Part shown: positions 1 through 61,592 of the stretch, piece by piece
How positions within the stretch are numbered: position 1 is the stretch's first letter
How the letters are laid out: every line of letters begins with the position of its first letter
From: a virus
Virus record (IMG/VR): IMGVR_UViG_3300012929_000002
Length of the DNA stretch: 61,592 nucleotides
Strand: one strand, 5' to 3'
The notes under the pieces: model-generated
What the model saw: the letters and a program-made list of their open reading frames with translations, nothing else
The model's database searches: none
What the model was told of the DNA's origin: nothing
Program-made: the position numbers and the translations under genes

Positions 1-123
1 AAGCTCCGTTCTAAGCTCCCCGTCAGAACTCGGCTGAGTCGGAAGCGGTCTCCCTCCGGGATGTTTCCGGGAAGCGGGCGCTATACGGCAGTAGTCCGGA
101 CGGACGGGGCGCACGATCCGAAG
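1..123. repeat. Terminal direct repeat, left copy (identical to 61470..61592)
   Basis: Base-by-base comparison of both window ends: aagctccgttctaag...gcacgatccgaag occurs at 1-123 and 61470-61592. Confidence 0.95.
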
Positions 124-242
124 TATTCACGCGAGGTACTGCGAGCGCATTCGCTAATACCGAAGCAACGGATCTTCGGGCGTTGCGGTTCGCGGGTAGG
201 GGCGCGCACTTCTACCCGCGTTCCGGAGCGCTAGGAGGCGAC

Positions 243-455
243 ATGGGAAACACCAGGAGGGCACGAGCGCGCCGGTACGTGGAGCGAGTATGGCACGCGG
301 ACGGATACTGGTATTCTCCGCGCCTCAGGGTGCACGGGACCTGGAATGGATACAATAACTGGTACTGTCACTGTCCGCCCTGCACAAGGGCGAATACGGA
401 CAAGACGCAGAACCGGAGGGCAGATGAAACGAGAATTACCGCTCCTACGCGGTAG
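243..455 (+). CDS. Small Cys/His-motif protein (HGTxxGY..C.CxxC), possible DNA-binding
   Basis: ATG lies 4 nt after AGGAGG (233-238) and is in frame within track ORF 183..455. Contains HGTWNGYNNWYCHCPPC, a motif I recall from small actinophage proteins. Overlaps the next gene by 32 nt. Confidence 0.45.
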   Translation: MGNTRRARARRYVERVWHADGYWYSPRLRVHGTWNGYNNWYCHCPPCTRANTDKTQNRRADETRITAPTR

Positions 456-1455
456 CGAGCGTGGAGATTTTAAGACGTGTCAGTGGCAGTGGTGGCAAGC
501 CTGGCGGATGGGCTACGCCAACCCGAAGCCCAAGACGGACGCCCTATGGTTTGGGGGTGGTATCCACCTGGCTCTCGCGCACTACTATCAGCCGCAGGGC
601 AAAGGACCGCTACGCGGCTTCAAGCGCGGGCCGGATCCCATGGAGACGTGGCAGAAGTTCTGTAAGTTGGAGCGCCCGCGCTTCTTCCGTAAAGGCGAGC
701 CGGGCGATCTGGAGGAGAAGGAATACATCGCGTACGAAGATCTGGGCAGCGCGATGCTCGAGGGTTACGTGGACTATTGGGAAGGCGATCCCGCCTGGGA
801 GTTCCTGGCGCCCGAGATGCCGTTTAGTGTCCTAGTCCCAGATCATGAAGGTAATCCGCTGTTGAACTTTGTAGGTACGTGGGACGGTGCAGCGAGGGAT
901 CACTCCCGGGATGGTGAGATTATCCTGGTGGAGACCAAGACGACTAAGGCCATCAGCACCAGGCATCTCATCCTAGATCCGCAGTCGGGCGGGTACGATC
1001 TGGTAGCCGACACGATGCTGCATCACACGGGGCTGCTCCCGCCGGGCGAGAGCGTCCGTTACATCGTCTACAACTTCCTGCGCAAGGCAATGCCCGATCA
1101 GCGCCCGACGAACCCAGAAGGGTTCTACATCAATAAAGACGGCACTATCAGCAAGCGGCAACCGCCGGCCTATTACCTGCGCCATCCGGTGGAGCGGTCG
1201 CGCGCTGAGAAGCAGAGCGTTCTGAACGGCTTGATTAACGAGTCGCTCCAGATGCAGCAGATCCGTGACGGCACAGTGCAGCTCACAAAGAATCCAGGAT
1301 TCCTCGGGGAGAATTGCCGCCGCTGTGACTTCGCCGAGATGTGCGAGCTCCATGAGCAGGGTGGAGACTATGAGGAGTTCGCACAAAACTTCCTCGTCCA
1401 GTGCGACCCCTACGCCGACCACCGCCCCGACGCGAAGTCCAGCAAATTTCTTTAG
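424..1455 (+). CDS. Cas4/RecB-like PD-(D/E)XK exonuclease with Fe-S cysteines
   Basis: Start after GGAGGG (415-420). Has a D...LVETKT (D-ExK) core, an N-terminal Cys (FKTCQW) and a C-terminal CRRCDFAEMC (CxxCx5C), which is the Cas4/AddB pattern. Confidence 0.7.
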   Translation: MKRELPLLRGSERGDFKTCQWQWWQAWRMGYANPKPKTDALWFGGGIHLALAHYYQPQGKGPLRGFKRGPDPMETWQKFCKLERPRFFRKGEPGDLEEKEYIAYEDLGSAMLEGYVDYWEGDPAWEFLAPEMPFSVLVPDHEGNPLLNFVGTWDGAARDHSRDGEIILVETKTTKAISTRHLILDPQSGGYDLVADTMLHHTGLLPPGESVRYIVYNFLRKAMPDQRPTNPEGFYINKDGTISKRQPPAYYLRHPVERSRAEKQSVLNGLINESLQMQQIRDGTVQLTKNPGFLGENCRRCDFAEMCELHEQGGDYEEFAQNFLVQCDPYADHRPDAKSSKFL

Positions 1456-1464
1456 GAGGGCAAA

Positions 1465-1695
1465 ATGCCGATTAGCATGAGTTTTGACAACAACGAAAAT
1501 GCCTTGATGGCGGCCGTGTACGAGAAGCTGGGCCGGCAGATAGCCCAGGAGATGCGATACAACGCCCATGTTTATTGCGACACCGGTCCCAATCGGGATA
1601 AGTATCGCGTGAGGCTAGACCTCAATCTCTACATAGACGTGGCGCTCATCAAGAAGATGGAGGAAGACGGCTATGGCGTCAAGAAAGGCACGTAA
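1465..1695 (+). CDS. Hypothetical protein (76 aa)
   Basis: Track ORF with AGGAGGG 6 nt upstream of the ATG. Confidence 0.6.
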   Translation: MPISMSFDNNENALMAAVYEKLGRQIAQEMRYNAHVYCDTGPNRDKYRVRLDLNLYIDVALIKKMEEDGYGVKKGT

Positions 1696-1720
1696 GCCTA
1701 TGCCTACCGCTCGGGGGCGT

Positions 1721-1730
1721 GGTAGGGTAC
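1721..1730 (+). promoter_or_regulatory. GGTAGGGTAC promoter-like motif (TAGGGT -10-like)
   Basis: Intergenic copy of a motif seen at 8 sites, nearly all just upstream of gene starts. Confidence 0.4.
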
Positions 1731-1820
1731 CGCAGCAGGCGCCGGTAACCGCACCTCCGGCCTCTACCGCTCGGACCACGCCCATCTATGACCAGCTTGT
1801 AAGAGAAATAGGAGAACCGA

Positions 1821-2102
1821 GTGGCCAACAGAAAGTTTGAGTTCTACGTGCGATACATCGATCCCGAAGAGGTCGAGCGCACTACCCCCGCCAAGCGCGA
1901 GGAGCGTATCGCCGGCCCGTACCCCGCGACCACCGTTCAGCGCGCACTCACGCAGTTCTACACCGATGTGGCCGACAAGCCTATCGAAGGTGAAGATGGG
2001 CCTATCCGGGCGAGTCGTAATATCCTATGGCTCAAGGCCAAGATCGTAGTGGTGGACGTGATGCGCGCCAAAGGCCAAGCCGGACCGCAGATGGAGGTCT
2101 GA
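1821..2102 (+). CDS. Hypothetical protein (93 aa)
   Basis: Track ORF with a GTG start after AGGAGA. Confidence 0.6.
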   Translation: MANRKFEFYVRYIDPEEVERTTPAKREERIAGPYPATTVQRALTQFYTDVADKPIEGEDGPIRASRNILWLKAKIVVVDVMRAKGQAGPQMEV

Positions 2103-2257
2103 TGCGCAAGGATGAACTGATTGAGGCTCTGCAGGAAGACGAATCCCCGGATGAGTACACAGTGTCCGTGAGCCTCACTTCGGAAGGATGGTCCGGAAAC
2201 GTATCCGGTGTCGCAAACGACGGCGACGGCCCTATCATTCAGGTGGTGAGGGACTGA
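2102..2257 (+). CDS. Hypothetical acidic protein (51 aa)
   Basis: ATG overlaps the upstream stop (TGATG). In frame within track ORF 2027..2257. Confidence 0.5.
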   Translation: MRKDELIEALQEDESPDEYTVSVSLTSEGWSGNVSGVANDGDGPIIQVVRD

Positions 2258-2430
2258 TGAAGGTTCACCAGCTCGTTGACTGGCTCGAGAAGAACGCGGA
2301 TCCGGAGGGAACCGTATTCGTGGAGGCCAGTGGAGATGGCGCTCTGCACGGCGGTCCTGCTCGACAAGTTATCGAGAGAACTAAACTACACGGATATCCC
2401 GAATACATCGTGACTACAGAGGCCGACTGA
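2257..2430 (+). CDS. Hypothetical protein (57 aa)
   Basis: ATG overlaps the upstream TGA. In frame within track ORF 2188..2430. Confidence 0.5.
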   Translation: MKVHQLVDWLEKNADPEGTVFVEASGDGALHGGPARQVIERTKLHGYPEYIVTTEAD

Positions 2431-3236
2431 TGCCGCCGATTATCTCTATGTCCGCGTATGAGGAGGTCAAGAACGTTCTCGTTTTCGGAGATAGCGGCAT
2501 CGGCAAGACGGTTCTGGCCGCTAGCGCGCCTAAGACTCTCGTTCTCGGTGTAGAGCAGGGGCTCGTTTCCGCCAAGCGGCAGGGCAGTACAGCGGATATG
2601 TGGCTCATCGAGAGCTGGGGCGGATTGCCTACGGATAAGGACGCGGAGAACAATCTGCGCGCGGCTTATCGCTGGCTCAGCAAGGGAGGATACCGAAGGT
2701 ACGATTGGATTGATGTCGACGGCATCACCGAGATGCAGGAGATGGCCAAGATGCAGCTCCTGGCGGACGGGATTGAGATGGACCCGAATGCGAGCGAGTA
2801 CGTGCTGGAATGGCAGAGTAACCTGGCGCTTCAGCAGATGACCAAGATCATGGTTAAGAACTTCTGTAAGATGCCAGTCAATACTGTCTTCACGGCTCTT
2901 CCGATGGACATGGATGACGCCGAGGGCGAGAACAAGGTCATGCCGTTCATCGACGGCAAAAAGGGTGCCATCTCACAGTATGTCTGCGGCCAGATGGGCG
3001 CTGTCGGCTACATGAAGCAGATAGCCGTACGGCAGGGCAAGGAGAAAGTTCACAAACGGCGGGTGTACTGGGAATATCGCAAGCCGTACTTCGGCAAGAA
3101 CAGGTTCGGTCTACCGGCTTACACGGACGATCTGTCCCTGCCCGCGCTGGTGGCCTTGATGAAGGACAAGAAGCCGGCTGTAACTCGTACCCGAACCACC
3201 CCCGCGCGCCGTACCGCACGGGTAACAGGAAGGTAG
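2430..3236 (+). CDS. RecA-like AAA ATPase (Sak4/AAA_24-type recombination ATPase)
   Basis: Walker A VFGDSGIGKT and Walker B-like YDWIDVDGITE. Sits between the nuclease and the SSB-position gene. Confidence 0.6.
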   Translation: MPPIISMSAYEEVKNVLVFGDSGIGKTVLAASAPKTLVLGVEQGLVSAKRQGSTADMWLIESWGGLPTDKDAENNLRAAYRWLSKGGYRRYDWIDVDGITEMQEMAKMQLLADGIEMDPNASEYVLEWQSNLALQQMTKIMVKNFCKMPVNTVFTALPMDMDDAEGENKVMPFIDGKKGAISQYVCGQMGAVGYMKQIAVRQGKEKVHKRRVYWEYRKPYFGKNRFGLPAYTDDLSLPALVALMKDKKPAVTRTRTTPARRTARVTGR

Positions 3237-3240
3237 ACAA

Positions 3241-4347
3241 GTGGCTCGTATTAAGTTCAAGGGTAATCGGGCGGCCGCCTCGAAGGCGGCTAAGGCCGAA
3301 GGTGAAAGTTACAAGGTCTATGACGGACCGCAGCCGCCCCGGGCGCCGTACCGGATGAGGCTTATCCGCATGAACACCAAGTACAACACCAACGGCGATC
3401 CGTGGTTCAGCGTATTCGCGGCTATTGACGAACCCGTGAAGAAGAACGGCAAGACGAACGTCAAGGCACAGTACAACGGTGCGACGGCACGCGGTAGTAG
3501 CAATCAGTCCGCGGACTACCCGGAGATGTTCAACGCTTTCCTATCCAGTATGGGATGCTCTAAGACGGATATCTTGGCCGTCTGGAACACGGGCGTCGAG
3601 ACTGTGGACAATCCGAAGGGCGACGATTTTGTCAAGACGCTCGGCAAGGTGAAGATCGCGGGCGCCGCACTGCACTTCTACGGTCTTGTCGACATGGAAG
3701 CCGGCGGTATCAACAAGGCGACCAAGAAGAAGTATCCCGACCGCCTGGGCGTAGTGCGCTTCCTCACGCCCAATGACATCATGGGCGCCTCCGACTCGCC
3801 CGACGATGAGGACGAGGACGAGGAGTCGGAAGACGACGAGCTTGACTCGGACGAAGTGGATGAGGATGAAGACGCCGAGGACTCCGACGAAGAGGAAGAG
3901 GGCGATATCGACGAAGAGGCGTACGAGGAGCGTCAGTCTGAGCTGGAGGGCATGACCCGTGCCGCACTCAAGGCGCTGCTCAAGCCGTTGGGCAGCGAGA
4001 TGCGGGTGACCACCAAGGTCAAGGACGAAGAGATCGTAGAAGAGATCCTGGGCCTGGAGTTCCCGGAAGATGAAGAGGTTGACTCGGACGAAGAAGAGGA
4101 AGAGCCGGAGGAAGACGATCTGGCCGAGTTGGATCGTACCGGTCTGAAGGCTATCATCAAGGCTGAGGAGCTGGACGTTCGAGTCGTCAAGTCTATGACG
4201 GACGAACAGATCCGCGAGGCCATCACTATGGCACGCGGTGAGGCGGCCGAAGAGGTGGAGGAAGAGCCGGACGAGGTGGAACCCCCGAAGGACAAGCCGA
4301 TCGTGAAGCGCCGGAGCAAGAGCACGGCGGGCGAGCCCCCTTTCTAA
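3241..4347 (+). CDS. Acidic protein with two HeH (SAP/Rho_N-like) repeats, possible ssDNA-binding or DNA-mimic role
   Basis: GTG start after AGGAAGG. Long D/E runs at nt 3793-3930, ~4060-4130 and ~4243-4290. Repeats are TRAALKALLKPLGSEMRV...EEIVEEIL and RTGLKAIIKAEELDVRV...EQIREAI. Confidence 0.6.
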   Translation: MARIKFKGNRAAASKAAKAEGESYKVYDGPQPPRAPYRMRLIRMNTKYNTNGDPWFSVFAAIDEPVKKNGKTNVKAQYNGATARGSSNQSADYPEMFNAFLSSMGCSKTDILAVWNTGVETVDNPKGDDFVKTLGKVKIAGAALHFYGLVDMEAGGINKATKKKYPDRLGVVRFLTPNDIMGASDSPDDEDEDEESEDDELDSDEVDEDEDAEDSDEEEEGDIDEEAYEERQSELEGMTRAALKALLKPLGSEMRVTTKVKDEEIVEEILGLEFPEDEEVDSDEEEEEPEEDDLAELDRTGLKAIIKAEELDVRVVKSMTDEQIREAITMARGEAAEEVEEEPDEVEPPKDKPIVKRRSKSTAGEPPF

Positions 4348-4481
4348 TTACGGGCGGATATCATAGCCCGATGGGATATATTCCGCGGAGAAGAATATAC
4401 CGGTGAGCTCCTAGCGGCTCGGGTGTCGCTGGGCGGGCGTACGGCCGGGACTGCCACGGGGCTTCCGGCCGTACTGCCACT

Positions 4482-4490
4482 GGTAGGGTG
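4482..4490 (+). promoter_or_regulatory. GGTAGGGTG promoter-like motif followed by TATGGTATAA
   Basis: Variant of the TAGGGT motif, 30 nt upstream of the 4519 start. Confidence 0.35.
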
Positions 4491-4518
4491 TATGGTATAA
4501 CAGCACCCAGAAAGGCCG

Positions 4519-5082
4519 ATGATGATCACATGGCTTCCTCAATTCGCATTTGGCGCTAGCGCCAAGCGGCTAGACGACGAACGCCTCATGAAGCAGATCG
4601 AGATGTGCCGCAAGATGATTCCTCTTCTGGAGGCAGAGAACGATAGCCTGGAAGAGATCAGGATGTGGACAGGATATGAACAGAGATTTTGTCTATACGC
4701 CCTGATGATTGTGGGAGAGGCGATCACTAAACGGCATATTCACCCAGTGGACAGCCGTGACTTCCATAGGCTCTGGCGGGATCTCAAGGATGCCGGCGTA
4801 GGCGCGGCGCGGCCGCCGTGGGAGAAAGATGTAAACATTATTCGTAGTCACCGCAGTCGCCTAATCGCAATGGATCCCGAACGCTACAAGCCGTTATTTC
4901 CGCGCACTCCGGAAAAGATGCCGGTCCTATGGCCCCAGACATTGCGAACGGACCCAAGCGTTTATCGTCTTCGCATTAAGACGGAAGACATTATAAAGCT
5001 CGCCGACGATAGGCGGAGACTACCGCCTTGGCTTTACTACAATCCGGATCAAAACGAAGTGATTGTTAGGAGCAACAATTGA
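4519..5082 (+). CDS. Hypothetical protein, possibly pyrimidine-dimer DNA glycosylase-like
   Basis: N-terminus TWLPQFAFGASAKRLDDERLMKQ...MWTGYEQRFCLYALMIVGEAITKR resembles my memory of that family's N-terminal pattern. Not verified. Confidence 0.3.
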   Translation: MMITWLPQFAFGASAKRLDDERLMKQIEMCRKMIPLLEAENDSLEEIRMWTGYEQRFCLYALMIVGEAITKRHIHPVDSRDFHRLWRDLKDAGVGAARPPWEKDVNIIRSHRSRLIAMDPERYKPLFPRTPEKMPVLWPQTLRTDPSVYRLRIKTEDIIKLADDRRRLPPWLYYNPDQNEVIVRSNN

Positions 5083-5110
5083 AGCCTCGAAACCTCTGTG
5101 AGGTTCCTCG

Positions 5111-5941
5111 ATGAACGTTGTAGTGTTAGGATGCGGCCCGAGCGGCTTGATGGCTGCGCACGCGGCCGTGAGTGCCGGGTGTCGGGTGGTGATATATTCC
5201 CGTAAGCAGAAATCTCCGATTTTGGGAGCTCAGTTCTTACACGCGGATATTCCCGATTCAAATTCTCCTCCGCCGGAGTTTGTAACGTGGAAGCATCGAA
5301 TAGGAGAAAGCGGTCGGTATCAGCCAGAAGATTACCTCCGCAAGGTATACGGTTCCGCCTGGGACGGAGTTATATCTAATGAGATGTATAACGTCGGTCA
5401 GCAGGCGTGGGATCTAAGGGAAGTATATCGGCATCTATACACTAGATTTGAGGCCGATATAGTCGACTGGTACTACTCTGCGAACGCGCTCAACGTGCTG
5501 GGACGGAAGCTTGCCGGCCGGGGGCGCAACTTTCTAGTCATCAACACTTTGCCGCGCCGAGTGGTGTGTCAGAAGCCGCAGGAGCACGAATTTATCTCAA
5601 CCAAGATTTGGGCTATGGGGGATGATCCCGCCAACGGTCTTGTCTGCCCGATCGTAGTGCCGAACTTCACCATTGAATACAACGGCAATCCTGAACCTTC
5701 TTGGTATCGGGTGAGTAAGATATTCGGCCATACCACCATGGAGTGGCCCGGCTACCTGCCCAAGCCGCCCGTGGCGGGCGTGGTGGCGGTTAACAAGCCC
5801 GTAGCCACTACCTGCACCTGCTGGCCTGGCGTAGTGCACGTGGGGCGGTACGGGCTATGGCGCAAGGGTGTGTTGTTACACCATGTTTACGACGACACTC
5901 TATTGGCCGTCAACGCGGCTCGACAGGAGGCTCTGTTCTGA
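5111..5941 (+). CDS. FAD/NAD(P)-binding Rossmann-fold protein (putative oxidoreductase)
   Basis: N-terminal dinucleotide-binding motif VVVLGCGPSGLMAAHAA (GxGxxG). Confidence 0.5.
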   Translation: MNVVVLGCGPSGLMAAHAAVSAGCRVVIYSRKQKSPILGAQFLHADIPDSNSPPPEFVTWKHRIGESGRYQPEDYLRKVYGSAWDGVISNEMYNVGQQAWDLREVYRHLYTRFEADIVDWYYSANALNVLGRKLAGRGRNFLVINTLPRRVVCQKPQEHEFISTKIWAMGDDPANGLVCPIVVPNFTIEYNGNPEPSWYRVSKIFGHTTMEWPGYLPKPPVAGVVAVNKPVATTCTCWPGVVHVGRYGLWRKGVLLHHVYDDTLLAVNAARQEALF

Positions 5942-6672
5942 TGCCATATCTCACCGATCGAGGAGATTACGTTTTTGTCCCTCCGGTAGAGCCGGAGACT
6001 AGATCATCCCAGGCAATCTTGGGCGATTCCGCATCGGACGAGCCCGGCCTCCTGGACGAGGCGCTGGAAGAGTTCTTGTCCAAGAACGCGGATTACAAGG
6101 ATGCTAGCGATGCGCTCGGTATCGTCGGGCAGGTGGCGGACCTATGGCGCAAAATCGTCAAGCTCAAGACAGCCGTCATCGACGGCGGCCACCTTAACGG
6201 TGAGACTCCTCATCAGCTTATCCGCGACATCTTCGGGCACAGCCTCTTGGCTCTGTACTATGACGACATCTTGCGCACAAAGGTTAAGGAAACAATTCCG
6301 GTTCCTGACCTTAAGATAGACGGTGTGCAGGCAGTCGTTAATGCTGAATCTCCTCCGACTAGAATCACCCCCGTTATGCTCAATAGGTTCCAGGCCACAG
6401 AGGCAATTCAGAAGTCAATTAAGACCGCCCGGAGGTTGGGGCTCGGTCTTGAGGATGTCGGCAAGATCTTCAATGAGGTCTGGGGACAGCAAGAGGATGT
6501 CGGTGCTAAGAGTCGCTCGCAAGCGATAGCGTTGCAACGTATCCAGAATAACGCGGAGGGCTTTGTCGACGAGGGTGGTACATGGGATCAGATCCGGGCT
6601 ACGGTGGAAGAGGCTCGCGTTCAGAGGTCCATGGCAAATCCATTCTCGGAATCTGATAAGCCTGCCTTCTGA
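5941..6672 (+). CDS. Hypothetical protein, possibly DUF1599 (nucleotide modification associated domain 1)-like
   Basis: ATG overlaps the upstream TGA. FLSKNADYKDASDALGIVGQVADLWRKIVKLK resembles the KNxDYG...DKxxRL pattern I recall for DUF1599. Confidence 0.3.
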   Translation: MPYLTDRGDYVFVPPVEPETRSSQAILGDSASDEPGLLDEALEEFLSKNADYKDASDALGIVGQVADLWRKIVKLKTAVIDGGHLNGETPHQLIRDIFGHSLLALYYDDILRTKVKETIPVPDLKIDGVQAVVNAESPPTRITPVMLNRFQATEAIQKSIKTARRLGLGLEDVGKIFNEVWGQQEDVGAKSRSQAIALQRIQNNAEGFVDEGGTWDQIRATVEEARVQRSMANPFSESDKPAF

Positions 6673-9600
6673 TGGCGTATACCTTCTTCTCGCCGCATAG
6701 TCACACCACCTTCTCGTACGGCGATGGATTCGGTACGCCGGAAGATCACGCCATGCGGCTGGTGGAGCTGGGCGCGCCGGGGGCAGTGTTAACCGAACAT
6801 GGCAACGTCAGCTCTCATGCCCAGTGGGAGAAGGCGTGCAACAAGCACGGGCTACACGCGGCCTTCGGGTGCGAGCTCTACACTGCTCCGCCCGGTGAGT
6901 TGAGCAAATGGCATCTTACCGCTATCGCCGAGACGGACGAGGGCTATCGGAATCTATGCCGGCTGGTTTCTCGGAGCTGGGCGGAAGGTTTCTACCGGTG
7001 GCCGACGACGCATAGCAACATGCTCTTGGATCATTCAGAAGGGATGATGATAACTAGTGGGTGTAGCGACAGTCTGCTCGCATGTACTCTACTTGGAGGT
7101 AAGTCGCTTGGCGAGAAGCGTGAGGCGGCGAGTTCCGAAGATATCGTACGAGCCGAGGGCGTTGTTCGGTGGTTCAGTAGTGTCTACGGTGACGGTTACT
7201 ACCTGGAGGTCCAGCGGTTCCCTGAGCTGGCGCGAACGCGGACTCTCAACAGAATATACGCTGAGCTTTCGCGGAGAACGGGTGTCCCACTTGTCGCAAC
7301 TGCGGACGTCCACTATCCGAAGCCAAACCAGAATGAAATGCAGAAAATCCTCCACGCCGCTCTCCGAGGCGGAGGCAAGACCGTTGAAGGAATCGAGCAG
7401 GAGTGGGAATACGACATTCGGCTTTCGTATCCTCTCTCGGATCGGCAAGTCGTGGGACAACTCGTTGCCACCGGCCTTACGCGGCGGCAAGCTCTCGGAG
7501 CCGTAGCCGCCAGCGCTGAGATAGGTCAGCGTGCGAAGGTTGTGCTCCCGAAGAACGAGCGCATCGTCTACCCGACCGAGCCGGGCCAGACAGTAGAAGA
7601 GATGATGTGGGAGTGGCTGCGCGACGGCTGGCGGTACCGCTGGAAGCAGAACGCGCACCTTCGAGCCGATCCGCAAGCCTATCATAATCAGCTCAAGTAC
7701 GAGTCGGGCATCGTGATTGATAAGAAGTATGTGTCATATTTCTTGATGATCTCGGAGGCTGTCCGGTGGGCCAAGGACCATGGTATTGCGGTCGGGCCAG
7801 CGCGCGGTAGCGCGGCGGCTAGTCTAATCTGCTATCTGCTACGCATCACCGAGGTGGACCCGCTCCAATTCCCGCACATGATGTTTGAAAGGTTCCTAGA
7901 TGTCAGCAGAGACGACTTCCCGGATATCGATCTGGACTTCGCGGATGACCGACGCGATGAACTCCGCCAGCACCTGGTTGAAGTTTGGGGCGCAGATCGC
8001 GTCGGCAATATCGGAAACTTTGTCCGATATCGCGGCAAAAACTCCATCGACGACGTCGCCCGGGTATACCGGGTCCCAAAGTGGGCCGCCGAAAAAGTCA
8101 AGTCCCTCATCCTCGACCGCTCCGGCGGTGACGCCCGGCAGAGTGACAGCCTCGCGGACACGTTCGACTTCTTCCCGACAGCCAAGGCCATCGTCGAGCA
8201 GTTCCCGGCGCTCCGGCACGCCATAGATTTGGAGGGCGGCTACCGGGGCATGTCGGTACACGCGGCCGGCCTGGTGGTCAGCAGTACCCCCATTAGCGAT
8301 ACGTGTGCCCTCTACACTCGCGAGATGCACGGCAAACCGGTAACTGTGCTGGCCTACGACAAGAAGTCCGCCGAGCAGGTCGGCATGTTGAAGGTGGATC
8401 TGCTAGGGCTCAGTACTATGTCGATGATCGCACGGGCACTAGAGATTATCGGAATGAGCTTGGAGGAACTGTATACCATCCCGCTGGATGATCCAAAGAC
8501 TCTGGCATCCTTTAAGAATACGGATGTGGTCGGGATTTTTCAGTTTGAAGGTCGCGCTCAGCGCGTCATCACTAAGGATGTCAGCCCGGATAACTTCCTG
8601 CATCTTGCGGACATAAACGCTCTGAGTCGGCCGGGGCCGCTCTTCAGCGGAGTAGCGGCGGAGTACGTTGCACGCAAGCACGGTCGCCATGAGATCGAGA
8701 GCCTGCATCCAATCGTTGACAGGGTGACGGACTTCACATACGGTACCATCGTTTATCAGGAGCAGGTTCTCACAATCATCAAAGAAATCGGAGGCTTTCC
8801 GGTCGCCAAGGTCGGGGACATCCGCCGCATTATCTCTCAGAAGTTGGGGGAGGCAAGTATGAACAATATGCGGCAGGAGTTCCAGAGCGGAGCGCGGCGC
8901 CTTCACGGCATAAAAGAAAATCTTTCGGGCCGCATCTGGCGGCAGATGGTGACAAGTGCCAACTACAGCTTCAACATAGCGCATTGCATCTCCTATAGTA
9001 TGCTCGGGTTTTGGTGCATGTGGCTCAAGGTACACCACCCACTAGCCTTCTATGCCGCTCAACTCGCCAAGGTAAACGACGATAAGCGTCCGCGCCTCAT
9101 GAAAGACGCTATGGATCATCACATTTCCATTCTTCCGCCGCACCCCGCTCGGAGCGGTCTGACGTGGACGCCGGTAAGATCGAAGAGCGCCGTTAGAGCC
9201 GGCTTGACGCAGATGCCGGGCATCGCCGTCAAGAAAGGCGAGGCGATGCTGCTAGAGCGCAAGGCTATCCTAGATAACGCGAAGAAGACGTTGGCTCCAG
9301 GACATCATGTATCGGATATAGCGCCCTGGAAGTGGGACGATTATCTTGCGGTCCGCGGTATCGGCAAGAAGACGATCGAAAAGATGAAGGCGTTTGCGGC
9401 CGATCCAGACCCGTTCGGACTGTTGCGGGTGCGCACCACCCTGGAGAACTACCGGGCCGGCATACGGGGCCGGCGCGCAGGCTACCGGGGGCTACCTACG
9501 CCCACCCACACCAGCGGCAGTATGCCCGACGGTGCGATAGAAGAAGTTGTGTGGATGGGATTCTGCCTTAGTAAGAACTATCAGAACGCGGTGGAGAAGG

Positions 9601-9935
9601 AGCGTACTCGCTCCGGCCGGGACGAGGCCGAAATTATTAAGGAGCTCAAGGATCCGCACTTGCTCGATAGTTGTGTGTTGCGCTGTTACGACGACGGCCC
9701 GGAGGATGTATATCTCAGGATTAACCGTTGGTCGTTTCCGCCCTTGGCGGAAGCGCTGGAGGAGATAGTTCCTAACGAAGATATCGTAATGTGTGTCGGA
9801 TATAAGAGAGAGAACGACTTCGGAGTGTCGCTACAGGTTAACGATCTCATCGTAGTAGCGCCGGACGAAGAAGAAATAGGGATAGATTACGTCAAGGAGG
9901 AAGAGGATGTCGAGCTCGAAGAGGCTGTCGGATAA
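6672..9935 (+). CDS. dnaE: DNA polymerase III alpha subunit (DnaE-type, PHP domain)
   Basis: PHP motif HSHTTFSYGDG, GPARGSAAASLICYLLRITEVDP and FERFLDVSRDDFPDIDLDF. 1087 aa. Confidence 0.93.
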   Translation: MAYTFFSPHSHTTFSYGDGFGTPEDHAMRLVELGAPGAVLTEHGNVSSHAQWEKACNKHGLHAAFGCELYTAPPGELSKWHLTAIAETDEGYRNLCRLVSRSWAEGFYRWPTTHSNMLLDHSEGMMITSGCSDSLLACTLLGGKSLGEKREAASSEDIVRAEGVVRWFSSVYGDGYYLEVQRFPELARTRTLNRIYAELSRRTGVPLVATADVHYPKPNQNEMQKILHAALRGGGKTVEGIEQEWEYDIRLSYPLSDRQVVGQLVATGLTRRQALGAVAASAEIGQRAKVVLPKNERIVYPTEPGQTVEEMMWEWLRDGWRYRWKQNAHLRADPQAYHNQLKYESGIVIDKKYVSYFLMISEAVRWAKDHGIAVGPARGSAAASLICYLLRITEVDPLQFPHMMFERFLDVSRDDFPDIDLDFADDRRDELRQHLVEVWGADRVGNIGNFVRYRGKNSIDDVARVYRVPKWAAEKVKSLILDRSGGDARQSDSLADTFDFFPTAKAIVEQFPALRHAIDLEGGYRGMSVHAAGLVVSSTPISDTCALYTREMHGKPVTVLAYDKKSAEQVGMLKVDLLGLSTMSMIARALEIIGMSLEELYTIPLDDPKTLASFKNTDVVGIFQFEGRAQRVITKDVSPDNFLHLADINALSRPGPLFSGVAAEYVARKHGRHEIESLHPIVDRVTDFTYGTIVYQEQVLTIIKEIGGFPVAKVGDIRRIISQKLGEASMNNMRQEFQSGARRLHGIKENLSGRIWRQMVTSANYSFNIAHCISYSMLGFWCMWLKVHHPLAFYAAQLAKVNDDKRPRLMKDAMDHHISILPPHPARSGLTWTPVRSKSAVRAGLTQMPGIAVKKGEAMLLERKAILDNAKKTLAPGHHVSDIAPWKWDDYLAVRGIGKKTIEKMKAFAADPDPFGLLRVRTTLENYRAGIRGRRAGYRGLPTPTHTSGSMPDGAIEEVVWMGFCLSKNYQNAVEKERTRSGRDEAEIIKELKDPHLLDSCVLRCYDDGPEDVYLRINRWSFPPLAEALEEIVPNEDIVMCVGYKRENDFGVSLQVNDLIVVAPDEEEIGIDYVKEEEDVELEEAVG

Positions 9936-10347
9936 GAAGGAGTTCTTCACGCTCTCGGACATTAACGAATGGGTGGCGGAGGCTTATCGTATGGGAATGC
10001 CGCCAGACGCCATCGTTCGGGCCAACGTTACTTTCCGTGGTCGTATCCGGGAGATCTGGGCAAGTGATCAGGAGAAGGCTCCGACGCTCAAATTGTCCGA
10101 GCATCGAGCGAGCTGTCACGGCCCCATCGGAGAACTTCAGTGTGGCGGTCACCATTACTGGGAGGAGGACGCTAAGCAAGAAGCGTCATATCCGGAAGGT
10201 TCTCAGGACACCGAACCGCCAGCTCCCTACTATATACCGCGTCAACAGCTCACGCCCAACGGCCCGTTGCATGGCGGCTTTACTGTCGTTGAGGGTAAGC
10301 CCGGTGCGGAAACCCTGTCAGAACGACCGACGCACGAGGACGAGTGA
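9907..10347 (+). CDS. Hypothetical protein (146 aa)
   Basis: Track ORF with AAGGAGGAAGAGG before the ATG. Overlaps the dnaE 3' end by 29 nt. Confidence 0.5.
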   Translation: MSSSKRLSDKKEFFTLSDINEWVAEAYRMGMPPDAIVRANVTFRGRIREIWASDQEKAPTLKLSEHRASCHGPIGELQCGGHHYWEEDAKQEASYPEGSQDTEPPAPYYIPRQQLTPNGPLHGGFTVVEGKPGAETLSERPTHEDE

Positions 10348-10544
10348 TGACAGCTCATATTCCTAATCCTAGCGGTGTTTCCGCCGGGCAGTTGTTCCGT
10401 ATCCTTACCGCCGAGCAGCGAAGAATTATTGTTCAGGCCTTTGTGCAGGCATCGGAGGTGGTGATCAATCTAAATCAGGGCCAGCTCCCGGAAGGGTATC
10501 TGGAGACGGCGCAGGAAATTAGACGCAATTGGAACGGCAAATGA
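10344..10544 (+). CDS. Hypothetical protein (66 aa)
   Basis: Track ORF. Start overlaps the upstream stop (GTGATGA). Confidence 0.5.
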   Translation: MMTAHIPNPSGVSAGQLFRILTAEQRRIIVQAFVQASEVVINLNQGQLPEGYLETAQEIRRNWNGK

Positions 10545-10621
10545 TCAAGTATTGGGTAACGGTGCTGGTAGTGGTACTTGCGTGCGCGGGTACCGCCGGG
10601 GTAGGGTACTTAATGGGTTAA
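10541..10621 (+). CDS. Hydrophobic micro-ORF (26 aa, MIKYWVTVLVVVLACAGTAGVGYLMG)
   Basis: ATGA overlap with the upstream stop and a single TM-like stretch. Below the track size cutoff. The TAGGGTAC motif lies inside it. Confidence 0.3.
   Translation: MIKYWVTVLVVVLACAGTAGVGYLMG
10598..10609 (+). promoter_or_regulatory. GGGGTAGGGTAC promoter-like motif, preceded by the TGCGCGGGTACC half-operator (10583-10594)
   Basis: Motif copy 36 nt upstream of the 10642 start. The 12-nt half-site is identical to 48073-48084. Confidence 0.4.
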
Positions 10622-10641
10622 AGCCCAATTAGGAGGGCAAT

Positions 10642-11010
10642 ATGGAGCAATTATTCTATATCGCGGGCCCGATATTTGGCAAGGGGATGGATCTCAATCT
10701 TCCCGAATTTGAACGAGTGGCCCGATTGGCAAAGCTCAAACTGGGATGCCGTACTCTTATTCCGCACAATATTGAGCCATATGGCCATGCCGGCAAGTGT
10801 CCGCCCGGGCGGCAGACCGAGGCCGAACAGCACGCGGCACCTTGTCATATGCGAGCGGATATCCGAGCTATGCTCATGTGCGACGGCATCATACTATTGC
10901 CGGGGTGGCAGACGAGCCAAGGTGCTCAGTTAGAGATGCAGGTGGCTTCGGCCTGCGGCCTTTCAGTATATCAGGCCGGTCATTTGGATACGCTAGCTCA
11001 AATCTGTTAG
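10642..11010 (+). CDS. DUF4406 / nucleoside 2-deoxyribosyltransferase-like protein
   Basis: FYIAGPIFG...CDGIILLPGWQTSQGAQLEMQVASACGLSVY matches the YIAGP...GW.xSxGAxxE pattern of that family. AGGAGGG RBS. Confidence 0.55.
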   Translation: MEQLFYIAGPIFGKGMDLNLPEFERVARLAKLKLGCRTLIPHNIEPYGHAGKCPPGRQTEAEQHAAPCHMRADIRAMLMCDGIILLPGWQTSQGAQLEMQVASACGLSVYQAGHLDTLAQIC

Positions 11011-11018
11011 GAGGGCTA

Positions 11019-11099
11019 ATGTTGTGGAGAGTGCTAGTAGTGGCAGCGGTCGTGGCGATAATCGTCGCAATCGGCCTGGCTCGCGGATTTATTCACTAG
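11019..11099 (+). CDS. Hydrophobic micro-ORF (26 aa, MLWRVLVVAAVVAIIVAIGLARGFIH)
   Basis: AGGAGGG (11010-11016) precedes the ATG. Single TM-like stretch. In frame with the tail of track ORF 10797..11099. Confidence 0.4.
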   Translation: MLWRVLVVAAVVAIIVAIGLARGFIH

Positions 11100-11401
11100 A
11101 CGATCTACCGACGATAGCTCGGGACATTCTGGCTCGTTTAGCGCAAGCTGGATTCGATGTAGATAACGAACAGCCGCGCCAGATTATGTGTGTCGCGGAA
11201 GAGGCCGGAGAATTCGTCGGGGCGTGGCGCAGGTATTACGGCTGGGCGCGGCGGAGCGGCACGAAGGGCGATATGGCCAGTGAACTGGCCGACCTTATCA
11301 TTGTGACTTTTATTGCGGCCGAAGTTACTGATATTGATGTTATGGCCGCCCTGGAGTCAAAGTTAGAGAAAATCTACACGAGAGGATGGAAAGATGCTTG
11401 A
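11024..11401 (+). CDS. MazG-like nucleoside triphosphate pyrophosphohydrolase
   Basis: EEAGEFVGAW (EExxE) and ELADLIIVTF (ExxD) motifs. The start is uncertain because the 5' end overlaps the micro-ORF. Confidence 0.6.
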   Translation: MESASSGSGRGDNRRNRPGSRIYSLDDLPTIARDILARLAQAGFDVDNEQPRQIMCVAEEAGEFVGAWRRYYGWARRSGTKGDMASELADLIIVTFIAAEVTDIDVMAALESKLEKIYTRGWKDA

Positions 11402-11723
11402 CGAAGTTAAGAAGGAGATCGATCAGAAGTTCTCGGAAGGGGATTTGACCCGAGCTATCTTCATCGCTGGGGGATTCTTTAGTGCCTGCTGGACGGGGAA
11501 GCAAGAGGGCCGGTTCGACAACGAAAACGCCGAGGCTATGGCGGACTTTCTGTCCGAACGCATTAACGCTCATGTCCGGCGCGAGATCCAGCGAGGATTG
11601 TCGGGAGTTCAGGTAGACGCGCATATCGTCAAGACGGGGCTATCCGGCCCGACTACGGACCCACACAGTGCGGGGAGCGGTCGGCACAATCCCGAGGCAG
11701 AACATCGAGGTTCCGAGAGATGA
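11394..11723 (+). CDS. Hypothetical protein (109 aa)
   Basis: Track ORF that overlaps the upstream 3' end. Confidence 0.55.
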   Translation: MLDEVKKEIDQKFSEGDLTRAIFIAGGFFSACWTGKQEGRFDNENAEAMADFLSERINAHVRREIQRGLSGVQVDAHIVKTGLSGPTTDPHSAGSGRHNPEAEHRGSER

Positions 11724-12079
11724 CGCAGATCGGTAATCCTCTATACGACTACCCGGACCCAGTAGCCGTAATCCCACGAAATGGAGTTACGGTGAATAAG
11801 AATCTTCAGGACAGAATGACGGTTCTCGAGGTCGCCGTCGGTACGGCTATGTGGGCGCACGGCAAAGTAAAGATCCCTCGAGATGCGCTAACTCGAACAT
11901 GTCTTGACCTGCTCGGAATGTTCGGGGATGAGCGCTGTAATCTGCTCAGCAGCACTACCTACGGGCAGTTCTACAGCGGACAGGTAGGAACGCCACATAC
12001 AGTTCACATGCCCGCCGCTGATCAGGTGGCGAAGATGGCTCCGGGTCCGGAAGAATACAAGGACGGAAACTGCGTCTAG
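11720..12079 (+). CDS. Hypothetical protein (119 aa)
   Basis: Track ORF with ATGA stop-start overlap. Confidence 0.55.
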   Translation: MTQIGNPLYDYPDPVAVIPRNGVTVNKNLQDRMTVLEVAVGTAMWAHGKVKIPRDALTRTCLDLLGMFGDERCNLLSSTTYGQFYSGQVGTPHTVHMPAADQVAKMAPGPEEYKDGNCV

Positions 12080-12091
12080 AAAAGTTGGGCG

Positions 12092-12111
12092 GGCAGCCCT
12101 CCGGGGCTGCC
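12092..12111 (+). terminator. Hairpin terminator candidate (GGCAGCCC-tccg-GGGCTGCC, then TTGCCTT)
   Basis: 8-bp GC stem and a tetraloop, 13 nt after the stop at 12079. Confidence 0.55.
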
Positions 12112-12136
12112 TTGCCTTAGAAAGAAGGGAGAATCA

Positions 12137-12691
12137 GTGGTTAAGGTAAGGCGTCACGCTACCGGAGCGTCTCTTTCCAATCCGAATAACGCCCCTATGG
12201 ACACTCCTAAATCCCGAGGTCAGGATAAGAAGAAGGCTCGAGAGCCTCGACACGAAGGACCGACCCTAGACCCGCTGGTAGCGGCACGAGTGCTACGCGC
12301 TGTGCTAGCCGATCATGCGTTCCGCAAGGCCAGTGGCTACGTGCCCGACCCCGCTACCGGCTATACCGATGTAGCCGCCCAGACGCTCAATATTATCGAC
12401 GCCCTAGGACTTAAGATTCCGGGATTTGTTACTGTCGTAGAGCCTAACGGCGGTGGTGTTGCGCATGTCCCGCGAGATCAGTGGGATGTTTGGCAAGGAG
12501 AGCTTTATCAGGCTAATCTCCGACGCATCCGACGCAGAGAAATGGAGCGAGGCGAGGTTCTAACCGAGGAAGAAATCGCCCGTCTAGCCGGTACTCGGAT
12601 AGAAGACGACGCAGTACTGCGCGAAAACGTTAGTGAATGGATAGAGCGCCTCCGAGCCGGCGCCGAAACTTGGGAGGAAGAAGATGAGTGA
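12137..12691 (+). CDS. Hypothetical protein (184 aa)
   Basis: Track ORF with a GTG start after AAGGGAG. Confidence 0.55.
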   Translation: MVKVRRHATGASLSNPNNAPMDTPKSRGQDKKKAREPRHEGPTLDPLVAARVLRAVLADHAFRKASGYVPDPATGYTDVAAQTLNIIDALGLKIPGFVTVVEPNGGGVAHVPRDQWDVWQGELYQANLRRIRRREMERGEVLTEEEIARLAGTRIEDDAVLRENVSEWIERLRAGAETWEEEDE

Positions 12692-14069
12692 AGATCGGTG
12701 GGCGCACGTTAAGCCAGTGCTATGTGAGCACATTACGGCCAATCACGTGGCGCACGAGTGGAACGACGCAGACGGCTTGCGCAAGAAGTGTCCCGGGAGG
12801 CAGGATATTCCTTTCGACGCCTATCCCGGACACGTCGAGTCGAGCGGGCAGGACGTCTACTCCGCCCCGCTGATCGAGGTGGGCAAGACGATACAGCGCT
12901 GGGCGGATAACGCGATGTTCAGTGCCGCACCGCTGGACAAGGAAGAAGGTCCGAAAGTCTACCTGCTCAGCATGACGCCGGATCCGCTAGGCACTATCGC
13001 GGCGGTCAATCAGATGTACGTCGGCAAGCCGGTGCGCAGCCTGGCGGACGTGACCGACAACGAGCGGCGCGAGCACTGGCAGCGCGTCATTAAGACCCGC
13101 CTCAAGGCGCCGTTCGAGTTCGTCAAGTTCCACTTCATGATCGAGGGAGTGACGCGTGCCTTCACTCACCAGATGGTCCGCCAGAGGACTGCGACGTTCG
13201 CTCAGGAAAGCTTGCGTTTCGCTGTTGTTGAAGATGATTTCACTAGCCGAGTGGCTCTACCGCCAAGCCTAGCCGGCACCACCGGAGAAATGTTCCAGGA
13301 GCGTGCTCGCATTGTCAAGAAGTACAGACAGCTCACGCGTTACGGAGACGACCACGGCACTCAGGTTCCGCATCCCAGCTGGACTGAGTGGCAGGAGTTC
13401 ACGGCGCGCTGTAGCGAAATGGAGCGCAAGCGGTACCGTTGGGACCTTGCGCTGGAAAAGGCGCAGGACAGTTACTCGCAGATGATAGAAGACGGTATGC
13501 CCGCCGAGGACGCGCGAGGGCTACTGCCGACCAATATCCTCACGCGGCTGCACTACACGACGGACCTGCGGGCTCTGCTGGAGCACGCCGGCAACCGATT
13601 GTGTACTCAGGCTCAGTTCGAGTGGCGGCTGGTCTGGGCTCGGATGATCGAGGCGATCCGAGACTACCGGGGCATCTATCGCGCCGACGTCTCGGGAGAG
13701 CTAGGTGGTCCTCCTGGGACAACAACGCGAACCCGGTCTAGCGACTGGCAGCAGGAGGAGATCTCTAAGCTGTTCAAGCCGATCTGCTATCAGACCGGCA
13801 AGTGCGAGTTCATGTCTCCGGACGACAGGGCGTGTTCAATTCGGGCTCGCGTACAGGTCAATGCTGAAATCGGTCGAAAGCCCGAACAGTGGGCAGAGGA
13901 ATATGATGAAGTTGAGGGAAATCCTATCATGTCCGGCTTTGGTCCACAGAGCGTCGTTCGAGAGCACACCGGTAAGCCCGTATTCATTGGAGCTATTAAA
14001 CCGGTCGAGTGGCTAGCGGACCCGACGGCGGCTAGGCGCGATGGGGGTGGACACATTGGCCGCTCTTAA
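12684..14069 (+). CDS. thyX: ThyX-like flavin-dependent thymidylate synthase, atypically long (461 aa)
   Basis: ThyX signature with His->Gln: VRQRTATFAQES (RHRx7S pattern). Also LRALLEHAGNRLCTQAQFEWR (the AQxEIR region). Confidence 0.7.
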   Translation: MSEDRWAHVKPVLCEHITANHVAHEWNDADGLRKKCPGRQDIPFDAYPGHVESSGQDVYSAPLIEVGKTIQRWADNAMFSAAPLDKEEGPKVYLLSMTPDPLGTIAAVNQMYVGKPVRSLADVTDNERREHWQRVIKTRLKAPFEFVKFHFMIEGVTRAFTHQMVRQRTATFAQESLRFAVVEDDFTSRVALPPSLAGTTGEMFQERARIVKKYRQLTRYGDDHGTQVPHPSWTEWQEFTARCSEMERKRYRWDLALEKAQDSYSQMIEDGMPAEDARGLLPTNILTRLHYTTDLRALLEHAGNRLCTQAQFEWRLVWARMIEAIRDYRGIYRADVSGELGGPPGTTTRTRSSDWQQEEISKLFKPICYQTGKCEFMSPDDRACSIRARVQVNAEIGRKPEQWAEEYDEVEGNPIMSGFGPQSVVREHTGKPVFIGAIKPVEWLADPTAARRDGGGHIGRS

Positions 14070-14180
14070 TAGGTGCAGTGTCAAGCGGTGTAAGTGGCCG
14101 CACGTGCGTTGTACGGCGGCAGGCTGGCCCAACCCACATCGGGGCTATCACCAGTGGCTCTGGCTAACTTGGAGGTCGTA

Positions 14181-14372
14181 GTGAAGCATCTCAAGATTAC
14201 TTTCGTGGACGGCTCTGAGGAGGAGCTAGAAGCTAAGTATGATCGCGCCAGAACCGCGGACGGAGTTTTGCTAACGACTAGTAATGAAGGTTATACGACT
14301 CGAGAGCTAACTGGACCGAGCTATCCGCTAGTCAACATCAAGAAATACGAGTGGGTGGAGGGATACAAGTAA
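14181..14372 (+). CDS. Hypothetical protein (63 aa; the longer track ORF starts at 14094)
   Basis: GTG after TTGGAGG, in frame within track ORF 14094..14372. Confidence 0.45.
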   Translation: MKHLKITFVDGSEEELEAKYDRARTADGVLLTTSNEGYTTRELTGPSYPLVNIKKYEWVEGYK

Positions 14373-14662
14373 TGGCCGAGGGTCCCGAGTATAACACCGA
14401 TAGCGAGGCGTTCAAGGCCGTCAAGGCAGACCTCCAAGGGGCGGTGGAGGCATATTTCCGCGTCTGTAACGAGGAAAATGACACTCAGTATATGGTCACG
14501 CACTGGGTTTTGATGTGCGAGGGTGTAGTTATGAACGAGGATAATTCGGTGGTGGTATTTCGAGAGCCTAGTAATCCCAGTCCTAGCCACAGCAAACAGA
14601 TGGGTCTACTCCGATACGGACTAATTCGCCTTGAGAAAGAAGTAATGTCCGATGACGAATAA
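14372..14662 (+). CDS. Hypothetical protein (96 aa)
   Basis: ATG overlaps the upstream TAA (TAATG). In frame within track ORF 14351..14662. Confidence 0.5.
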   Translation: MAEGPEYNTDSEAFKAVKADLQGAVEAYFRVCNEENDTQYMVTHWVLMCEGVVMNEDNSVVVFREPSNPSPSHSKQMGLLRYGLIRLEKEVMSDDE

Positions 14663-14672
14663 GGAGTACCCG

Positions 14673-14924
14673 ATGTCAGTGCCGCCGAAGTATCGACCGA
14701 ACAAACTGTCTGACGAAGTAAAGACGTACATTGTCATCGACGTCCACGATCGAGCTCGTGAATGGACGGGTAATCTCAATCAGATATTTGAAGAATTCCA
14801 GGATATGGAGAAGCCCTTCTTCGTAATGGACGGAGGTGGAGTAGTCCAGCTAATCTACGTCGTTAGTATTGACGACATCGATAGCTTCACGGCGGACGAA
14901 GAGGAGGAAGATGCAGAAGAGTAA
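14673..14924 (+). CDS. Hypothetical acidic protein (83 aa)
   Basis: AAGGAG lies 6 nt before the ATG. In frame within track ORF 14652..14924. Confidence 0.5.
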   Translation: MSVPPKYRPNKLSDEVKTYIVIDVHDRAREWTGNLNQIFEEFQDMEKPFFVMDGGGVVQLIYVVSIDDIDSFTADEEEEDAEE

Positions 14925-15084
14925 TCACTTCCGGGCTGGAGGAGCAGTAGTGAGCGTTATCTTCCGAGATAAAGATGCCGAGGCGATTTCAGACGCGTTG
15001 CTGCGGGATATTAGTCTCGGAATATATAAATATGACGAACCTATAGAAGTCTGGGAGAACGAGGGAGGATCGTGTGAAGATTAA
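14911..15084 (+). CDS. Hypothetical protein (57 aa)
   Basis: GAGGAGGAAG immediately before the ATG. In frame within track ORF 14869..15084. Confidence 0.4.
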   Translation: MQKSNHFRAGGAVVSVIFRDKDAEAISDALLRDISLGIYKYDEPIEVWENEGGSCED

Positions 15085-15814
15085 GCCTTGGGATGGCGAT
15101 GAGTTTCTAGACGCGCCGACTGTAGTCTCTTTTGATATGGGGGGCATGACCGGTTGGTCCGCCTGGGAAGTACATCCCGAGGCGCTTACCGATCCTACGG
15201 TAAAGATCCTGGACAATGTGGAACACCACACCTGGGGAGAAATTGATTCTCGAGGCCCGGATGCCGAAGTCTCCTGCGCCAAGGAGGCTCTTGAGATAGT
15301 CCGTGGATTTCCGGGCTGTGCAGTTCTGATGGAAGACTTTATCCTACAAATGTATAGTAAGGGGCGCGACCTTCTGACTCCGGTACGTCTTAATGCGATG
15401 CTCGATTTCGCGTTAGAGGTCAATCTAGGCGTGACGGTGACACACCGACAGATGGCCAGCGAGGCAAAGGCAACCGTGACAGACGCTCGGCTCAAACTAT
15501 GGGGGTTCTACACTAGCGCCGGCGGACAAGAGCACGCCCGAGACGCGGATAGGCACGCCATCCTATTTCTTCGCAAAGCAAAGGATCCTAAACGCGGCGC
15601 CCTCCGCCGGGCGGCGTGGTGGCCTCATATCTACGGCATAGGCGCGCCCTATTACATAGCCCCGAAGAATGATTTAGCGGGCCAGACCGTAATTCTCCAG
15701 AACGATAAAGGGAAGGATCCAGAATACTTAGCCGGCCTGATGCCCACCTTTAAGGCGCCGATGGCGCGCGGCGGAAAAATCGGCAGTGTCCGTAACACAA
15801 GGAGAACAGGATGA
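15074..15814 (+). CDS. RuvC-like Holliday junction resolvase
   Basis: VVSFDMGGMTGWS (N-terminal Asp), LMEDF and ARDADRHAILFL match the RuvC-fold acidic residues. GGAGG RBS and GTG start. Confidence 0.6.
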   Translation: MKIKPWDGDEFLDAPTVVSFDMGGMTGWSAWEVHPEALTDPTVKILDNVEHHTWGEIDSRGPDAEVSCAKEALEIVRGFPGCAVLMEDFILQMYSKGRDLLTPVRLNAMLDFALEVNLGVTVTHRQMASEAKATVTDARLKLWGFYTSAGGQEHARDADRHAILFLRKAKDPKRGALRRAAWWPHIYGIGAPYYIAPKNDLAGQTVILQNDKGKDPEYLAGLMPTFKAPMARGGKIGSVRNTRRTG

Positions 15815-16059
15815 GCAAAGAACCAGGCAACCCCCGAGGTGTGTTTATAAGAAACGGAGATAAGACTTACGACTACCTAAAAGCGAATAGTTTTAGGATG
15901 CTAGGAGACGGCACTGTAATTCTTACAGATAGTTCATCGGTGGACGTAGTGGTATATAGACTCCACGAATGGTCTTCTGTGGGATTTATCGATCATCGTC
16001 CTACGGTCGGAATAAATACACAGAAAGTCTCTGAAGACGAGACCCTGAGTAATGCCTGA
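15811..16059 (+). CDS. Hypothetical protein (82 aa)
   Basis: Track ORF with ATGA overlap. Confidence 0.55.
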   Translation: MSKEPGNPRGVFIRNGDKTYDYLKANSFRMLGDGTVILTDSSSVDVVVYRLHEWSSVGFIDHRPTVGINTQKVSEDETLSNA

Positions 16060-16216
16060 TCGCAGAGATTTTGCGAAAAGCGACGGACCTATCAGATCAG
16101 TAATCTGTTATCTGGTATGGCTACTGGCTGTCACAATGATAGGAGTAGTGGCCGTCGCGGAGCTAATTAAGCGCAGGTTCAAAGCGATCACCGCAGGTAG
16201 AAAAGCCGGCGCGTAA
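16052..16216 (+). CDS. Small membrane protein (54 aa)
   Basis: ATG overlaps the upstream 3' end. Central TM stretch VICYLVWLLAVTMIGVVAVAELI. Below the track cutoff. Confidence 0.4.
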   Translation: MPDRRDFAKSDGPIRSVICYLVWLLAVTMIGVVAVAELIKRRFKAITAGRKAGA

Positions 16217-16238
16217 ACTGGTACGCCTAAACGCAAAA

Positions 16239-16264
16239 CCCCCGGTGGTGTGGTTCACCGGGGG
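16239..16264 (+). terminator. Hairpin (CCCCCGGTG-8 nt-CACCGGGGG)
   Basis: 9-bp GC stem after the 16216 stop. An A-run lies upstream but no T-run downstream, so terminator function is uncertain. Confidence 0.4.
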
Positions 16265-16527
16265 TGAGCGTCCCGCCGACGAGCAGGAGTTGGAACGTGC
16301 CCCAGTATACCAGGCGTTGCTGTATTCATCCTGATCATACTCTCTGTAAGTTCCCGCGAGTGACAGGTAAAGAAGGAACGGAAGGGGCAGGAAGTGGCGC
16401 TTGTTGCCTACACTGGGAAGGTCAGAAATGCCCTTGGGATCCTTGGGCACTAGACGAGAGTGACCTGCCTGATAGAAATCACTGGGATAGAGTTCAGAAG
16501 GCTGTTGAAAAGGCTATGAGGGCATGA
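16264..16527 (+). CDS. Doubtful ORF (87 aa, Cys/Trp-rich)
   Basis: Track ORF with ATGA coupling to the primase gene at its 3' end, but no convincing RBS and odd composition. Confidence 0.3.
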   Translation: MSVPPTSRSWNVPQYTRRCCIHPDHTLCKFPRVTGKEGTEGAGSGACCLHWEGQKCPWDPWALDESDLPDRNHWDRVQKAVEKAMRA

Positions 16528-19010
16528 GCGGGAGCGTTCCTACGCTGGGACCTCGAGAGCCGTGGCGACACGCCGCGCTCATATATCTGGAGGTCGGTTG
16601 GCTTCCTATCCCGATTCCGCCCGGCAAGAAGCATCCTGTTCCAGTTGGATACACTGGAAATGAAGCTAAGCGCATAACCCGTTCGGTTGTAGAAGAATGG
16701 TTCGCCGAACTACCGGATAATAGCAACATCGGAACAAGAATTCCGGATGCAATTATCGTTATAGACGTAGACGCGTATAGGAATGGCGTAGCGACGCTCA
16801 AGGCGCGCGAGAAGCAGTGGGGCGAACTACCCGACACCTGGCGTAATTCTGCCCGGAATGACGGCGCGGGTGGACACATGTTTTTCCGGCTACCCAAGAG
16901 CGCGCTAGGATTGCACTGGCCCGGTAAAATCGGCGATGGCGTTGAAATTCTTCAGCCGACACATCGCTATGCCGTGGTGTGGCCCAGTATCAATCCTTCT
17001 AATAACCAGATGTACCGTTGGTATCAGCCCGGCGATCCTACAGAAGGTCCTGGATACGCTGGAATTCCTAGCCTGAGCGACATCAGAACTGAGATGCCAG
17101 CGCGTTGGATCAAGGCTCTCACTAACGGCGAGGCCTATCACTACATGCCCAAGAAGAAGGGCGTTAGTGAGGCGGCCGTAATCACTTGGCTCAAAGAACA
17201 GCGCACGGGAGAGCCGTGCACGCGTATGCGCCGTGCGATGCAACAGGCTACCAAGACGGTGGGCCCGGATGGCGGACACGATAGCGCCCTGTTTAGCGTC
17301 TACAACATCATCATGGGTGCGCAGGAAGGGCATATCGGTATCTATCAGGCTCTTTCCTATGTTAAGAACCTCCTGATAGAAGACATTACCGATGACAGTC
17401 GCCCCGGATCCGTACGCACATTGCAAGACGCGGAAGAAGAATGGAACAGAATGCGGGACGGTGCCGTGCGCACCGCCATGCAGCGTGTAATAGATTCTCC
17501 TGAAATGGTAGGGTCTCGTTGTCGTTGTTTGATAGAGGAAGTGGACGGACTATATCGTCCTCCGCCCGGGACGCGCACCGATCAGCAACACGCCCGTCAG
17601 GTTATTAGCTGGGTGAGCGACCAGGCCCGCTACGCCAAGGACGGTGCCGTCTGGGTGATTAAGGATGATGAGCGTTGGATAGCCGACCCTAGCGTTAATT
17701 CTCAGGGCGTGGTGGCTCTGGTGGCGGATAACATGCCCTTTGGGGAAGATCCGGAAGATGTTGAGGCAGACGACGAAGGTTGGAAGCCCGAATACTCTGA
17801 GTGGAAACTCCGCGAGAGATACGAGACCGCCAAGACGATGGGTGGCATAGCGGCCAAGGTGCAGGCCCTGGTCACAACTCGGCGCAGTAGTGATCCGTAT
17901 GTCGTTAACTTGCACGATCTGGACAAAGACCCGGACATCTTGTGGACTCCTAACGGCCCGGTGGATCTGCGCGGAGAAGAGGGAAAATCCCGCAATTCGG
18001 ATGAGAAGATAGATCCCGGCGCGGTGCACCTGCACTGTACCCGGTACAGCCCGTTGGCTGGCCCGGTGCCGGCCTGGCAGGCCCTATGTGCGGCCGTGTG
18101 GCCCGACCCCGCCGTGCGCGCCTGGGCGTTGCAACTGTTGGCCGTGGGGCTTACCGGCTACAGCCCCAAAATGTTCCTGCACTTCTACGGAGAGAAAGAT
18201 CGAGGCAAGACAAGTATTCCCACTTTGGTCGCGGATTTGCTCGGCAGTTACGCTCGTAGTGACTTGCAAGCCACCCTTATTGCGACAGATGCACAGCCGT
18301 GGGATCGCGCGGCATTGCACGGCCTCCGCTTCGGCTTCGTGGATGAAACCCCCGATCCTAGACCTCGTCCTACCGAGGAACTAAAGAAGCTAACCGGCGG
18401 GGCCGAGATTAACGCGGCCTATAAAAATAAACAGCCTTTTAAGTTTGATCCGACGCACACTCTGGTATTCGCCAGTAATCCCGAACCTAACCTGACCGAT
18501 CCGGCGGTGGTGGCGCGTATTAGGATGTTGCCGTGCACCGGTAGCATCAAGGGTATTCGTAGTGCGCGGGCTAAAATCGGCGAACTTCGAGGGCGGATTT
18601 GGCAGCAAGAGGCTCCCGGCGTGTTGTGGCAATTGTTAGAACTCGCCAAGCAATATGTCTCTAATAATGACGTAATAGCTCTGGAGAACGCTCCCGTTGT
18701 GGTCCGCCGGGCAGCCGCGGAGTTGCGGCAAGACCAGGATGTTTTGGGCGAGTGGCTCGATATGCACGCGCATACTGTGTCGCGTAACAAGCCGGAAGAG
18801 TGGCGTACGGTGCAGGAATTATACGATGGTTTCGCTAAATGGTGTGGGCAGAATTCTAGGACGAAGTGGTTTTTAGGCGGTAAAGATACGCGATGGTTGG
18901 GGAATCAACTTCGGAGTCGTAAGATGAATTCTGGTTATTTGTCTCGCCGCAGTAATAGTAAAACCTACTGGAATGTGGACTTTCTTCCTTCTGGATTAAA
19001 GGTTCGTTGA
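16524..19010 (+). CDS. Bifunctional Prim-Pol primase / P4-D5-type helicase
   Basis: N-terminus LPIPIPPGKKHPVPVGYTG and IVIDVDAY (Prim-Pol). C-terminus has Walker A YGEKDRGKTS and Walker B FGFVDETP. 828 aa. Confidence 0.8.
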   Translation: MSGSVPTLGPREPWRHAALIYLEVGWLPIPIPPGKKHPVPVGYTGNEAKRITRSVVEEWFAELPDNSNIGTRIPDAIIVIDVDAYRNGVATLKAREKQWGELPDTWRNSARNDGAGGHMFFRLPKSALGLHWPGKIGDGVEILQPTHRYAVVWPSINPSNNQMYRWYQPGDPTEGPGYAGIPSLSDIRTEMPARWIKALTNGEAYHYMPKKKGVSEAAVITWLKEQRTGEPCTRMRRAMQQATKTVGPDGGHDSALFSVYNIIMGAQEGHIGIYQALSYVKNLLIEDITDDSRPGSVRTLQDAEEEWNRMRDGAVRTAMQRVIDSPEMVGSRCRCLIEEVDGLYRPPPGTRTDQQHARQVISWVSDQARYAKDGAVWVIKDDERWIADPSVNSQGVVALVADNMPFGEDPEDVEADDEGWKPEYSEWKLRERYETAKTMGGIAAKVQALVTTRRSSDPYVVNLHDLDKDPDILWTPNGPVDLRGEEGKSRNSDEKIDPGAVHLHCTRYSPLAGPVPAWQALCAAVWPDPAVRAWALQLLAVGLTGYSPKMFLHFYGEKDRGKTSIPTLVADLLGSYARSDLQATLIATDAQPWDRAALHGLRFGFVDETPDPRPRPTEELKKLTGGAEINAAYKNKQPFKFDPTHTLVFASNPEPNLTDPAVVARIRMLPCTGSIKGIRSARAKIGELRGRIWQQEAPGVLWQLLELAKQYVSNNDVIALENAPVVVRRAAAELRQDQDVLGEWLDMHAHTVSRNKPEEWRTVQELYDGFAKWCGQNSRTKWFLGGKDTRWLGNQLRSRKMNSGYLSRRSNSKTYWNVDFLPSGLKVR

Positions 19011-19029
19011 GGCTAATGAGGCGATGGAG

Positions 19030-19325
19030 CAGTGCATGTTGGCCGCCGCACATGCACTGTCACATGCACTGCCTTTATTGCATAAGCAAATCCAATTTGC
19101 ATTCGCACACAGGATTGGCCTGGGATTTGCTTTTGTTAATAAAACAGTGCATGTGCAGTGCATGTGCAGTGCATGTCTACAGGCCACATGCACTGATGAA
19201 ACCGCAGGTAGAACGCCTAACAGTGCATCAGTGCATGTAAACGTTAGGTAGTAGCAGCATTATGTGTGTGGGTGCAGGCACACGGGAAGAGGTAAAACTT
19301 CCGAAACACATGCACTGATGCACTG
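19030..19325. repeat. Array of 11 CAGTGCATG/CATGCACTG 9-mers flanking an A+T-rich patch (candidate replication origin)
   Basis: Forward copies at 19030, 19145, 19156, 19167, 19221 (8/9) and 19229. Reverse copies at 19051, 19063, 19187, 19309 and 19318 (8/9). No credible ORF in the stretch. Confidence 0.85.
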
Positions 19326-19462
19326 GTTAGCTAGGCTAACGATATTATGGAAGGTGGTGAATCCTCTTGTTAACAAGTGGTGAAAGGAGTATGATTTGGG
19401 ATGAGGACCGGTAAAGAAGTAGGAAGGATGAATAGGATGTCTGACTGGTTTAACGGAAGGAG

Positions 19463-19675
19463 ATGGGACTGATGGCGACGAAGATTGTGCCGAGTGAACC
19501 GGGGCCGAGTGAGTTTAGTTGGGGGAAGGGGATTATGCAACCTCTGGCATCCCTCGCGACAGGGATTCCGAATGTGGAAAATCAGCTGAGGGCGTTGCAT
19601 CGACTGAACGAGGATCCGACGAATGTGATTGACACGGCAGAACCGGATTACACTTCGGATATTAGGGAGAAGTGA
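19463..19675 (+). CDS. Hypothetical protein (70 aa; alternative ATG at 19472)
   Basis: Track ORF with AAGGAG upstream. Confidence 0.5.
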   Translation: MGLMATKIVPSEPGPSEFSWGKGIMQPLASLATGIPNVENQLRALHRLNEDPTNVIDTAEPDYTSDIREK

Positions 19676-19971
19676 TGAGACTTCCAGACGACGACGGCAA
19701 AGTTCATTTCCCGACGGGGAATAATCCGCGGCTTGTAGCCAAGAAGATTGGAAAGTCGACGCCGCCGATAGTTGGGCCGGACGATATTCGGCAGATGGCG
19801 ATCGACGCATTGCAGATGCAGGATGCGCTAATCCGTATCCAAGCAATCCTCAAGCGGCCGGCGTCAAGCCACCAGTCGCTAGCGATGCATCACGCCTACA
19901 TGCTGCGAGACATCCATCAGGTCGTGAACCTTCCTGAGTCTGATACGATTAAACGCATCGTCGGCGAGTAG
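19672..19971 (+). CDS. Hypothetical protein (99 aa)
   Basis: Track ORF with GTGATGA overlap of the upstream stop. Confidence 0.5.
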   Translation: MMRLPDDDGKVHFPTGNNPRLVAKKIGKSTPPIVGPDDIRQMAIDALQMQDALIRIQAILKRPASSHQSLAMHHAYMLRDIHQVVNLPESDTIKRIVGE

Positions 19972-19984
19972 TGAGGAGGATGAC

Positions 19985-20680
19985 GTGCCCAACTACATCG
20001 ACCAGGGGGATTTTAGTAAGGGAGAGCGGGCGCGCTCCTCTCGGGGCGGAGCGGTGCGCAAGTTCCTGAAGGATAATCCCGTCTATTGCGGACACGACTA
20101 TCAAGAGGACGACCCGACCGTTCCGGACGAGGAGTCGTTGTGTGCGAAGAAGGCGGTTCGCTATACCGACCCTCCGCGCTGCACCGAGCACGGCGGAGTC
20201 GCAGCCGAGTTCAGTCGTAAGCGCACTGAAGCGGGATACGTCCGGGTTAATCCTAAGATGGCTGCGATACTCCGAGGCGACATGGACGTCGCTGACCTTG
20301 ACGACGAAGAGCTGGCTCGCGGTGAACTCCGGGGTAAGGACGGAAAGTTTCATAGAGGACCGCGGATGGTTCCGCGAGATATGTATACCCGGATGATGAA
20401 CGAATTGTTTAAACGTGCCAACGAACAGATGAAGACGAACCTGGTCGATGCAGTGAAGGTACTGACGGCGATAGCGACTGATCCAGACGCAGATCCCAAG
20501 GATGCGATGAAGGCGGCTCAGTGGTTGATTGAACGGGTGATGGGGAAGACGCCCGAGAACGTCATCGTCACTCAGGACAAGCCGTGGCAATCCCTTCTCG
20601 TTAACGTCACTACGGACAATCCTCAGGATTACGAAGCTTTCGTCAACGAGCAGGGAAAAGAAGACGACGACAGGTTCTGA
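19985..20680 (+). CDS. Possible small terminase subunit
   Basis: GGAGG then GTG. C-terminal KDAMKAAQWLIERVMGKTPE resembles the ...AAxxLLDRGxGKP motif I recall from actinophage TerS proteins. Lies upstream of TerL. Confidence 0.35.
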   Translation: MPNYIDQGDFSKGERARSSRGGAVRKFLKDNPVYCGHDYQEDDPTVPDEESLCAKKAVRYTDPPRCTEHGGVAAEFSRKRTEAGYVRVNPKMAAILRGDMDVADLDDEELARGELRGKDGKFHRGPRMVPRDMYTRMMNELFKRANEQMKTNLVDAVKVLTAIATDPDADPKDAMKAAQWLIERVMGKTPENVIVTQDKPWQSLLVNVTTDNPQDYEAFVNEQGKEDDDRF

Positions 20681-20725
20681 GCGCGATGAGGAGTTGCGCC
20701 ACACGTGTACGACTCATCATCGCGC
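20681..20725. other. Imperfect 13-bp inverted repeat (GCGCGATGAGGAG / CTCATCATCGCGC) with ACACGTGT in the loop
   Basis: Read directly. Starts 1 nt after the 20680 stop. One mismatch in the stem. Confidence 0.7.
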
Positions 20726-20841
20726 TCGCGTAGAGAGGCCGCCGGTTGCGCCAACCGGGCCCGGTGTGGCACACTGGGCAGGCACAACCACCGTGGCGCC
20801 GCCCAGCAGGGCCGCCACCAGCGCAAACCTTGGAGGGCACC

Positions 20842-21081
20842 ATGAGCGAACCCGGAGCGGGGGTGGCAATCCCCATCCCGGTCCTGGAGCACGGCGATTT
20901 GGGTGCCGCTCCCAACGTCACTCGCTTCGGACACCCTCGCAAGGGGTTGCGACCCATCCCCCGGTACCCGTTGAGTCTGGCCACCGTTGAGGCGGATAAG
21001 ATTCTCGCCAGTATTCGGCCGCTCAACGTCGGCGGAAGTTACCCGGTTGCGCAGGGCGGTATCCCTCCCGTCGGAACTTGA
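20842..21081 (+). CDS. Doubtful small ORF (79 aa) in a G+C-rich, stop-poor segment
   Basis: GGAGGG lies 4 nt before the ATG. In frame within track ORF 20746..21081. Several frames on both strands are open here, so coding status is unclear. Confidence 0.3.
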   Translation: MSEPGAGVAIPIPVLEHGDLGAAPNVTRFGHPRKGLRPIPRYPLSLATVEADKILASIRPLNVGGSYPVAQGGIPPVGT

Positions 21082-21098
21082 GCTTGCTCCTCGGCGTC

Positions 21099-21137
21099 CT
21101 CCGGGACTGCCGGGGCTTTTCGTCCCGGAGTTTGTGG
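21099..21137 (+). terminator. Hairpin terminator candidate (CTCCGGGAC-14 nt-GTCCCGGAG, then TTTGTGG)
   Basis: 9-bp stem followed by a T-rich tail, 18 nt after the 21081 stop. Confidence 0.5.
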
Positions 21138-21236
21138 TCATCCTCTGGGATCGCCCGAGCGGACCGTGCATCCCCTCGGTACCACAGAACCCTCGTAGAA
21201 GGATAGCCCTCCTCCTCCGGGGGTTCTGTGACGTGC

Positions 21237-21250
21237 GGGGGTTAGGGTAA
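21237..21250 (+). promoter_or_regulatory. GGGGTTAGGGTAA promoter-like motif
   Basis: TAGGGT at 21243-21248, only 12 nt before the ATG at 21260, which has no SD. This suggests a leaderless or near-leaderless mRNA. Confidence 0.35.
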
Positions 21251-21259
21251 ACTTCGCTC

Positions 21260-21595
21260 ATGGCAGCGACCCCAGTAGCACTAATCACGGTTACCCGTAG
21301 CGGAGTTGTGAACACCACTCCGCTAGCTTGTGACAATGTCAACGGCAACGTCGTAAACGGCAACGGCGGCGGAGTATTCCTGGAGTTCAAGAACACCGAC
21401 ACCGTTAGTCACACCGTTACTGTTGCCATTCCCGGCACATTCGACGGCGTGGCGCATTCCGGTAAGCCTTGCGTCATCCCGGCTAGCGTTACCTGGAAAT
21501 TCGGTCCATTCGGCAATGCAACGTATGGACAGAACCTTACATTTACTGCGGATAGTGCGTTGGTGCAGTACGCCGCGTACCAGCTCGGGACATGA
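21260..21595 (+). CDS. Hypothetical beta-rich protein (111 aa) coupled to TerL
   Basis: Track ORF. The stop overlaps the TerL start (ATGA). Gly/Asn/Val/Thr-rich sequence. Confidence 0.55.
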   Translation: MAATPVALITVTRSGVVNTTPLACDNVNGNVVNGNGGGVFLEFKNTDTVSHTVTVAIPGTFDGVAHSGKPCVIPASVTWKFGPFGNATYGQNLTFTADSALVQYAAYQLGT

Positions 21596-23217
21596 CGACG
21601 GGGCACGCCACTCTGAGCAAGTGGGACGTCTTCCGCTTGTGCGGGTGGCGCGCCCATCGTCTACAGAGGGGCATAATCAGTAGCCCACAGCGGGCGCGTG
21701 TTGTTTCAGCCGGAAGGCGTCTTGGGAAGAGCGAGATCGGCGGGCACGAGCTTGTTGTAGAGGCATTGGCGACGGCGCCGCAGGCGGATATATTAAAAGA
21801 GGAAGGCAAGAGGCGTGAGTTCTGGGTTATTGGGCCGGAATACACGGATAGCGAGAAAGAGTTCCGGGTGTTGTGGAATAGCCTCAGTAAGATGGAGGTT
21901 CCATTTGATAGACCCGGCAGTTATAACGATCCTATCGGCGGTAGCCTGCACCTTTCACTATGGGGCGGAGCTTTTCAAGTACACGGGAAATCGGCTAAGC
22001 ACCCGGAGACGCTAGTCGGCGAAGGACTTAGCGGAGTAGTGTTGGCGGAAGCCGCCAAGCTAAAGCACCGCGTGTGGACAAAGTTTGTGCGCCCCATGCT
22101 GGCGGACTATCACGGCTGGGCGTTGATGACCAGTACGCCCGAGGGAAAAAACTGGTTTTACGAGGCGTGGCAAAACGGCCAGAATCCGGGAATGAGCGAG
22201 TGGTCTAGTTTCCGGGCGCCCAGCTGGCGGAATCCATATGTATATCGCACGCCCACTACTGATGCGGACGTAAAGTATCTGCAACAGCTTATGACACAGG
22301 TGGTCGGGAATAGGAGGCGCACTGCGGAAGAACTAGTCCGCATGTTTGAGCTAACTATTGATGACGAGATAGTGTCGCTACTGGACGATCTTACTGAAGA
22401 AGCGTTCAATCAGGAAATAGGTGCGGATTTCACTGAGTTCGTGGGGCGGGTATTCAAGGAGTTTGACGAAGAGGACCACGTAAAGGATTTAGAGTTTAAT
22501 CCGCGCTGGAAGACGGTAGCCTGTACCGACTACGGCTTCACTAATCCTAATGTCTGGCTGTTGATACAAATAGGTCCATGGAATGAAGTGCATGTCCTGG
22601 ATGAAGTATACGAACGCGGATTAACCTCTGACGAGTTCGCTAAGGAGATAGTGAGTCGCGGACTGTGTCCCTTTGGCCTCACCACCTTTTACCCGGACCC
22701 AGAAGATCCCGGCAGCACTAAAACCCTTGAAAAGATTCTTCACGTGACCAGTAGCGGTGGCACGGGCGGAGAGTTATTTGACAGACTTCAGCATATTAGG
22801 GAAGCTTTGCGCCTCATGCCAGAACACCTGGAAGATGGCCATCCCGAGAAATCGCCAACGTTGCGGATAAATCGTCGCTGTGTAAATCTGATTCGTGAGA
22901 TGCAGGATTATCGCTACCCGGACACAAAAGAAGAAGCCGGTAATACGCACGAAAAGCCCTTAAAGAAAGACGACCATACGCCCGAGGCGCTCGGTCGCTT
23001 CTTCGCGGGTTACTTCGGTAAGCCGACTCTGCGTGGCGGGACGCGCGTGCATAAGGCAAACTTGGGGCGTCGCAGCGTTAAGCCGGACGATGGCGTAACA
23101 ATTAACGCAGACGGCACTCTGCGCTATCCCTACGGCGGACCGCCCGTTCACGGTATGATTGCAGGCCAGCGCGCCACACCGGAGCAGCTAAGCCGCACAG
23201 TAAAGAGGAACTGGTAA
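21592..23217 (+). CDS. Terminase large subunit
   Basis: Walker A-like GRRLGKSEIG, LMTSTPEGKNWFYEAW, and size and position ahead of the portal. Confidence 0.85.
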   Translation: MTTGHATLSKWDVFRLCGWRAHRLQRGIISSPQRARVVSAGRRLGKSEIGGHELVVEALATAPQADILKEEGKRREFWVIGPEYTDSEKEFRVLWNSLSKMEVPFDRPGSYNDPIGGSLHLSLWGGAFQVHGKSAKHPETLVGEGLSGVVLAEAAKLKHRVWTKFVRPMLADYHGWALMTSTPEGKNWFYEAWQNGQNPGMSEWSSFRAPSWRNPYVYRTPTTDADVKYLQQLMTQVVGNRRRTAEELVRMFELTIDDEIVSLLDDLTEEAFNQEIGADFTEFVGRVFKEFDEEDHVKDLEFNPRWKTVACTDYGFTNPNVWLLIQIGPWNEVHVLDEVYERGLTSDEFAKEIVSRGLCPFGLTTFYPDPEDPGSTKTLEKILHVTSSGGTGGELFDRLQHIREALRLMPEHLEDGHPEKSPTLRINRRCVNLIREMQDYRYPDTKEEAGNTHEKPLKKDDHTPEALGRFFAGYFGKPTLRGGTRVHKANLGRRSVKPDDGVTINADGTLRYPYGGPPVHGMIAGQRATPEQLSRTVKRNW

Positions 23218-23254
23218 TGGACACATATCCTCAGCACCTCTGCGAGGTGCCTCG

Positions 23255-24922
23255 GTGACTACTCCCAATCCGACCGCCATATTCAATCAGTACAGTAACG
23301 CGAAGATCTTCTTTAGCACCTCCGTTCCAAACTGGATCGGCGCCAATAAGGAAGACCAGGATCGTGTCCGGGCTTATATGTTCTATGAGCGGCTGTACTG
23401 GAACGTTCCCGATACGCTGGCTATTGTCGAGCGCGGAGAAGATAGCCTTCCCATTTATCTTCCTTCAGCCCGGAAGATGGTTGAGGCCTGCAATCGGTTC
23501 CTGTGTGTTGACTGGGACTACAGCATTACGAGCACGGCCGGTAGTGCCAGTGATCAGGCGCAGTGCAAGGTGTTGATGGACGGGTTGTTCAAGAATCAGA
23601 AGATGAAGGCGAAGTTCGCCCGGCAGAAGCGGTACGGTCTTATCAGGGGAGATGCCGTCTGGCATGTGCGGGCGGACGCTAATCGGCCGGCCGGCAGTCG
23701 CATCGACATCTATGAAGTAGATCCCACGAATGCGTTCCCTATTCTGGAGGATCTTAATCCGGATAGGATTATCGGATGGCATCTTATCGACCTAGTGCCC
23801 GACCCGCGTGATGTTACCAAGCAAGTGGTGCGTCGTCAGACATACACCAAGGCGACAGGCGATTACTTTGGCCCTAGTATCATCATGTCCAGCATCGGCT
23901 ATTACGAGCTAGGTAAATGGGACGACAGGAAGACGGCTACTAACGCCAATCCCGAGGTAGCCATGGTTCCGTGGGAGGGGGAGATATTGCCCTTCGAGCT
24001 GCCGACGGACATCACATACCTTCCGGTTTATCTAATCCCCAATCAGAAGCAGCCGTGTCAGACTTTCGGTAGTAGCGAGGTGCGGGGAATAGAGACTGTT
24101 ATCGCTAGCGTCAATCAGTCCGTGAGCGATCAGGACCTCACTCTTGCGATGCAGGGATTGGGAGTGTATACCTCCACGGCCGGGCCGCCGGTAGCCGCCG
24201 ACGGGACAGCAGGAACATTCGATATCGGTCCTGGAAGAGTTGTTGAGGTTCCAGCCGACGCTACATTCTCCAGAGTGAGCGGAGTAGGAGCTAGCCTGCC
24301 CGGAATTGAACACATGAATTTTATTCTTGGAGAAACACAGTCTGCCGTAGGCATCCCAGATATTGCGGCCGGCATTGTTGACGTCTCCGTCGCGGAAAGT
24401 GGCATCGCGCTCCAATTGCAACTCAGTCCTCTTCTTTCTCATAACAAGGAGAAGGAGACGGATATGATGGACGAGTACAACTGCATGTTCCGGGATTTGG
24501 TGGAGGGCTGGTTTCCGGCGTACGAAGGATTTGGTTCTAACACGGGTGTAGAGGTCACGATGATAACGGGCAATCCTGTACCCCAGGATAGAGCGGCCCG
24601 ATTTAAGGAGATTGTTGAATTGGTGCAAGCCGTCCCGCCGCTGATGTCTACTCGTACCGCGATTGATGAGCTAAATAAGATCGGGTACGACATGCCGAAG
24701 GACGAGTTGGATCAACTCACTCAGGAGGCACAAGCCCGAGCGCAGACAATGCAATTGGATCCGTTTGCTCAGCGTGCCCTGGGAGAGTTTGCTGCTCCGG
24801 TTAACTCGGCGGGCAATGCGGTGCCCCCTTCCACGCTGCCTGTAGCTCCGCCTAAGCCGATCAACGGTCTATCCGGGGGTGCTGGCGCTGCCGGGGGCCC
24901 TAAACCAGCCACAGGGCACTAG
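23255..24922 (+). CDS. Portal protein
   Basis: 555 aa directly after TerL. Called from gene order and size. No motif verified. Confidence 0.7.
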   Translation: MTTPNPTAIFNQYSNAKIFFSTSVPNWIGANKEDQDRVRAYMFYERLYWNVPDTLAIVERGEDSLPIYLPSARKMVEACNRFLCVDWDYSITSTAGSASDQAQCKVLMDGLFKNQKMKAKFARQKRYGLIRGDAVWHVRADANRPAGSRIDIYEVDPTNAFPILEDLNPDRIIGWHLIDLVPDPRDVTKQVVRRQTYTKATGDYFGPSIIMSSIGYYELGKWDDRKTATNANPEVAMVPWEGEILPFELPTDITYLPVYLIPNQKQPCQTFGSSEVRGIETVIASVNQSVSDQDLTLAMQGLGVYTSTAGPPVAADGTAGTFDIGPGRVVEVPADATFSRVSGVGASLPGIEHMNFILGETQSAVGIPDIAAGIVDVSVAESGIALQLQLSPLLSHNKEKETDMMDEYNCMFRDLVEGWFPAYEGFGSNTGVEVTMITGNPVPQDRAARFKEIVELVQAVPPLMSTRTAIDELNKIGYDMPKDELDQLTQEAQARAQTMQLDPFAQRALGEFAAPVNSAGNAVPPSTLPVAPPKPINGLSGGAGAAGGPKPATGH

Positions 24923-24977
24923 GGGCCGAGTAGAATAATGGCCAGAAAGCGTTTAGCGTGCCTGTTAGTGAGCGAGG

Positions 24978-25211
24978 ATGAAGATGGCTGGTGGTTACGG
25001 CACGGAAGGAGACGTGTGGCCTACTATGCGACGGAAGCCAGCAATCAAGATCAAGAAGGCGAACCGGGGCAAGCTTCGCAAGGCGACGCGAACCAAGAAG
25101 GGCAAGACGATACCGGTCGCAACTCTGCGCAAGCTGACGAGCAGTAAGAACCCGACAACGCGTAAGCGAGCGAACTTCGCTCTTAACGCCAAGAAGTGGA
25201 AGAAGAAGTAA
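24978..25211 (+). CDS. Lys/Arg-rich small protein (77 aa)
   Basis: Track ORF with G/C-ending codons (aag, cgc, acg). Followed by the RBS of the next gene. The competing frame 24938..25147 looks less gene-like. Confidence 0.5.
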   Translation: MKMAGGYGTEGDVWPTMRRKPAIKIKKANRGKLRKATRTKKGKTIPVATLRKLTSSKNPTTRKRANFALNAKKWKKK

Positions 25212-25221
25212 GGAGGCGAAC

Positions 25222-25650
25222 GTGGGCGGCACCGGTAGCGGAGGGGCTCGTCCTTTTCATACTGATCCTAAGCAATGCGAGTACTGCGGAGACACTTACA
25301 CTCCACGAGGTAATCGTTCTAAGTATTGCCAGGAGTGCGCGCCAAACAGGTGGGCCTCTGGGCTCATCCGTAGATACGGAATAAGTTTTAAGGATTATAA
25401 GCAACTCCTAGAAGAACAGGATTACTGCTGCGCAATATGCAGCAATCCGTTTAGGAGCAGGGAGCTGCCGATATGGGTGCCGGGACAAGAACGCGTCGCA
25501 ACTGACATGCACGTAGACCACGATCATATAACCGGTTGGGTTCGTGGGATACTATGTCTTTCCTGTAATACACGGCTAGCCGCTTTGGAAGATGAGAAGT
25601 GGCATGACAAGGCGGAGAAGTACCTCGCCGAATGTACGGAGGTGAGTTGA
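25222..25650 (+). CDS. HNH endonuclease, recombination endonuclease VII type
   Basis: CAICSNPF...HVDHDHITGWVRGILCLSCNTRL matches the Endo VII HNH signature. AAGGAGG RBS and GTG start. Confidence 0.85.
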   Translation: MGGTGSGGARPFHTDPKQCEYCGDTYTPRGNRSKYCQECAPNRWASGLIRRYGISFKDYKQLLEEQDYCCAICSNPFRSRELPIWVPGQERVATDMHVDHDHITGWVRGILCLSCNTRLAALEDEKWHDKAEKYLAECTEVS

Positions 25651-25703
25651 CACTGTGGCCAGGAAAAAGAGTGCTCGGGCTATTGCATCCGGAGTACAGC
25701 ATC

Positions 25704-25877
25704 ATGGGTTTTATTCCAAGGCTCAGTGGCGATAGCTACTTCTTCGCTAACAAGAAGCTGGCGGCCAAGTACGCTCACAATGCAGCGCACGCCACTCAGG
25801 CACGCGGAGGCGGCCCTAAGGTAGCCTTCCGTAGGTTGCCTCGTAAACTACATCCGGGGAAGAGGGTGGCTCGATGA
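25704..25877 (+). CDS. Small basic protein (57 aa; see the recoding note for 25655..25735)
   Basis: In frame within track ORF 25632..25877. ATGA coupling to the next gene. Confidence 0.4.
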   Translation: MGFIPRLSGDSYFFANKKLAAKYAHNAAHATQARGGGPKVAFRRLPRKLHPGKRVAR

Positions 25878-26239
25878 GCTTCACACCTTCCCTGCATCCC
25901 AGAGATCTATTGGGTCAGTTCAGTGGAGTCAGCGGGAGTAATAAGCGCCTCAAGAAGATCCATAAGTCTAAGGCGAAGCTCCAGGCGGCTCAGTCCAACT
26001 TTGTGGCGACAGCCAGTGTGCGCACCGTGGGCGGAGGGCGTAGGCCGCTCACTACGGCGGAAGCGCGCAGGTTCCTCAACGACACTAACGTCAGCGTCAA
26101 TAGGGTGCAGGGCGCTACGTCTGCTCGGCGGAGTGCGGCCAAGAAAGTTATGATCGCTCGGAGCGCGCATCTGAAGAACTTCGGGCGTAAGCCACGTCCG
26201 CTGCCTAGGGTTCGTAATGCCGGCAGGAGGCTAAAGTGA
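25874..26239 (+). CDS. Basic protein with HPRDxxGxF motif (121 aa)
   Basis: Track ORF with ATGA overlap. N-terminal SLHPRDLLGQF. Arg/Lys-rich. Confidence 0.6.
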   Translation: MSFTPSLHPRDLLGQFSGVSGSNKRLKKIHKSKAKLQAAQSNFVATASVRTVGGGRRPLTTAEARRFLNDTNVSVNRVQGATSARRSAAKKVMIARSAHLKNFGRKPRPLPRVRNAGRRLK

Positions 26240-26282
26240 CAGGATCGCTCGCCTTTAGTTCCTTCGGAACGGAGGCTCACTA

Positions 26283-26858
26283 ATGCCACTCCCAGCTATT
26301 ATCGGTGGTATCGCTGCGGCGAGGGCGGCGCACGGCATCTGGAACGCGAGCCGGCATCCTAGAGGCGAGGGCGGTCGGTTTGTTCCGGCAGGGAAGTTTA
26401 GCTATCGGGTGTCTACTCGTAGCGCTACTGTTCACTACGGGCACACATTTCCTCTTATCCCTGGTAAAGCTAATCTATACGTCGGGGCTCTGGCTCGAGT
26501 GGAACGGACTAGAGGACACGAGACGGCCGTGGAGAAAAAGATTAGGGCACGCGGCAAACAGCTCACGGAAAAGTTACCGGCCAAATTCCAGAGCGTTTTA
26601 AGTAAGGGCGGATACGAAAGTCCAAGCGGCACTACTATCAGTTTTAGTAAGCCCAAGATTCGTCAGCCACAGATTAGGGCCAGCAGGCGGATAGGAACAG
26701 TGGGTAAGGCTCCAGCTAAAATGCCGATCACGGGTGGTGGCACGGGAGTGCGTCAAGTTCGTAGCCCCAATCGCAAGCCGAGGACCAGGAGCATCACTCC
26801 GGCGACTGTTGCCCAGCCAACTCTCAGTAAGGCCACGGGGAAGAAGGTGAAGAAGTAA
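26283..26858 (+). CDS. Basic protein with HPRGxxGRF motif (191 aa)
   Basis: GGAGG RBS. SRHPRGEGGRFVPAG near the N-terminus. Arg/Lys-rich throughout. Confidence 0.6.
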   Translation: MPLPAIIGGIAAARAAHGIWNASRHPRGEGGRFVPAGKFSYRVSTRSATVHYGHTFPLIPGKANLYVGALARVERTRGHETAVEKKIRARGKQLTEKLPAKFQSVLSKGGYESPSGTTISFSKPKIRQPQIRASRRIGTVGKAPAKMPITGGGTGVRQVRSPNRKPRTRSITPATVAQPTLSKATGKKVKK

Positions 26859-26932
26859 TGGGCGGTAAGCCGAGCAAGGGAACACCGAAGGATAAGCGCC
26901 TCGGGAAGAAGAGTAAGAAGAAGGGATACTAA
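26858..26932 (+). CDS. Basic micro-ORF (24 aa, MGGKPSKGTPKDKRLGKKSKKKGY)
   Basis: TAATG overlap with the upstream stop. 10 of 24 residues are K/R. Confidence 0.35.
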   Translation: MGGKPSKGTPKDKRLGKKSKKKGY

Positions 26933-26934
26933 GG

Positions 26935-27069
26935 ATGGCAAGCGCGAAGCAACTCGCGGCCCGCAAGGCTTTTGCAGCGAGAGCCAAAGCTCGGGCCGGC
27001 AAGAGTGGAAAGAAGAAGGTCGGCAAGAAGCCGGCGTTTCTGCTCAAGGGTAAGAGGAAAGGAAAGTAA
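26935..27069 (+). CDS. Basic micro-ORF (44 aa, MASAKQLAARKAFAARAKARAGKSGKKKVGKKPAFLLKGKRKGK)
   Basis: ATG lies 2 nt after the previous stop. 17 of 44 residues are K/R. Its stop is 1 nt before the JAB gene start. Confidence 0.4.
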   Translation: MASAKQLAARKAFAARAKARAGKSGKKKVGKKPAFLLKGKRKGK

Positions 27070-27070
27070 C

Positions 27071-27481
27071 ATGAGGCCGGAGACCCAGGAGTCCATGCCA
27101 CATGACATTGCTCACGAATTGCGCAGTCTTATTCCGCAAGTAGGTCCTGGAGTTTTTGAGCGTTGCGGATTTATTCTAGTGGACGCTAGCAGGAACTGGA
27201 AGATTATTGAGATAGAAAATAGAAGCGCTAATCCAGGTGAGTTTGTTATGGCTATAGAAGATCTTTCCCGACTATGGAATTCATACGGGACAGAGCTGAT
27301 CGGGGTATGGCATACTCATCCTCGTGGAGATAGAAGGCCGAGCGAGAAGGATGTCCAGTGGGCGCCTCCGGATCTTAGATACTGGATAGTGACGGAGTGG
27401 GGAGTGTCGGAATACGATATGGCTCAGAGTCCTGTGAAATGTATTGCTTATCATGGGATGCCGGATAATGGACGCTCGTGA
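27071..27481 (+). CDS. JAB/MPN (JAMM) metallopeptidase
   Basis: Complete JAMM motif: upstream Glu (FERCGFIL) plus HTHPRGDRRPSEKD (HxHx7Sx2D). In frame within track ORF 26972..27481. Confidence 0.7.
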   Translation: MRPETQESMPHDIAHELRSLIPQVGPGVFERCGFILVDASRNWKIIEIENRSANPGEFVMAIEDLSRLWNSYGTELIGVWHTHPRGDRRPSEKDVQWAPPDLRYWIVTEWGVSEYDMAQSPVKCIAYHGMPDNGRS

Positions 27482-28346
27482 GATCTGGCTGAAGCCGTAT
27501 CTTTCAATCCAGGGTACGTATGACACCAAGATTCTTATGGTCCTGAATTCAGCCGCTGCCAGCGCGGCAAAAGCCGTGAAGGGTCTGGCCGGTAAGGAAG
27601 GTATAGGAGCAACTGTACGGAGGGCGCAGCTTACTCAGATAGAGACGGCCCTGCATCGAATAATGCATCAGCTATTCAAAGATGTTGGAGACATCACTTC
27701 TGCCGGTCAGCACCTGGCCGCAGCTCGGGCATTATCAGCAGGTTTTGACTGGGATAGCATCCTATTGCACTCGGTATACGGTAGCGACCCGAAGCGCCGG
27801 GAAGTGATGAGGCGTAATCTGGTAGCGCAGGCTCCTAGGAATATAGAAGCGCTAATCATCAGGCTTAGGCGAGGCGGACTGCCTTTGAGCCAGCAGGTAT
27901 ACCGATCTATGGCGCTATCTCAGGGATGGGTAAACGCGGCTATTAGTAATGCTCTCGGCCGAGGAGCCAGTTGGTCTGAGCTGGCTAATGACGTTCGTAA
28001 GTTTATAGATCCCGCTACGCCTGGCGGAGTTAGCTATGCGGCCAAGAGACTGGCTCGTACCGAGATTAACAACGCCTATCACGCCGTGGCGATTCAAGAT
28101 ATGGCCGGGAAGCCGTGGGTTAAGCAAGTTCAGTGGCGACTAAGCAATAGTCATTCTAAGCTGGATATTTGCAATGTGTACGCGAGCCGTAAGTACACTC
28201 CGCAGGATGTACCGGCTAAGCCGCACCCGCAATGTTTCTGTTACGTGGTCCCAGTATTGATTAGCAGTCGGGAATTTCTGGCCGCCTGGCAGGCCGGGAG
28301 ATATGACGACTATCTAGCCGCGACCTATGGTAAGGCTGCCGCCTAG
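27468..28346 (+). CDS. MuF-like head morphogenesis protein (SPP1 gp7 family)
   Basis: RLARTEINNAYH and KPHPQCFCYVVPV motifs. The track ORF begins at 27444. The ATG at 27468 overlaps the JAB 3' end. Confidence 0.8.
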   Translation: MDAREIWLKPYLSIQGTYDTKILMVLNSAAASAAKAVKGLAGKEGIGATVRRAQLTQIETALHRIMHQLFKDVGDITSAGQHLAAARALSAGFDWDSILLHSVYGSDPKRREVMRRNLVAQAPRNIEALIIRLRRGGLPLSQQVYRSMALSQGWVNAAISNALGRGASWSELANDVRKFIDPATPGGVSYAAKRLARTEINNAYHAVAIQDMAGKPWVKQVQWRLSNSHSKLDICNVYASRKYTPQDVPAKPHPQCFCYVVPVLISSREFLAAWQAGRYDDYLAATYGKAAA

Positions 28347-28375
28347 TTAAGCCGCGATGTGCTAGAATTCAGCGC

Positions 28376-29059
28376 ATGAACATTCACGCGGGGCTGTGCC
28401 CCGACCTCGTCCGGTTGTGCCGGCGAGTTCCTGTCTGGGTTTCCGTTGGCATCTCCGGCGCCGAGGGCGAAGGCTCTGGAACTGGTGACGGTAACGGTGA
28501 CAACGCAGACGGAGAAACCCCGAGGGAGAAGGCCCTTCGGGAAGAGAAAGACAGGCATTTCGCTAAGGCTAGGGAAGCCAAGGAAAAGCTTGAAGCTGCC
28601 GAGGCCACTCTGGCAGAAGTGAATGCCCGCCTCAAGGAAATTGAGGACAAGGATAAGAGCGAAACGGAAAAGGCCAAGTCCGATGCCGAGGCTGCGCTTA
28701 CGGCAAAGGAAAAGGCTGACGCGGATCTAGTCGCTGCCCAGAAGAAGAATGACGAGCTTCAGATCCAGATTGCGTTCCTGGCGAGTAGCAAGTACACCTG
28801 GCATGACGCCGGTGTCGCACTACAGCTAGTGAACGGCTTTGGCGAGATAGAGGTTAAAGACGGTGAGGTAAAGGGGCTGGACAAGGCGATCGATAAGATG
28901 GCCAAGGACAAGCCTTTCCTAGTGAAGTCTGGGGGCACTGCGGCTGGTGGAGTAAGCGGTCAGCAGCCCAACGGATCCAGTACTCGACCTGCCGGACAAG
29001 AGGGAATCACAAACGCTCAGAAAGCTGAATTAGCAACGAAGTACAACATCCCCCGCTAG
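28376..29059 (+). CDS. Scaffolding protein
   Basis: Ala/Glu/Lys-rich coiled-coil-like sequence between MuF and the capsid gene. Start uncertain. Confidence 0.6.
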   Translation: MNIHAGLCPDLVRLCRRVPVWVSVGISGAEGEGSGTGDGNGDNADGETPREKALREEKDRHFAKAREAKEKLEAAEATLAEVNARLKEIEDKDKSETEKAKSDAEAALTAKEKADADLVAAQKKNDELQIQIAFLASSKYTWHDAGVALQLVNGFGEIEVKDGEVKGLDKAIDKMAKDKPFLVKSGGTAAGGVSGQQPNGSSTRPAGQEGITNAQKAELATKYNIPR

Positions 29060-29096
29060 TTGGTTATAGCGGGCATGGCGAAAAGTTAGGAGCGGC

Positions 29097-29537
29097 ATGG
29101 CCCGCTATGATAAGTACAATCCGGTTTCGGGAGGGTTCCGAGCCGTACTGGCGGCGGACTACGCTCCCGGCGCCGCTAACCCGGCCGACCCGCTGAACCC
29201 GGCTAACTTCAACAAGGTCTTCCCAGCGCAGATGGATACTACCGGTGCTATTCTGGCTCCGGCGGCTGCGGTCTTCGGCAAGTTCGTCGGAGTCTTCATC
29301 ATCAGCGGTCTGATCAAGTATGCCGGTGATGTTATTGACATCATGACGGCTGGTGAGATTGTGGACTTTGACGACGGCAAGCAAGCCGGTGTCGTGGCTA
29401 ACCAAGCTTGGTACGCCGACCCGGCGACGGGCCTGCTCACCCTTACTCCTCCCGGTTCTGGCGTGAATGGCTTTTACGTCGGTAACACGGTGGAAGCTGG
29501 CCGCCTGATCGTTCGCTGTCAGAAGGTGCAACTGTGA
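29097..29537 (+). CDS. Head-associated protein (possible decoration/DUF2190-like)
   Basis: AGGAG RBS. Lies between the scaffold and capsid genes. The function is guessed from position. Confidence 0.4.
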   Translation: MARYDKYNPVSGGFRAVLAADYAPGAANPADPLNPANFNKVFPAQMDTTGAILAPAAAVFGKFVGVFIISGLIKYAGDVIDIMTAGEIVDFDDGKQAGVVANQAWYADPATGLLTLTPPGSGVNGFYVGNTVEAGRLIVRCQKVQL

Positions 29538-30736
29538 AGACTGCATACAGTATCAATCGCCGAACCGGCGAACTCACGCCTGGCTGGGTCCTCGGCGGTA
29601 TTCGAGGCGCGGAGCACGGCTACAACGCCGAAGGTGATATCCTTAACGTCACGGCGGATGGCCGCGATATCACTGGTCTCTGGACGGAGTTTCAGCAGAC
29701 GCTGGCCATTTATAACGAGCGTCGTACTACGCTGGTCGGCATCCTCACGTTCCCGATTCAGCAACTCGTTGAGGACGTTCCTGTTATCGGCGAGACGAAC
29801 TTCGAGCTCGCGTCTGAGTTCGGTGTGCCGGTGGGCGTGCGGCCGCGAGTGCAGTACAACAGTCTGGCGTACGACTTCCATGACTACGATGTCGCTAGTC
29901 GGTTTACCTGGAAGTTCATCAGGGACGCTAGCGCTCAGCAGGTGGAGGCTGTTCATCAGCAGATTCTGAACGCCGATAATCGCCTCCTATTCCGCAAGGT
30001 AATGGAAGCGATCTTCGACAATCGGGATCGTAGTACGCTGGTCAATCGGACTGCGTATACGGTGGTTCCACTTTACAACGCTGACGGTGTTGTTCCTCCG
30101 CCCTACAAGAACACTACGTTCGCGGGCAGTCATAGTCACTACCTGGTTAGTGGCGCCGCTAACATCGATAGCGACGACGTCATGGCGCTTTACAATCTGG
30201 TGGCCGAGCACGGTTACGGCATTGAACAGGGGACGACGTTCGTTCTCTTGTGTAACCAGGCCGAAGTCGATAAGATTCGTACCTGGCGAGCCGGAGTCGT
30301 TAACGCCAACGGTGTCACAGCCAACTACGACTTCATCCCTTCGGCCAGTCAGCCGACGATCATCCTACCTAACGCGGAGGGCTTGCTCGGTAGTCAGCCG
30401 CCGAGTATCTGGAACGGTCTGCCCGTCGTGGGGTCTTACGCGGACATCTTAATCGTCCACGAAGACTACATCCCGGCCGGCTATCCGTTGCTGCTGGGCA
30501 GCGGCGGGAACGGCAATCTCCAGAATCCGGTCGGTCTGCGGGAACACGCGAATCCGGCGTACCGGGGTCTGCGCCTGCTGCCGGGTAATAACCAGGCGTA
30601 TCCGCTGATCGACAGCTACTATGCTCGCGCTTTTGGCACGGGTGTACGGCAGCGCGGCGGCGCGGCAGTGCTGATGGTCGGCACCGGCAGTTACGTCATT
30701 CCTCCGCAGTACATCAAGGGTGGTGCTCTCGGATGA
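29534..30736 (+). CDS. Major capsid protein
   Basis: 400 aa. GTGA coupling to the upstream gene. Position after the scaffold. Confidence 0.7.
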   Translation: MKTAYSINRRTGELTPGWVLGGIRGAEHGYNAEGDILNVTADGRDITGLWTEFQQTLAIYNERRTTLVGILTFPIQQLVEDVPVIGETNFELASEFGVPVGVRPRVQYNSLAYDFHDYDVASRFTWKFIRDASAQQVEAVHQQILNADNRLLFRKVMEAIFDNRDRSTLVNRTAYTVVPLYNADGVVPPPYKNTTFAGSHSHYLVSGAANIDSDDVMALYNLVAEHGYGIEQGTTFVLLCNQAEVDKIRTWRAGVVNANGVTANYDFIPSASQPTIILPNAEGLLGSQPPSIWNGLPVVGSYADILIVHEDYIPAGYPLLLGSGGNGNLQNPVGLREHANPAYRGLRLLPGNNQAYPLIDSYYARAFGTGVRQRGGAAVLMVGTGSYVIPPQYIKGGALG

Positions 30737-31062
30737 GCGTGAAGATCGATCTCACCAAACCCCTGACCGAAGAGCACGTGGAATACCTTCGGGCGCGGGG
30801 AGCCTGGGGCGAGCGGCAGCTCGCCGAGAACAAGGCGTTGTTGAGTCAGCAGGAATTTTACGCCGCTAAGGAGCGCCCGGAGCCGGACGAGATGTCGGTC
30901 GAGGAAAAGGTAAAGCTCTTGGAAGAGGCCGAGGTGTGGATTACAAACGCCAAGGTTCCGGAACTGAAGCAGCGCCTTAGTGAAGAAGGTTTGTCAACCG
31001 AGGGGAAGCAGGACGAGTTGCGAACCCGCTTGATGGATCTTGTGACTGAGCGCTACTCGTAG
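30733..31062 (+). CDS. SAP-domain protein (109 aa)
   Basis: ATGA overlap. C-terminal VPELKQRLSEEGLSTEGKQDELRTRLMD fits the SAP helix-extension-helix consensus. Confidence 0.6.
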   Translation: MSVKIDLTKPLTEEHVEYLRARGAWGERQLAENKALLSQQEFYAAKERPEPDEMSVEEKVKLLEEAEVWITNAKVPELKQRLSEEGLSTEGKQDELRTRLMDLVTERYS

Positions 31063-31078
31063 GGGGATTCAGGATCGC

Positions 31079-31109
31079 GGCCCGTGCCTTTCCCCGAGGG
31101 GCACGGGCC
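31079..31109 (+). terminator. Hairpin terminator candidate (GGCCCGTGCC-11 nt-GGCACGGGCC, then GTTCTCC)
   Basis: 10-bp GC stem, 17 nt after the 31062 stop. Confidence 0.55.
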
Positions 31110-31130
31110 GTTCTCCTAGAAGGGAAAGAA

Positions 31131-31454
31131 ATGGCAGACGCGATAGCGGTAACTCAGGCTATGGAGATGCTCGGTCCGGATGCCCCCGCTAATGGTTGGG
31201 ATGAGATTAGGGTCGGGCAAGATCTGGACAATGGTCTTACGATTAATGCCATCGCGCTGGCCTGGTGGCGGGCTCGCATGGCCCAGACAGCCAACATGAT
31301 GGACGTGAGCGAGGCGGGTAGTAGTAGAAGTCTGGGGCAAGCCTGGCAACACGCCCAGGCGATGGTTAACTATTACCAGGCAGAAGTTCTGCGCGAGACT
31401 CCAGTGGATAACCCTCGAGGCACTCTTCGTAGCTATCCCATGAGGAGGGTCTGA
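31131..31454 (+). CDS. Head-tail connector protein (positional call)
   Basis: Track ORF after the capsid-module terminator. GAAGGGAAAG upstream. Confidence 0.45.
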   Translation: MADAIAVTQAMEMLGPDAPANGWDEIRVGQDLDNGLTINAIALAWWRARMAQTANMMDVSEAGSSRSLGQAWQHAQAMVNYYQAEVLRETPVDNPRGTLRSYPMRRV

Positions 31455-31849
31455 TGTTGTGGGATAGGACAGAGGAGATAAAGATACAGCGCTCCACTAC
31501 CCTGTCCTTCATAAACGCTGATCCGATCACGGTAGTGTTAATTCCTAGGGTTAAGACGGCTGTCAGAGGTGTCGTCGAATTTGTAGACGATAGCCCGAGA
31601 AGCCCTCAGGTAATGAAGCTAATAATGCAGTCTGCGGCTGGCGGAAGTATAGAACAGCACACGGGAGACGGAACCGAACGTCGCACGGACTTTCAGTTGT
31701 TGGGGGCCTGGGATAGTCTAGGGGATATCGGAGATCATTGGCGAGACTCGAGTGGCCAGTGGTGGGAGATAACGGCTATAGTCCCCGAGAACGGACACGA
31801 GCGTCGCTATGTAGTTGAGTCCTATGGTAAGCATCCGGTCGGCGGTTGA
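31454..31849 (+). CDS. Head-tail adaptor/closure protein (positional call)
   Basis: TGATG overlap. Called from gene order. Confidence 0.45.
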   Translation: MLWDRTEEIKIQRSTTLSFINADPITVVLIPRVKTAVRGVVEFVDDSPRSPQVMKLIMQSAAGGSIEQHTGDGTERRTDFQLLGAWDSLGDIGDHWRDSSGQWWEITAIVPENGHERRYVVESYGKHPVGG

Positions 31850-31850
31850 G

Positions 31851-32213
31851 ATGGCTAACAAAACCAGTTTTGATTTTGAATTAGGAGCCATGGAGGGCAG
31901 GCTCCTCGAGCTGGACGAGAAATTACACGCCGGGATAACCCTGGCAGTGGATGAAGTTGCCGTGTTTGGAACTACATACATGAAGACTACTGCTCCCTGG
32001 CATGATGACACTGGAGCTGCGAGGGCTGGTCTTCATACACTCACTAGTCATCTGGGGAATAGGTGGGAGATAGCTTTTGCGCACGCGGTGAGCTACGGGA
32101 TATGGCTAGAGGTGGCTCATAGCGGAAGATATCAGGTGATTCTACCTAGTGTTAGAGTCGCCATGGATCGTCTAGGGCATCATCTACAGGGGATAATGGG
32201 GCAGATAAAATGA
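31851..32213 (+). CDS. Neck/tail-completion protein, HK97 gp10-like
   Basis: ATG lies 2 nt after the upstream stop. The region ...TAPWHDDTGAARAGL... resembles my memory of gp10-family proteins. Confidence 0.45.
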   Translation: MANKTSFDFELGAMEGRLLELDEKLHAGITLAVDEVAVFGTTYMKTTAPWHDDTGAARAGLHTLTSHLGNRWEIAFAHAVSYGIWLEVAHSGRYQVILPSVRVAMDRLGHHLQGIMGQIK

Positions 32214-32629
32214 GGGATATTCAAGGCGCCCTGTACGGCCTTCTCTCTACTGCTGCTCTGGCCGGAACAGATCCGGCTCTTCTTCAGGAAGACATATACT
32301 TCAATGACAGCCTAGATAGCGCGCCGAAAGACAGGCTCTTCGCTATTATAAGAATGGGAACATGGGAAATTCATAATAGTAGCGGAACACTCGCTCGGCG
32401 GAACTTTAGCGTATGGGTTCATGCTCCTAGACGTCAATGGCTGGATCATTCGGTAACCAGGACCGTTCTGTTACAGCGTGTCGTTCCTATTCTTTTGGGC
32501 GCTACGCAGATATCCGGAAATGATGGAATAATGACCTCTTGCTGTTTCGGCGGGATTAGCGGAGATCTTACTGACGAGGGCTATCAAACAATCACGAATA
32601 ATGCCAGCTTTGAGGCCGGCGTACTGTAG
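32210..32629 (+). CDS. Tail terminator/completion protein (positional call)
   Basis: ATGA overlap. Called from gene order. Confidence 0.4.
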   Translation: MRDIQGALYGLLSTAALAGTDPALLQEDIYFNDSLDSAPKDRLFAIIRMGTWEIHNSSGTLARRNFSVWVHAPRRQWLDHSVTRTVLLQRVVPILLGATQISGNDGIMTSCCFGGISGDLTDEGYQTITNNASFEAGVL

Positions 32630-32654
32630 AATGACGGTAAAGATTGGAGATATA

Positions 32655-32975
32655 ATGGCTACCCTAGACGGTCCAGACGACGCTCAGGCTCTTACTACTC
32701 GTCGTCGGACGAGCAAGCCAGTCGCCCAAGCGGACGGGAGCGTTAAGGAAGAGGCAATTCCTGAGCTGGAGGGCCCCCAGGTCCAGTATATCGGCCCGGC
32801 CTCGAGGCGGATTCTTGGTCCGGACGATTGGGAGACGCTGGGGATTTCTGATGCGGATCACAAGAAGTATGTGTGGGATCTGTCTAACTCCAAGTGCATC
32901 CGCAAGTCTGAGTTTAGTCCTCAGCAGTTGGACTATCTGAGAGTAGACGGACGCTTTCAGATTGACGAAGGGTAG
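32655..32975 (+). CDS. Hypothetical protein (106 aa)
   Basis: GGAGA RBS. In frame within track ORF 32601..32975. Confidence 0.5.
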   Translation: MATLDGPDDAQALTTRRRTSKPVAQADGSVKEEAIPELEGPQVQYIGPASRRILGPDDWETLGISDADHKKYVWDLSNSKCIRKSEFSPQQLDYLRVDGRFQIDEG

Positions 32976-32977
32976 CG

Positions 32978-33211
32978 ATGGACGTCCGGTGTCCCCATAA
33001 GAAGCACGCTGTTCTTGACGACCATCATATCGAAGTCAAGTGCAACAGCCGTTTCTGTGGGGCTGAGCCGGGAGTAGTAGTTCTTCACGTGTTTGATAAA
33101 ATCACGGGGGAGCTATTGAGGACGAGCCGGTTCAAGGATCCGGCCTTTAGATCTAGAAGGAAGGAATCCAGTGCCAGTTCCTCAGAACGTGTCCCTGCCG
33201 TACGGCATTAG
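32978..33211 (+). CDS. Small Com-like zinc-finger-type protein (77 aa)
   Basis: MDVRCPHKKHAVLDDHHIEVKCNSRFCG resembles the Mu Com layout (RCxxC...IEIxCxxC) with degenerate knuckles. Its 3' end overlaps the major tail gene. Confidence 0.4.
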   Translation: MDVRCPHKKHAVLDDHHIEVKCNSRFCGAEPGVVVLHVFDKITGELLRTSRFKDPAFRSRRKESSASSSERVPAVRH

Positions 33212-33737
33212 GGATATCAAGATCACACCTTATAGCGATACTGCCGGCACCATCCTTGGAGCCACGGTCATCGACCTCCCGAACGCTCAGACACTAAGCT
33301 TTAGTGAAGCCGAGAGCTTTGACACATTGAGGGGTGACGACAGGGTCGTCACAACACACGGTCAGGGCAGCACCGTTGACGGCGAGCTGGACGCCGGCGG
33401 TATCAGTCTGGACGCGTGGGCGGCCTTCTGCGGCGGAGTCGTTACCGAGACGGGCGTCACACCCAACCGAATCACAACGATGCGTAAGGCGGCGACCACC
33501 AACCGCCCGTGGTTCCTGGTGGAAGGACAGGCCATCAGCGATAGCGGCGGCGATCTGCACTGCATCATCTGGCGAGTCAGGGCGACGGACGCGATCTCTG
33601 GCGACTTCGCCGACGCTAAGTTCCTTCTAACCACTCTCAAGGTTACCGGCCTGCCGCTTAGCGACGATATTCTGTACGACTTTGTGCAGAACGAAACCGT
33701 GACCGCCATCAGCGCTACCGCCCTAACCCTTCCCTGA
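33171..33737 (+). CDS. Major tail protein
   Basis: 188 aa immediately upstream of the chaperone pair and tape measure. GTG after GAAGGAAGGAA. Confidence 0.55.
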   Translation: MPVPQNVSLPYGIRDIKITPYSDTAGTILGATVIDLPNAQTLSFSEAESFDTLRGDDRVVTTHGQGSTVDGELDAGGISLDAWAAFCGGVVTETGVTPNRITTMRKAATTNRPWFLVEGQAISDSGGDLHCIIWRVRATDAISGDFADAKFLLTTLKVTGLPLSDDILYDFVQNETVTAISATALTLP

Positions 33738-33767
33738 TAGAAATAGCCTAGGAGGACAAGGATCCCA

Positions 33768-34388
33768 ATGGCCGCCAATCCGTACCAGATCTCTACCTGG
33801 GGACAGCCCCTTACATTTGATTTCAAAACCCCGAGCGGGCAGACGTGCCTAATCCGCCGACTGGAAGTAGACGACCTGGTCGATCTAGACATCCTTTCTG
33901 AAATCGACCGGCTTTCCACGCTGGTTAACTCGGATCATATAGAGCCAGTGATGGGCGGTAGGAAGGTGCCTTCGGATCGCAAGCCAAAGGCCCTAACCGC
34001 AGCCCAGAAGAAGAAGCAAGAAGACGAATCTCTTATTAAGCTGATGTCCAACAAGGATGACTTCAGAATGTTGTCCTGGGTTATAGATCGTGTCGTCACG
34101 GCAGCGGTTGTCCAGCCGGTGGTGGTCAGCTCGTACACTGGAGATAAGGAAGAGCACGACAAGATATCTCTGGCAGATAGGGATCCAGATAGTATTTACA
34201 CCGATAGCATTCCGTTCCAGGATAGGATGGAAATCTTCAATAGCGCTATCGGAAGAATGGATGGCCTCGCTAGGTTTCGTGACCAGCAGACCGAGGTTAT
34301 GGGAGACGTGGAAAGCAAGTCAGGCGATGAGATGTCGTCCGAGCGAGATGCTGAGGATCTCGGGGAGCATCCGTCAGTATTGCTTTGA
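33768..34388 (+). CDS. Tail assembly chaperone (G-like)
   Basis: AGGAGG RBS. Position directly before the tape measure. Ends in CTT TGA. Confidence 0.65.
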   Translation: MAANPYQISTWGQPLTFDFKTPSGQTCLIRRLEVDDLVDLDILSEIDRLSTLVNSDHIEPVMGGRKVPSDRKPKALTAAQKKKQEDESLIKLMSNKDDFRMLSWVIDRVVTAAVVQPVVVSSYTGDKEEHDKISLADRDPDSIYTDSIPFQDRMEIFNSAIGRMDGLARFRDQQTEVMGDVESKSGDEMSSERDAEDLGEHPSVLL

Positions 34389-34563
34389 TAGAGCCGTGTG
34401 GTTGTTTGGATCTACCGTAGATAGCCAACTAGACAAGGCTATCGAAGGATGCAAGAACGAAAAGGAAATGGATAGAGCTAGGAATAGGGTTCTCGACATG
34501 TGGTTCCCAGAGAATAAAGCGGCAGCAGGAAGATTTAAGGATCCGGCAGCCTTATCTGTGTAG
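33768..34563 (+). CDS. Putative frameshifted chaperone fusion (GT-like) via a +1 shift at CUU-UGA (34383-34388)
   Basis: The +1 frame is open from 34090 to 34563 and reads ...CFDRAVWLFGSTVDSQLDKAIEG... across the G stop. It has no independent RBS or ATG. Confidence 0.45.
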
Positions 34564-34566
34564 GAG

Positions 34567-37500
34567 GTGAGTCCGTCGCCTAATTATGACCTAGGAACAG
34601 CGCACGGCCAGATCGTCATAGACTATGACAACAAAGGCACGGCTCAGGCGAGTAAGGACTTCACTTCTCTAGGTAAAGAAGCCGACAGTTTGAGAGGGCA
34701 CTTTGACGGGCTGGGAAGTACGCTAGCGGACTTCGGAAGGAACTTTGGAAGCATATCCCAAAACTTCGGGAGAAACTTCTCCATCTTCGCAGGTGGATCC
34801 GCTATCTTGGGGTCGCTTGTTCTTTCCGCTAAGAATCTTGGAGGTAGCCTTCTCGGGCTCCGCGGCGGAATTAGCGTTCTTAGTGCCTTGCGCACCGTGA
34901 TAGGCGGTGTGCCTAAGAGCATTCAGGGCTTTCCAAATGTACTGAAGCAGATAGTTCTTTTGTCCTCTGCCGTTAGCCTCCTCGGCGGTGGCCTCAAGAT
35001 ACTGGAAGCTCTAAGCTCTAGATTTGCGCTATTAGGAAAAGCCATTCCTATACTACAGTCTGTTCAAGAAAAGCTCGGATTATTCGGGAGGCCAATTAAG
35101 GACATCGCTCGACTGGTTCTCACAATAGGAACCTTTATCACTGTCGGTCGAGACATGGTAACGCTTGTTCAGGTTATCGCTAAGGTCTCGGCCGCTATCG
35201 CTTTGCTCACCGGGGGTGTGCATTTAATCGGCGGGTTAGTGGTCGCCGTTGAGCAATTAAGTGGAGCGCTGCTACTTCTCCCGGCCATCGGTGTGGCGGC
35301 GGGAGTAGTAGTGGGCACTCTGATTCTTGGATTCCAAGGGATGGGTGCGGCGTTAAAGACGGCGAACACTCCGGCTCAACTAAAAGCTCAGCAGAAGGCG
35401 CTAGACGGCCTTGCTCCTTCGGCCAGAGACTTCGTTACGCAGGTAACTGCGATGAAGCCGGCTTTTAAGAATCTTCAGCTAGGTGTTCAGCAGCAGTTGT
35501 TCGAGGGCTTGGGCACAGCCGTCCGTAATGTGGGGTCTATATACATCCCCATTATGAGAACGGGATTACAGAATGTAGCCGGGGACCTAAATTTGGTTGG
35601 GCATCAAACGGCTTTATTTCTATCGTTCCCGGATGTCGCAAAAGACTGGGTAAAGGTTCTGGCGAATATTCATACCACCCTAAACAATCTGATTCCGGCG
35701 TGGGATGCCTTTCTATCTGTAATGGATGACGTTGTGACCGTCGGTAGTGGATTTCTTCCCCACCTGGCGGATGTAATAGGGAATGCGGCCGCTAAATTCG
35801 CAAGTTTCATAGATGACGCTCGCCAGAGCGGTCAGCTGGCGGGATGGATTCAGACGGGCATTGATGCTTTTCGTCTACTGGGTCAGATAATAGTCAATGT
35901 CTTCAGTATTCTCAATTCGGTTTTTAGCGCCTTCAACGCAACCGGCTCTGGATTCTTGAACACGCTCGCCAACCTGACAGGGGTTGTCGCTACATTCTTT
36001 AAGACCGCTCAGGGAAGCCAGGCTCTTCAATCTCTGGGTCAGATATTTAACCAGATAGGAAGAGTAGTCGGAGGAGTGCTACTAGCTGCCCTCCAGGCTT
36101 TGGGCCCTATCGTTATAGCATTACTCCCGCTCATTAGGGATCTTGCCACGGACTTTGGCGGTAGCCTAATTGTCGCCATCAATATTCTTGGCCCTATATT
36201 GCTAGGCGTCGCCAACACGCTTAATGCGCTGGCTCCTATAATCTCTCCCTTCGCCGGTAGTTTGTTCGCGCTGGGAGTAGTGGCGCTGGGGGTTGGAGCG
36301 GCGTTCCGTGCCATCTGGAGCATATGCAGCATATTGATACTTGGCATTAAGGTGTTGCAGGGCGTCGTAATAGTCTTCCGTAGCGTGATACTAACCCTTC
36401 AAGTAGCGCTGTGGTTGACAGATGCAGCGGCTCTACCCTTGATAGCCACCATAGGACTATTCGCTTTAGCATTCCTGGCCATTGCAGCCGTGGTCGCCGC
36501 CGTAGTGATTATCGTTATCAAATACTGGAAGCAGATCAGCAGTTTCTTGCTTGGAGTATGGCACGCCATCGTAAACTTCGCTACCGCGATATGGGGGCCG
36601 GTCGCAGGATTCTTTGAAGGAATATGGAATTCTGTAAGTGGATTCTTCACAGACGTATGGAATAGTATCTGGGGAAAGACGGTCAGCGTATGGAATAGCA
36701 TCCTGAATTTCTTCTCAGGACTGGCCTCTTCCGTAGGCGGATTCTTCTCAGATATAGGATCTGCTATAGCCGGCGCATTCACTTCTATTATTCATTGGTT
36801 CGAGAGTCTTCCCGGTCTAACATATCGAGCGTTGATCGCGTTGCCGGGGATTGTTATTGATATCCTGAAATGGACTTTTACAAGAGGGCTGTATTATGTG
36901 GAGCAGGGTATCGAGTGGATAATCGCGGCGTGTATCGCATTTCCCATTGATGCGGCTATCGGCTTCTATAAGTTTAGTGACATGATGGGTAAAATACTGA
37001 TAGCGGCTTTTGACAATGCCGTTCATGCCACGGTAGGATTTATAACGGATGTTGTGAACTGGTTCAGGCAACTCCCCGAGAATGTGGCTCTAACTCTCCT
37101 CCAGTGGTGGAATGATCTTAGTATCTGGTGGACAAATCTGAATGCCAGCGTTGAGCTGTGGGTCGGGACGGTAATCAATAACGTTGTGTCTTGGTTCCAG
37201 AGCTTGCCTCTACGCATCGGCCTATGGCTGGTAAATCTTTGGACGAGCCTCAGTACTTGGTGGATAAATCTAAACAATAGCTCTCAGATATGGGTCGGCA
37301 ATCTTATCAACGGTATCGTAAATTGGTTCCAAAATCTTCCTTCTAGGATAGCCGTCTGGTTCACTGTTATGTGGAACAACTTTAGTAATTGGTGGACAAA
37401 CCTGAACAGTAGTTCTCAAGTATGGATCGGAAATGTCATCAACGGTGCCGTAGCCTGGTTTAGGAGCCTGCCTGGAAAGATTGTTAGCGCTCTGGGTGAC

Positions 37501-38046
37501 GCCGGAAAATGGCTGATCGGTATTGGTAAGGCAATCTTGGAAGGCTTGCTCAACGGTCTAAAAGCCGCATGGAACGCAGTTACAGGATTCGTTGGTGGTA
37601 TCGCAGATAAGATCAAGGCCCTCAAGGGGCCGCTGCCGTACGACAGGCAGTTGCTGATCCCCGCCGGGCAAGCCATAATGGGCGGCCTGCATCAGAGCAT
37701 CATCGGTGCTCTTCCTGCCATTCTAGATACGGTTAGGGGGATAGCTCCTCAGATTCAAGACGCCATGGGGAGCGCTAGTGCAACGGTTGGTTTGGGTCTC
37801 GGAGTAACCACGGTAGCTGCCACCAGTGCAGCCGCGTTGACAGCCGCCAACGGCACTGTGGGCGGTGCCGCGAGCGGTGCTAGTGCAACAGCACAACAGG
37901 CCGCCGGGCAACAACGGATAATTAATGTGGAGAATCTAAACATTCAGGGAAATCTGGATCCAACCAATCCAGTGGCGTGGCGGCAAACAATGAAGAATCT
38001 AAGAGATGGCCTACGTGATTTGGACAGGAGCGGGGCTACGACATGA
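34567..38046 (+). CDS. Tape measure protein
   Basis: 1159 aa, Gly/Ala/Leu-rich with TM-like segments and Trp-rich tandem repeats. AGGAGG then GTG. Confidence 0.9.
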   Translation: MSPSPNYDLGTAHGQIVIDYDNKGTAQASKDFTSLGKEADSLRGHFDGLGSTLADFGRNFGSISQNFGRNFSIFAGGSAILGSLVLSAKNLGGSLLGLRGGISVLSALRTVIGGVPKSIQGFPNVLKQIVLLSSAVSLLGGGLKILEALSSRFALLGKAIPILQSVQEKLGLFGRPIKDIARLVLTIGTFITVGRDMVTLVQVIAKVSAAIALLTGGVHLIGGLVVAVEQLSGALLLLPAIGVAAGVVVGTLILGFQGMGAALKTANTPAQLKAQQKALDGLAPSARDFVTQVTAMKPAFKNLQLGVQQQLFEGLGTAVRNVGSIYIPIMRTGLQNVAGDLNLVGHQTALFLSFPDVAKDWVKVLANIHTTLNNLIPAWDAFLSVMDDVVTVGSGFLPHLADVIGNAAAKFASFIDDARQSGQLAGWIQTGIDAFRLLGQIIVNVFSILNSVFSAFNATGSGFLNTLANLTGVVATFFKTAQGSQALQSLGQIFNQIGRVVGGVLLAALQALGPIVIALLPLIRDLATDFGGSLIVAINILGPILLGVANTLNALAPIISPFAGSLFALGVVALGVGAAFRAIWSICSILILGIKVLQGVVIVFRSVILTLQVALWLTDAAALPLIATIGLFALAFLAIAAVVAAVVIIVIKYWKQISSFLLGVWHAIVNFATAIWGPVAGFFEGIWNSVSGFFTDVWNSIWGKTVSVWNSILNFFSGLASSVGGFFSDIGSAIAGAFTSIIHWFESLPGLTYRALIALPGIVIDILKWTFTRGLYYVEQGIEWIIAACIAFPIDAAIGFYKFSDMMGKILIAAFDNAVHATVGFITDVVNWFRQLPENVALTLLQWWNDLSIWWTNLNASVELWVGTVINNVVSWFQSLPLRIGLWLVNLWTSLSTWWINLNNSSQIWVGNLINGIVNWFQNLPSRIAVWFTVMWNNFSNWWTNLNSSSQVWIGNVINGAVAWFRSLPGKIVSALGDAGKWLIGIGKAILEGLLNGLKAAWNAVTGFVGGIADKIKALKGPLPYDRQLLIPAGQAIMGGLHQSIIGALPAILDTVRGIAPQIQDAMGSASATVGLGLGVTTVAATSAAALTAANGTVGGAASGASATAQQAAGQQRIINVENLNIQGNLDPTNPVAWRQTMKNLRDGLRDLDRSGATT
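37051..37494 (+). repeat. Three full and one partial 132-nt (44-aa) tandem repeats inside the tape measure
   Basis: Units start at 37051, 37183, 37315 and 37447: (V/I)VxWFxxLP...W..L..WWxNLNxSxxxWxGxxIN. Confidence 0.85.
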
Positions 38047-39254
38047 GCTACGGGACAGTTCAGGTGGGCAGGTTGATCTTACGAGAGGATAGAGACACCT
38101 CTCTCAAGGTGAATGCTCAATCGGGCGGAGTGACGCTGGCTCTTACCGGGCAACAGTCGTTTCCTGGTAGCTATACTTCCGTCCAGGTAGAACAGGCCAT
38201 GGCTGATATAGCATCTTCCACGACAGCAGTAATTCCGGTTGTGTTTACCGAGAAGGTTGCCCTGAATGGGTATTACTCCGTAGCGGATTGGGCTGTCAAT
38301 CAGTCCAAGTACGTCTCAGATGGGGCGAATCTAGCACCGTGGACGATGTCTTTGGATCTTCTAGGAACAGACTATGAGATTGATATCGAGAGCCGCCTGG
38401 GCGGAGCGCAGACGAGGAGTAACGGCTATGCTCTTTCAACGGGCGAACGCTGGCATTGCCCGCCGTTCGGAGCGTACGGATATTACGCCGGAGCATCCGT
38501 CCCTAGCATCGTTACGCGTACCGGAAGCGACGGTGCTCTTACGGTCTACCGAGCCATCACATTCGGTACATATCCGCGTTGGGGATGTCCGGTTGCTAGC
38601 TATGGACTCGGAAGAGTTCGCTTCTTGGCTACTGGGATAGAGCGCACTGGCATCTCCTTAAAAGCGGATGCTACTAACTGGGAGTTGAGCAATAGTCTGG
38701 TTCGGATTAAGCCGCTAGCCGCCGGCGGAGTGCTGGAGATCAGCGCCTGGACGGGTGCCGCCTGGCAGGTAAAGAACTACGATGTGCTAGCCAATGCCGC
38801 CAGCCTGGGAGTGCTCACCGGCATCTCGTTAATTCAGAACGATTACCATCGGATCACTGTGCGGTTGCTTAAGACGGTGGCTGCTCTGGGGCGGGTAACG
38901 GTGGACGTCACTCTCCGCCGAGGCAGTAGGTTCGCAGAGATCTACATTCAATCCTCCAGCAGCACGACGCTGAAGTTCATGCGCTCCACTACCGAGGCCG
39001 GAACCCAGGCCGTGAATTTGACGTATATCAAGGCTACGGCGGCAGACGGTGCCGGTAATAAGTACGTGATGGGGAGCGCCGGCACGTACACGGCGGACGC
39101 CGCCAATGGAGCCATTAGCAAAGCTGCCGTAGTTGCCCTTGATGTTATGATTGGCGTGGAAGTTGCCGCTGCTCCGGCCGGAGATGTGGCGGCAGACCTC
39201 TACAATCAATATCTTGGAACACCGAGCGAACTAGTAACGGCGGTGAAGAGATGA
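38043..39254 (+). CDS. Distal tail protein (Dit-like, positional call)
   Basis: ATGA overlap with the tape measure. 403 aa. Confidence 0.5.
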   Translation: MSYGTVQVGRLILREDRDTSLKVNAQSGGVTLALTGQQSFPGSYTSVQVEQAMADIASSTTAVIPVVFTEKVALNGYYSVADWAVNQSKYVSDGANLAPWTMSLDLLGTDYEIDIESRLGGAQTRSNGYALSTGERWHCPPFGAYGYYAGASVPSIVTRTGSDGALTVYRAITFGTYPRWGCPVASYGLGRVRFLATGIERTGISLKADATNWELSNSLVRIKPLAAGGVLEISAWTGAAWQVKNYDVLANAASLGVLTGISLIQNDYHRITVRLLKTVAALGRVTVDVTLRRGSRFAEIYIQSSSSTTLKFMRSTTEAGTQAVNLTYIKATAADGAGNKYVMGSAGTYTADAANGAISKAAVVALDVMIGVEVAAAPAGDVAADLYNQYLGTPSELVTAVKR

Positions 39255-41893
39255 GCGTTACAGAGACTCTGGGAGCTCTCGGAAGCTGGTCTCTCACGCT
39301 GGATGATAATACTCCCAAGAGTGTACTGGATAAGATTCAATACTTCGGTCATGTCATGATAGACGTGGGGAATTCCGATCCGGGTTTCTTGAACGACAAT
39401 CTCCTTAAGAGCTCGAGGTTCGTCGGGCAATTACGAGACAAGGATTTTAAGGGAACTGGCAATACTATCGGCGGCGCCGGCATGAACGTATGGATGGGTG
39501 ACGCCGATAAGAAGGGTCAGGTGATCGAAACTCCACTCGTATTAACGGCCGCCAGTTTTGTCACAGCCATGACAGCCGTGATACCAACATGTCTCCATGT
39601 AGGAACTTTGTTTGGAACGGTGGCTGGAAATATCACTACAACTTTTCAATTCACGGATCCTAGAACAGCGGCAGACTATATCGCTAGCACCATGGGCGGG
39701 GCTTGGCGGGTTAACGGTGACGGCACTGTTGACGCTGGCCTAATAAGCGATTTGTATCGCAGTACGCCTATATGCGCTCTGGTTCGTAGTGGTGCCGGAG
39801 TAGACATGAGATTGCGAGCGTTGCCAGGTAGCTTTGATGCCTCTAGCGATGTGCAGGATTTCACTACTAGAGTTCTGTTGTTAGGTCAGGGAGAAAGCGG
39901 TTCTGTTGCAGACGGAACAGCCGACATCTCGGGCGGGTTAAATCCATATCTGGACATGTTTGGGAATGCCGTCAAGCTCACTCGTATGGTGAGCGAAAGC
40001 GATACTAGCGCGGTCAACGCTACGGCTCGCGCGCAATTGCAGCTTAATCGATTCACGTCTACCAGGGATGCTCTAACTCTTAGTACTAGCGAATATGATA
40101 TCAAGGGTGAGCTAGCTATCGGGGATAATCTTTACGTGTACGATCCGACCACGGGATTGGTGAATAATAGTAACGAAGTTATTTTCCGCGGAGAGCGGCT
40201 CAATCCACTAGTCCTTCGATGCACGGAGTTGACGTGGCCCGTAGTCAGCGGTATGACCGTGGGATACCGGGATGGCCATGGTGTATGGACCGATCTAACC
40301 CCCTACGTTAATTGGGAGTCCGGGTCTACCACGGTGGTCGTCGGTGGATATGAAAGAAGTCTAGTTAGCACTACGGAGCCTATCGGTAGTCGCCCGATAG
40401 CCGACACATCTGTTCCAGACGTGCCGACCTGGACGACACCCTTCATTCAGGCGGTATATCAGTCTCCTATTAACGGCAATACGCGAGCGCAGGTTCAACT
40501 AGTGTGGACCAAGCCGAACAACACTGACGGCAGTACGATTCTGGATGGCGACCACTACGAGATCCGCTGGCGGCAATCCACGACGCCTATCTTTCCTAGT
40601 ACATGGGCTCAGTTAGCTGGATCTACCTGGGGTTCTCTGGCGGCTCAGGCATGGGCTCAGCCCATTACCTATCCTGTTTCGCAATGGAACATGGTGGCCG
40701 TCGGTTTCGACCAGTTACATGTGATGCTGGAAGAGCTATTGCCGAGCCATCCGTATGAGGCGCAGATAAGGGCAGTGGACACGGCCAGTCCGCCGAATTA
40801 TGGCAACTGGTCTACGAACACGACGTGGCAGACCACCGATGACACGATAGCTCCGCAGACGCCGGCTCCGCCTTCCGTGGCGGCAAGCCTGATCTCTATT
40901 CAGGTCACGCATACTCTGGGTGTTGCCACAGGAGGCACGTACAATCTAGATCCCGATTTGCATCACCTGGAGATTCATGGGCAATATGAGCCCACGTTTA
41001 CTCCCAGTGACTCCACGCTGCTCGGTAAGTTGATAGCGAACAATTCGCTCCTTATCGGACAGATACCGGCCGTGGGTTCGTTCCCGATATCTTCTCTAGT
41101 GCCGACTTATTTCAAGGTTATCGCGGTGGATACCGCCGGGAATAAGTCGCTGCCGTCTTCTACAGTCTCCGCTACGGCTCTATTGATTGACGATGCACAC
41201 ATCAATACGCTCACTGCCAGCAAGATAACGGCGGGTACGATCACAACGGACCTTCTAATGGGCGGCCGGATAGCCACCGGCCTAACCGGCGCCCGAGTTC
41301 AGATGGACAGCACGGGCATCAATGCCTATGATTCGTCCGGCACCAATACCGTTCAAATCAAGAGCGATGGATCCATGTCCCTCATCGTGAACGGTGACAT
41401 TGAGCTCCCCACCGGCGGACACATCAGGGACGGCGCCGGAAATATCATCATGTCTGCCGACGCGGGGACTGGCGTCGGATTATCCACTCCGTTTGTTCAG
41501 TGCCCAATGTATCCAGCGTGGGCACAAAGTTTTCCGAGCACTTCTTATCCCTGCATGGTAGCTAGTGCTTGCACTGCCGAAACACAAATCTGGAGTGGAA
41601 CTATTTCTCAGGTCGTGTGGCCCAATATCTCGTTCTATATGCTATTAGGAAGAGTGACTGGATCTACATCAAATGCGAATTATCGATTCTATATCAACGG
41701 AGTCTTGATTAATACTATACTGAGTCCGGCTTTCACGTTTTACAAATTTAAACAGGTGGTCCTAGCCCCGGGCGGTATTGGCCTTTCGTTTGGAATTCAA
41801 GACATAGCCATCTCCATCACAATTCAGTCTACGATTACTAGCGGAGACTTTTTCGCATGTGGCCTGAGCGGCGTATCTATGAATGGGAATTAA
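39251..41893 (+). CDS. Tail tip / minor tail protein (Tal-like)
   Basis: ATGA overlap. 880 aa. Called from position. A mid region looks FN3-like (...HYEIRWRQ...YEAQIRAVD...). Confidence 0.5.
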   Translation: MSVTETLGALGSWSLTLDDNTPKSVLDKIQYFGHVMIDVGNSDPGFLNDNLLKSSRFVGQLRDKDFKGTGNTIGGAGMNVWMGDADKKGQVIETPLVLTAASFVTAMTAVIPTCLHVGTLFGTVAGNITTTFQFTDPRTAADYIASTMGGAWRVNGDGTVDAGLISDLYRSTPICALVRSGAGVDMRLRALPGSFDASSDVQDFTTRVLLLGQGESGSVADGTADISGGLNPYLDMFGNAVKLTRMVSESDTSAVNATARAQLQLNRFTSTRDALTLSTSEYDIKGELAIGDNLYVYDPTTGLVNNSNEVIFRGERLNPLVLRCTELTWPVVSGMTVGYRDGHGVWTDLTPYVNWESGSTTVVVGGYERSLVSTTEPIGSRPIADTSVPDVPTWTTPFIQAVYQSPINGNTRAQVQLVWTKPNNTDGSTILDGDHYEIRWRQSTTPIFPSTWAQLAGSTWGSLAAQAWAQPITYPVSQWNMVAVGFDQLHVMLEELLPSHPYEAQIRAVDTASPPNYGNWSTNTTWQTTDDTIAPQTPAPPSVAASLISIQVTHTLGVATGGTYNLDPDLHHLEIHGQYEPTFTPSDSTLLGKLIANNSLLIGQIPAVGSFPISSLVPTYFKVIAVDTAGNKSLPSSTVSATALLIDDAHINTLTASKITAGTITTDLLMGGRIATGLTGARVQMDSTGINAYDSSGTNTVQIKSDGSMSLIVNGDIELPTGGHIRDGAGNIIMSADAGTGVGLSTPFVQCPMYPAWAQSFPSTSYPCMVASACTAETQIWSGTISQVVWPNISFYMLLGRVTGSTSNANYRFYINGVLINTILSPAFTFYKFKQVVLAPGGIGLSFGIQDIAISITIQSTITSGDFFACGLSGVSMNGN

Positions 41894-41894
41894 T

Positions 41895-42158
41895 ATGACA
41901 TTTCGAACGATGACTCCAATCTATCCTTGTGTTATGTGGGATGGAACAAACGTGGAGGAAATCCGACAAGTTTTCTGGCGCCATACCTTCGGGGATAGCG
42001 ATGGAGTTTTGACCGTGATCGGGCCCGGCATGGCGGGCAGTGTTCAACAGGGATGGTATCTATACGGAGTGCCAGGCCCAGCGGGCATCAGCGTTTCTCA
42101 GACCGATCCTATAGACAACATCAGTTACATGGAAGTCAATATTCCTACCGGTCAGTAA
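41895..42158 (+). CDS. Hypothetical tail-module protein (87 aa)
   Basis: In frame within track ORF 41883..42158. Confidence 0.5.
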   Translation: MTFRTMTPIYPCVMWDGTNVEEIRQVFWRHTFGDSDGVLTVIGPGMAGSVQQGWYLYGVPGPAGISVSQTDPIDNISYMEVNIPTGQ

Positions 42159-42167
42159 GGATAAACC

Positions 42168-43088
42168 GTGGCGACCACGACGACAAGGCTAGGTCTAAGA
42201 AAGCCGGCTACGACAGATCTCGTCACGGTTGGCACGGATCTAGACGGTAACTATGATCTGATAGATCTGGCCGTGGGTGACACCATCTGCACCACCAGCA
42301 CGCGGCCCTCCACGCCTTGGTCCGGCCAGACCATATACGAGACGGATACCGGTAAAGAAGCGATCTGGAATGCGGCCTGGAAGTATGCCTCTTCCGCGTT
42401 GGTGTGCACTTCCGGTACTAGGCCGTCTAGCACTCTGTTGATCAAGGGCAATACGATCTACGAGTCGGATACTAATAATTCCCTGGTCTGGCTTGGCGCG
42501 GCCTGGCAACATATGGGATCGCCCATCCTCTCGACGGCAGGTAACTTTCAAAGCCCGTATGTCGGAGCTACGTATAGCAACTCTACCGACGGATGGGTTT
42601 ATGCGTGCACCAACGTTGTCGGTCCGGTATGGCAGCGTCAGAGAGCCTGGCAAGGGAACTTGGGATATGCTGAATATACCATCGCAACGGCGGTAACAGA
42701 TCAGACGGTAGGAACTGGGGCCGGGATTCAGTTCAATGGTACGGTAGCTTTTTCAACACCCCTGGTCGTCGCTAGCGCTACGAACAGTATATTCACGACC
42801 TCAGAGCTAGGGACGTTTGGCGTGACGGTCCAGGCTAGGATAGCCTCTACTGGATCCGGATTCTTGCAGGTCGTAAACGCCTCCACCGGAAAGGTATACG
42901 CAGCTAGCGGCCCTAACGTGGCGGCTGCGACTAATGATATTGTAATCGCGTTCACTAGGCGCTTGCCAGCCAGCACACCTCTCCAGTTTAACGCTATCGG
43001 GGCTGTGGGTGCTACCATTCCGCACGGCGGAGGATCTGGAAGTGTTAACGAACGTACGTGGGTTTCGTTCCAGTATGAGGGACCGTAA
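42168..43088 (+). CDS. Minor tail / fibre protein with TRPS...G.TIYE(T/S)DT...W repeats
   Basis: STRPSTPWSGQTIYETDTGKEAIWNAAW and GTRPSSTLLIKGNTIYESDTNNSLVWLGAAW, a repeat typical of actinophage minor tail proteins. Confidence 0.6.
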   Translation: MATTTTRLGLRKPATTDLVTVGTDLDGNYDLIDLAVGDTICTTSTRPSTPWSGQTIYETDTGKEAIWNAAWKYASSALVCTSGTRPSSTLLIKGNTIYESDTNNSLVWLGAAWQHMGSPILSTAGNFQSPYVGATYSNSTDGWVYACTNVVGPVWQRQRAWQGNLGYAEYTIATAVTDQTVGTGAGIQFNGTVAFSTPLVVASATNSIFTTSELGTFGVTVQARIASTGSGFLQVVNASTGKVYAASGPNVAAATNDIVIAFTRRLPASTPLQFNAIGAVGATIPHGGGSGSVNERTWVSFQYEGP

Positions 43089-43095
43089 GTAGGAG

Positions 43096-43521
43096 GTGAA
43101 AGGCGTGTTGAGGTTTCGAGACTTGCTTGGCCTGAAAGAACCACGCTCGCATATGGTGATACTCGCGGCAGTGTTCTACGCCTTTGGGCTCACGATGTTG
43201 TGGCAGCCTGGCCGTTACTTCAACACGCCTAGCTATGCCAATCTTCTTCAGTTACTCAGGCCGGAGTGGTGGGGAGGGATTCATGTTCTTGCTGCTAGTC
43301 TGATGGTGCTGTGTATCATCTGGCATGAGAACGCCAAGTTAATATTCTCCTCTCATATCATGGGGCTTCTATTGGTAGCCTTCTGGTGGGTGGCGTTTAT
43401 CGTAAGATACTTCACAGACGCCGGTACGACCATCGTTAACGTATGTTCGTGGGGAGTCTTCGTATATCTAATCGTTCGTAGTGGCCTTCTAATGATGAGC
43501 CACATCAGAGCGGAGGACTAG
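43096..43521 (+). CDS. Membrane protein with ~4 TM segments (holin-like; alternative GTG start at 43105)
   Basis: Hydrophobic segments read in the translation. AGGAGG upstream. First gene of the lysis region. Confidence 0.5.
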   Translation: MKGVLRFRDLLGLKEPRSHMVILAAVFYAFGLTMLWQPGRYFNTPSYANLLQLLRPEWWGGIHVLAASLMVLCIIWHENAKLIFSSHIMGLLLVAFWWVAFIVRYFTDAGTTIVNVCSWGVFVYLIVRSGLLMMSHIRAED

Positions 43522-43524
43522 CTC

Positions 43525-43908
43525 ATGAGCACTGCCGCAGACCTTACGGCTTATATAGGAGCTTTTGTTAGCGTTGCCGTAGCCGGCGGAACATTCTGGG
43601 CCTGGCGGAGAAAGAATAGGGATACGCAAGACATGACCGAAGTCGTGTCGTTCGAATCGTTGAACAAGGCTCTAAACAATGAAGTAGCTCGAGTCAATAA
43701 GCAGCTAGCAGATCAGAAGTTGGACTATGAGCATAGGATCACCGAGATGGAGGTCCGTCACAGGGATCAGCTCAAGTCTCTTGAAACGGATTACGAACAG
43801 CGCCACGCCACGCTCCGTTCTCGCATGGCGGATTTGGAGACGGACAATGCCAGCTTAAATCGTCAGCTAATTCAAGCCCGCAGATGGACTGATCCAAATG
43901 TCAAGTGA
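43525..43908 (+). CDS. N-terminal TM plus coiled-coil protein
   Basis: AYIGAFVSVAVAGGTFWAW followed by heptad-like charged sequence. Confidence 0.5.
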   Translation: MSTAADLTAYIGAFVSVAVAGGTFWAWRRKNRDTQDMTEVVSFESLNKALNNEVARVNKQLADQKLDYEHRITEMEVRHRDQLKSLETDYEQRHATLRSRMADLETDNASLNRQLIQARRWTDPNVK

Positions 43909-44275
43909 GACACTACTTGCCATCATGTACCTAATCATTTCCGCTTGTGGACTGACTGTTCAGAGCGTAGCGCTGATTAAACTAGTGAGGTGGCATTTTG
44001 ACGGTAGTCGCAAACGCCAGCGGCTACACTATGGCATGGTGCGCACCGCAGCTAGCCGTGTAACGTGTGCGGTAGCCTATGTGGCACTGGGGATTATAAC
44101 TTTGATCGCACGAGAGACATTTCCGATTCTGGGTCTGGCTATATTCTCCTTCACGCAAATCGTGTGGCAAGCCAATTCGTTCGCTGATCTACGACTCAAG
44201 AAGGATCTTTCTGAGAATGGAGAAGTAAATGACTCGAGTGGCCGGTCAGCGGGGCAGGCTCCCCTACAATCCTGA
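43898..44275 (+). CDS. Membrane protein (holin-like, multi-TM)
   Basis: Hydrophobic segments. Overlaps the upstream gene by 11 nt. Confidence 0.5.
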   Translation: MSSETLLAIMYLIISACGLTVQSVALIKLVRWHFDGSRKRQRLHYGMVRTAASRVTCAVAYVALGIITLIARETFPILGLAIFSFTQIVWQANSFADLRLKKDLSENGEVNDSSGRSAGQAPLQS

Positions 44276-45227
44276 CAAGCCGAATATCTATCTTCGGCGC
44301 GCTCACTTCTCGGCGATGTATGGTCGCGGAACTTCAATGCCGCCAGCTCCGCAGTCCCTGGATCGCCTGACACAGTGCCTCGAGGCTGCGGCCGGGCTGC
44401 CAATGTACGGCAATGCCGATTACGCCGATTGTGTCTGGGCTATGATCGGTCATGCCATTCAGGTTGAGACATACTTCAACTGGGGCGCCTCGGCCGAGCA
44501 GACCGTCACTACTAATGCGCTGCTCAAGGGCTATCACGACGTTACGGGTTTCGACCCGAACGACCCGAGTACCGATCAGGGCACTAACATCCAAGAAGCG
44601 CTGGACTACTGGCGCAAGACGGGCATCGTCCGGGCCGACGGCAGCGTGGATCAGATTCTGGCTTTCGCGGAGATAGACCACACCGATAGGGAGATGGTTA
44701 AGCACGCCATCGATATCTTCGACGTGGTGCTGGTCGGTGTGAATCTACCGCAGTCGGCGGAAGACCAGTTCAACCAGAAGAAGCCCTGGACGCTCGTCAA
44801 GGGTAGCCCCGTGCTCGGCGGACACGCGATCCTAGACGGCGGCTACAACACGGTGAATTCTGCGGGGGCTCTGGAACATCTCGACGCGACATGGGGTAAT
44901 GACACCAAGATCGAGGAAGACTTCTGGAACGAATGCGTCGAGGAAACTTGGGTCGTCATAACCAAGAACCTGATGGCGCGCAATGGTGGCACCGGCCCGC
45001 GTGGCTTCAATATGGCCATCTTCGCGGAGGACTTTCACGAGATGACCGGTCAGACCTTTCAGACCGACCCAGTCAATCCTCCGACGCCTACTCCAGTTCC
45101 CCCGATGCCTGTTTCGGGGCTGGACGACCTGAAGCGTGCGGCCAGCTCGTGGCTAAACCATCGCCACACCGGCATTAATGCGACGTTCGCTCGGGCGGTA
45201 GAGAAGTTCCTGGCGGCCAACTCATGA
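44229..45227 (+). CDS. Putative endolysin with a papain-like cysteine peptidase domain
   Basis: NADYADCVWAMIGHAI (Cys) and VLGGHAILDGGYN (His) resemble the C1-type catalytic dyad context. The start may be the internal ATG (MPPAPQS...). Confidence 0.4.
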   Translation: MTRVAGQRGRLPYNPDKPNIYLRRAHFSAMYGRGTSMPPAPQSLDRLTQCLEAAAGLPMYGNADYADCVWAMIGHAIQVETYFNWGASAEQTVTTNALLKGYHDVTGFDPNDPSTDQGTNIQEALDYWRKTGIVRADGSVDQILAFAEIDHTDREMVKHAIDIFDVVLVGVNLPQSAEDQFNQKKPWTLVKGSPVLGGHAILDGGYNTVNSAGALEHLDATWGNDTKIEEDFWNECVEETWVVITKNLMARNGGTGPRGFNMAIFAEDFHEMTGQTFQTDPVNPPTPTPVPPMPVSGLDDLKRAASSWLNHRHTGINATFARAVEKFLAANS

Positions 45228-45577
45228 CCGAGGAAGCAGCTCAGGATCGCTGGCCGAATCCCAGTTGGCGCGAATCTCTGCACGAGATTCGCCAACTCCT
45301 AGATGTCCGGTTCGACCGGATAGAGAAGAAGCTACATCAACTGAAGGAGATCGAACTAATGGCTCAGTCCGACGTCGACGCTCTGACCGCTTCTCTTCAG
45401 GGCCTGAAGGACACTCTGGTTGCCGACGACGGTGCCATCCAGGCGGCCATCGCCGCGCTGGAGGCTCAGGTCGCCGCCGGGCAGCCTGTGGATCTGTCGC
45501 AACTCCAGGCCGCTGTCGCCGACATGTCGGCCGCCGTGGACAGCACGACCGCGCTCGTCCCGCCGGCTACCGCTTAG
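45224..45577 (+). CDS. Hypothetical Ala/Gln-rich helical protein (117 aa)
   Basis: Track ORF with ATGA overlap. Confidence 0.5.
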   Translation: MTEEAAQDRWPNPSWRESLHEIRQLLDVRFDRIEKKLHQLKEIELMAQSDVDALTASLQGLKDTLVADDGAIQAAIAALEAQVAAGQPVDLSQLQAAVADMSAAVDSTTALVPPATA

Positions 45578-45594
45578 TTAAGAGGAGCAGTCCG

Positions 45595-47442
45595 ATGAGT
45601 GCACCCGCAGTGGTGGTTTTGTCAGGCCTCAATGAGAACGCTGCCACCTCTGCGGGTGGCACGGGGATTGTTAGCTTTCAATTAATGTCTCCTATCTCTG
45701 GCCAGGATGGCGTGGTGTACGCTATGGCCAATGCTCAGGCGTATCCGATGGCTCTCGGAGCCTGGGTCGGTGCAAGCCCGTCTCTCCGGACAACGGATAT
45801 GTCAGCTAGCTTTTACAAGGTCGTCGTTCAGCTCGACGACTGGCAGGAAGTATTCTCTGCGCCTCTACCGGCGAGTGTAACTACTCTGGCGGGAATGCGG
45901 TCCATTGCCATCAGCGATGCGCCTCCCGCCTCGGCTGGTTACGTGCCGTGGGCTCTGACGGGTGTGCCCGGCGGGGTGGCTACGCTGAGCCCAGATGGTA
46001 CTCTAATGCCCGCCCAGCGGGCCGGCTACGCGGTAGGCGCCGGCCTGCTAAACGACACAATCTTGACAGACAGCGGCTTAAGCGGAACCGTGACTCTGCC
46101 GGCCGGCGTCTATCAGAACAAGATCTTTATCGTCACCAAGCTAATCATTCCGAATAACAATACCGTTCTGATCAACTGCCGCATCATAGCCAATAGCGTG
46201 AACGGTGTGTCACTAGACGCGAACACGGGCTTAGAAACCGGTCGGCGTCTTGTCAACTGCGATATCTTTAACGCAGGAGGCCGAGCCCTCGCCGGCGCCG
46301 GTTTTAGCGCGATACGGGTGAGAGGGATGCTTCTAGGAGACGACTTCGCCCTGGTGGGTCGTAGTCATGCCGAGCCGACGTTCTTCGATAACTGCTCGTG
46401 CAGTCACTTCCGTCCCTTGGCGGGAGCGCACTTTGACGGAGTGCAGGTCGTTACCACGCCGGCCGCTCCGGTTATCGTCCGTAACTGCGATTTCAACATG
46501 AATCTGGACGATGGCTATGTTATGCCGTCCGGTGCCGGCAGTACCGGAGCCATCTTCTTTGCTCCAAACGACGTGCCAATCGGCGGAGGAGACCCAAATC
46601 CGACGCGCACTGGCAAGATGTATGTGGCGGGTAGTCGTCTTCAGTCTTCCACGGGTAATTACACTATCGTGGTCGCAGGAGAAGGATGCAGTATAATGGA
46701 CTGCGCCATCGGCGCCGGCACTACAGGAACCGAGAATCTTACTGCGGCTCATGTCAGCGGTTGGGGTAACACCGGCTTAACCGGTGGTCCGCTTGCGACC
46801 GACATCCACGGTACCGATCTGGGTGATTACCTTCTGGCCGGCGATCCTCGTGCCGGGGGCGGAGGAGGATCCTCTACATTTGCTGGACTGTCGGACGTTG
46901 ACGTGGCCGGCGTCGTAAATGCTCAGGTGCCGGCTTGGAATGCGACCAGTCACCACTGGGAGCCGGTGGACCAAGCTTCGGGTGGAGGTGGTGGGACGCG
47001 CATGTCCATCATCTCCGGATTCATTGTCTCTGGCGTTACCGCCTCGGCGGATACAGGCGGGCAGTGGTTGCCGGTGACGGGCACTAGCAAATCCATCGCG
47101 GCGATAGCTGGAGATCAGGTCGCGGCTGAATACGGATTCACAGTAGATAGTCAAACGACATGCTTCTATGACGTCGGTGTGGTAGTGGCAGGATCTCTGG
47201 TCCGAGTTATCAACTGCTCAACATTCCCGCCTAGTGCAGGTTACGAGGGGATGGCGGAATACGTCCCGGATAACCCCGCTCGATTCATCGGCACACACCA
47301 TATTCCGTGGTTTATCGCGGCATCTGGAGATATCTCGGGCGGCAATGTCACGTTCTGTGTGTGTCGTAAATCTAATGGCGCGGGAGTAATAGAAGCTCAG
47401 GATGCACTACCGATCCGATACAGTCTCTACAACAACCACTAG
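45595..47442 (+). CDS. Right-handed beta-helix (pectate-lyase-like) protein, possible depolymerase or tailspike
   Basis: GAGGAG RBS. In frame within track ORF 45265..47442. Repeated NC.I...G motifs (NCRIIANSVNG, NCDIFNAGG, NCDFNMNLDDG) typical of parallel beta-helices. Confidence 0.4.
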   Translation: MSAPAVVVLSGLNENAATSAGGTGIVSFQLMSPISGQDGVVYAMANAQAYPMALGAWVGASPSLRTTDMSASFYKVVVQLDDWQEVFSAPLPASVTTLAGMRSIAISDAPPASAGYVPWALTGVPGGVATLSPDGTLMPAQRAGYAVGAGLLNDTILTDSGLSGTVTLPAGVYQNKIFIVTKLIIPNNNTVLINCRIIANSVNGVSLDANTGLETGRRLVNCDIFNAGGRALAGAGFSAIRVRGMLLGDDFALVGRSHAEPTFFDNCSCSHFRPLAGAHFDGVQVVTTPAAPVIVRNCDFNMNLDDGYVMPSGAGSTGAIFFAPNDVPIGGGDPNPTRTGKMYVAGSRLQSSTGNYTIVVAGEGCSIMDCAIGAGTTGTENLTAAHVSGWGNTGLTGGPLATDIHGTDLGDYLLAGDPRAGGGGGSSTFAGLSDVDVAGVVNAQVPAWNATSHHWEPVDQASGGGGGTRMSIISGFIVSGVTASADTGGQWLPVTGTSKSIAAIAGDQVAAEYGFTVDSQTTCFYDVGVVVAGSLVRVINCSTFPPSAGYEGMAEYVPDNPARFIGTHHIPWFIAASGDISGGNVTFCVCRKSNGAGVIEAQDALPIRYSLYNNH

Positions 47443-47479
47443 GCTATACTGGTGGTGCCTTGAAAGGAGGCAAAGTATC

Positions 47480-47743
47480 ATGGTTGATCCCGCACCTGCT
47501 CCGACTCCCGGACCCATCTCGCGCAAGGTTAGGTTTGTTACTTTCGCGACGTATCTCGGATTCGCCGCTCTCCTGGCGGTTATCCAGGGTGTCACCAACA
47601 ATACTGACGTCATTGTTTCTTTCTTGCCGCCGTGGGCCAGTGTTTTCATCACTCCTTTGGTCCCGGCCCTAATCGCCCTAGTGACTGGATGGGCAACCAA
47701 GCACGCACCCCAGGATCTGAATCTGGCGGTGAAGAGGCGGTAG
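47480..47743 (+). CDS. Small membrane protein (87 aa, 2 TM)
   Basis: AAAGGAGG RBS. In frame within track ORF 47402..47743. Confidence 0.55.
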   Translation: MVDPAPAPTPGPISRKVRFVTFATYLGFAALLAVIQGVTNNTDVIVSFLPPWASVFITPLVPALIALVTGWATKHAPQDLNLAVKRR

Positions 47744-47789
47744 CTCCGCTGAGATAAGGTGCGGGCTCAGTGTATGAGCACGCCGAGCG

Positions 47790-47823
47790 CAACCCCGACG
47801 TGCCCCTCCAGGCGTCGGGGTTG
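47790..47823 (+). terminator. Hairpin terminator candidate (CAACCCCGACG-12 nt-CGTCGGGGTTG)
   Basis: 11-bp stem after the last late gene, followed by TTGCTAT. Confidence 0.55.
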
Positions 47824-47975
47824 TTGCTATCCGGCTTCCTTTAGAAGCCGGAATATATGCGTTCGCGCAAGCGTACGGGGTGACAGTGATCTTCCCTCCC
47901 CAGGAGGGGAGTCACCCTCCCAGATCGGATCTGTGCGCCTTCGGGGCACGCGCTATGTGCGGGTGTGCCGCGTTA

Positions 47976-48011
47976 CCCCCACCCCATCCCCCAACCCCCT
48001 TCCCCTCCCCC
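47976..48011 (+). repeat. C-run tract (six runs of C4-5); G-quadruplex-capable on the minus strand
   Basis: cccccaccccatcccccaacccccttcccctccccc read directly. Confidence 0.9.
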
Positions 48012-48018
48012 TTGCCTC

Positions 48019-48090
48019 GCGTAGGTACCTGCGCCACACGTATCGTACACAGGTACCCGTGTCGCGTCACGTTGCGCGGGTACCCGCGCA
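48019..48090. promoter_or_regulatory. Three GGTACC-centred palindromes spaced 28 and 27 bp (operator-like array)
   Basis: 48019-48034 GCGTAGGTACCTGCGC (1 mismatch pair), 48047-48062 ACACAGGTACCCGTGT (1 mismatch pair) and 48073-48090 TGCGCGGGTACCCGCGCA (perfect 18-mer). Confidence 0.6.
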
Positions 48091-48211
48091 CACGGCTCTC
48101 AGCACGCGCCTGTGGTTATTCCGCGCGGGCATGTCGTATGTGGGGCACAAGTAGGAACCGCGCGCGTTTGTTCCGCAGGAGTGTGTGTTCGCACGGCTAT
48201 TCCGTGCTCGC

Positions 48212-48256
48212 ACGGCTGATCAGCCGTAGGCGTGCGTTATAATCGCACTCGCACGC
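48212..48256 (+). promoter_or_regulatory. Perfect 16-bp palindrome ACGGCTGATCAGCCGT plus a consensus TATAAT (48238-48243) in the loop of a 7-bp hairpin
   Basis: Read directly. The palindrome covers the expected -35 position for that -10. Stem is GCGTGCG (48230-36) / CGCACGC (48250-56). Confidence 0.45.
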
Positions 48257-48396
48257 GATCCTTATTGTGCGCTTGTGATGCGTTACGCCAAACGGGTGGA
48301 GGGGGTTGCCAAAGCCGCCGGGGGCGGGCTAGCTTTGTGCCATGCCGCCAACACGGGGCAGGGGCCACCAGCTCAGCCAGGTTGCCAAGTGCAGCA

Positions 48397-48407
48397 GGGT
48401 AGGGTAC
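48397..48407 (+). promoter_or_regulatory. GGGTAGGGTAC motif preceded by TTGCCAAGTG
   Basis: Composite TTGCCAAGTG-cagcag-GGGTAGGGTAC. Confidence 0.4.
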
Positions 48408-48545
48408 GGTGGCACCACAACAGCAACACCGCAGGGGTTAGCCCAGCAGCCTGGCAACGGGCGTGGCTGGCAAGTTTAGGCCAACGGCAAGGCGTTAGGC
48501 GCAGCTAAGGCAAAAACTGCCCAAAATCACGGGGTTTGCCAAGTG

Positions 48546-48556
48546 GGGTAGGGTAC
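48546..48556 (+). promoter_or_regulatory. GGGTAGGGTAC motif preceded by TTGCCAAGTG
   Basis: Composite TTGCCAAGTG-GGGTAGGGTAC, with the same 10-mer as at 48382-48391. Confidence 0.4.
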
Positions 48557-48603
48557 ATGGTACGGTTTTACCAGGCACCAACCGGCAGGCAAACGGGCCA
48601 GCC

Positions 48604-48614
48604 GGGTAGGGTAC
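48604..48614 (+). promoter_or_regulatory. GGGTAGGGTAC motif 21 nt upstream of the 48633 start
   Basis: Followed by AAGGGG (SD) and an ATG. Confidence 0.45.
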
Positions 48615-48632
48615 AAACGTAAGGGGCGCGTA

Positions 48633-48806
48633 ATGCGCATCGCACTGCACAACGCCATTGCCCGCACTCAGGGCATGGTCGTCAACGGCTACACCAATCA
48701 GTTGTGGCGCTACCTGGTCATCAACACGCTTGCCGGGGCTATGGTTGCCTTGGCACCCAGTCAGTACAGTGCGGCCGACGGTGGTTGGCCCACCGTTGCC
48801 AGGTAG
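48633..48806 (+). CDS. Hypothetical small protein (57 aa, MRIALHNAIARTQGMVVNGYTNQLWRYLVINTLAGAMVALAPSQYSAADGGWPTVAR)
   Basis: Below the track cutoff. AAGGGG lies 6 nt before the ATG. Gene-like G/C-ending codons. A promoter-like motif is just upstream. Confidence 0.5.
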   Translation: MRIALHNAIARTQGMVVNGYTNQLWRYLVINTLAGAMVALAPSQYSAADGGWPTVAR

Positions 48807-48891
48807 TCCGCGTGTAACCTTGGTGGGTCAGGTGTGTGACCTGGCCGCGCCATGGCTACAGACGGGTAGCCTGTTTAGCTAGGAGGCCGTA

Positions 48892-49197
48892 ATGGCTACT
48901 GCACTGGGATTGGCGCCGCGTAACTCGCTGCGCAAGATCAGGGCACGAGTGCCGGTCGCTGCCGGCAGCTTGAACAGGGGCAACCGCTACACGATGACCA
49001 CTGCCAGGACGACCGTGTGTGTTGCCGACATGTCTAAGGCATGGCACGGAGACACGGCGACGATGCCGCCGCAATGGGCGCTGGACGCCGCTGCCGACAA
49101 GACGATGGCCGCCGGCTACACCAAGCGCAATAAGGTGTGTCCGGGGTGCGGAATCATGACGCCGAGCACCGGCCGCTGCGACCAGTGCTGGGACTGA
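48892..49197 (+). CDS. Hypothetical protein with C-terminal zinc ribbon (CPGC...CDQC)
   Basis: AGGAGG RBS. Track ORF. Confidence 0.55.
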   Translation: MATALGLAPRNSLRKIRARVPVAAGSLNRGNRYTMTTARTTVCVADMSKAWHGDTATMPPQWALDAAADKTMAAGYTKRNKVCPGCGIMTPSTGRCDQCWD

Positions 49198-49199
49198 GC

Positions 49200-49466
49200 A
49201 TGGACAAGACGATGCTGGAAGCGGCGTGCAATGAAGAGCACGCCGCCATGCTAAGGGCGAACTCTGCTGACCCCTACGTGCACGCCGAATATAGGCGACA
49301 CGAGTCACTGTTAAAGGCAGCTCTGATGCTGTGGACTGACGGCGATGAGCCGTACGCGGCCGCACTGTTCGACGCCTATCTCGACTCTGACGAAGAGTTG
49401 GATTGGTACGTGCGCGGAGGCGGCTACAGCCGCGACGAACTTGTTCATAACTTTGGTCATGACTAA
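49200..49466 (+). CDS. Hypothetical acidic protein (88 aa)
   Basis: ATG lies 2 nt after the upstream stop. In frame within track ORF 49137..49466. Confidence 0.5.
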   Translation: MDKTMLEAACNEEHAAMLRANSADPYVHAEYRRHESLLKAALMLWTDGDEPYAAALFDAYLDSDEELDWYVRGGGYSRDELVHNFGHD

Positions 49467-49528
49467 CAACTTTGGCGAGGCGTGAATGCGACGCGCCTGT
49501 GCCATGGTAGTTAGACGAGAGGAGAGCG

Positions 49529-49729
49529 GTGGGTAAGAAGATAGCGGGCTATGTGCTGTGGCCTTTGGCGGTCATCATGGTTCTGGCTTTGGTCATCCAG
49601 TTGGCCGATCCGCATCTGAACATCTGGGGAAGCTTCTGGGATGGGCTCGGAATGATCTTCCGGCCGTTCGGTCAGTTTCTTGTTGATGTCTGGAGGGTGA
49701 TTACTGGCAACACCAAGGCTTTCCACTAA
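49529..49729 (+). CDS. Small membrane protein (66 aa)
   Basis: GAGAGGAGAG then GTG. Hydrophobic sequence. Confidence 0.5.
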   Translation: MGKKIAGYVLWPLAVIMVLALVIQLADPHLNIWGSFWDGLGMIFRPFGQFLVDVWRVITGNTKAFH

Positions 49730-49824
49730 ACCGAGGGCGTACCTCGCCGGAGTACACGAGCGCGTGCCCGTGTGTTCCGGAGGATGCCATACGGGACATC
49801 CCAAGACCCGAGAAAGGGGTCGCA

Positions 49825-50121
49825 ATGACCACCATGGAGAAGCCGAAGCCCGTGCGTACCCGCAAGGTCGCGCCGGCCAGCGAGAAGACGGTCAAGGCGC
49901 CGAAGGCGGAGCCAGAGATGGACCTGACCGCGTATGACGAGCGCGATCCGTCCGCCGTGAACAAGGCGGAGATCGCGTTCTTCATCGAGACCGGCGCGCT
50001 GACGGGTGTCACGGACGAAGCGACTCTCGTCCTGGCTCAGAAGGTCGCGCAGCTCGTGGCCGGCACCGCTCACCGTCACTTCCAGGGGAGCAAGGCCGCC
50101 GCGCGGGTGCACGGCAAGTGA
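49825..50121 (+). CDS. Hypothetical protein, short paralogue of the 60953..61483 N-terminal domain
   Basis: DLTAYDERDPSAVNKAEIAFFIE...VAQLVAGTAHRHFQGSKAA aligns with DLSDFLNKDPSVINRAEAAWLVE...VVQLVAGSAHRAWQKSEAA. Confidence 0.6.
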   Translation: MTTMEKPKPVRTRKVAPASEKTVKAPKAEPEMDLTAYDERDPSAVNKAEIAFFIETGALTGVTDEATLVLAQKVAQLVAGTAHRHFQGSKAAARVHGK

Positions 50122-50402
50122 GCGACGATCGGATCCAGGTCTTCAACGGAGCGTGGATTGAAGGATCCGGAGAAATCCGGACTCTTTACCAAAGCATCGT
50201 CATCGAAGATGGCGAAGACATGGCCGAAGTGGCGCGTAGCCTGGTCGGCATCAAGGGTAGGGCGGTTCTGCTGGATTGTACGTATCTGGATCCAAATGAT
50301 CAGTGGCCGACGGCCGTCTATCGCGGCACCGTGTACGAGCTCGCGGCGATCCGCGCGAAGGCCAACGGCAGTCAGATCGGTAAGCCTTCGCGAAACAAGT
50401 GA
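50118..50402 (+). CDS. Hypothetical protein (94 aa)
   Basis: Track ORF with GTGA overlap. Confidence 0.5.
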   Translation: MSDDRIQVFNGAWIEGSGEIRTLYQSIVIEDGEDMAEVARSLVGIKGRAVLLDCTYLDPNDQWPTAVYRGTVYELAAIRAKANGSQIGKPSRNK

Positions 50403-50416
50403 CAAGTCTCTGCTTC

Positions 50417-50603
50417 GGACAGGGCTGTTAGAATATCCCTGTCCGTTGCAGGCAGGTCACTAAACGGGAGCAGCCTGATAGCTGCTCTAAGCGTTTATAC
50501 TGCCTCAGTAGCTCCGCGCTGTAAAAACGGAGCCCCCAGTTCGGCACGGGTTAAGGCCGAACTCGAACCAGCGAGTACTGGAACGTGCGGGTGGGACACC
50601 CGC
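50417..50603 (+). other. Chain of six hairpins in a 220-nt intergenic region (structured leader or small RNA candidate)
   Basis: Stems: 50417-24/50437-44, 50468-74/50481-87, 50511-16/50528-33, 50538-45/50556-63, 50568-71/50578-81 and 50587-93/50597-603. Confidence 0.35.
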
Positions 50604-50622
50604 CTTAGGAGGGAAGAGAGCG

Positions 50623-50904
50623 ATGAGCAGGTGGCGGCTGAGGGCGGTGATTCGTCTCCCGGGCCCCTTTGTCCTAGTTCGTGGCAAGGGCTTGCCCCGG
50701 AGACACGGGTACCCGACGTGTAACAAGAATCAGGGTCGTCCCAGTGTCGGCGCCGGCTTCATCGCTCTCTTCCTGCTAGGCTGGCTCGGCGCGTGGTCGT
50801 GGCGTACTCGCTACACTCGCCGGAGGCCACGCGTCGTGCCGGCTTGGCTTCTCTATACCATCATGTGGACGGTCATTATCTTGATCGTCGCCCTCATCGT
50901 GTAA
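50623..50904 (+). CDS. Membrane protein (93 aa, 2 TM, Arg-rich N-terminus)
   Basis: AGGAGGG RBS. Track ORF. Confidence 0.5.
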   Translation: MSRWRLRAVIRLPGPFVLVRGKGLPRRHGYPTCNKNQGRPSVGAGFIALFLLGWLGAWSWRTRYTRRRPRVVPAWLLYTIMWTVIILIVALIV

Positions 50905-50914
50905 GGAGCCCGCA

Positions 50915-51265
50915 ATGGGTCGTTGTAGGATTGAGATCTGGCCTGTCGACAAGGATGGGACGCTAACGTTCGACGCGGCGCCGGGGCGGAAGTATCGGCT
51001 ATACGCCCGCGAGGAGCAGAATTTTGTGACCAACAAGTCGCAGACGGCTTTTCTGGAGTACTGCTCCATTTCCGCCGCTCGGCGAGGTCACGGCAAGCAC
51101 TGCAAGCATGAGACCGCGTTCGATCTGGAACTCGACGAGATCTGCGATTACTGCAACGAGAAAGGTAGTGTGGACGATCCCGTCGCGGAGTGGCTCGACA
51201 AGAGAGACGGTCATCGCCTGGCTCATGGGCAATGCGGTTTGGATATGGGCTGGAGGCAGGCATGA
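50915..51265 (+). CDS. Cys/His-rich hypothetical protein (116 aa)
   Basis: AAGGAG RBS. Track ORF. HGKHCKHE...CDYC. Confidence 0.55.
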   Translation: MGRCRIEIWPVDKDGTLTFDAAPGRKYRLYAREEQNFVTNKSQTAFLEYCSISAARRGHGKHCKHETAFDLELDEICDYCNEKGSVDDPVAEWLDKRDGHRLAHGQCGLDMGWRQA

Positions 51266-51417
51266 ACGATCCGGAACCGGACCGTACCATCTCCTGGTAC
51301 TGGTGGAAGTTCGTGCACAACCTGCTGATCCACCCGTTCCTGGCGTGGCCCTACGAGCCGCGCTGGGCGCAGCGAGCCCACGACTGGACCGCGAAGCGTT
51401 GTCCTGGAGGCGGATGA
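51262..51417 (+). CDS. Small Trp-rich protein (51 aa)
   Basis: ATGA overlap. In frame within track ORF 51190..51417. Confidence 0.4.
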   Translation: MNDPEPDRTISWYWWKFVHNLLIHPFLAWPYEPRWAQRAHDWTAKRCPGGG

Positions 51418-52142
51418 TGAATCAGTGTAGTCATTGCGGCAAGGAGCACAGTTACAGTAACCGGGCGTGCAGGATGGCCAATCCTACTCTGACGCCTCCG
51501 GCTCCGGACGAGTTTCATAGGGAGGCCGCCAAGCACGCACTCCGGCCGCACACAACGGCGCTACAAAATAGGCCGTCAAAGATGAAGGCTAACAGAGCCA
51601 GCGAGAAGCAAGTGAACTACGTACTAAACTTGCTGGACAGGGTGATCGAGAAGATCCCGGAGCTGCGAGAAGGCGCCGCCCTGCTGCGCGAGACTGTTAA
51701 CGGAGCGGTTGCGGCCGGAACTTACACCAAAGATCAGGCCAGTAAGATGATCGACAACATGACCGCCGAACTGGCCAAGGCTCCGAAGCTCGAGCCTACG
51801 TCGAAGGCGGAAGAAGCTCCGAAACCTCAGATCATTCATCTGGGGATGTACTACTACGACGGCAAGGCATACCGCGCGAAGAAGTCCCAGCGCTCCGGCG
51901 GCTTCTATGTGGAGGAGCTGCTCCTAGAGCCGAAGCCCGCGTTCGTCTATGCTCGAGGCGTGGTTAAGAACATTACGCCCGAACACAAGATGCCTCCCGA
52001 GCAGGCGGCGATGTTCAGCAAGAACGTTGGGGCGTGCCTTAATTGTCTGCGCGAGCTAACCGCCAACGAGAGTCTCCGTCGGGGTTACGGTCCGGTCTGT
52101 GCCGCCCGGCACGGCTGGCCCTATGACAGCAACGCCGACTAA
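51414..52142 (+). CDS. Hypothetical protein with an N-terminal CxxC and a C-terminal DUF6011-like motif
   Basis: C-terminal CLNCLRELTANESLRRGYGPVCAARHGW matches the CxxCxxxLT...S...GxGPxC pattern I recall for DUF6011. In frame within track ORF 51108..52142. Confidence 0.5.
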   Translation: MMNQCSHCGKEHSYSNRACRMANPTLTPPAPDEFHREAAKHALRPHTTALQNRPSKMKANRASEKQVNYVLNLLDRVIEKIPELREGAALLRETVNGAVAAGTYTKDQASKMIDNMTAELAKAPKLEPTSKAEEAPKPQIIHLGMYYYDGKAYRAKKSQRSGGFYVEELLLEPKPAFVYARGVVKNITPEHKMPPEQAAMFSKNVGACLNCLRELTANESLRRGYGPVCAARHGWPYDSNAD

Positions 52143-52151
52143 GGAGAAGGC

Positions 52152-52304
52152 ATGTACGAGGATGCGCATCTGGAAGCGGACTACGAGGACCGCAATGGGG
52201 AGGTCGACTGGCGCAATTACGTCGGAGTGCCCTTCCTGGAGCCCTGGAACGAGTACGAGGAATTGGTCGGGCCAGACAACGACGAAATTGAGGAAGACGA
52301 ATGA
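52152..52304 (+). CDS. Small acidic protein (50 aa)
   Basis: AAGGAG RBS. The stop overlaps the next start (ATGA). Below the track cutoff. Confidence 0.45.
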   Translation: MYEDAHLEADYEDRNGEVDWRNYVGVPFLEPWNEYEELVGPDNDEIEEDE

Positions 52305-52699
52305 TAAACGGAGCCATCTTTTTTAAGTACCAGAAGAACGAGCACTGGAAATTCGGTGGATTCACCGCCTTCGAGAACTTCGAGGTGGCCACCTTCCGGG
52401 TTGAGAATCCCGACGGAGAGCTTCTGATGGTCGACCTGGATAACCTCCTCAAGTCCGTCGCGAATCCGATCCCCGGAGCAGGTAGCGCTGATGACGTCAC
52501 GTTGGATGACAGGGTCATCATGACTTGCGTCCATCTGGACGACGGGCGGATCGTGGACGTGTTCCCGGCCTCGGGCGAAGTCCAGGTCTATACCGAAGAC
52601 CGCAAGCGTGGTTACGAACTGACATTGCCAGAGCCCGAGAAGGCGTACGATCCTGTAGAGGCTGGTTGCGGGCTCGTGGAACTCCGCAGGATCAGTTAG
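52301..52699 (+). CDS. Hypothetical protein (132 aa)
   Basis: Track ORF with natural-looking composition. The antisense ORF 52217..53002 is rejected. Confidence 0.55.
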   Translation: MINGAIFFKYQKNEHWKFGGFTAFENFEVATFRVENPDGELLMVDLDNLLKSVANPIPGAGSADDVTLDDRVIMTCVHLDDGRIVDVFPASGEVQVYTEDRKRGYELTLPEPEKAYDPVEAGCGLVELRRIS

Positions 52700-52918
52700 A
52701 ACTTCCGTCGCAGTGGCGTCTGCGGCGGATGTGTCGGTGAGGTGATCCATCTTCCCCCTTTGGAACACCAACACCCGACTGGAGGAGCGAGAGGCGGGCC
52801 GTACTCCTGCCTCTGTAAGAGGGCCTTTGCCGGTCGTTGTGCAGCTACCGCCGGTAAAGTGTAGAAAAGATCGCACCCCTCCGCTCCACTTCAAAGTAAG
52901 CTCACAATAAGGAGAGTC

Positions 52919-53197
52919 GTGATGGTCATGTTCGTAATTGCCGTCTGCTGGGGCGGAGCCGTTTTGGCGGTACTGCGCACGAGGGCCGGCATTCGCGTTC
53001 ATGATTTCATTTATGACATTGCCATCATCGCGGTGTACGCCTCTCTGATGGCGCTGGTGACCACCACAGTCCTAACTATGTTCACGCGGTGGGGTAATAC
53101 GATGGGTGCCTATGTGATGGCCCAGTTCGGCCTTGTGGCGGGGATGTTGGCACTGCTCCTAATCTCGGCGGGCGCACTGCGTGGGCCAGTGCAGTAA
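52919..53197 (+). CDS. Membrane protein (92 aa, 3 TM)
   Basis: AAGGAGAG RBS. Hydrophobic. Confidence 0.55.
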   Translation: MMVMFVIAVCWGGAVLAVLRTRAGIRVHDFIYDIAIIAVYASLMALVTTTVLTMFTRWGNTMGAYVMAQFGLVAGMLALLLISAGALRGPVQ

Positions 53198-53239
53198 GCT
53201 ATAGGGCGGTCGGGGGCTTTTCCGATAAGGAGATATGCC

Positions 53240-53767
53240 ATGATCGCTACACTCTTGTGGATGTCGGTTTCTGGTGCGTTCACGGTTTGGGTGTGCACGC
53301 TTGTGAGTTGCCCTACTCCTCCCGGATATATTGGTCAGCATCGCTATACCGGGGAAAAGAAGCAGTGGCTCGTGTACGGATTATCAGAGGGCTTCGTAGC
53401 CCAGATACAGACATGGAATGGAGAAGACGGTGAAGGTACATCTGAGGAAGCTCGACACCGCCTGGCGGAGGAGCGTGTCGCATTATCGGGAGGGAGAGAA
53501 GTTGAGTCCGCCGCCCTCGTTGATGCGCAGTATCCGATCGGGGTCTCGCCGGCAAGAGAAGGTTCTGGTTCGTGCGGTGACGAAGTTCATGCATCGAGCC
53601 GAGGAGTGGAAGAGCGTTCTGTCCAAAACTTCAGATATGCCACGATCGTGGCCTACGCTCAACCTGTCTATCTTGGGGGAGAGTATCCCGCAGAAGACTT
53701 CCGACGCGTTCTCGTCGACCACCTCGTCACAGCCGGTGGCCGTGACCCTGTCCTCGCCAACGCATGA
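53240..53767 (+). CDS. Hypothetical protein with an N-terminal TM/signal segment (175 aa)
   Basis: AAGGAGA RBS. Track ORF. Confidence 0.5.
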   Translation: MIATLLWMSVSGAFTVWVCTLVSCPTPPGYIGQHRYTGEKKQWLVYGLSEGFVAQIQTWNGEDGEGTSEEARHRLAEERVALSGGREVESAALVDAQYPIGVSPAREGSGSCGDEVHASSRGVEERSVQNFRYATIVAYAQPVYLGGEYPAEDFRRVLVDHLVTAGGRDPVLANA

Positions 53768-53786
53768 GGATCCTCCGAATGAATGG

Positions 53787-53966
53787 ATGGAGAAGCCTAC
53801 TCCGCTTACGGACGAGATCGTTATCGGCTACTCCGAAGATTTCCTGAGTGGTCTGCTCTGTGACCGCTTGAGGGAGCTGGCCAAGGAGCACGGTATCACA
53901 GGCTACAGCAAGATGCGTAAGGCCGAACTGGTGACCGCGCTGAGGAGCGTAGAGACGAGGTCGTGA
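53787..53966 (+). CDS. Small Rho_N/SAP-like (HeH) protein (59 aa)
   Basis: Only the 3' part of track ORF 53418..53966 is taken. LRELAKEHGITGYSKMRKAELVTALRS matches the Rho N-terminal HeH pattern. Confidence 0.45.
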   Translation: MEKPTPLTDEIVIGYSEDFLSGLLCDRLRELAKEHGITGYSKMRKAELVTALRSVETRS

Positions 53967-54076
53967 AAAATCTTATATTCTGGCTGGCGTTTATTTCCGT
54001 CGTCGTGATTCTCGGATGGATTTTAGTGAATTATGGGGCGCACGGTTGTTTGGAGACATGCCGCTTTAGCGGGTAG
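53963..54076 (+). CDS. Hydrophobic micro-ORF (37 aa)
   Basis: GTGA overlap with the upstream stop. VKNLIFWLAFISVVVILGWILVNYG... Confidence 0.3.
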   Translation: MKNLIFWLAFISVVVILGWILVNYGAHGCLETCRFSG

Positions 54077-54081
54077 GGTAC
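54071..54081 (+). promoter_or_regulatory. GGGTAGGGTAC motif 20 nt upstream of the 54099 start
   Basis: Exact 11-mer shared with 48546 and 48604. Confidence 0.45.
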
Positions 54082-54098
54082 AATTGGAGGGCTGAGCA

Positions 54099-54353
54099 GT
54101 GACGGAAAATGAGCAAGTGATAAAGGCCAGCAATCAACTGGAGAAGCTGGCGCCATTGGTGGACAAGGTAGTGGCGGATCTGCTCGAGGACGTCGCTCAA
54201 GGTGTCCGCAGTGAGCTATCGTATGCAAGAGTGTACGATCTTCACTGGCGGATTGGAATAATTATTGATCAGATGAGTGCCAGAGGGTCGACCCACCTAG
54301 TTGACCTCGTTGAAATCAGGCAGAGCAACGATCGTTGGCTCAAGGAGGGCTGA
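54099..54353 (+). CDS. Hypothetical protein (84 aa)
   Basis: GGAGGGCTGAGCAGTG initiation cassette with a GTG start. Confidence 0.55.
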   Translation: MTENEQVIKASNQLEKLAPLVDKVVADLLEDVAQGVRSELSYARVYDLHWRIGIIIDQMSARGSTHLVDLVEIRQSNDRWLKEG

Positions 54354-54356
54354 GCA

Positions 54357-55433
54357 GTGGCGGAAGAGAAGATTCTGGATCGGGTGGCCAAGCTGCTCGA
54401 GCGGGCGAACCACAAGAATACCGATGCACCGGAGCGGGACGCCTGCCTGAAGAAGGCGGACTCGCTCATGATGCAGCACCAGATCGACCAGGCGATGCTG
54501 TCCGCTCGCACAGCGGGTCGCAGCGCTCCGGTAGAGCCGGTCGTGACCGAGGCCGTCTTTGTTCCTCAATCCGACGAGTTCTATGGGGTATTGGCGTCTG
54601 TTGTTGGCGTGTTCATGCGTCTCTGCAAGATCAGAGCCATCGTTTTGACCGGCTATGAACGTGACGAATACGGCCAGTTCGTGTATCGCGATGACGAGTT
54701 GGTTCAGAAGTGTACTCTGAAGATTTGTGGATTCCCAGACGACGTGGAGTACTTTCGCATGTTGTGGACGGGTGCCTTTCTAGTTTTCTCGTCCAAGCTG
54801 TATCCGCGCTGGGATAACGCGCACACGCTCGCCTGGAACGTCCGGCATCAGAAGGAGTCCGGAACCAAGTGGGGCGGCATCTACGACTTGGCCAAGGCCA
54901 ACGGCTGGTCGGGCTACCGGCGGGCCGGCAAGGTGCCGGTGGACACGCCCGTAGTCGACACGGAACTGGATGACTTCTCGGAACGTAGTAAGGAATGGGA
55001 TATTCCGCCTGCCTGGTCACACCCAGTAGCTCGCTGCCCGGCGGATAACGGTTACTTCAAGAGGCTGTATAAGCTTCAGTGCACGCTTGACGGAGTAGAA
55101 GCCACCAATCATACTCAGCGGAACGCGGCATATCGCGAAAGCTACGCCTACGGCTTCCTGGCGGAGATCCAGATGAGGGTTATCGGCATGGAGAGGATTA
55201 GGCAACAGCACGTGGCTAGCGTCGGCGGTGCGCAAGTCGCGTTGCGGGACAGGAGCCTAATCGTTCTTGACTTCTTCCAGAAGATGTTCCCGAGCTCAGA
55301 GAGTATCGAGTCAACCCGCCGGCATGGCGTGGAAGACGCGGGTAGTGCCGCCGGCCACCTGGCGGGTAAGAATGTGGATCTGCTCGGCGGGCGTAATCGT
55401 ATGGGTGGAGAAAAGCGAGCTTTGGAGGGATGA
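54357..55433 (+). CDS. DUF2786-domain protein (358 aa)
   Basis: N-terminal ILDRVAKLLERANHKNTDAPERDACLKKADSLMMQHQID matches the DUF2786 pattern I recall. Same initiation cassette as 54099. Confidence 0.55.
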   Translation: MAEEKILDRVAKLLERANHKNTDAPERDACLKKADSLMMQHQIDQAMLSARTAGRSAPVEPVVTEAVFVPQSDEFYGVLASVVGVFMRLCKIRAIVLTGYERDEYGQFVYRDDELVQKCTLKICGFPDDVEYFRMLWTGAFLVFSSKLYPRWDNAHTLAWNVRHQKESGTKWGGIYDLAKANGWSGYRRAGKVPVDTPVVDTELDDFSERSKEWDIPPAWSHPVARCPADNGYFKRLYKLQCTLDGVEATNHTQRNAAYRESYAYGFLAEIQMRVIGMERIRQQHVASVGGAQVALRDRSLIVLDFFQKMFPSSESIESTRRHGVEDAGSAAGHLAGKNVDLLGGRNRMGGEKRALEG

Positions 55434-55546
55434 TGGAGGGGATACTGGTGAGCTTCTATGTGTACTGTGGGGTCCTTCTCATACAGCTCATCAGAATGCT
55501 CAGCGAGAGCATGGACCTGTTTAACCTTCTAGTACTAGGAATGTGA
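55430..55546 (+). CDS. Hydrophobic micro-ORF (38 aa)
   Basis: ATGATG overlaps the upstream stop. MMEGILVSFYVYCGVLLIQLIRML... Confidence 0.3.
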   Translation: MMEGILVSFYVYCGVLLIQLIRMLSESMDLFNLLVLGM

Positions 55547-55552
55547 GGGTAA

Positions 55553-55993
55553 ATGCAAATATTCGGGATGCACACGAAGTCGAGTCGCCAACACTACTTC
55601 AACGAGTCATTGCCCGAGCTAACATTCTGCGGCTTGCGCAGGCTAGGTAAGATGCGCGTTATTACAGAATGGCGCGGAGTGGACTGCGGTAACTGTATCG
55701 CCACTCACGCCACAGGAGGAGTAGACACTAGCTTTATTCCAGACGAGGAGCGCGGCGAGATCTGCGCCGATAGTGGCGAGGGCGGCACCGTCACTTATTG
55801 GGAGATGGTAGAGCTGGCAGACGGGTCCTTCTACGCTTACGCGCTTGATAGGCAGGGCCAACGGCTCATCGGTGCCCCTACGGTAGAATGGGAGAAGCTG
55901 CTGGATAGTTTGAGCGCGCCCTTGCGCAAGGCCGACCTGGCGGAGATACGAATTAAGTGGCTGGACGCGCGTCTGGCTGAAGGCGACCTTTAG
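55553..55993 (+). CDS. Hypothetical protein (146 aa)
   Basis: Track ORF with GAGGG upstream. Confidence 0.55.
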   Translation: MQIFGMHTKSSRQHYFNESLPELTFCGLRRLGKMRVITEWRGVDCGNCIATHATGGVDTSFIPDEERGEICADSGEGGTVTYWEMVELADGSFYAYALDRQGQRLIGAPTVEWEKLLDSLSAPLRKADLAEIRIKWLDARLAEGDL

Positions 55994-56002
55994 GAGCGAG
56001 TC

Positions 56003-56356
56003 ATGCCTGCTGGGCACCGTGCCGCCAAGGCGGGCAGGTCTCTCATAGAGCGCATGTGGGGATTGCTAGACGAAGTGATGGACAGTCTCATGGGGTCGGG
56101 GCTGGCGGAAGAGGACACATATCATATCCGCGGTAGGGCGTATGGCATCGCACAGTGCCTAGCGCTGATGACGGATCCAATACACGCAAACGTGGACGAC
56201 GTGCGGGAGCGCGCGATGGAAAGATGGAGGGCGAGACAAAATGGTGGCGGCATCGCGCATCCGGGAGACGGTCGGCATATCGAAACGGGCGCCGAACTTG
56301 AGGCGGCAGTCGAGCGTAAGCGTAGACGAGGACAAACCGGCGTACGAACCGAGTAA
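56003..56356 (+). CDS. Hypothetical protein (117 aa)
   Basis: AGGAG RBS. Track ORF. Its 3' end overlaps the next ORF by 116 nt. Confidence 0.5.
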   Translation: MPAGHRAAKAGRSLIERMWGLLDEVMDSLMGSGLAEEDTYHIRGRAYGIAQCLALMTDPIHANVDDVRERAMERWRARQNGGGIAHPGDGRHIETGAELEAAVERKRRRGQTGVRTE

Positions 56357-56855
56357 GATTCTCAAGCTCAGAGAGGCGTGTGCAGAACACGGCTGGGAAA
56401 TATACGAGGACTGGTTCGGGGAGAACTATCGAGTTAAAGCCTGGCGGAATGACGGTGAGGAAAGGCTTCTGCTCATTTGGCGGGATCGATACTTCTCCGC
56501 CGAGGAGAGCTGGTATGAACTCATCGAGGTCCGTAGGAAGCGCGTTAACAATCAGGCTGAAGCTGTTAGATGGGTGCAGGATACTCCGGACTATACTCAT
56601 TCCAAAGAGATAGTTCGCGATGTGTTTGACTGGTCGGACTACACGGACATTGAAGTAAAGAAGTCTCTGTCGGGCAGGAAAATAACGTGGCAGAACGCCT
56701 ACACGGGAGAGCACGAGTCGGCGGTTATACCTCGTAAGGGATATTGGACGGAGGTAAGGAAAAGTTCTGCGGGTAGAAGGTACATTACCTTCGCCGATGT
56801 GGCCGGGACAGGTTTTCGGAGCGTGGGATTGGACGCGATAACTCGTATCAGATAG
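56241..56855 (+). CDS. Hypothetical protein (up to 204 aa; true start uncertain)
   Basis: Track ORF. The 5' part overlaps 56003..56356 and I could not place a better start. Confidence 0.45.
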   Translation: MVAASRIRETVGISKRAPNLRRQSSVSVDEDKPAYEPSKILKLREACAEHGWEIYEDWFGENYRVKAWRNDGEERLLLIWRDRYFSAEESWYELIEVRRKRVNNQAEAVRWVQDTPDYTHSKEIVRDVFDWSDYTDIEVKKSLSGRKITWQNAYTGEHESAVIPRKGYWTEVRKSSAGRRYITFADVAGTGFRSVGLDAITRIR

Positions 56856-56865
56856 GAGTTGAAAA

Positions 56866-56955
56866 ATGACTCGGAAGTCTTTCCTATCTTTGTGCTCTTT
56901 GGCCTTGGCGATAGATATCACCATCGTGTGGGCAGTCCTTACATTTATTAAATAG
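56866..56955 (+). CDS. Hydrophobic micro-ORF (29 aa, MTRKSFLSLCSLALAIDITIVWAVLTFIK)
   Basis: AGGAG lies 7 nt upstream of the ATG. Confidence 0.3.
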   Translation: MTRKSFLSLCSLALAIDITIVWAVLTFIK

Positions 56956-56967
56956 GAAGAGAAATAG

Positions 56968-57414
56968 ATGCAAGACGTGAACTTCGCAGAAAAGATCCTT
57001 CTGCGAGTGCGAGACCACTTCCCGCAAGAGTATCCGTTGAACGTGTACCAGTTCGCGGACGTGCTCATAGAGCTTGGAATGGAGGCTCGGAAAACCGACA
57101 CGCTCATGTTGGCCCAACGATTGCTAGACGCCGGAGCGTACCTCAATCAGTACGGAGTGGCGCAGGATCTTCAGCCCGAAGAGAGGCCGTCGGTGCCGTT
57201 GATGTTCCGGTTGTGGTACCGCCTACGCGGCAAGGAGGTATACGAAATCCCTGCTCCGATCGACATCGTTTTCACCGGGCCGCCAGGTCCCGGTAACGAA
57301 TGTGTATTCGTGGAGGTGGAACAAGCCGGAAGATCTATCAGTACGGGTAAGATGTCCTGGATAGATCGGCAGGACGGTACCGTAGCGCTCCGCCTGCCGG
57401 GACACTTCCACTAA
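56968..57414 (+). CDS. Hypothetical protein (148 aa)
   Basis: Track ORF with AGGAAGAG upstream. Confidence 0.55.
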   Translation: MQDVNFAEKILLRVRDHFPQEYPLNVYQFADVLIELGMEARKTDTLMLAQRLLDAGAYLNQYGVAQDLQPEERPSVPLMFRLWYRLRGKEVYEIPAPIDIVFTGPPGPGNECVFVEVEQAGRSISTGKMSWIDRQDGTVALRLPGHFH

Positions 57415-57423
57415 GGAGAGGGA

Positions 57424-57807
57424 ATGGACAAGATTCAGATAGAGATTTTGGTGGGTGAGTGGACTCAGTCTCGATCCATTCTGCCGGCTAGCCCCGTATT
57501 GGTACCAATATTCACAGCTATGGTAACGGGGCCGGACGTCTCTTCTGCGGTTAATCAAGTAACGGCGCATTTGGAGGATCTGCTTTCCGCTCGGGACTTC
57601 CAGGAATCTGAGGCAATTCTACAAAAGAAGCAGGCGGAGGAAAACCTTCGCAATAGGGTCTCTGAAGAGAACGAGGCCGCCAACAAACTCTTGACCGAAG
57701 AGTTACGCGAAGCCGGATACATCCTCCTCCGGAGGGACGGGAAGATAACAGGAGTATTTCATCCGGAAGAAAAGGGGCCAAAGGGCAAGTCCGAGGAGTC
57801 CGCATGA
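57424..57807 (+). CDS. Hypothetical protein (127 aa)
   Basis: AAGGAGAGGG RBS. Track ORF. Confidence 0.55.
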   Translation: MDKIQIEILVGEWTQSRSILPASPVLVPIFTAMVTGPDVSSAVNQVTAHLEDLLSARDFQESEAILQKKQAEENLRNRVSEENEAANKLLTEELREAGYILLRRDGKITGVFHPEEKGPKGKSEESA

Positions 57808-58643
57808 CCGCTCTCACGAATATCGACATGTACGACTCTACCGTTCCGGCTAACATTCCTGCCGGAGCTAAGTACGTGGCCGGCTATGTGGACGGCGCCT
57901 GGCCGTGGATGCGCACTCATCCGAACCTATTTCCCAACGCAACCAAACTGACCTTCTGTGTATTCGCGTCGAGTCGAGCGCGTTGCTTAGATGTCGAGAA
58001 GGGAAACGCGACTCCAGCACAAGCCCCCGGCTGGGTTAAGGCGGAACGCGCGGCTGGAGAAGATCCGTGGGTTTACTGCTCTCGTCTCGGAACGTACGGT
58101 TGGCAGGCAGTGCAAGACGCCTTCAACGCGCAGCACGTTGCTCATCCGTGGTATTTTATCGCGGACTACACCACACCGCGCGGTACGCTGTTAGTGCTCA
58201 ATGGCCATACGGCAATAGCTCATCAGTATGCGGACAGGGGTCCGTATGATGTTTCTGTCCTGACCGATACCGCAATCGCACTACTAGGAGGAACCGTGGC
58301 AACACTGGACGCAGACGATCACAAGGCAATCCAAGCTGATCTCTGGGAAGTTCTTACCAGCGATACGCTTCGCTTCGACGGGCGCAACTTCGCAGACATG
58401 GGAGTTCAGACTGTTCGTACGGGATTCGGTAATCAGGCGTCTCTCGCAGCGCTAACCGGCGCGCTCTCCGCGGACGAGGCGGCATTGCTCGGGGCCATCC
58501 GGAGCGGTAATGCAGATCTAGCCACGGCCATCACTAAGGTACAGACCGGACAGCCGATCACACCGGAGCAGGTGGCGGCTATCGAAGCCGCGCTAATCGC
58601 GGCTCTCCCCAGCTATAATGTCACGATTACTCCTTCCAAGTAG
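57804..58643 (+). CDS. Glycoside-hydrolase-like (DUF1906/Rv2525c-like) protein
   Basis: YVAGYVDGAWPW...CLDVEKGNATPAQAPGW...PWVYCS...WYFIADY...AHQYADRGPYDVSV follows the layout I recall for that family. Not verified. Confidence 0.35.
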   Translation: MTALTNIDMYDSTVPANIPAGAKYVAGYVDGAWPWMRTHPNLFPNATKLTFCVFASSRARCLDVEKGNATPAQAPGWVKAERAAGEDPWVYCSRLGTYGWQAVQDAFNAQHVAHPWYFIADYTTPRGTLLVLNGHTAIAHQYADRGPYDVSVLTDTAIALLGGTVATLDADDHKAIQADLWEVLTSDTLRFDGRNFADMGVQTVRTGFGNQASLAALTGALSADEAALLGAIRSGNADLATAITKVQTGQPITPEQVAAIEAALIAALPSYNVTITPSK

Positions 58644-58696
58644 AGGGAAGGTGATCGTCATCATCGACAGGGATTATTAACAGAGAGGGAGAACAG

Positions 58697-60607
58697 GTGG
58701 ACGTCCTGATCGAAAGGCATCGGAATAGGATCCACCTGTTCTCTCCCTGGGAGATGGGGCTAGCCGAGGTTTGCAAGTCTGTTCTTGGGTTCGGTATTAC
58801 CAGGAATAAGGACGGTAGCTTTAGGAGCTGGACTTACCCGCTGGACTGGAGCACCTGTCTACAGCTACGGCAGATATTCGGTCAACGGTTAGACATCGGT
58901 CCCAAGCTAGTGTTATGGGCGCGGGTAGAAGCACGCCGCCAACGCCGCGCGCGGGCCATAGCCGGCCGCACCACGGTGGACCTGGCTAAGGTGGCGGCCG
59001 TGGCCCCCGCGTTGGCTAAGGCGATGAGCCAGCGCACTTATCAACAAGTGGGATCCGCCTTCTGTGCGCACACTAAAGCCGCCCTCCTAGCGGACGAGCC
59101 GGGTTTAGGCAAGACTCTCCAATGTATGGGTGCGATGATAGAAGCTGACGTGTTCGGGGTCATCCTAGTCCTCGCGCCACAGACAGCTCTAGATATAACC
59201 TGGCGGGAAGAGCTGAAGCGCTGGTTACCGCAGGACGCTAGTTTCGCATGTCTGGGCGCGGCCGATCGTAGACACGCTGCCATAAAGGAAGCGATTAAGA
59301 CGGCCGATAGATTCGACCGCGTATGGCTCCTGTGTAACTATGAGATGCTTAGGGCACAAGGCCCGAAGATCGTAACGGGCGTTGATGCCTGGGGAGAAGA
59401 GATAAAGGAGCCTGGTCCTACGCCATACCCCGAACTATTGGAAACGGAATGGGCCAGCGTAGTGGTCGACGAGAGTCAGAGGTTACTGGTCACGCAGACC
59501 CCCGTGACGGCCAAACAGAGCCTCCAGCGGCAGGGCGCGGCGCAGCTACAGGTAGCCCGTGGCGGCTTGCGGCTGGCAATGTCGGGCACTCCGAACAGGG
59601 GGCATACCGAGAACCTATGGGGGACGCTCAACTGGCTCTTTCCGAGCAAGTACACGAGCTTCAATCGTTGGGTTGACCAGAACTTCACGTATCTGGAAGA
59701 CACCATGACCGGAGAGAAGTTTCTACAAGAGATGTCTCCGGTTCGGGAGAAGGAATTATACCGAGAACTTGATAGTATCATAATTCGACGAACCAAACGC
59801 GAAGTCGCGCCAGACATGCCGCCCAAGATGTACGCCGGATGGCATTTGGATCCGGATGATGAGAACAGTTCAGTCGGTGTATGGTTGCCGATGCTACCGC
59901 ATCAGCGCAAGGCGTATGCCCAGATGTCCGCCGAGGCCGAAGCGATGCTAGATGGCGGAACCCTATTAGCGAACGGGGTGTTAGCCGAGCTCACTCGCCT
60001 GAAGCAATTCGCGAATAGTTCCGCCCGCCTTAACGAAGACGATGAGTTGGAGCTCATGCTACCGAGCAATAAGCTCCAGTGGTTTATCACGTGGCTGGCG
60101 GAGCGCGGGATAGAGAAGGGCGGCGAGAAGAAGGGCGGCAAGGTCATCCTAGCCAGCCCCAGCACTCAGCTACTAGACCTGGTTCAGGTGGAGATAGACA
60201 GGCTCGGCATACCTAACATCAAGATCCACGGCGGTGTCACGGGTAATCGGCGTACGCAGGCCAAGCTCGTCTTCCAAGACCCGGATAGCGGTATCCGCCT
60301 GATGCTGCTCGGCACCAAGGCCGGCGGAGTGAGCCTGACGCTGGATCAGGCGGACGACATCGTGTTCTTCGGTGAAACATGGGATCCAGACGATCAGACG
60401 CAGGTTGAGGACAGAGCTGACCGCGTTAGTCGTAGCAACCATCAAGTTACGGTCTGGTATGTTCGAAGTCTTGGAACAATAGAGGAAGCAATAGCCGCCG
60501 ACAATGAGAGTCTAGACAAACTCAATCATGAATTGATGGACGGTCGCCGAGGCGTCAAGCGCGCCAAGCAACTCCTGCACTATAAATCACACCGGAGCGT
60601 AACATGA
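58697..60607 (+). CDS. SNF2-family helicase/ATPase
   Basis: Motif I LADEPGLGKT, motif II VVVDESQRL, and the C-terminal helicase region TLDQADDIVFFGETWDPDDQTQVEDRADR. Confidence 0.9.
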   Translation: MDVLIERHRNRIHLFSPWEMGLAEVCKSVLGFGITRNKDGSFRSWTYPLDWSTCLQLRQIFGQRLDIGPKLVLWARVEARRQRRARAIAGRTTVDLAKVAAVAPALAKAMSQRTYQQVGSAFCAHTKAALLADEPGLGKTLQCMGAMIEADVFGVILVLAPQTALDITWREELKRWLPQDASFACLGAADRRHAAIKEAIKTADRFDRVWLLCNYEMLRAQGPKIVTGVDAWGEEIKEPGPTPYPELLETEWASVVVDESQRLLVTQTPVTAKQSLQRQGAAQLQVARGGLRLAMSGTPNRGHTENLWGTLNWLFPSKYTSFNRWVDQNFTYLEDTMTGEKFLQEMSPVREKELYRELDSIIIRRTKREVAPDMPPKMYAGWHLDPDDENSSVGVWLPMLPHQRKAYAQMSAEAEAMLDGGTLLANGVLAELTRLKQFANSSARLNEDDELELMLPSNKLQWFITWLAERGIEKGGEKKGGKVILASPSTQLLDLVQVEIDRLGIPNIKIHGGVTGNRRTQAKLVFQDPDSGIRLMLLGTKAGGVSLTLDQADDIVFFGETWDPDDQTQVEDRADRVSRSNHQVTVWYVRSLGTIEEAIAADNESLDKLNHELMDGRRGVKRAKQLLHYKSHRSVT

Positions 60608-60846
60608 CGTGGTGGCAACTATTCCTAATCATCTTTGGCTCTAGCCTTAGCAGCACGGTATTAGTCATCGGCACTCTGCGCTATATCGCTCCACAAGTTA
60701 TCTATAAGATCCTAGATAGGTACGAGGATCGGGTAAATCGACAGTCGCTCGCAGAGGCGCGGAGACTTATAGATGCCAACCGCCAGTATCCCGCCTGGCC
60801 GAATGCCAACGGGACTGCTCGAGTGCATCGGGCAAAAATTAAATAG
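60604..60846 (+). CDS. Small N-terminal-TM protein (80 aa)
   Basis: ATGA overlap with the SNF2 gene. WWQLFLIIFGSSLSSTVLVIG. Confidence 0.5.
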   Translation: MTWWQLFLIIFGSSLSSTVLVIGTLRYIAPQVIYKILDRYEDRVNRQSLAEARRLIDANRQYPAWPNANGTARVHRAKIK

Positions 60847-60952
60847 GAGAGGCTTGCGCAGATGCTGGTCATTTGTGCTAGTATGACACAACGCTCCCCG
60901 AGGCGCTCGCGCCGAGGACGCAACCACCCGCACCAATAGACAAGGAAAAGAA

Positions 60953-61483
60953 ATGGCGCGTACGGCAACAAAGAAGGCCGCTCCGGAACCGACCCCCGAG
61001 GTCGACCTCAGTGACTTCCTGAACAAGGATCCGAGCGTTATCAACAGGGCTGAGGCTGCCTGGCTGGTCGAGTGCACCGGCCTGGATCTCGACATGGATC
61101 CGATGGATCTGGTCGAGCGGGTTGTGCAGTTGGTCGCCGGCAGTGCACATCGAGCGTGGCAGAAGTCCGAGGCAGCGGCCGATCTCCACGCCGAGGCAGC
61201 CGAACGTAGGGCAGCGGCTGAGGCGGCCAAGCCCGCGCGCAAGGCCAAGGCCGACGATGATGAAGAGGAAGAGGCTGCCGAGAAGCCCCGTCGTGGTCGT
61301 CCTCGCAAGGCCGTTGTGGAAGACGACGAAGAGGAAGAGCCGGTCAAGCCGCCGGCACGACGCGGTCGTCCGGCCAAGGCCAAGGTCGTCGAGCCGGAGG
61401 AAGAAGAGGAAGAAGAGACGGTCAAGCCAGCCCGTCGCGGGCGTCCGGCACGTAAGCCCGCCGGTAGCGAAGCTCCGTTCTAA
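60953..61483 (+). CDS. DNA-binding protein with three AT-hook (RRGRP) motifs and an N-terminal domain paralogous to 49825..50121
   Basis: PRRGRPRKA, ARRGRPAKA and ARRGRPARK separated by poly-Glu/Asp spacers. AAGGAAAAG RBS. Confidence 0.65.
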   Translation: MARTATKKAAPEPTPEVDLSDFLNKDPSVINRAEAAWLVECTGLDLDMDPMDLVERVVQLVAGSAHRAWQKSEAAADLHAEAAERRAAAEAAKPARKAKADDDEEEEAAEKPRRGRPRKAVVEDDEEEEPVKPPARRGRPAKAKVVEPEEEEEEETVKPARRGRPARKPAGSEAPF

Positions 61484-61592
61484 GCTCCCCGTCAGAACTC
61501 GGCTGAGTCGGAAGCGGTCTCCCTCCGGGATGTTTCCGGGAAGCGGGCGCTATACGGCAGTAGTCCGGACGGACGGGGCGCACGATCCGAAG
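61470..61592. repeat. Terminal direct repeat, right copy (identical to 1..123)
   Basis: Same 123-nt string as 1-123. The stop codon of CDS 60953..61483 lies inside it. Confidence 0.95.

Follow-up and report, generated by a model that had tools for sequence, protein, structure and literature searches.

INTRODUCTION

The Rep proteins of SaPI elements are self-loading SF3 helicases, which recognize iterons through a C-terminal winged helix (PMC9371898). Between 6 and 12 iterons lie directly downstream of the rep gene in opposed orientations around an AT-rich center, and the iteron specificity varies from element to element, matching that of the cognate Rep (PMC9371898). The α protein of P4 is a multifunctional primase-helicase with a Toprim-type primase, and it binds short repeats via its C-terminal winged helix (PMC4234260). 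The P4 record places crr, with ten 8-bp repeats in both orientations, directly downstream of the α gene. The Sulfolobus plasmid pRN1 encodes ORF904, which combines a Prim-Pol domain, an SF3 helicase, and a C-terminal winged helix; its origin, whose key structure is a large stem-loop and which is described as being without iterons, is located just downstream of its own gene (PMC4234260). Proteins of the Bordetella phage BIP-1 have been compared with ORF904 (PMC4234260).

Here, we analyzed a 61,592-bp stretch of phage DNA (the window), in which a dense array of short repeats follows a primase-helicase gene. We consider it most likely that this locus is an origin of the SaPI/P4/pRN1 type served by an adjacent self-loading helicase; this type of origin is known, whereas the phage lineage that carries it is new. 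A limited literature search found no description of such arrays in actinobacteriophages.

RESULTS

A dense iteron array lies directly downstream of the primase-helicase gene

The 9-mer CAGTGCATG occurs in nine exact copies, distributed over both strands and all located at 19030–19317. Shuffling predicted 0.47 copies, and none of the 100 shuffles reached nine. The exact copies are confined to one 296-bp stretch of the genome, whose top clustered k-mer they make up, while one-mismatch matches outside of the array are at chance level (12 observed and 12.8 expected). Two one-mismatch copies, CAGTGCATC, at 19221 (+) and 19317–19325 (−), each complete a “double” site. This brings the array to 11 copies within 19030–19325, the first of which begins 20 nt past the helicase stop codon. 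Measured from this codon, and with the sign giving the strand, the copies are found at +20, −40, −52 / +135, +146, +157 / −176 / +211, +219 / −298, −306. Conservation extends beyond the 9-mer to a unit of 10 to 11 nt, CAGTGCATGT(G), as CAGTGCATGT is present in all nine exact copies and CAGTGCATGTG in six of them. The coordinates of the array and of other features are collected in Table 1.

Table 1. Features of the array region and of the surrounding genome. Positions refer to the window.
Feature	Position	Strand	Remarks
DnaE-type Pol III alpha	6672–9935		
ThyX	12684–14069		
Primase-helicase, 828 aa, proposed initiator	16524–19010	+	Prim-Pol (AEP), D5_N, SF3 helicase, C-terminal domain
Helicase C-terminal domain (CTD), aa 693–828, proposed iteron reader	18600–19007	+	predicted winged-helix DNA-binding domain
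Left iteron cluster	19030–19071		CAGTGCATGT at 19030 (+), 19050 (−), 19062 (−)
A+T-rich core, proposed unwinding element	19072–19144		73 bp, 37% GC; apex of predicted stem-loop A
Right iteron cluster	19145–19195		tandem triple with 11-bp period at 19145, 19156, 19167 (+); inverted single at 19186 (−)
Single-copy element ACCGCAGGTAGAA	19201–19213	+	invariant between lineages
Direct double iteron, CAGTGCATC + CAGTGCATGT	19221–19238	+	left arm of stem-loop B
Stem-loop B spacer, 69 nt	19239–19307		GT-rich core TTATGTGTGTGGG at 19260–19272, partly conserved
Inverted double iteron	19308–19325	−	right arm of stem-loop B; complementarity to 19221–19238 is 100% over 18 nt
Promoter-like TTGTTA-17-TATGAT	19367–19395	+	−35-like hexamer within palindrome CTTGTTAACAAG (19366–19377)
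Conserved non-coding block GGACCGGTAAAGAAGTAGGAAGG	19406–19428	+	nearly invariant in the window, L001, L002, and L006
First conserved ORF downstream of the array, 67 aa (MATKIVP...)	19472–19675	+	followed by an ORF of ~100 aa
Small-terminase homolog (TerS)	19985–20680	+	phrog_10899; ~0.7 kb downstream of the array
TerL	21592–23217		
Portal	23255–24922		

An earlier, first-pass annotation of this DNA had reported a 9-mer array of 11 copies in the gap, and both the shuffles and the one-mismatch scan agree with it. Its copy positions hold, except that the reverse one-mismatch copy is found at 19317 and not at 19318. Direct measurement reproduces the 11-bp period assigned to the triple at 19145/19156/19167. 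The two double sites, listed there as perfect inverted partners of 17 bp, are indeed complementary throughout, although over a length of 18 nt. The annotation had also seen no credible ORF in the gap. Stop-free frames of 75 to 77 aa do cross the array, and the gene caller placed a 71-aa ORF at 19036–19251 of the source contig. However, the lineages compared have no conserved stop-free stretch in common here, and the called ORF is therefore very probably spurious. Megablast of the array region against cultured phages, an exact search of IMG/VR for the tandem repeat, and Rfam and tRNA scans of the window gave no match.

The A+T-rich patch described by the annotation at 19072–19144 was also recovered. 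It is much poorer in GC than the genome (56%), and only 0.2% of the 73-nt windows of the genome are that low. Oppositely oriented iterons flank this core, two on the left, 19050 (−) and 19062 (−), and three on the right, 19145 (+), 19156 (+), and 19167 (+). The core belongs to a 33-nt imperfect inverted repeat (19061–19093 / 19123–19155). Reading the sequence confirmed both the inverted motif GCAAAT-cca-ATTTGC at 19086–19100 and the 12-bp palindrome downstream of the array. Single-stranded folding predicted two large stem-loops in the array region (z = −8.75); the same prediction for the array of the relative L001, introduced below, gave z = −4.7.

The surrounding genome encodes, apart from the genes listed in Table 1, an exonuclease and Sak4. 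The window carries a 123-bp terminal direct repeat, which marks the genome as circularly assembled and as probably complete, with a length of ~61.47 kb. Nearly all genes are on the plus strand. The cumulative GC skew rises monotonically without an inflection at the array, which is uninformative because the genes are all on one strand. Among the 20 larger ORFs scanned, we found no other initiator, partition protein, or integrase.

The helicase is related to SaPI and P4 initiators and ends in a predicted winged helix

Pfam matches of the helicase comprise Prim-Pol (PF09250, 3e-22) at the N terminus, DUF5906, and D5_N. It matched phrog_1156 among the PHROGs (4e-97), while TIGR01613 (8e-28) scored 97.1 bits and thus fell short of its curated cutoff, 108.7. 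When the family profile was compared with the PDB, it matched African swine fever virus (ASFV) C962R (1e-33) and also poxvirus D5. The match to PriRep5 of SaPI5 (7OLA; E = 6.6e-19) aligned query residues 466–812 with chain residues 425–765 and extends from the helicase core into the CTD, with no alignment of the N-terminal half. In hhalign, the full-length profile matched P4 α with 96.5% probability over 308 columns (query 475–795, α 411–742 of 777), a match that leaves out the primase. A search of the PDB with a profile of the CTD did not find the origin-binding domain of P4 α. On these profile alignments, the helicase is homologous to both SaPI5 PriRep5 and P4 α, through the CTD. The closest cultured relatives of the phage are distant; they are Gordonia phages, whose helicases are 24–27% identical and whose TerL is 59% identical.

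The CTD is the part of the helicase most diverged between lineages. An AF2 model of this domain built from a 59-sequence alignment reached a pLDDT of 83.8 and shows a helix-helix-helix-β-hairpin order, that is, a winged-helix topology; an earlier model from an 11-sequence alignment (pLDDT 56) was discarded. The top Foldseek matches of the model were nearly all winged-helix DNA binders, with a best E value of 0.08 and none at or below 1e-3; 1KA8 and 7OLA were absent from the top 50.

Related phages keep the layout of the array but replace its motif

A protein database led to metagenomic relatives that share the gene order of the window. They were confined to Logan and ENA assemblies; searches of IMG/VR and of JGI metagenome contigs with peptide words from the helicase or from TerS returned no relatives. 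In every syntenic relative, a gap of 300 to 430 bp follows the helicase gene. The gap holds an array of TGTGTCACTT in L001 and L002, of CATGTCACTT in L020, of TGCGTAGGGT in L021 and L022, of CAAACACACTT in L006, and of GGGGTACTA in L018, while the array of L019 is indistinct and has no clear motif. The conserved scaffold carries no fewer than six iteron classes. The arrays of L001, L020, and L021, as well as those of the more distant Terapin and L014 described below, are all significant, as 0 of 100 to 200 shuffles reached the observed count.

The order of the copies is conserved in detail. In L001, they are located at −(−17), −7 / +78, +90, +102 / −122 / +167, +177 / −256, −266, −274 from the helicase stop. 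Both the window and L001 start with copies near this stop, followed by an A+T-richer stretch and a tandem triple with a period of 11 to 12 bp. An inverted single copy comes 19 to 20 nt later, followed by a direct double and an inverted double or triple, which in both begins 79 nt past the start of the last direct copy. The arrays of L020 and L021 follow the same plan, and L020, like L001, also has the triple-plus-inverted-single arrangement.

Other elements of the gap stay the same while the iterons differ. The string GCAGGTAGAA, which is common to the gaps of the window, L001 (where it is inverted), L006, and the Gordonia phage Gibbin, corresponds to the invariant single-copy element of Table 1, the slot of which holds CCTTCTACCTGC in L020 and CCCCAGGTAGAACC in L021. 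The spacer of the last inverted pair measures 69 to 71 nt in the window, L001, L006, L020, and L021, that is, across five motif classes, and strings resembling its GT-rich core are present in the spacers of all five.

The first-pass annotation had proposed to look for the 9-mer in related phages. The architecture of the array is kept in the same gap, while the 9-mer itself is replaced from lineage to lineage. As judged from these alignments, the concerted replacement of all copies with the layout retained is a signature of a co-evolving, sequence-specific binding protein.

The motif follows the helicase core and CTD

We compared candidate binding proteins with the motifs over the part of each relative’s genome available for comparison. 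TerS is 88, 87, and 85% identical among the window, L001, and L006, which carry three unrelated motifs, and its first 25 residues are 88–92% identical across lineages with unrelated motifs. Similarly, the 67-aa ORF is 76–81% identical across different motifs. L001 and L002 have the same motif and helicases that are 100% identical, but their TerS proteins are only 79% identical; the late ORF of ~100 aa is excluded as the binder because it is only 50% identical in this pair despite the shared motif. A small ORF upstream of the helicase gene was rejected as well, since it measures 149 aa in L001 and ~76 aa in the window and is absent from L006 despite the array there.

The helicase of the window is 51% identical to that of L001 and 35% identical to that of L006. 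Along the DNA, the similarity of the window to its relatives has a hole at 16637–19470, which corresponds to the helicase gene and the array, with flanks that are 70–88% identical. L001 and L002 are 100% identical in DNA from ~9500 to 12764 (L001 coordinates), a block that covers the small ORF, the helicase gene, and the array, and they diverge directly after the array. This block alone is no proof of a functional tie, because physical linkage would co-inherit the array and the neighboring gene; the argument is carried by the pair L001/L020 and by the distant phages.

Within the helicase, the Prim-Pol domains form two groups that follow the phage backbone, while by helicase core, the window clusters with L001, L020, and L021 irrespective of backbone. 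The motifs of L001 and L020 are near-identical, and the CTD (last 110 residues) of this pair shows the highest cross-lineage identity (58%). Their helicase cores are 74% identical, but their Prim-Pol domains only 27% and TerS 57%. By sequence comparison, then, the identity of the motif tracks the helicase core together with the CTD, and not TerS, the small late ORFs, or the Prim-Pol domain.

Distant phages carry arrays after the helicase gene

Terapin, a cultured Gordonia phage, has a 238-bp gap downstream of its primase/polymerase gene, which contains an array of TTACGGYA with a 10-bp period, then the core ATATATATATA, and then inverted copies. There are four exact copies per arm, eight in total, plus more degenerate ones, and the genes downstream are unrelated hypothetical genes. 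In Gibbin, a ACGGTACG array follows the primase gene; it is located 4.7 kb from the end of the genome, and the terminase is found at the opposite end. An array of GTCGTWC follows the homologous gene in L014, while none was found after the helicase gene of L015. Across the genomes compared, L015 excepted, the array follows the helicase gene and not the late operon.

The locus resembles SaPI origins more closely than those of P4

The likeness to the SaPI Rep/ori pair extends over several features. The SF3 helicase is homologous to PriRep5 from the core into the CTD, an array of 11 iterons lies directly downstream of its gene, the AT-rich center has at least two opposed iterons on each side, and the iteron is, by comparison of the lineages, apparently specific to the cognate helicase. 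There are also differences. The iterons are 10 to 11 nt long, unlike the 5- to 6-nt iterons of SaPIs; the genome is not that of a satellite but of a complete tailed phage, which encodes a polymerase and structural proteins of its own; and the locus has a further inverted pair of iterons, the spacer of which is conserved at 69 to 71 nt, and lineage-invariant elements. The likeness to pRN1 is architectural and consists of the same domain order, with the winged helix here being predicted, and the same position of the origin. Unlike the stem-loop of pRN1, the predicted stem-loops of the phage are made of iterons.

The analogy to P4 drawn by the first-pass annotation stands in part. Homology to α covers both the helicase and the CTD, and an iteron block lies directly downstream of the gene. 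However, the N-terminal primase is of the Prim-Pol (AEP) and not of the Toprim type, and there is a single iteron locus, whereas P4 needs two separate ones, ori and crr, which have the same iterons. Because of these differences in primase type and number of loci, SaPI Rep/ori and pRN1 ORF904 are the closer models.

P4 nevertheless provides the most serious competing explanation, according to which the array would be a crr-like, cis-acting replication enhancer bound by the helicase, with synthesis starting elsewhere. In P4, it is indeed crr and not ori that occupies the place directly downstream of the gene for α, a homolog of the phage helicase in both core and CTD. We nevertheless regard this explanation as improbable. 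The P4 iterons are found at two loci, while here there is one and matches elsewhere are at chance level, and the locus has an A+T-rich core of its own between opposed iterons, as do the origins of SaPIs.

The array is separable from the late operon and from the terminase

Downstream of the array, the string GAGTATGAT is conserved in L001, L002, and L006. The non-coding block at 19406–19428 is probably the 5′ leader and ribosome-binding site of the late operon. We take it as a leader and not as cos because the nearest cultured TerL relatives look circularly permuted: their records begin at base 1 of gene 1, which for actinophages is the convention for circularly permuted genomes. The first-pass annotation had the next ORF start at 19463, but the conserved start is the ATG at 19472.

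These elements bear on a second explanation, which the same annotation had raised as its alternative, namely that the array is an operator or activator field through which a phage transcription factor controls the late packaging and structural operon from ~19472. It is consistent with the promoter-like element 40 nt downstream of the array, with the conservation of GAGTATGAT and of the leader block, and with the last repeat adjoining a −35-like hexamer in L001 and L006. We find it disfavored and very unlikely. The distance between the array and the promoter-like element varies from ~20 to 65 nt, and in L019, a called ORF of 102 aa separates the two. In Terapin, Gibbin, and L014, the arrays follow the helicase gene without a late operon downstream. 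Moreover, the promoter-like element and the leader are kept while the motif is replaced; therefore, a regulator would need to change although the promoter that it targets does not. Neither of the small late ORFs tracks the motif, and within the genome parts compared, the helicase is the only co-varying candidate regulator.

A pac or cosB-like packaging site, to which TerS would bind, would suit the position upstream of the TerS homolog, which is typical of cos and pac sites, and phased short repeats could wrap an oligomeric ring. We rejected this explanation, which has very little probability left, since TerS is conserved while the motif is not: it is 85–88% identical despite unrelated motifs and, conversely, only 79% identical despite a shared one. 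In addition, the arrays of Terapin and Gibbin are next to the helicase gene and far from the terminase, and the nearest cultured TerL relatives look circularly permuted, by the convention of their records. Equally implausible is a purely structural role of DNA or RNA hairpins with no sequence-specific binder, such as an inter-operon terminator or a recombination hotspot, since, despite the strong predicted secondary structure (z = −8.75) and the location at a mosaic boundary, complementarity would suffice for it and would not need the same 10-mer 11 times, both in tandem and inverted, at an 11-bp period, all copies are replaced in concert between lineages with order and orientation kept, and a scan found no intrinsic terminator.

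DISCUSSION

Our analysis indicates that the region 19030–19325 is quite probably the replication origin, or the main cis-acting replication element, of this phage and that it is read by the primase-helicase encoded directly upstream. The first-pass annotation had favored an origin from the layout within one genome. We favor it because relatives keep the layout of the repeats and swap the motif together with the DNA-binding end of the helicase. Comparison thus supports the earlier proposal on three counts: the retained layout, the motif that follows the helicase core and CTD, and the arrays in distant phages.

Binding, melting, priming, and the start site are steps that we infer. In the proposed mechanism, the C-terminal winged helix of the helicase would recognize the 10- to 11-bp iterons CAGTGCATGT(G). 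The opposed iterons around the 73-bp core would nucleate two helicase hexamers, which would load themselves and melt the core. The Prim-Pol domain may then synthesize the first primers, and the DnaE-type polymerase of the phage may extend them. Stem-loop B (19221–19325) and the two lineage-invariant elements are part of the same conserved architecture.

A more elaborate variant is possible, although we hold it to be rather unlikely. It sees the locus as a composite replicon-control cassette, in which lineage-specific iterons are read by a swappable helicase core and CTD and are combined with invariant elements and with an antisense RNA of ~70 nt, so that the phages would fall into replication “incompatibility groups.” A conserved partner would read the element ACCGCAGGTAGAA and the GT-rich core of stem-loop B, which could be, for instance, a site for Prim-Pol priming or for a host factor. 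The antisense RNA is predicted over the helicase translation start (16238–16309, minus strand). In this variant, the location of the array beside the late promoter might also couple the firing of the origin to late transcription. If true, this variant would mean plasmid-like “incompatibility groups” among co-circulating and otherwise near-identical lytic phages.

Returning to the origin itself, an exchangeable pairing of initiator and iterons has a familiar counterpart. In lambdoid phages, the O protein and the iterons of ori form a specificity cassette that is exchanged and differs between otherwise similar phages. The initiator-iteron pair described here resembles it in this respect. Unlike the helicase, O has no helicase function, its iterons lie inside the O gene, and the two proteins share no homology.

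As judged from the helicase alignments, the exchange of specificity cassettes for the initiator and its origin takes place inside one gene and independently of the primase domain. What the present study adds to the known systems is a series of iteron/CTD pairs, the swapping of specificity within one gene, and the conserved elements around the array. At least six iteron classes on one scaffold, each with its own helicase CTD, amount to a natural experiment on how a protein reads DNA, and the winged-helix family of the CTD counts over 32,000 representative proteins. Origins of this kind mark mosaic boundaries and could serve phage-derived replicons. For an uncultured lineage of phages with actinobacteriophage relatives, the finding places the likely origin of replication, and it probably does so for cultured Gordonia phages as well, Terapin and Gibbin among them.

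A conserved block upstream of the helicase gene suggests an antisense RNA

Upstream of the primase-helicase gene, we found a non-coding block of ~130 nt (16182-16312), which is ~95% conserved among the window and the loci of two uncultured relatives, L001 and L006, and is better conserved than the adjacent coding DNA. On the plus strand, the block ends with an AGGAG ribosome-binding site (RBS) and a GTG at 16297. In the window and in L001, a small ORF starts at this GTG; in L006, the helicase itself does. The minus strand carries a -10-like hexamer, an anti-SD sequence and an intrinsic terminator, the stem of which shows compensatory changes between lineages. Together with the conservation of the block, these minus-strand elements suggest a predicted antisense RNA of ~70 nt over the helicase translation start. 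A search of Rfam gave no match.

Coordinates of the sequence elements
Element	Locus	Position	Strand
-10-like hexamer TATACT / TATAAT / TAGAAT		within 16182-16312	minus
Anti-SD CTCCT		within 16182-16312	minus
Intrinsic terminator with TTTGCGTTT tail		16265->16238	minus
Single-copy element ACCGCAGGTAGAA	window	19201-19213	
	L001	12641	
	L006	6421	
	L016 (Gibbin)	7361-7374	
GT-rich spacer strings TTATGTGTGTGGG; TAATGTGTGTAAAGGGG; TTTGTGTGTATATAAAGGGG			
Promoter-like TTAACA-18-CATAAT, 10/12 matches		19344-19373	minus
GGGTAGGGTAC	window	1720, 10599, 48397, 48546, 48604, 54071	+

Elements shared across iteron classes

The single-copy element ACCGCAGGTAGAA recurs in the gaps that follow the helicase gene in lineages whose iterons differ, and in the cultured Gordonia phage Gibbin as well. 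It occupies an identical slot in the window and L001 but in opposite orientation, and a further copy, at 16190-16202, lies within the ~130-nt conserved block described above. The element could serve for host-factor binding or for priming, or it could mark a recombination boundary.

Similarly present irrespective of iteron class is a partly conserved GT-rich string, located in the middle of the spacer of stem-loop B, the inverted double iterons at 19221-19325 (19260-19272 in the window; also in L001, L006, L018, L020 and L021). A site-specific primase with a GTG motif has been described for pRN1 (PMC4234260); that the GT-rich core might serve as a priming site is pure speculation.

Within the array, a 71-aa ORF (19036-19251) is called on the source ENA contig. 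We found no counterpart of this ORF in the relatives, and it is probably a false gene call. In L021, an additional exact copy of the iteron of that lineage, TGCGTAGGG, is located at 4078, inside the helicase gene and ~570 nt upstream of its stop codon.

Promoter-like elements and the late leader

The minus-strand promoter-like element TTAACA-18-CATAAT overlaps the CTTGTTAACAAG palindrome and is directed leftward, towards the array; it could drive transcription into the predicted origin. Further downstream, the leader GGACCGGTAAAGAAGTAGGAAGG is conserved and is followed, in the window only, by an insertion of ~36-45 nt, which places a second RBS-like sequence, GGAAGGAG, ahead of ATG 19472 (leader and insertion within 19406-19471).

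TANNNT-type -10 hexamers are the actinobacterial pattern, with which TAGGGT is compatible. The six copies of GGGTAGGGTAC, one of which reads TGGTAGGGTAC, are therefore probably phage promoters. Copies such as those at 10599, 54071 and in the 48397-48604 cluster are apparently intergenic.

Terminal repeat and mosaicism of the helicase gene

The window carries an exact 123-bp direct repeat at its two ends (1-123 = 61470-61592) and hence represents a genome of ~61.47 kb that was assembled as a circle.

Comparison with L001, L019, L020 and L021 revealed that the primase-helicase gene (16524-19010) is mosaic. Its Prim-Pol domain tracks the phage backbone, whereas a different grouping is seen for the helicase core and the C-terminal domain. 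These differing groupings imply that recombination has taken place within the gene, close to the primase/helicase junction.

Follow-up and report, generated by a model that had tools for sequence, protein, structure and literature searches.

The window (the whole analysed stretch of 61,592 nt, IMG/VR virus record IMGVR_UViG_3300012929_000002, derived from uncultured metagenomic material) contains a phage head module in which a cassette of small, strongly basic genes lies between the genes for the portal and for a MuF-like minor head protein; the mapped features of this module are on the plus strand. The upstream boundary of the cassette is the portal gene (23255..24922; phrog_64, E 4e-32), whose product is ~40% identical to the portals of Nocardia P3.1, Gordonia Terapinvirus and Micrococcus Kurnik. 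The downstream boundary is MuF (SPP1 gp7 family; 27468..28346; phrog_17987, E 2e-60; PF04233, E 6e-4; TIGR01641), which is a separate gene of 292–300 residues. The stretch 24978–27069 encodes conserved, extremely basic proteins under purifying selection together with an EndoVII nuclease, and it lies directly 5′ of a JAB peptidase gene and MuF. These are followed by a scaffolding protein (28376..29059; phrog_4866), a 146-residue minor capsid homologue (MARYDKY...) and a major capsid protein (MCP) of the Patience-like group (29534..30736). The order portal, cassette, JAB, MuF, scaffold, minor capsid homologue, MCP is the same in Patience (L091), and by position (portal to JAB/MuF, in a module with the MCP and a trimeric minor capsid protein) the genes form a Patience-type cassette.

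An earlier note on this DNA had listed the open reading frames of the island, all of which are present where it placed them, with a portal–MuF separation measured at ~2.5 kb and the tight spacing it described (intergenic distances of −4 to 43 nt). Its premise that portal and MuF genes are normally adjacent fails in this capsid lineage, however, because the gap between them spans 0–6.9 kb across 51 related loci; it holds at least one basic ORF in 34 of these and at least three in 19. The same arrangement, with basic proteins after the portal and then JAB and MuF, is seen in Nocardia P3.1, Gordonia LittleFella, Barnyard, Hawkeye and many IMG/VR contigs. A search for DNA similarity to cultured phages gave no match in near or distant mode, and literature searches on P3.1 found nothing relevant.

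Protein A (24978..25211; 77 residues, or 75 if the start is 24984) consists of a polybasic body preceded by an N-terminal ‘GYxxEGDxWP’ motif. It is the most basic ORF in the window and is kept in the related genomes L005, L008 and L009, with dN/dS of 0.14–0.38. Next is an HNH endonuclease gene (25222..25650; phrog_2914), which belongs to the Endonuclease VII type by its match to PF02945 (E 2.9e-15; 56.4 bits against a curated cut-off of 23.6). The earlier note had identified the enzyme correctly, but its inclusion in the cargo set does not stand: the gene is missing in L005, L008 and L009, and it is a selfish mobile insertion. An EndoVII-like gene is found at a different position in LittleFella and adjoins the portal gene in Patience.

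Gene B is disrupted in the window. Its N-terminal fragment (25655..25735; GTG start, 26 residues, ending in a stop after MARKKSARAIASGVQHHGFYSKAQWR) matches the N-terminus of the intact L008 and L009 genes, and its C-terminal part (25736..25877; phrog_1375, E 1.5e-9) follows in another frame, within a 57-residue ORF at 25704–25877. Alignment with L009 revealed a 4-nt insertion (GATA, 25731..25734) that causes the frameshift and is identical in the independent assemblies ENA ERZ27253148 and JGI 3300015053. Because this insertion splits gene B, the small basic protein reported at 25704–25877 exists as an ORF but not as a standalone gene, being the C-terminal piece of a 67–74-residue phrog_1375 gene. 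Homologues of B lie directly 3′ of the portal gene in Hawkeye (gp11) and Barnyard (gp9).

Protein C (25874..26239, 121 residues) consists of a short conserved tag and a partly helical basic body, and has 13 homologues at 60–100% identity (dN/dS 0.09–0.15). Protein D (26283..26858, 191 residues) combines a Gly/Ala amphipathic N-terminus, a tag, a β-hairpin core (RVSxRSATVxYG...LYVGALARVER) and a basic tail ending VRSPNRKPRTRS; the HPR..G.F motif and the core are invariant among its 18 homologues (dN/dS 0.12–0.21). A predicted 24-residue polybasic ORF (MGGKPSKGTPKDKRLGKKSKKKGY; 26858..26932; dN/dS 0.09 over 23 codons) is homologous to the C-terminus of a 58-residue ORF of L008 and to 49-residue ORFs of L021, L022 and L029 (GGKPSKGTRKDKRL). 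Protein E (26935..27069, 44 residues) is present in all four related genomes with dN/dS of 0.09–0.36, and its N-terminus MASAKQLAARKAF resembles a lineage-specific second tag, tag 2 (AALRKAQLASARKRR).

Lys and Arg account for 26 of 77 residues in A (pI 12), 28 of 121 in C, 38 of 191 in D, 10 of 24 in the smallest ORF and 17 of 44 in E. None of the window's other plus-strand ORFs (94 in total) is as basic as A or C, in line with the Lys/Arg-rich island that the earlier note had described; D has the largest net charge among the 94 (+32), and E would outrank all. Measured against three related genomes, dN/dS is 0.09–0.38 for A, C, D, E and the 24-residue ORF, and the portal and JAB genes fall in the same range. 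The island is a non-chance feature, its genes are real and conserved, and the cassette comprises the five conserved genes A, B, C, D and E plus the 24-residue ORF. Searches of Pfam, PHROGs and NCBIfam gave no match for A, C, D, E or the 24-residue ORF, and no relatives of A and C were detectable beyond a narrow clade.

C and D share the motif HPRxxGxF, as had been noticed from the sequence, and theirs are the only two such sites in a six-frame translation of the window. The extended tag (tag 1) has 14 residues, [WF]-x-[EP]-x-[LK]-HPR-[DG]-xx-G-[RK]-[FW], and reads F3-TPSL-HPRD-LL-GQ-F16 in C (25880..25921) and W20-NASR-HPRG-EG-GR-F33 in D (26340..26381). The tag of C fits the extended consensus at positions outside the search pattern (aromatic at −5, P at −3, L at −1), and the HPRGEGGRF of D recurs identically in the giant proteins P0052 and P0058. 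Both proteins belong to the tag class by this consensus and by the location of their genes between portal and MuF. Neither has a Pfam domain, and tblastn against 50,697 phage records returned no match, so far marking both families, by sequence searches, as metagenome-only. Structure and profile checks of the kind that the earlier note recommended covered both proteins. AF2 modelled C moderately (pLDDT 68.7, pTM 0.62), and neither PDB nor BFVD returned a fold match for it (best E 0.45); D is predicted to be mostly disordered (pLDDT 46.6) and was matched by hhalign to the Patience gp18/Barnyard gp16 family. Weak matches of C to KcsA, ribosomal and SAMHD1 folds were discarded as noise. The two proteins do not group with histone-like or nucleoid families (HU, H1/Hc1, Lsr2), given no Pfam or NCBIfam match, no fold match for C at E < 0.45 and the predicted disorder of D.

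The earlier note took the arrangement to be undescribed, which is wrong because Patience already documents it, without a function. The Patience cassette sits between portal gp8 and protease gp19/MuF gp20 (PMC4324244). All but one of its products were detected by HPLC-MS/MS in CsCl-purified particles (Pope 2014, PMC4324244). Gene 111 and gp10–gp18 are listed there as virion proteins, nine different island proteins, a 37-residue product included, were found in CsCl-banded particles, and gp15 was among the three most abundant virion bands, on a par with capsid and tail subunits (PMC4324244). In cryo-EM of the Patience and Adjutor capsids, accessory gp4 is modelled beside the major and minor capsid proteins; gp15 is unmentioned, which does not imply its absence from the shell (PMC11965321). 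The intact homologue of B matches Patience gp10 (BLASTP E 3e-9), and D matches the gp18 family at a modest level (hhalign E 4.8e-5, probability 68%; no match by pairwise BLAST), whereas A, C and E have no demonstrable Patience orthologues. Homologues of the cassette proteins are thus virion proteins (PMC4324244), which lends indirect support to packaging of the window's products, as proposed in the earlier note. The two cassettes share capsid lineage, position, extreme basicity and a nearby EndoVII gene, but Patience carries tag 2 only, of the AALRKAQ type, in place of the HPRDxxGRF tag, most members are non-orthologous (A and C are confined to a narrow clade), and no function has been assigned to them there.

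The statement in the earlier note that HPRxxGxF recurs close to head and MuF genes was correct and even understated, since the motif is tied to portal/MuF neighbourhoods across tailed viruses. The extended motif is ~200-fold enriched in portal–MuF islands: in ~2.2 million six-frame residues of the lineage, 40 matches lie within portal–MuF gaps and 15 elsewhere, and 10 of these 15 are 3′ of a portal gene in loci in which no MuF was detected. An exact-pattern scan of IMG/VR recovered at least 120 stretches, with W/F at −5 in 64% and E/P at −3 in 81%, both at positions that the pattern did not select, and 65% of the matches fall in the first 60 residues. Among the 84 upstream neighbours scanned, ~18 matched portal families, 22 DUF6582, 8 MuF and ~10 TerL, with all four sampled DUF6582 neighbours being portal or portal–MuF proteins; capsid and prohead protease genes are among the downstream neighbours. 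Tag 1 is specific to portal/MuF neighbourhoods. A TerS-like ORF of the window (19985–20680) contains the loosely tag-like ELRGKDGKF, a candidate third copy of the tag that has neither HP nor the aromatic residue at −5 and is kept in only three loci.

Domains found in tagged proteins are ADP-ribosyltransferase (ART), Zeta toxin, NUDIX, RelA/SpoT, PBECR and kinase-like domains. A tagged ART protein lies between portal and MuF in L100, a portal–MuF fusion precedes the tagged 4624-residue gp48 in Streptomyces phage Gilgamesh, and tagged gp13 lies 5′ of a Mu gpF-like gene in the archaeal virus HHTV-1. A profile search identified ~85 giant proteins with 2–18 copies of the tag. In unrelated tailed viruses, bacterial as well as archaeal, giant tagged effectors are encoded beside the portal or MuF gene. 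The tags are also modular: a D-like core is combined with tag 1 in Barnyard gp16 and the window, and with tag 2 in Patience gp18 and L087. Short-peptide tblastn matches, mostly T5-like with E ~5, were discarded as chance. Literature searches for the motif string found nothing relevant, and term searches of PMC5576092 (MuF toxins) and PMC5512222 (polyvalent proteins) yielded no mention of such a motif.

The JAB/JAMM metallopeptidase gene (27071..27481; true start 27071; PF14464, E 2.4e-11) encodes the JAMM/MPN+ zinc site E...H-x-H-x7-S-xx-D (FERCGF...HTHPRGDRRPSEKD), and the best PDB relative of its product is P. furiosus JAMM1 (5LD9, E 1.6e-6). JAB genes were detected across loci with jackhmmer, including divergent ones (L045, L064) that were missed by single-sequence phmmer; of 37 loci, 35 retain an intact catalytic motif. 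Comparison of JAB+ and JAB− loci, including an alignment of MCP N-termini, revealed scaffold and MCP leaders that end in φ-x-G-[GAS] in JAB+ loci; most JAB− loci are without such leaders. In the window, the leaders read ...VWVSVGISGA|EGEG in the scaffold, where a JAB site would follow residue 28–29, and ...WVLGGIRGA|EHGYN in the MCP. This pattern suggests that JAB is probably a prohead protease that trims the N-terminal leaders of scaffold and capsid proteins at φ-x-G-[GAS]|[EDST], not the tag, which would add a JAMM-type enzyme to the candidate prohead proteases. It shares the minimal JAMM/MPN+ fold and catalytic motif with the archaeal JAMM1/desampylase enzymes (5LD9, HvJAMM1), whose cleavage after a C-terminal Gly-Gly fits the N-terminus of Patience gp21, observed after ...PIFGG (PMC4324244). 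It differs in belonging to a phage module with no ubiquitin-like partner, and its substrates appear to be scaffold and capsid leaders. The Patience MCP was reported to be cleaved at 82|83 (VVQ|IGE; PMC4324244), which is not a Gly-Gly-type site, and the substrate model is therefore incomplete. Literature searches on JAMM capsid proteases found nothing relevant.

On balance, we lean towards reading 24978–27069 as a cassette for internal cargo within the head module of a Patience-like actinophage, with extremely basic and mostly disordered products. The cassette proteins would be late products, synthesised alongside portal, JAB, MuF, scaffold and capsid protein, and would enter the procapsid ahead of DNA packaging by means of short N-terminal tags. 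C and D would use the widespread tag, in its broader form [WF]-x-[EP/A]-x-[LKR]-HPR-[DG]-xx-G-[RKQ]-[FW], E a variant of the lineage-specific AALRKAQ-type tag and A a third motif. Through the tag, the cargo would dock on a conserved portion of the portal vertex, either portal or MuF, or on the head interior, and the polybasic bodies would then rest on the packaged DNA and accompany it out of the head on infection. In this proposal we infer that the proteins lie inside the head, that the tag loads them, that they bind DNA and that they are ejected; the histone-like or anti-restriction roles suggested in the earlier note are likewise putative.

This proposal resembles the T4 internal proteins IPI, IPII and IPIII, which are likewise small and basic, are loaded into the prohead by a short N-terminal signal, and are packaged and ejected with DNA; IPI* is anti-restriction. 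However, there is no sequence similarity, and in T4 the capsid-targeting sequence (CTS) attaches to the gp22 scaffold core until gp21 cuts it off at L/I-x-E, whereas the protease of the cassette's module is a JAMM enzyme. Without a PHROG, Pfam or NCBIfam match, with an unrelated tag and with no gp21-type protease in the module, the cassette proteins do not classify as T4-type internal proteins. Adenovirus VII, V and mu, which are processed by adenain, are also Arg/Lys-rich, disordered virion proteins encoded with a maturation protease, but realm, sequence and protease differ, and the DNA condensation demonstrated there would be only presumptive for the cassette. Encapsulin cargo-loading peptides offer a further analogy, and an analogy only: a short conserved terminal peptide on unrelated cargo docks inside an HK97-fold shell, although these peptides are usually C-terminal, have another sequence and bind the shell in a known mode.

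MuF polymorphic toxins and polyvalent proteins (Jamet 2017, PMC5576092; Iyer 2017, PMC5512222) are similarly encoded beside portal and MuF genes and are presumed to be packaged in the head and injected, and their effector repertoire (ART, Zeta toxin, RelA/SpoT, PBECR, NUDIX) is also that of proteins bearing the HPRDxxGRF tag. C and D share the short tag alone with that class: they have no Pfam, MuF or enzymatic domain, MuF is a separate gene, and their cargo is a polybasic chain only. A broader hypothesis, which we advance tentatively, is that the 14-residue tag is a universal, portable head-loading or retention tag of bacterial and archaeal tailed viruses, which would link unrelated cargo, without a covalent bond, to packaged DNA or the portal/MuF vertex. 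The cargo might then range from polybasic chains to ADP-ribosyltransferases, toxins and 7000-residue polyvalent proteins, with one tag per module. If so, the tag would account for the way in which injected effectors are chosen for packaging, a question that a defined 14-residue element makes directly testable, and it would give an easy means of bringing engineered proteins into phage heads, for example in therapeutic phages. The tag on C and D ties the cassette to this larger set of MuF-associated toxins and polyvalent proteins, the N-terminal tags of the cassette are interchangeable, and the abundant virion proteins of Patience-like phages such as gp15, to which neither a location nor a function has been assigned since 2014, are members of a broad and rapidly evolving polybasic cassette.

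It is unlikely, in our estimate, that the proteins act as ejected envelope or DNA-delivery helpers or as anti-defence effectors rather than as charge neutralisers. Such proteins would exit ahead of or with the DNA and protect its ends, block restriction or open the actinobacterial envelope, consistent with the presence of the same tag on obvious injected effectors (ART, Zeta toxin, RelA/SpoT, PBECR) and with a content that differs greatly among related phages, as is typical of arms-race genes. Many island proteins also have a Gly/Ala-rich hydrophobic, glycine-zipper-like segment just after the tag (Patience gp11, 13, 14, 15 and 17; L008 4819–5055; P0068), with a comparable segment at residues 4–17 of D. 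However, no enzymatic domain and no domain of known anti-defence function was found in A, C, D or E, conservation of the core families B and D over wide distances better suits a structural role, and the major-band abundance of gp15 in Patience suits a stoichiometric rather than a catalytic one.

Somewhat less probable still is that the tag is a proteolytic site, at whose invariant Gly (G|[RK][FW]) JAB or a different head protease would cut, so that stand-alone proteins would lose a short leader and polyproteins would be cut into modules, as T4 gp21 removes capsid-targeting sequences. In the lineage, all 18 loci that carry tag 1 also have a JAB gene, and none is without (Fisher p = 1e-4, phylogeny ignored), which makes it conceivable that JAB and the tag are linked; JAMM enzymes cut after a C-terminal Gly, the closest structure is the SAMP deconjugase JAMM1, and Patience gp21, from the same module, has a documented Gly-Gly cut. 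The spacing of one tag per 150–700-residue module in giant proteins would suit a processing site equally well. Yet the tag is also found in phages that have no JAB but other head proteases (such as S78 or phrog_15531/133), and the scaffold/MCP consensus φ-x-G-[GAS]|[EDST] is unlike R-[DG]-xx-G-[RK]-[FW]. Moreover, the tag begins at residue 3–10 in many proteins, where cleavage would therefore remove almost nothing, and the ~14 conserved residues that flank the Gly on both sides go beyond a typical cleavage site; a JAB cleavage site at the tag was down-weighted. An analogy to NPTH-type autocleavage, considered for WNPxLH variants, was rejected, as N-P occurs in only about one fifth of the tags.

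We regard it as improbable that the products are non-structural late proteins, such as cytoplasmic DNA-condensing or packaging-accessory factors, found in Patience particles through adventitious sticking of polycations. Extreme basicity makes such non-specific co-purification plausible, and there is no obvious small terminase beside TerL, the TerS-like ORF 19985–20680 holding ELRGKDGKF. Against this stand the nine island proteins in CsCl-banded Patience particles, one as abundant as capsid and tail subunits, and the strict linkage of the tag to portal/MuF neighbourhoods in unrelated viruses, which suggests a role in the virion. An external location, or co-purification of sticky basic proteins with virions, is conceivable. 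Finally, AT and GC skew are positive along the cassette, the 24-residue ORF has homologues in some relatives only (its slot in L005 and L009 holds an unrelated acidic protein) and gene B is truly disrupted, but it is very improbable that the small ORFs (24 and 44 residues and the 57-residue fragment) are untranslated and that the basic composition is a by-product of A/G-rich sequence, as the 44-residue ORF is under purifying selection in all four genomes, the core of the 24-residue peptide is kept in L008, L021, L022 and L029, and a 37-codon gene at the same position in Patience is expressed according to MS (PMC4324244).

The stretch between portal and JAB/JAMM metallopeptidase (24978-27069) is a further case of the virion-protein cassette documented between portal and protease/MuF in Patience-like phages. 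At ~61.6 kb, the window appears to be a complete phage genome, with transcription almost entirely from the plus strand and a head module that resembles those of actinophages. TerL (21592-23217) and the portal (23255-24922) stand upstream, the portal directly 5′ of the stretch; JAB (27071-27481) lies directly 3′ of it, followed by MuF (27468-28346), the scaffold (28376-29059), a 146 aa minor-capsid homologue and the major capsid protein (MCP; 29534-30736). The window portal shares ~40% identity with its counterparts in Nocardia phage P3.1, Gordonia Terapinvirus, Micrococcus Kurnik and Mycobacterium clusters. Several extremely basic proteins separate the portal from JAB and MuF in P3.1, LittleFella and Barnyard, a single one (gp11) does so in Hawkeye, and JAB stands alone between portal and MuF in Kurnik and L004. 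A portal-profile scan of IMG/VR returned 80 loci, and in the 51 distinct loci with both portal and MuF the gap ranges from 0 to 6.9 kb, with at least one basic ORF in 34 and at least three in 19. The portal-cassette-MuF arrangement is a lineage trait rather than an anomaly, and the statement in the earlier note that portal and MuF are normally adjacent does not hold for these relatives.

The same note regarded the arrangement as undescribed, which the work on Mycobacteriophage Patience contradicts. Patience is locus L091 in our set, with coordinates that agree with Table 1 of PMC4324244, and it carries gene 111 and gp10-gp18 between portal gp8 and gp19 ("protease")/MuF-like gp20 (PMC4324244); gp19 is a JAB protein. 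All of the cassette products except the 31 aa gp9 were found by HPLC-MS/MS in CsCl-purified particles, and gp15 (32 kDa, 66 K+R) is among the three major virion bands (PMC4324244). A 2020 cryo-EM paper placed gp15 tentatively in the shell; a 2025 capsid paper (PMC11965321) modelled accessory protein gp4 with the major and minor capsid proteins, and a term search of that paper gave no occurrence of gp15. This absence fits an internal, disordered location, short of proof. Homology links the two cassettes directly: gene B of the window is homologous to Patience gp10 (E 3e-9), and the family of D (191 aa) aligns at profile level with the gp18/Barnyard gp16/P3.1/LittleFella gp8 family (E 4.8e-5, probability 68%), with no match between D and that family by pairwise BLAST. 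Three GenBank entries at these loci contain apparent annotation slips: LittleFella gp6 (L002 5977-6403) is called in a frame overlapping an EndoVII ORF, an other-frame hypothetical protein replaces the JAB ORF of Kurnik (L003 7517-7864), and a D-like basic protein of P3.1 (L001 8544-9254) is named 'capsid maturation protease'.

Every ORF that had been named in the stretch is present, with the composition originally described. Basicity among the 94 plus-strand ORFs of the window is highest in A (77 aa) and C (121 aa), D has the highest net charge among them, and E (44 aa) is per residue more basic than all 94, including A, C and D; the basic cluster is an outlier in its own genome. D has 18 metagenomic homologues, in which W20, HPR25-27, G31 and F33 are invariant and a conserved β-hairpin core is followed by a VRSPNRKPRTRS tail, and C has 13. 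The cassette is common to three related genomes (L005, L008 and L009), against which dN/dS is 0.14-0.38 for A, 0.09-0.15 for C, 0.12-0.21 for D and 0.09-0.36 for E; comparison of the 24 aa ORF with related genomes gives 0.09. These values fall in the same range as those of the portal (0.08-0.2) and JAB (0.2-0.46), and this conservation shows the cassette genes to be real. The peptide core of the 24 aa ORF is kept in L008 and in 49 aa ORFs of L021, L022 and L029. An unrelated acidic protein (76-78 aa, pI ~4.5) occupies its slot in L005 (6665-6895) and L009 (6638-6874); members of the cassette are therefore exchanged even between closely related genomes. Structure prediction shows D as mostly disordered, with a weak hairpin (pLDDT 46.6), and C gave a helical model of moderate confidence (pTM 0.62) for which a fold search found no relatives.

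Two of the listed genes need to be read differently. The Endo VII-type HNH gene (25222-25650, PF02945) exists as described, but it is not a member of the cassette: it is found in the window and in L249-L253 and is missing from L005, L008 and L009, and is therefore a mobile insertion. Similar EndoVII genes occupy other positions in LittleFella (L002 6011-6403) and, between TerL and portal, as gp7 in Patience; the HNH gene is a mobile element with head modules as its target. The "57-aa" ORF likewise exists, but as the C-terminal part of gene B (25655-25877; phrog_1375, Patience gp10 family), which encodes 67-74 aa when intact, rather than as a separate gene. The N-terminal 26 codons of B occupy 25655-25735, and the gene is split by a 4 nt insertion (GATA) at ~25731-25734, ~80 nt downstream of the HNH gene. 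Independent ENA and JGI assemblies both contain this same insertion, which is therefore real and may represent either a homing-site immunity scar or a tolerated pseudogene.

The HPRxxGxF motif, described in the earlier note as recurrent among head-associated and MuF-neighbouring proteins, is indeed recurrent in head-module proteins within the lineage and beyond it, many of them portal or MuF neighbours. In the lineage, this N-terminal element (tag 1) takes the form [FW]-N-[PS]-x-[LQ]-[HQK]-[PK]-R-[DG]-xx-G-[RK]-[FW] and with few exceptions falls within residues 3-30 of a basic ORF; tag-bearing peptides include residues 1-20 of C and WNPSLHPRDSKGRF. Cultured phages with tag-1 proteins include Gordonia LittleFella or Terapin (gp3/gp5/gp8), Nocardia P3.1 and Barnyard (gp16). 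It occurs 40 times inside portal-MuF gaps versus 15 times in the remaining ~2.2 million six-frame residues, an enrichment of ~200-fold on raw counts, and ten of these 15 matches lie just downstream of the portal in loci with MuF undetected, so that enrichment exceeds 400-fold if they join the island matches. A second N-terminal module, tag 2 (M-T-x-A-R-R-AALRKAQLASARKRR), occurs on up to six basic paralogues per genome, with multiple copies in Patience (L091 7300-11075), Barnyard (L011 6769-8023), L084, L087 and L231, and is also present in L244. N-terminal basic-ORF matches to tag 2 in a single-pattern scan fell on short-ORF, multi-paralogue contigs, several of them known in the capsid lineage, and the N-terminus of E (MASAKQLAARKAF) is similar to it. 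One and the same D-like core is joined to tag 1 in Barnyard gp16 and the window and to tag 2 in Patience gp18 and L087, so the N-terminal modules are interchangeable, like targeting signals.

The JAMM site of the window JAB is intact, and among solved structures the SAMP-deconjugase JAMM1 is closest to this protein. Across loci, the presence of JAB correlates with N-terminal leaders on scaffold and MCP alike; these end in φ-x-φ-x-G-[GAS] before an acidic or Ser/Thr residue (window 28376-28465, VWVSVGISGA↓EGEG, for the scaffold; 29534-29626, WVLGGIRGA↓EHGYN, for MCP). In most JAB-negative loci, MCP begins directly at M-x-[KR]-G-F-[NH] and the scaffold begins in an acidic region. The N-terminal-most peptide of Patience gp21 begins at residue 35, after Gly (PMC4324244), where the sequence (...VLPIFGG↓TSPE; L091 12449-12553) fits the leader site φ-x-G-[GAS]↓[EDST]. 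Together with the finding of no second protease in the part of the head module scanned, these observations indicate that JAB is probably the JAMM-type prohead protease of the lineage. A caveat is the reported cut in Patience MCP between residues 82 and 83 (VVQ↓IGE; PMC4324244), which is at odds with a Gly-type site. Tag 1 is confined to JAB-positive loci in the lineage (18 versus 0, with 16 JAB-positive loci lacking it; p = 1e-4, kinship ignored), as would be expected if JAB cleaved the tag, but this is a minority hypothesis because the tag is widespread among phages that use different proteases, and the tag sequence is unlike the leader sites.

IMG/VR was scanned beyond the lineage with one codon-restricted exact pattern (HPRDxxGRF), which matched at least 120 stretches. 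Among the matches listed, short ORFs hold only 10; of those whose ORF start is defined, 65% fall in the first 60 residues, and conservation extends to positions outside the pattern (W/F at -5 in 64%, E/P at -3 in 81%, L/K at -1); C and D of the window agree with this consensus. Of the upstream neighbours scanned among the matches listed (n=84), ~18 matched portal families, 22 DUF6582, 8 MuF and ~10 TerL; the four that were sampled, each ~800 aa, are portal or portal-MuF by PHROGs. Capsid and prohead protease occur among the downstream neighbours. Domains found in the tagged proteins are ADP-ribosyltransferase, ART-PolyVal, Zeta toxin, NUDIX, RelA/SpoT, PBECR, GNAT and kinase-like ones, the set known from MuF toxins and polyvalent proteins. 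In L100 the order is TerL, portal, tagged ART protein, MuF, protease and MCP; in Streptomyces phage Gilgamesh, gp48 (4624 aa) has an N-terminal tag and comes after a portal-MuF fusion, and archaeal virus HHTV-1 encodes a tagged gp13 upstream of a Mu gpF-like gene. A search of 1.84 billion representative proteins with the D-family profile recovered ~35 small D-like proteins and ~85 giant proteins matched through the tag only, with 2-18 copies each (18 in the 7334 aa P0035, 16 in the 5313 aa P0052). In the giant proteins with 16-18 copies the tag has the form WDExKHPRGEHG[KR][FW] and recurs once per module, at a spacing of 150-700 aa. P0053 (1488 aa) begins with a MuF domain, after which come tag-delimited modules, NUDIX among them. 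No description of the motif was found in the searchable literature, and the occurrence of one short tag on head-module cargo of both bacterial and archaeal tailed viruses is worth follow-up.

The most likely mechanism of the cassette is one where the tag directs polybasic cargo into the procapsid at the portal/MuF vertex; the cargo would then associate with DNA and exit together with it. Candidate roles for this cargo are charge neutralisation, DNA protection, anti-defence and envelope penetration.

In many tagged proteins the tag is immediately followed by a hydrophobic segment that is rich in Gly/Ala and resembles a glycine zipper, with examples in Patience gp11, 13, 14, 15 and 17, P0068 and residues 4-17 of D, and this hints at membrane insertion or oligomerisation. 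Another example is an uncalled 78 aa ORF between two called genes of L008 (4819-5055), which combines the tag KLHPRDRNGKF with a Gly-rich hydrophobic tail and would make a third tagged protein of that genome. The 109 aa protein directly 3′ of MCP (30733-31062) has a SAP-like motif and its homologues in L005 and L009 carry PF02037; a DNA-binding SAP domain is unusual in a head module. A TerS-like ORF (19985-20680; phrog_10899, E 5.5e-29) contains an internal ELARGELRGKDGKF, with PRDARGKF and PRGENGKF at the equivalent site of its homologues in L083 and L088, an element that resembles the tag without the aromatic residue at -5.

Follow-up and report, generated by a model that had tools for sequence, protein, structure and literature searches.

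Between the portal and major capsid protein genes of an uncultured phage (56% GC) lies a gene for a stand-alone metallopeptidase of the JAB/MPN+ (JAMM) family. The question raised by this locus is which proteins such an enzyme would cleave. Classical prohead proteases (HK97 gp4, T4 gp21, herpesvirus assemblin and the ClpP/S49-like lambda gpC) are encoded in the portal-capsid interval, and trim N-terminal segments from capsid and scaffold proteins at a short recognition motif that these substrates have in common. To our knowledge, the well-characterised capsid-maturation proteases of tailed phages and herpesviruses are all serine proteases, and belong to two fold families. The DNA analysed here, referred to as the window, is the whole 61,592-nucleotide stretch of IMG/VR record IMGVR_UViG_3300012929_000002. 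The initial annotation had offered two non-exclusive hypotheses for the JAB: maturation of the adjacent basic cargo, scaffold or MuF proteins, or removal of ubiquitin-like conjugates as a counter-defence.

Organisation of the head module

The genes of the module, all on the plus strand, are:

23255-24922, plus strand: portal protein, upstream boundary of the module (phrog_64, E 4e-32).
25874-26858, plus strand: two very basic proteins in the portal-JAB interval, of 121 aa (25874-26239) and 191 aa (26283-26858).
26935-27069, plus strand: very basic 44-aa ORF (pI 12), separated from the JAB gene by a 1-nt spacer and conserved in loci L003 and L004.
27071-27481, plus strand: stand-alone JAB/MPN+ (JAMM) metallopeptidase, 136 aa (ORF, Prok-JAB, phrog_5556, AF2 model).
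27468-28346, plus strand: MuF/SPP1 gp7-like minor head protein (PHROG families; the longest ORF opens at TTG 27444).
28376-29059, plus strand: scaffolding protein, 227 aa (Pfam Phage_scaffold, E 3.1e-13; phrog_4866).
29097-29537, plus strand: minor capsid/decoration protein, 146 aa, orthologue of Patience gp22 (phrog_5042).
29534-30736, plus strand: major capsid protein, 400 aa, Patience-like HK97 fold (phrog_3990, E 2e-149).

The mechanical ORF of the JAB gene opens at TTG 26972. It is likely, from the sequence context, that the true start is ATG 27071, since the conserved 44-aa ORF stops at 27069, a AGGAAAGGA Shine-Dalgarno sequence lies upstream, and the orthologues P0002 (136 aa) and P0003 (133 aa) begin at the same place. 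From this ATG the frame runs to TGA 27479-27481 and encodes a 136-aa product (MRPETQES...NGRS). Its 3′ end overlaps the MuF start, as had been claimed, by 14 nt when MuF is taken from ATG 27468 and by 38 nt when it is taken from TTG 27444; the overlap is likewise 14 nt in the orthologous JAB/MuF pair of L003. The MuF call comes mainly from PHROGs head-morphogenesis families (e.g., phrog_1657, 1e-29), with Pfam Phage_Mu_F at 21 bits, under its 29.6 cut-off, and the NCBIfam MuF models likewise below cut-off. The minor capsid protein has been described as trimeric (PMC11965321). The major capsid protein is 50-59% identical to those of Gordonia and Mycobacterium phages, and a megablast search of the head region against GenBank phages returned no close DNA relative.

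The 121-aa and 191-aa proteins are presumed to be virion-internal. Each carries an N-terminal HPRxxxG.F motif, for which a full-text literature search returned nothing relevant. In phage Patience, the genes at this position code for virion proteins detected by mass spectrometry, all except gp9 (PMC4324244). The product of the 44-aa ORF is similar to the N-terminal part of Patience gp18. Within HMM sensitivity, Pfam and/or PHROGs recognised no prohead protease of the HK97 or ClpP type among the larger ORFs of 21.6-31.1 kb and ten tail-region ORFs, in agreement with the earlier reading of the late module. Two other protease candidates were discarded: Patience gp18 and Konstantine gp15, named 'head maturation protease' in PHROGs, are extremely basic, lack a catalytic motif and match nothing in Pfam or the PDB, and the 191-aa protein of the window (p191) has no profile matches.

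A JAB/MPN+ protein with an intact active site

The catalytic elements of the product are:

27158-27160, plus strand: codon of catalytic Glu30 (FERCGFIL), invariant in 58 homologues and aligned with the Glu of the PfJAMM1 E-x-C-G motif.
27311-27352, plus strand: zinc-binding and catalytic motif H81-T-H83-x7-S91-x2-D94 (sequence and homologue conservation).

The full catalytic signature that had been reported for this 136-aa protein was confirmed. The Glu/HxH/Ser/Asp site is intact, with E30 in FERCGFIL followed by H81-T-H83-PRGDRRP-S91-EK-D94 (HxHx7Sx2D), and across the 58 homologues E30, H83, S91 and D94 never vary, with H81 conserved to at least 90%. The pattern H.H.{6,9}S..D has four matches in the six frames of the window, and only the one at 27071-27481 falls within an ORF that matches a JAB profile. 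The protein scored 44.6 bits against Pfam Prok-JAB (PF14464; MEROPS M67), whose gathering score is 25 bits (E 1.6e-11), a match far beyond chance, and it matched phrog_5556 in PHROGs (E 1.3e-17). The RadC subfamily, which had been put forward for checking, was not recovered (13.4 bits vs a 180-bit cut-off).

The AF2 model (pLDDT 92, pTM 0.86) adopts an MPN (cytidine-deaminase-like) fold. With this model, the best Foldseek match was PfJAMM1, alone and SAMP2-bound (5LD9/5LDA; E 4e-6, TM 0.65-0.69), followed by Cap3 and then by AMSH and Rpn11; RadC structures ranked low. By profile, site and predicted fold, the window protein is a member of the JAB/MPN+ (JAMM) metallopeptidase family. An exhaustive protein search with the JAB recovered 370 clusters at E ≤ 1e-3, compared with two relatives in a word-indexed search. 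When cellular genomes were searched with a three-sequence JAB alignment, only distant stand-alone cellular and archaeal JABs were obtained, with no head genes nearby, and no prophage.

Conservation of the gene and of its position

The usual gene order in the "Patience-like" capsid lineage is portal, small basic proteins, JAB, MuF, scaffold, decoration protein and capsid protein. The head module was present in 20/20 of the closest JAB-bearing loci. Of the 19 loci long enough to include the next gene, 18 have MuF directly after the JAB, and the scaffold, decoration and capsid protein genes come next. In Madi no MuF follows the JAB. Adjacency to MuF is not universal; the JAB is kept where MuF is not its neighbour, in Madi, PLot and Krampus. 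The same arrangement, with a JAB in the head module, occurs in mycobacteriophage clusters D, H and U, and persists in a freshwater phage with no more than 23% identity in the capsid protein. The hosts of JAB-bearing phages comprise several actinobacterial genera and unknown metagenomic hosts.

By tblastn, the capsid protein was found in 46 Gordonia, 72 Mycobacterium and 38 Microbacterium phages, and JAB-type queries hit 46, 68 and 36, respectively; these are separate counts that were not cross-matched. In Microbacterium phages the gene for the candidate JAB lies upstream of the terminase gene, and its product is divergent, with a score below the Pfam cut-off and an hhalign probability of 64%. 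Krampus-type Microbacterium phages were considered as a JAB-less control and rejected, for a divergent JAB-like protein, gp3, is encoded at another place in their genomes.

Orthologues in actinobacteriophages share phrog_5556 with the window protein: Patience gp19 ('Protease'), Konstantine gp16 and PLot/Adjutor gp11 ('putative metal protease'). Others are the 'capsid maturation protease' of Giuseppe and the 'metalloprotease' of Gordonia Lambovirus and Terapinvirus. They have the same head-module position and capsid-protein family, with BFVD structural matches at TM 0.6-0.76, but are only 27-40% identical to the window JAB. Their database names ("metalloprotease", "protease", "capsid maturation protease") come without a mechanism and are positional or HHpred guesses.

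Capsid and scaffold proteins of one phage share a leader motif

Alignment of the capsid and scaffold proteins with their counterparts in Patience and Adjutor delimited two leader ends (an arrow marks the boundary):

28427-28462, plus strand: scaffold leader end VPVWVSVGISGA (aa 18-29), aligned to Patience gp21 PIFGG↓T35.
29576-29611, plus strand: capsid leader end TPGWVLGGIRGA (aa 15-26), aligned to Patience gp23 PIFGG↓T20 and Adjutor LSGH-D-N28.

Within one phage, the leaders of the two proteins end in a common short motif, h-x-G-[G/A/S]. In the window the capsid and scaffold sequences are GGIRGA↓E and VGISGA↓E, and both leaders fit P-x-W-V-x-x-G-I-x-G-A-E. The corresponding pairs are FPIFGG↓T and LPIFGG↓T in Patience, FPIFGG↓T and WPIFGG↓E in Konstantine, FFAFGG↓D in both proteins of Madi, and GLSGH↓D and TLSGH↓D in PLot and Adjutor; two further loci carry IKGS↓E (L010) or LPFGA↓E (L016) in both. 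From these alignments, cleavage is predicted at A26↓E27 of the capsid protein and at A29↓E30 of the scaffold, each within one residue. The motif, in register, resembles the Leu-Arg-Gly-Gly tail of ubiquitin. The predicted P1 residue is Ala, Ser, His or Arg in many phages, and Ala in the window.

The pattern GI.GA[ED] occurs only twice in the six frames of the window, and on the coding strand each phage-specific leader pattern is confined to the capsid and scaffold proteins. When capsid and scaffold proteins were paired within genomes, over candidate cleavage segments hand-curated from alignments, 64/120 positions were identical against 38.2 expected, and none of 200,000 permutations reached 64. 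The match was poor, with at most 3/8 motif positions identical, in L006, L008, L013 and L017, four genome pairs among the 15 curated ones. The 23%-identical relative has a JAB and no recognisable G-[GA] motif, and its two proteins share at most [RK]F[SA]D.

Another N-terminal peptide, GY.TEGD, occurs both in a small basic protein and in the capsid protein, and nothing suggests that it is cleaved.

Candidate processing boundaries in Patience and Adjutor

Published data place three independent boundaries at this motif. The peptides nearest the N-terminus of the Patience scaffold gp21 start with residue 35, which a Gly precedes, and can be ascribed neither to trypsin nor to translation initiation; gp21 is also listed among the N-terminally acetylated proteins (PMC4324244). 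Since IFGG occupies residues 31-34 of gp21, the peptides from T35 together with the acetylation listing indicate real processing in vivo exactly after the motif. In the 2.4 Å model of the Patience capsid the first residue is Thr20 (PMC11965321), and the Adjutor model starts with Asn28; IFGG spans residues 16-19 of gp23, and LSGH residues 23-26 of the Adjutor capsid protein. The capsid boundary of Patience is a matter of missing density for residues 1-19, which could reflect disorder.

The 2014 Patience paper inferred instead a capsid cut between residues 82 and 83 (PMC4324244). Such a delta-domain-type cleavage was rejected here, because the 2025 structure contains modelled residues 20-82 (PMC11965321).

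A proposed head-maturation leader peptidase

The explanation that we favour, and consider probable though far from secure, is that the JAB, as an active zinc peptidase of the JAMM/MPN+ type, acts in head maturation by removing leaders at a site that resembles the tail of ubiquitin. The two substrates, capsid protein and scaffold, would be made with short N-terminal leaders, of 26 and 29 residues in the window, ending in hydrophobic-x-Gly-[Gly/Ala/Ser] of identical type in both proteins of one phage. The substrate groove may bind the extended leader tail, as JAMM enzymes bind ubiquitin-like tails, and the enzyme would hydrolyse the peptide bond after the motif, at the two positions predicted above. 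The mature N-termini would be freed during or before procapsid assembly. That the JAB makes these cuts, and the time and place of its action, we infer from the arguments above. Such a peptidase would explain the non-tryptic N-terminus of Patience gp21, as well as the first 19 (Patience) and 27 (Adjutor) residues missing from the capsid structures.

JAMM enzymes such as Rpn11, AMSH, HvJAMM1 and Mec+/CysO cleave immediately behind a C-terminal Gly-Gly tail, and some of them can act on linear peptide bonds. The known ones recognise a folded ubiquitin-like domain and need Gly at P1. It speaks against leader cleavage by the JAB that the substrate would be a short unfolded leader, often without Gly at P1. 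In the literature searched we found no published substrate, cleavage site or mutant of an orthologous JAB, and no description of a capsid-maturation protease of this kind; papers on polyvalent proteins and polymorphic toxins cover the RadC and Tox-JAB clades and no head-module JAB. New here is the finding that, within each phage, one motif closes both the capsid and the scaffold leader.

Maturation of head proteins, one of the two roles first suggested, is supported by these data, with a change of substrates. The motif points to the capsid protein, and to the scaffold, which had been named and does carry a genome-specific candidate cleavage motif shared with the capsid protein. The basic 'cargo' proteins lack GI-x-GA↓E, a weak AIIGG being present near the N-terminus of p191, and N-terminal cleavage of MuF is not borne out in Patience, where the MuF N-terminus is reported to be acetylated after methionine loss (PMC4324244).

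Alternative explanations

The leader motif might instead be an assembly-interaction element, left uncleaved or removed by a host protease, with the JAB in an unrelated or non-catalytic role; the portal, scaffold or capsid interior may be its docking partner. We regard this as unlikely, albeit deserving of attention. Covariation of the motif in two proteins indicates only a shared partner and does not show cleavage, absent cryo-EM density can mean disorder, and GY.TEGD likewise links the capsid protein to a small basic protein without suggesting a cut. However, the peptides of gp21 from T35 and its acetylation indicate processing in vivo right after the motif, the three boundaries (gp21 T35, gp23 T20, Adjutor N28) all fall at it, and the family-wide conservation of the JAB catalytic residues argues for catalysis. 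A common host protease is less economical, given that the phages infect several actinobacterial genera as well as unknown metagenomic hosts. It is decidedly unlikely that the JAB is a protease directed at other targets (the upstream basic proteins, MuF, or cellular proteins encountered after ejection) and not at the leaders. Its tight coupling to the basic ORF (1-nt spacer) and to MuF (overlap), the conserved HPRxxxG.F motifs upstream with AIIGG in p191, and the assembly-associated loss of the C-terminal half of Patience gp24 (PMC4324244) would fit such targets. Nevertheless, the HPR motif is found in only ∼7 of ∼20 JAB-bearing loci and is absent from the Gordonia loci L001 and L002, the N-terminus of Patience MuF is intact, and the JAB is retained in Madi, PLot and Krampus, where MuF is not adjacent.

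The second suggested role was counter-defence: as a deconjugase, the JAB would mainly strip Bil-type tags off virion proteins or reverse Cap2 priming of CD-NTases, and may be carried in the capsid with MuF. This analysis yielded no positive evidence for it, and we hold it to be improbable. In its favour, the nearest folds are those of deconjugases for ubiquitin-like proteins (PfJAMM1-SAMP2, Cap3), no residue of the active site is missing, the inferred h-x-G-G specificity is ubiquitin-tail-like, and the gene adjoins that of MuF, elsewhere a carrier of injected effectors (e.g., the MuF-ADP-ribosyltransferase fusion of Krampus). Yet the protein scored only 13.1 bits against the 200-bit cut-off of Cap3, and PADLOC JAB models align to residues 63-98 only. 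The JAB gene belongs to the constant core of the head module over very divergent phages, which is not the pattern expected for an accessory anti-defence gene; the motif common to capsid and scaffold is left unaccounted for; and in the Patience report gp19 is entered as 'Protease' and not as a virion protein (PMC4324244). A dual role, in which a leader peptidase would also protect from ubiquitin-like conjugation defences (Bil, CBASS Cap2) by stripping tags or through leader decoys, appears very improbable; its specificity would copy the ubiquitin tail, and freed leaders with an h-x-G-G carboxylate could decoy host E1/E2 enzymes. We give almost no credence to a lambda gpK-like component of tail-tip assembly or cell-wall digestion that lies in the head region by chance, although the best PHROG families are named 'tail protein' or 'minor tail protein' and the PLot orthologue matches the lambda K MPN domain (30% identity, E 4e-4). 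The window protein has no NlpC/P60 domain and measures 136 aa, against ∼200-240 aa for gpK-type proteins. Its gene lies between those of the portal and MuF, ∼6 kb upstream of the major tail protein gene, with tail genes from 33171; no JAB or NlpC protein was found in the tail module, and no second JAB in the window. Orthologues of this one gene are labelled 'tail' in some records and 'metalloprotease' in others, a sign of annotation transfer. Assignment to a tail gpK-like subgroup, which the initial annotation had named as decisive against its proposals, was not obtained, the protein being a single Prok-JAB domain encoded in the head region.

Relation to known peptidases

Like classical prohead proteases, the JAB is encoded in the head module, in the portal-capsid interval. 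Its fold is MPN/JAMM, and not that of the HK97/T4/assemblin serine proteases or of ClpP/S49. Should the JAB prove to be the maturation protease, its catalytic class would differ from that of the known enzymes, serine proteases of unrelated folds that in most cases cut off a long delta domain or break down the scaffold, whereas a zinc JAMM enzyme would remove no more than 19-35 residues. A zinc JAMM peptidase paired with a ubiquitin-tail-like leader motif would then be an independent solution to capsid maturation, and short N-terminal leaders, instead of folded ubiquitin-like domains, a new substrate class for JAB peptidases.

The archaeal minimal JAMM desampylases cut directly after a Gly-Gly tail. 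PfJAMM1 (5LD9/5LDA) and HvJAMM1 are like the window JAB in size (∼130 aa), minimal MPN+ fold and E/HxH/S/D site, but their substrates are folded SAMP conjugates in cellular pathways and not the short N-terminal leader of a virion protein, and the window JAB scored 22.3 bits against the 130-bit cut-off of the desampylase equivalog model NF041370. The CBASS isopeptidase Cap3 (PDB 9ILD) has the Prok-JAB fold (TM ∼0.5) and the same catalytic motif. The Cap3 equivalog is NF050170, and Cap3 is encoded in an operon with CD-NTase and Cap2 (E1-E2), whereas the window JAB belongs to a phage late operon with portal, basic proteins, MuF and scaffold as neighbours, and neither CD-NTase nor Cap2 among them. 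The N-terminal MPN domain of lambda gpK is a phage Prok-JAB with detectable sequence similarity to the head-module JABs; it differs in being fused to NlpC/P60 (C40) and encoded in the tail-tip cluster, while the window JAB is stand-alone and in the head cluster. The JAB-containing ORFs of ∼237 aa at IMG/VR loci L019-L055, with no head genes nearby, were read as gpK-like, judged from their length. The C39 double-glycine leader peptidases of bacteriocin ABC exporters act on leaders ending in hydrophobic(-4)-x-Gly(-2)-Gly/Ala/Ser(-1), in the register of the window leaders. They are export-coupled cysteine proteases of unrelated fold, and the likeness of substrates would be a convergent one.

A head-maturation leader peptidase would also correct widespread mislabels, namely 'tail protein' for the JAB family and 'head maturation protease' for MuF and a basic virion protein. 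The relatives Patience, Adjutor and the Gordonia phages are in culture collections.

Identity of the JAB protein

The feature under study, a 136-aa JAB/MPN+ (JAMM) protein termed here JAB, is encoded as follows:

27071-27481, + strand: JAB ORF, 136 codons, MRPETQES...NGRS (from the sequence)

The initial annotation described a stand-alone JAB metallopeptidase gene running into the MuF gene, and the ORF and its translation bore this out. The catalytic signature is present as written there (Glu30 in FERCGFIL, then H81-T-H83-x7-S91-x2-D94), and its last 14 nt are shared with the MuF-like gene (MuF start ATG 27468), as they are in the orthologous locus L003. The mechanically called ORF opens at TTG 26972, upstream of ATG 27071. 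Three features of the sequence point to ATG 27071 as the true start: a conserved 44-aa basic ORF stops at 27069, a AGGAAAGGA ribosome-binding site lies upstream of the ATG, and the two closest homologues begin at the same residues.

JAB matched Pfam Prok-JAB with 44.6 bits (cut-off 25) and phrog_5556 at 1.3e-17. An exhaustive HMM search returned 370 representative clusters at E ≤ 1e-3, nearly all of 100-190 aa; in an alignment of 58 of these, E30, H83, S91 and D94 never vary, and H81 is kept in at least 90%. An AlphaFold model built from the 58-sequence alignment (pLDDT 92, pTM 0.86) had as its nearest solved structures Pyrococcus JAMM1, free and bound to its ubiquitin-like partner SAMP2 (TM 0.65-0.69), with Cap3 and then AMSH, Rpn11 and CSN5 also near. 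Subfamily profile searches left JAB far below the NCBIfam cut-offs for Cap3 (13 bits vs 200), desampylase (22 vs 130) and RadC (13 vs 180), and the PADLOC defence-system JAB models cover its catalytic segment only (residues 63-98). JAB is not a lambda gpK-type tail protein: it lacks an NlpC/P60 domain, the major tail protein gene (33171) lies ∼6 kb further downstream, and the window holds no second JAB. Its PHROG families, among them phrog_5556, which is the head-module JAB, carry 'tail protein' labels that appear to be annotation transfer, since GenBank and RefSeq copies of a given phage alternate between these labels and 'metalloprotease' for one and the same gene.

Gene neighbourhood and distribution

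The capsid protein of the window (29534-30736, 400 aa) belongs to the 'Patience-like' family (phrog_3990, E 2e-149), with 50-59% identity to Gordonia and Mycobacterium phages and 45% to Microbacterium phages. The head module was present in all 20 closest JAB-bearing loci (2 metagenomic contigs, 15 IMG/VR contigs, Gordonia phages Wojtek and Madi, and Patience). Of the 19 loci that extend to the next gene downstream, 18 have MuF directly after JAB, the exception being Madi; the scaffold, a ∼140-aa decoration protein and the capsid protein come next. By HMM search, JAB is also found in cluster D (PLot, Adjutor gp11) and cluster H (Konstantine gp16). The order portal – JAB – MuF ... scaffold – capsid protein is kept even in the freshwater phage MW202482 (L092/L093; genes at L092 352-1083 and 1672-2799, and L093 8276-8722), whose capsid protein is 23% identical; there, portal and JAB flank a gene for a D-Ala-D-Ala carboxypeptidase-like protein.

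Krampus-type Microbacterium phages have no JAB at the head-module position. A divergent candidate, gp3 (HSHYITVEPSEAD), lies upstream of the terminase (Prok-JAB 16 bits, hhalign probability 64%) and was found in 36 such phages; in Krampus it has 142 aa (L057 89-517) and is the only JAB-like gene. In Krampus gp14 (L057 5767-7185), MuF carries an ADP-ribosyltransferase toxin domain as a fusion (Pfam E 3.7e-12). Madi has no MuF beside JAB, in PLot the two are separated, and in Krampus they lie far apart; thus the stable partner of JAB is the Patience-like capsid lineage, not MuF.

The JAB family and a vague 'protease' label are already known from actinobacteriophage databases, where orthologues are named 'metalloprotease', 'Protease' (Patience gp19), 'putative metal protease/tail assembly' or 'capsid maturation protease'. 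In the literature searched, no paper on their substrate or mechanism was found. The window JAB is a distant member from an uncultured phage of 56% GC.

A leader motif common to capsid protein and scaffold

When scaffold sequences (window 28376-29059, 227 aa) were aligned, the N-terminal 20-35 residues were poorly conserved and ended in a sharply conserved motif before an acidic region. The capsid-protein alignment showed the same pattern, with the motif just ahead of the conserved G-Y-x-T-x-G-D that opens the N-arm. The two motifs are nearly identical within each genome and co-vary between phages.

Leader motifs of capsid protein and scaffold (the arrow marks the motif boundary; L010, L016 and L024 are related loci)
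Phage or locus; capsid protein; scaffold
Window; TPGWVLGGIRGA↓E; VPVWVSVGISGA↓E
Patience; VFPIFGG↓T; VLPIFGG↓T
Konstantine; FPIFGG↓T; WPIFGG↓E
Madi; KFFAFGG↓DGG; KFFAFGG↓DGG
PLot / Adjutor; VGLSGH↓D; LTLSGH↓D
L010; AIKGS↓E; VIKGS↓E
L016; LPFGA↓E; LPFGA↓E
L024; FPIFGG↓T; FPIFGG↓T

On the coding (+) strand, matches to each phage-specific pattern are confined to these two proteins; some loci also have a few chance minus-strand matches. The six frames of the 61.6-kb window contain GI.GA[ED] just two times. Across 15 genomes, whose 8-mer windows were curated by hand and some of which are related to one another, capsid and own-scaffold 8-mers shared 64 of 120 identities relative to 38.2 in shuffled pairings, a value equalled in none of 200,000 permutations; the match is poor in four of the 15 pairs. 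The consensus is hydrophobic (P4)-x-Gly (P2)-Gly/Ala/Ser (P1), then Glu, Asp or Thr. Ubiquitin's Leu-Arg-Gly-Gly tail has the same register, and JAMM enzymes cleave after that tail. The G-[GA] motif was not seen in the scaffold and capsid N-termini of MW202482, which share K-x-R-F-S-D / A-K-F-A-D instead, perhaps a shifted specificity.

Data published for relatives agree exactly with the motif boundary. In the Patience scaffold gp21, IFGG occupies residues 31-34 and T is residue 35; the peptides nearest the N-terminus begin at residue 35, with Gly at −1, are neither tryptic nor initiation products, and were left unexplained by the authors, who list gp21 among N-terminally acetylated proteins (Pope et al. 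2014, PMC4324244). In the capsid protein gp23, IFGG spans residues 16-19, and the 2.4 Å capsid model is trimmed to threonine-20, residues 1-19 being without density (PMC11965321). LSGH spans residues 23-26 of the Adjutor capsid protein, whose model begins at Asn28 (PMC11965321). The decoration protein keeps its initiator Met (PMC11965321). A gp23 cleavage proposed earlier between residues 82 and 83 (PMC4324244) conflicts with the structure, in which residues 20-82 are modelled (PMC11965321).

Proposed role of JAB

The simplest reading, which we regard as reasonably probable, is that JAB is the head-maturation leader peptidase of the Patience-like lineage. The predicted cuts in the window are A26↓E27 in the capsid protein (with codon 27 at 29612) and A29↓E30 in the scaffold (codon 30 at 28463), a register that could move by one residue either way in phages whose P1 is not Gly. 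We infer that JAB makes these cuts. No other protease candidate was found in the head module and, in agreement with the initial annotation, none of the late-region ORFs scanned matched a serine prohead protease. The 'head maturation protease' labels (PHROGs, RefSeq) on MuF, Patience gp18 and Konstantine gp15 appear wrong. The latter two (phrog_12708; L056 7281-7886 and L059 6338-7111) are a very basic virion protein without protease features; gp18 matches nothing in Pfam or the PDB and is similar to the window 44-aa ORF at its N-terminus and, over a short internal segment, to p191, the 191-aa very basic protein at 26283-26858. Both phrog_17987 (positions 16-299 of 856) and phrog_595 were matched via the MuF region only. 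The poor motif match in some pairs and the missing G-[GA] in MW202482 are weaknesses of the leader-peptidase reading. To our knowledge, short unfolded leaders and a non-Gly P1 are not established JAMM substrates, which also counts against it.

The proposal of a maturation protease acting on the adjacent basic cargo, scaffold or MuF proteins is supported, though with changes: the scaffold stays, by the leader motif it shares with the capsid protein, which joins it as a candidate substrate; nothing was found for the basic proteins; and MuF drops out, its N-terminus in Patience being acetylated after Met loss (PMC4324244). The other proposal, a counter-defence deconjugase, gained no ground: the JAB profile is not Cap3-like and the gene is conserved like a core morphogenetic gene. 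It is unlikely but conceivable, since a peptidase specific for h-x-G-G might in principle accept ubiquitin-like tails as well. The apparent novelty of the leader-peptidase reading lies in its mechanism, a capsid-maturation protease of JAMM type for which both capsid protein and scaffold offer leader sites like the ubiquitin tail. This mechanism connects two unexplained published observations.

Other features of the genome and head region

The window probably represents a phage genome that is close to complete; the longest contig listed for JAB's own cluster has 61,610 bp. Almost all genes lie on the + strand, and no tRNAs were found in it. A search with its head region found no close DNA-level relative among GenBank phages, and the GTDB species representatives yielded no prophage copy.

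The motif HPRxxxG[KRQ][FW] (more fully W-N-x-x-L-H-P-R-x-x-x-G-K-F) lies at or near the N-terminus of the very basic proteins at 25874-26239 and 26283-26858, between portal and JAB, its only two occurrences in six frames of the window. In related loci (L003, L004, L009, L010, L012, L013) it is found again, in a run of one to three small basic proteins; it is absent from Gordonia loci, and may be a capsid-targeting or docking signal. The p191 N-terminus (residues 1-10, 26283-26312), MPLPAIIGG↓I, fits h-x-G-[GA]; orthologues in L003 and L004 have AILGA and AIIGG, and those in L009, L010 and L013 lack such an extension. It may be a third JAB site or a mere hydrophobic segment.

A small very basic protein (pI 12) at 24978-25211, with probable start ATG 24984, opens M-A-G-G-Y-G-T-E-G-D-V, a copy of the predicted mature capsid-protein N-terminus E-H-G-Y-N-A-E-G-D-I. 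In the window, G[YFI]..[EQA]GD[ILV] occurs only in these two proteins, and related loci encode such a protein (L003 ∼1026, L004 ∼2724, L016 7616, L017 6905, L018 6398). The likeness suggests that it docks where the capsid N-arm terminus docks.

Two further genes carry DNA-related domains:

25222-25650: endonuclease VII gene, between portal and basic-protein genes (Pfam E 2.9e-15)
30733-31062: 109-aa protein just after the capsid protein, with a C-terminal SAP DNA-binding motif (Pfam E 8.5e-7)

The endonuclease VII gene looks like a mobile insertion; at this position it is present in L003 and absent in L004, and the Patience copy lies between terminase and portal. The Wojtek homologue of the SAP protein is annotated 'ssDNA binding protein'.
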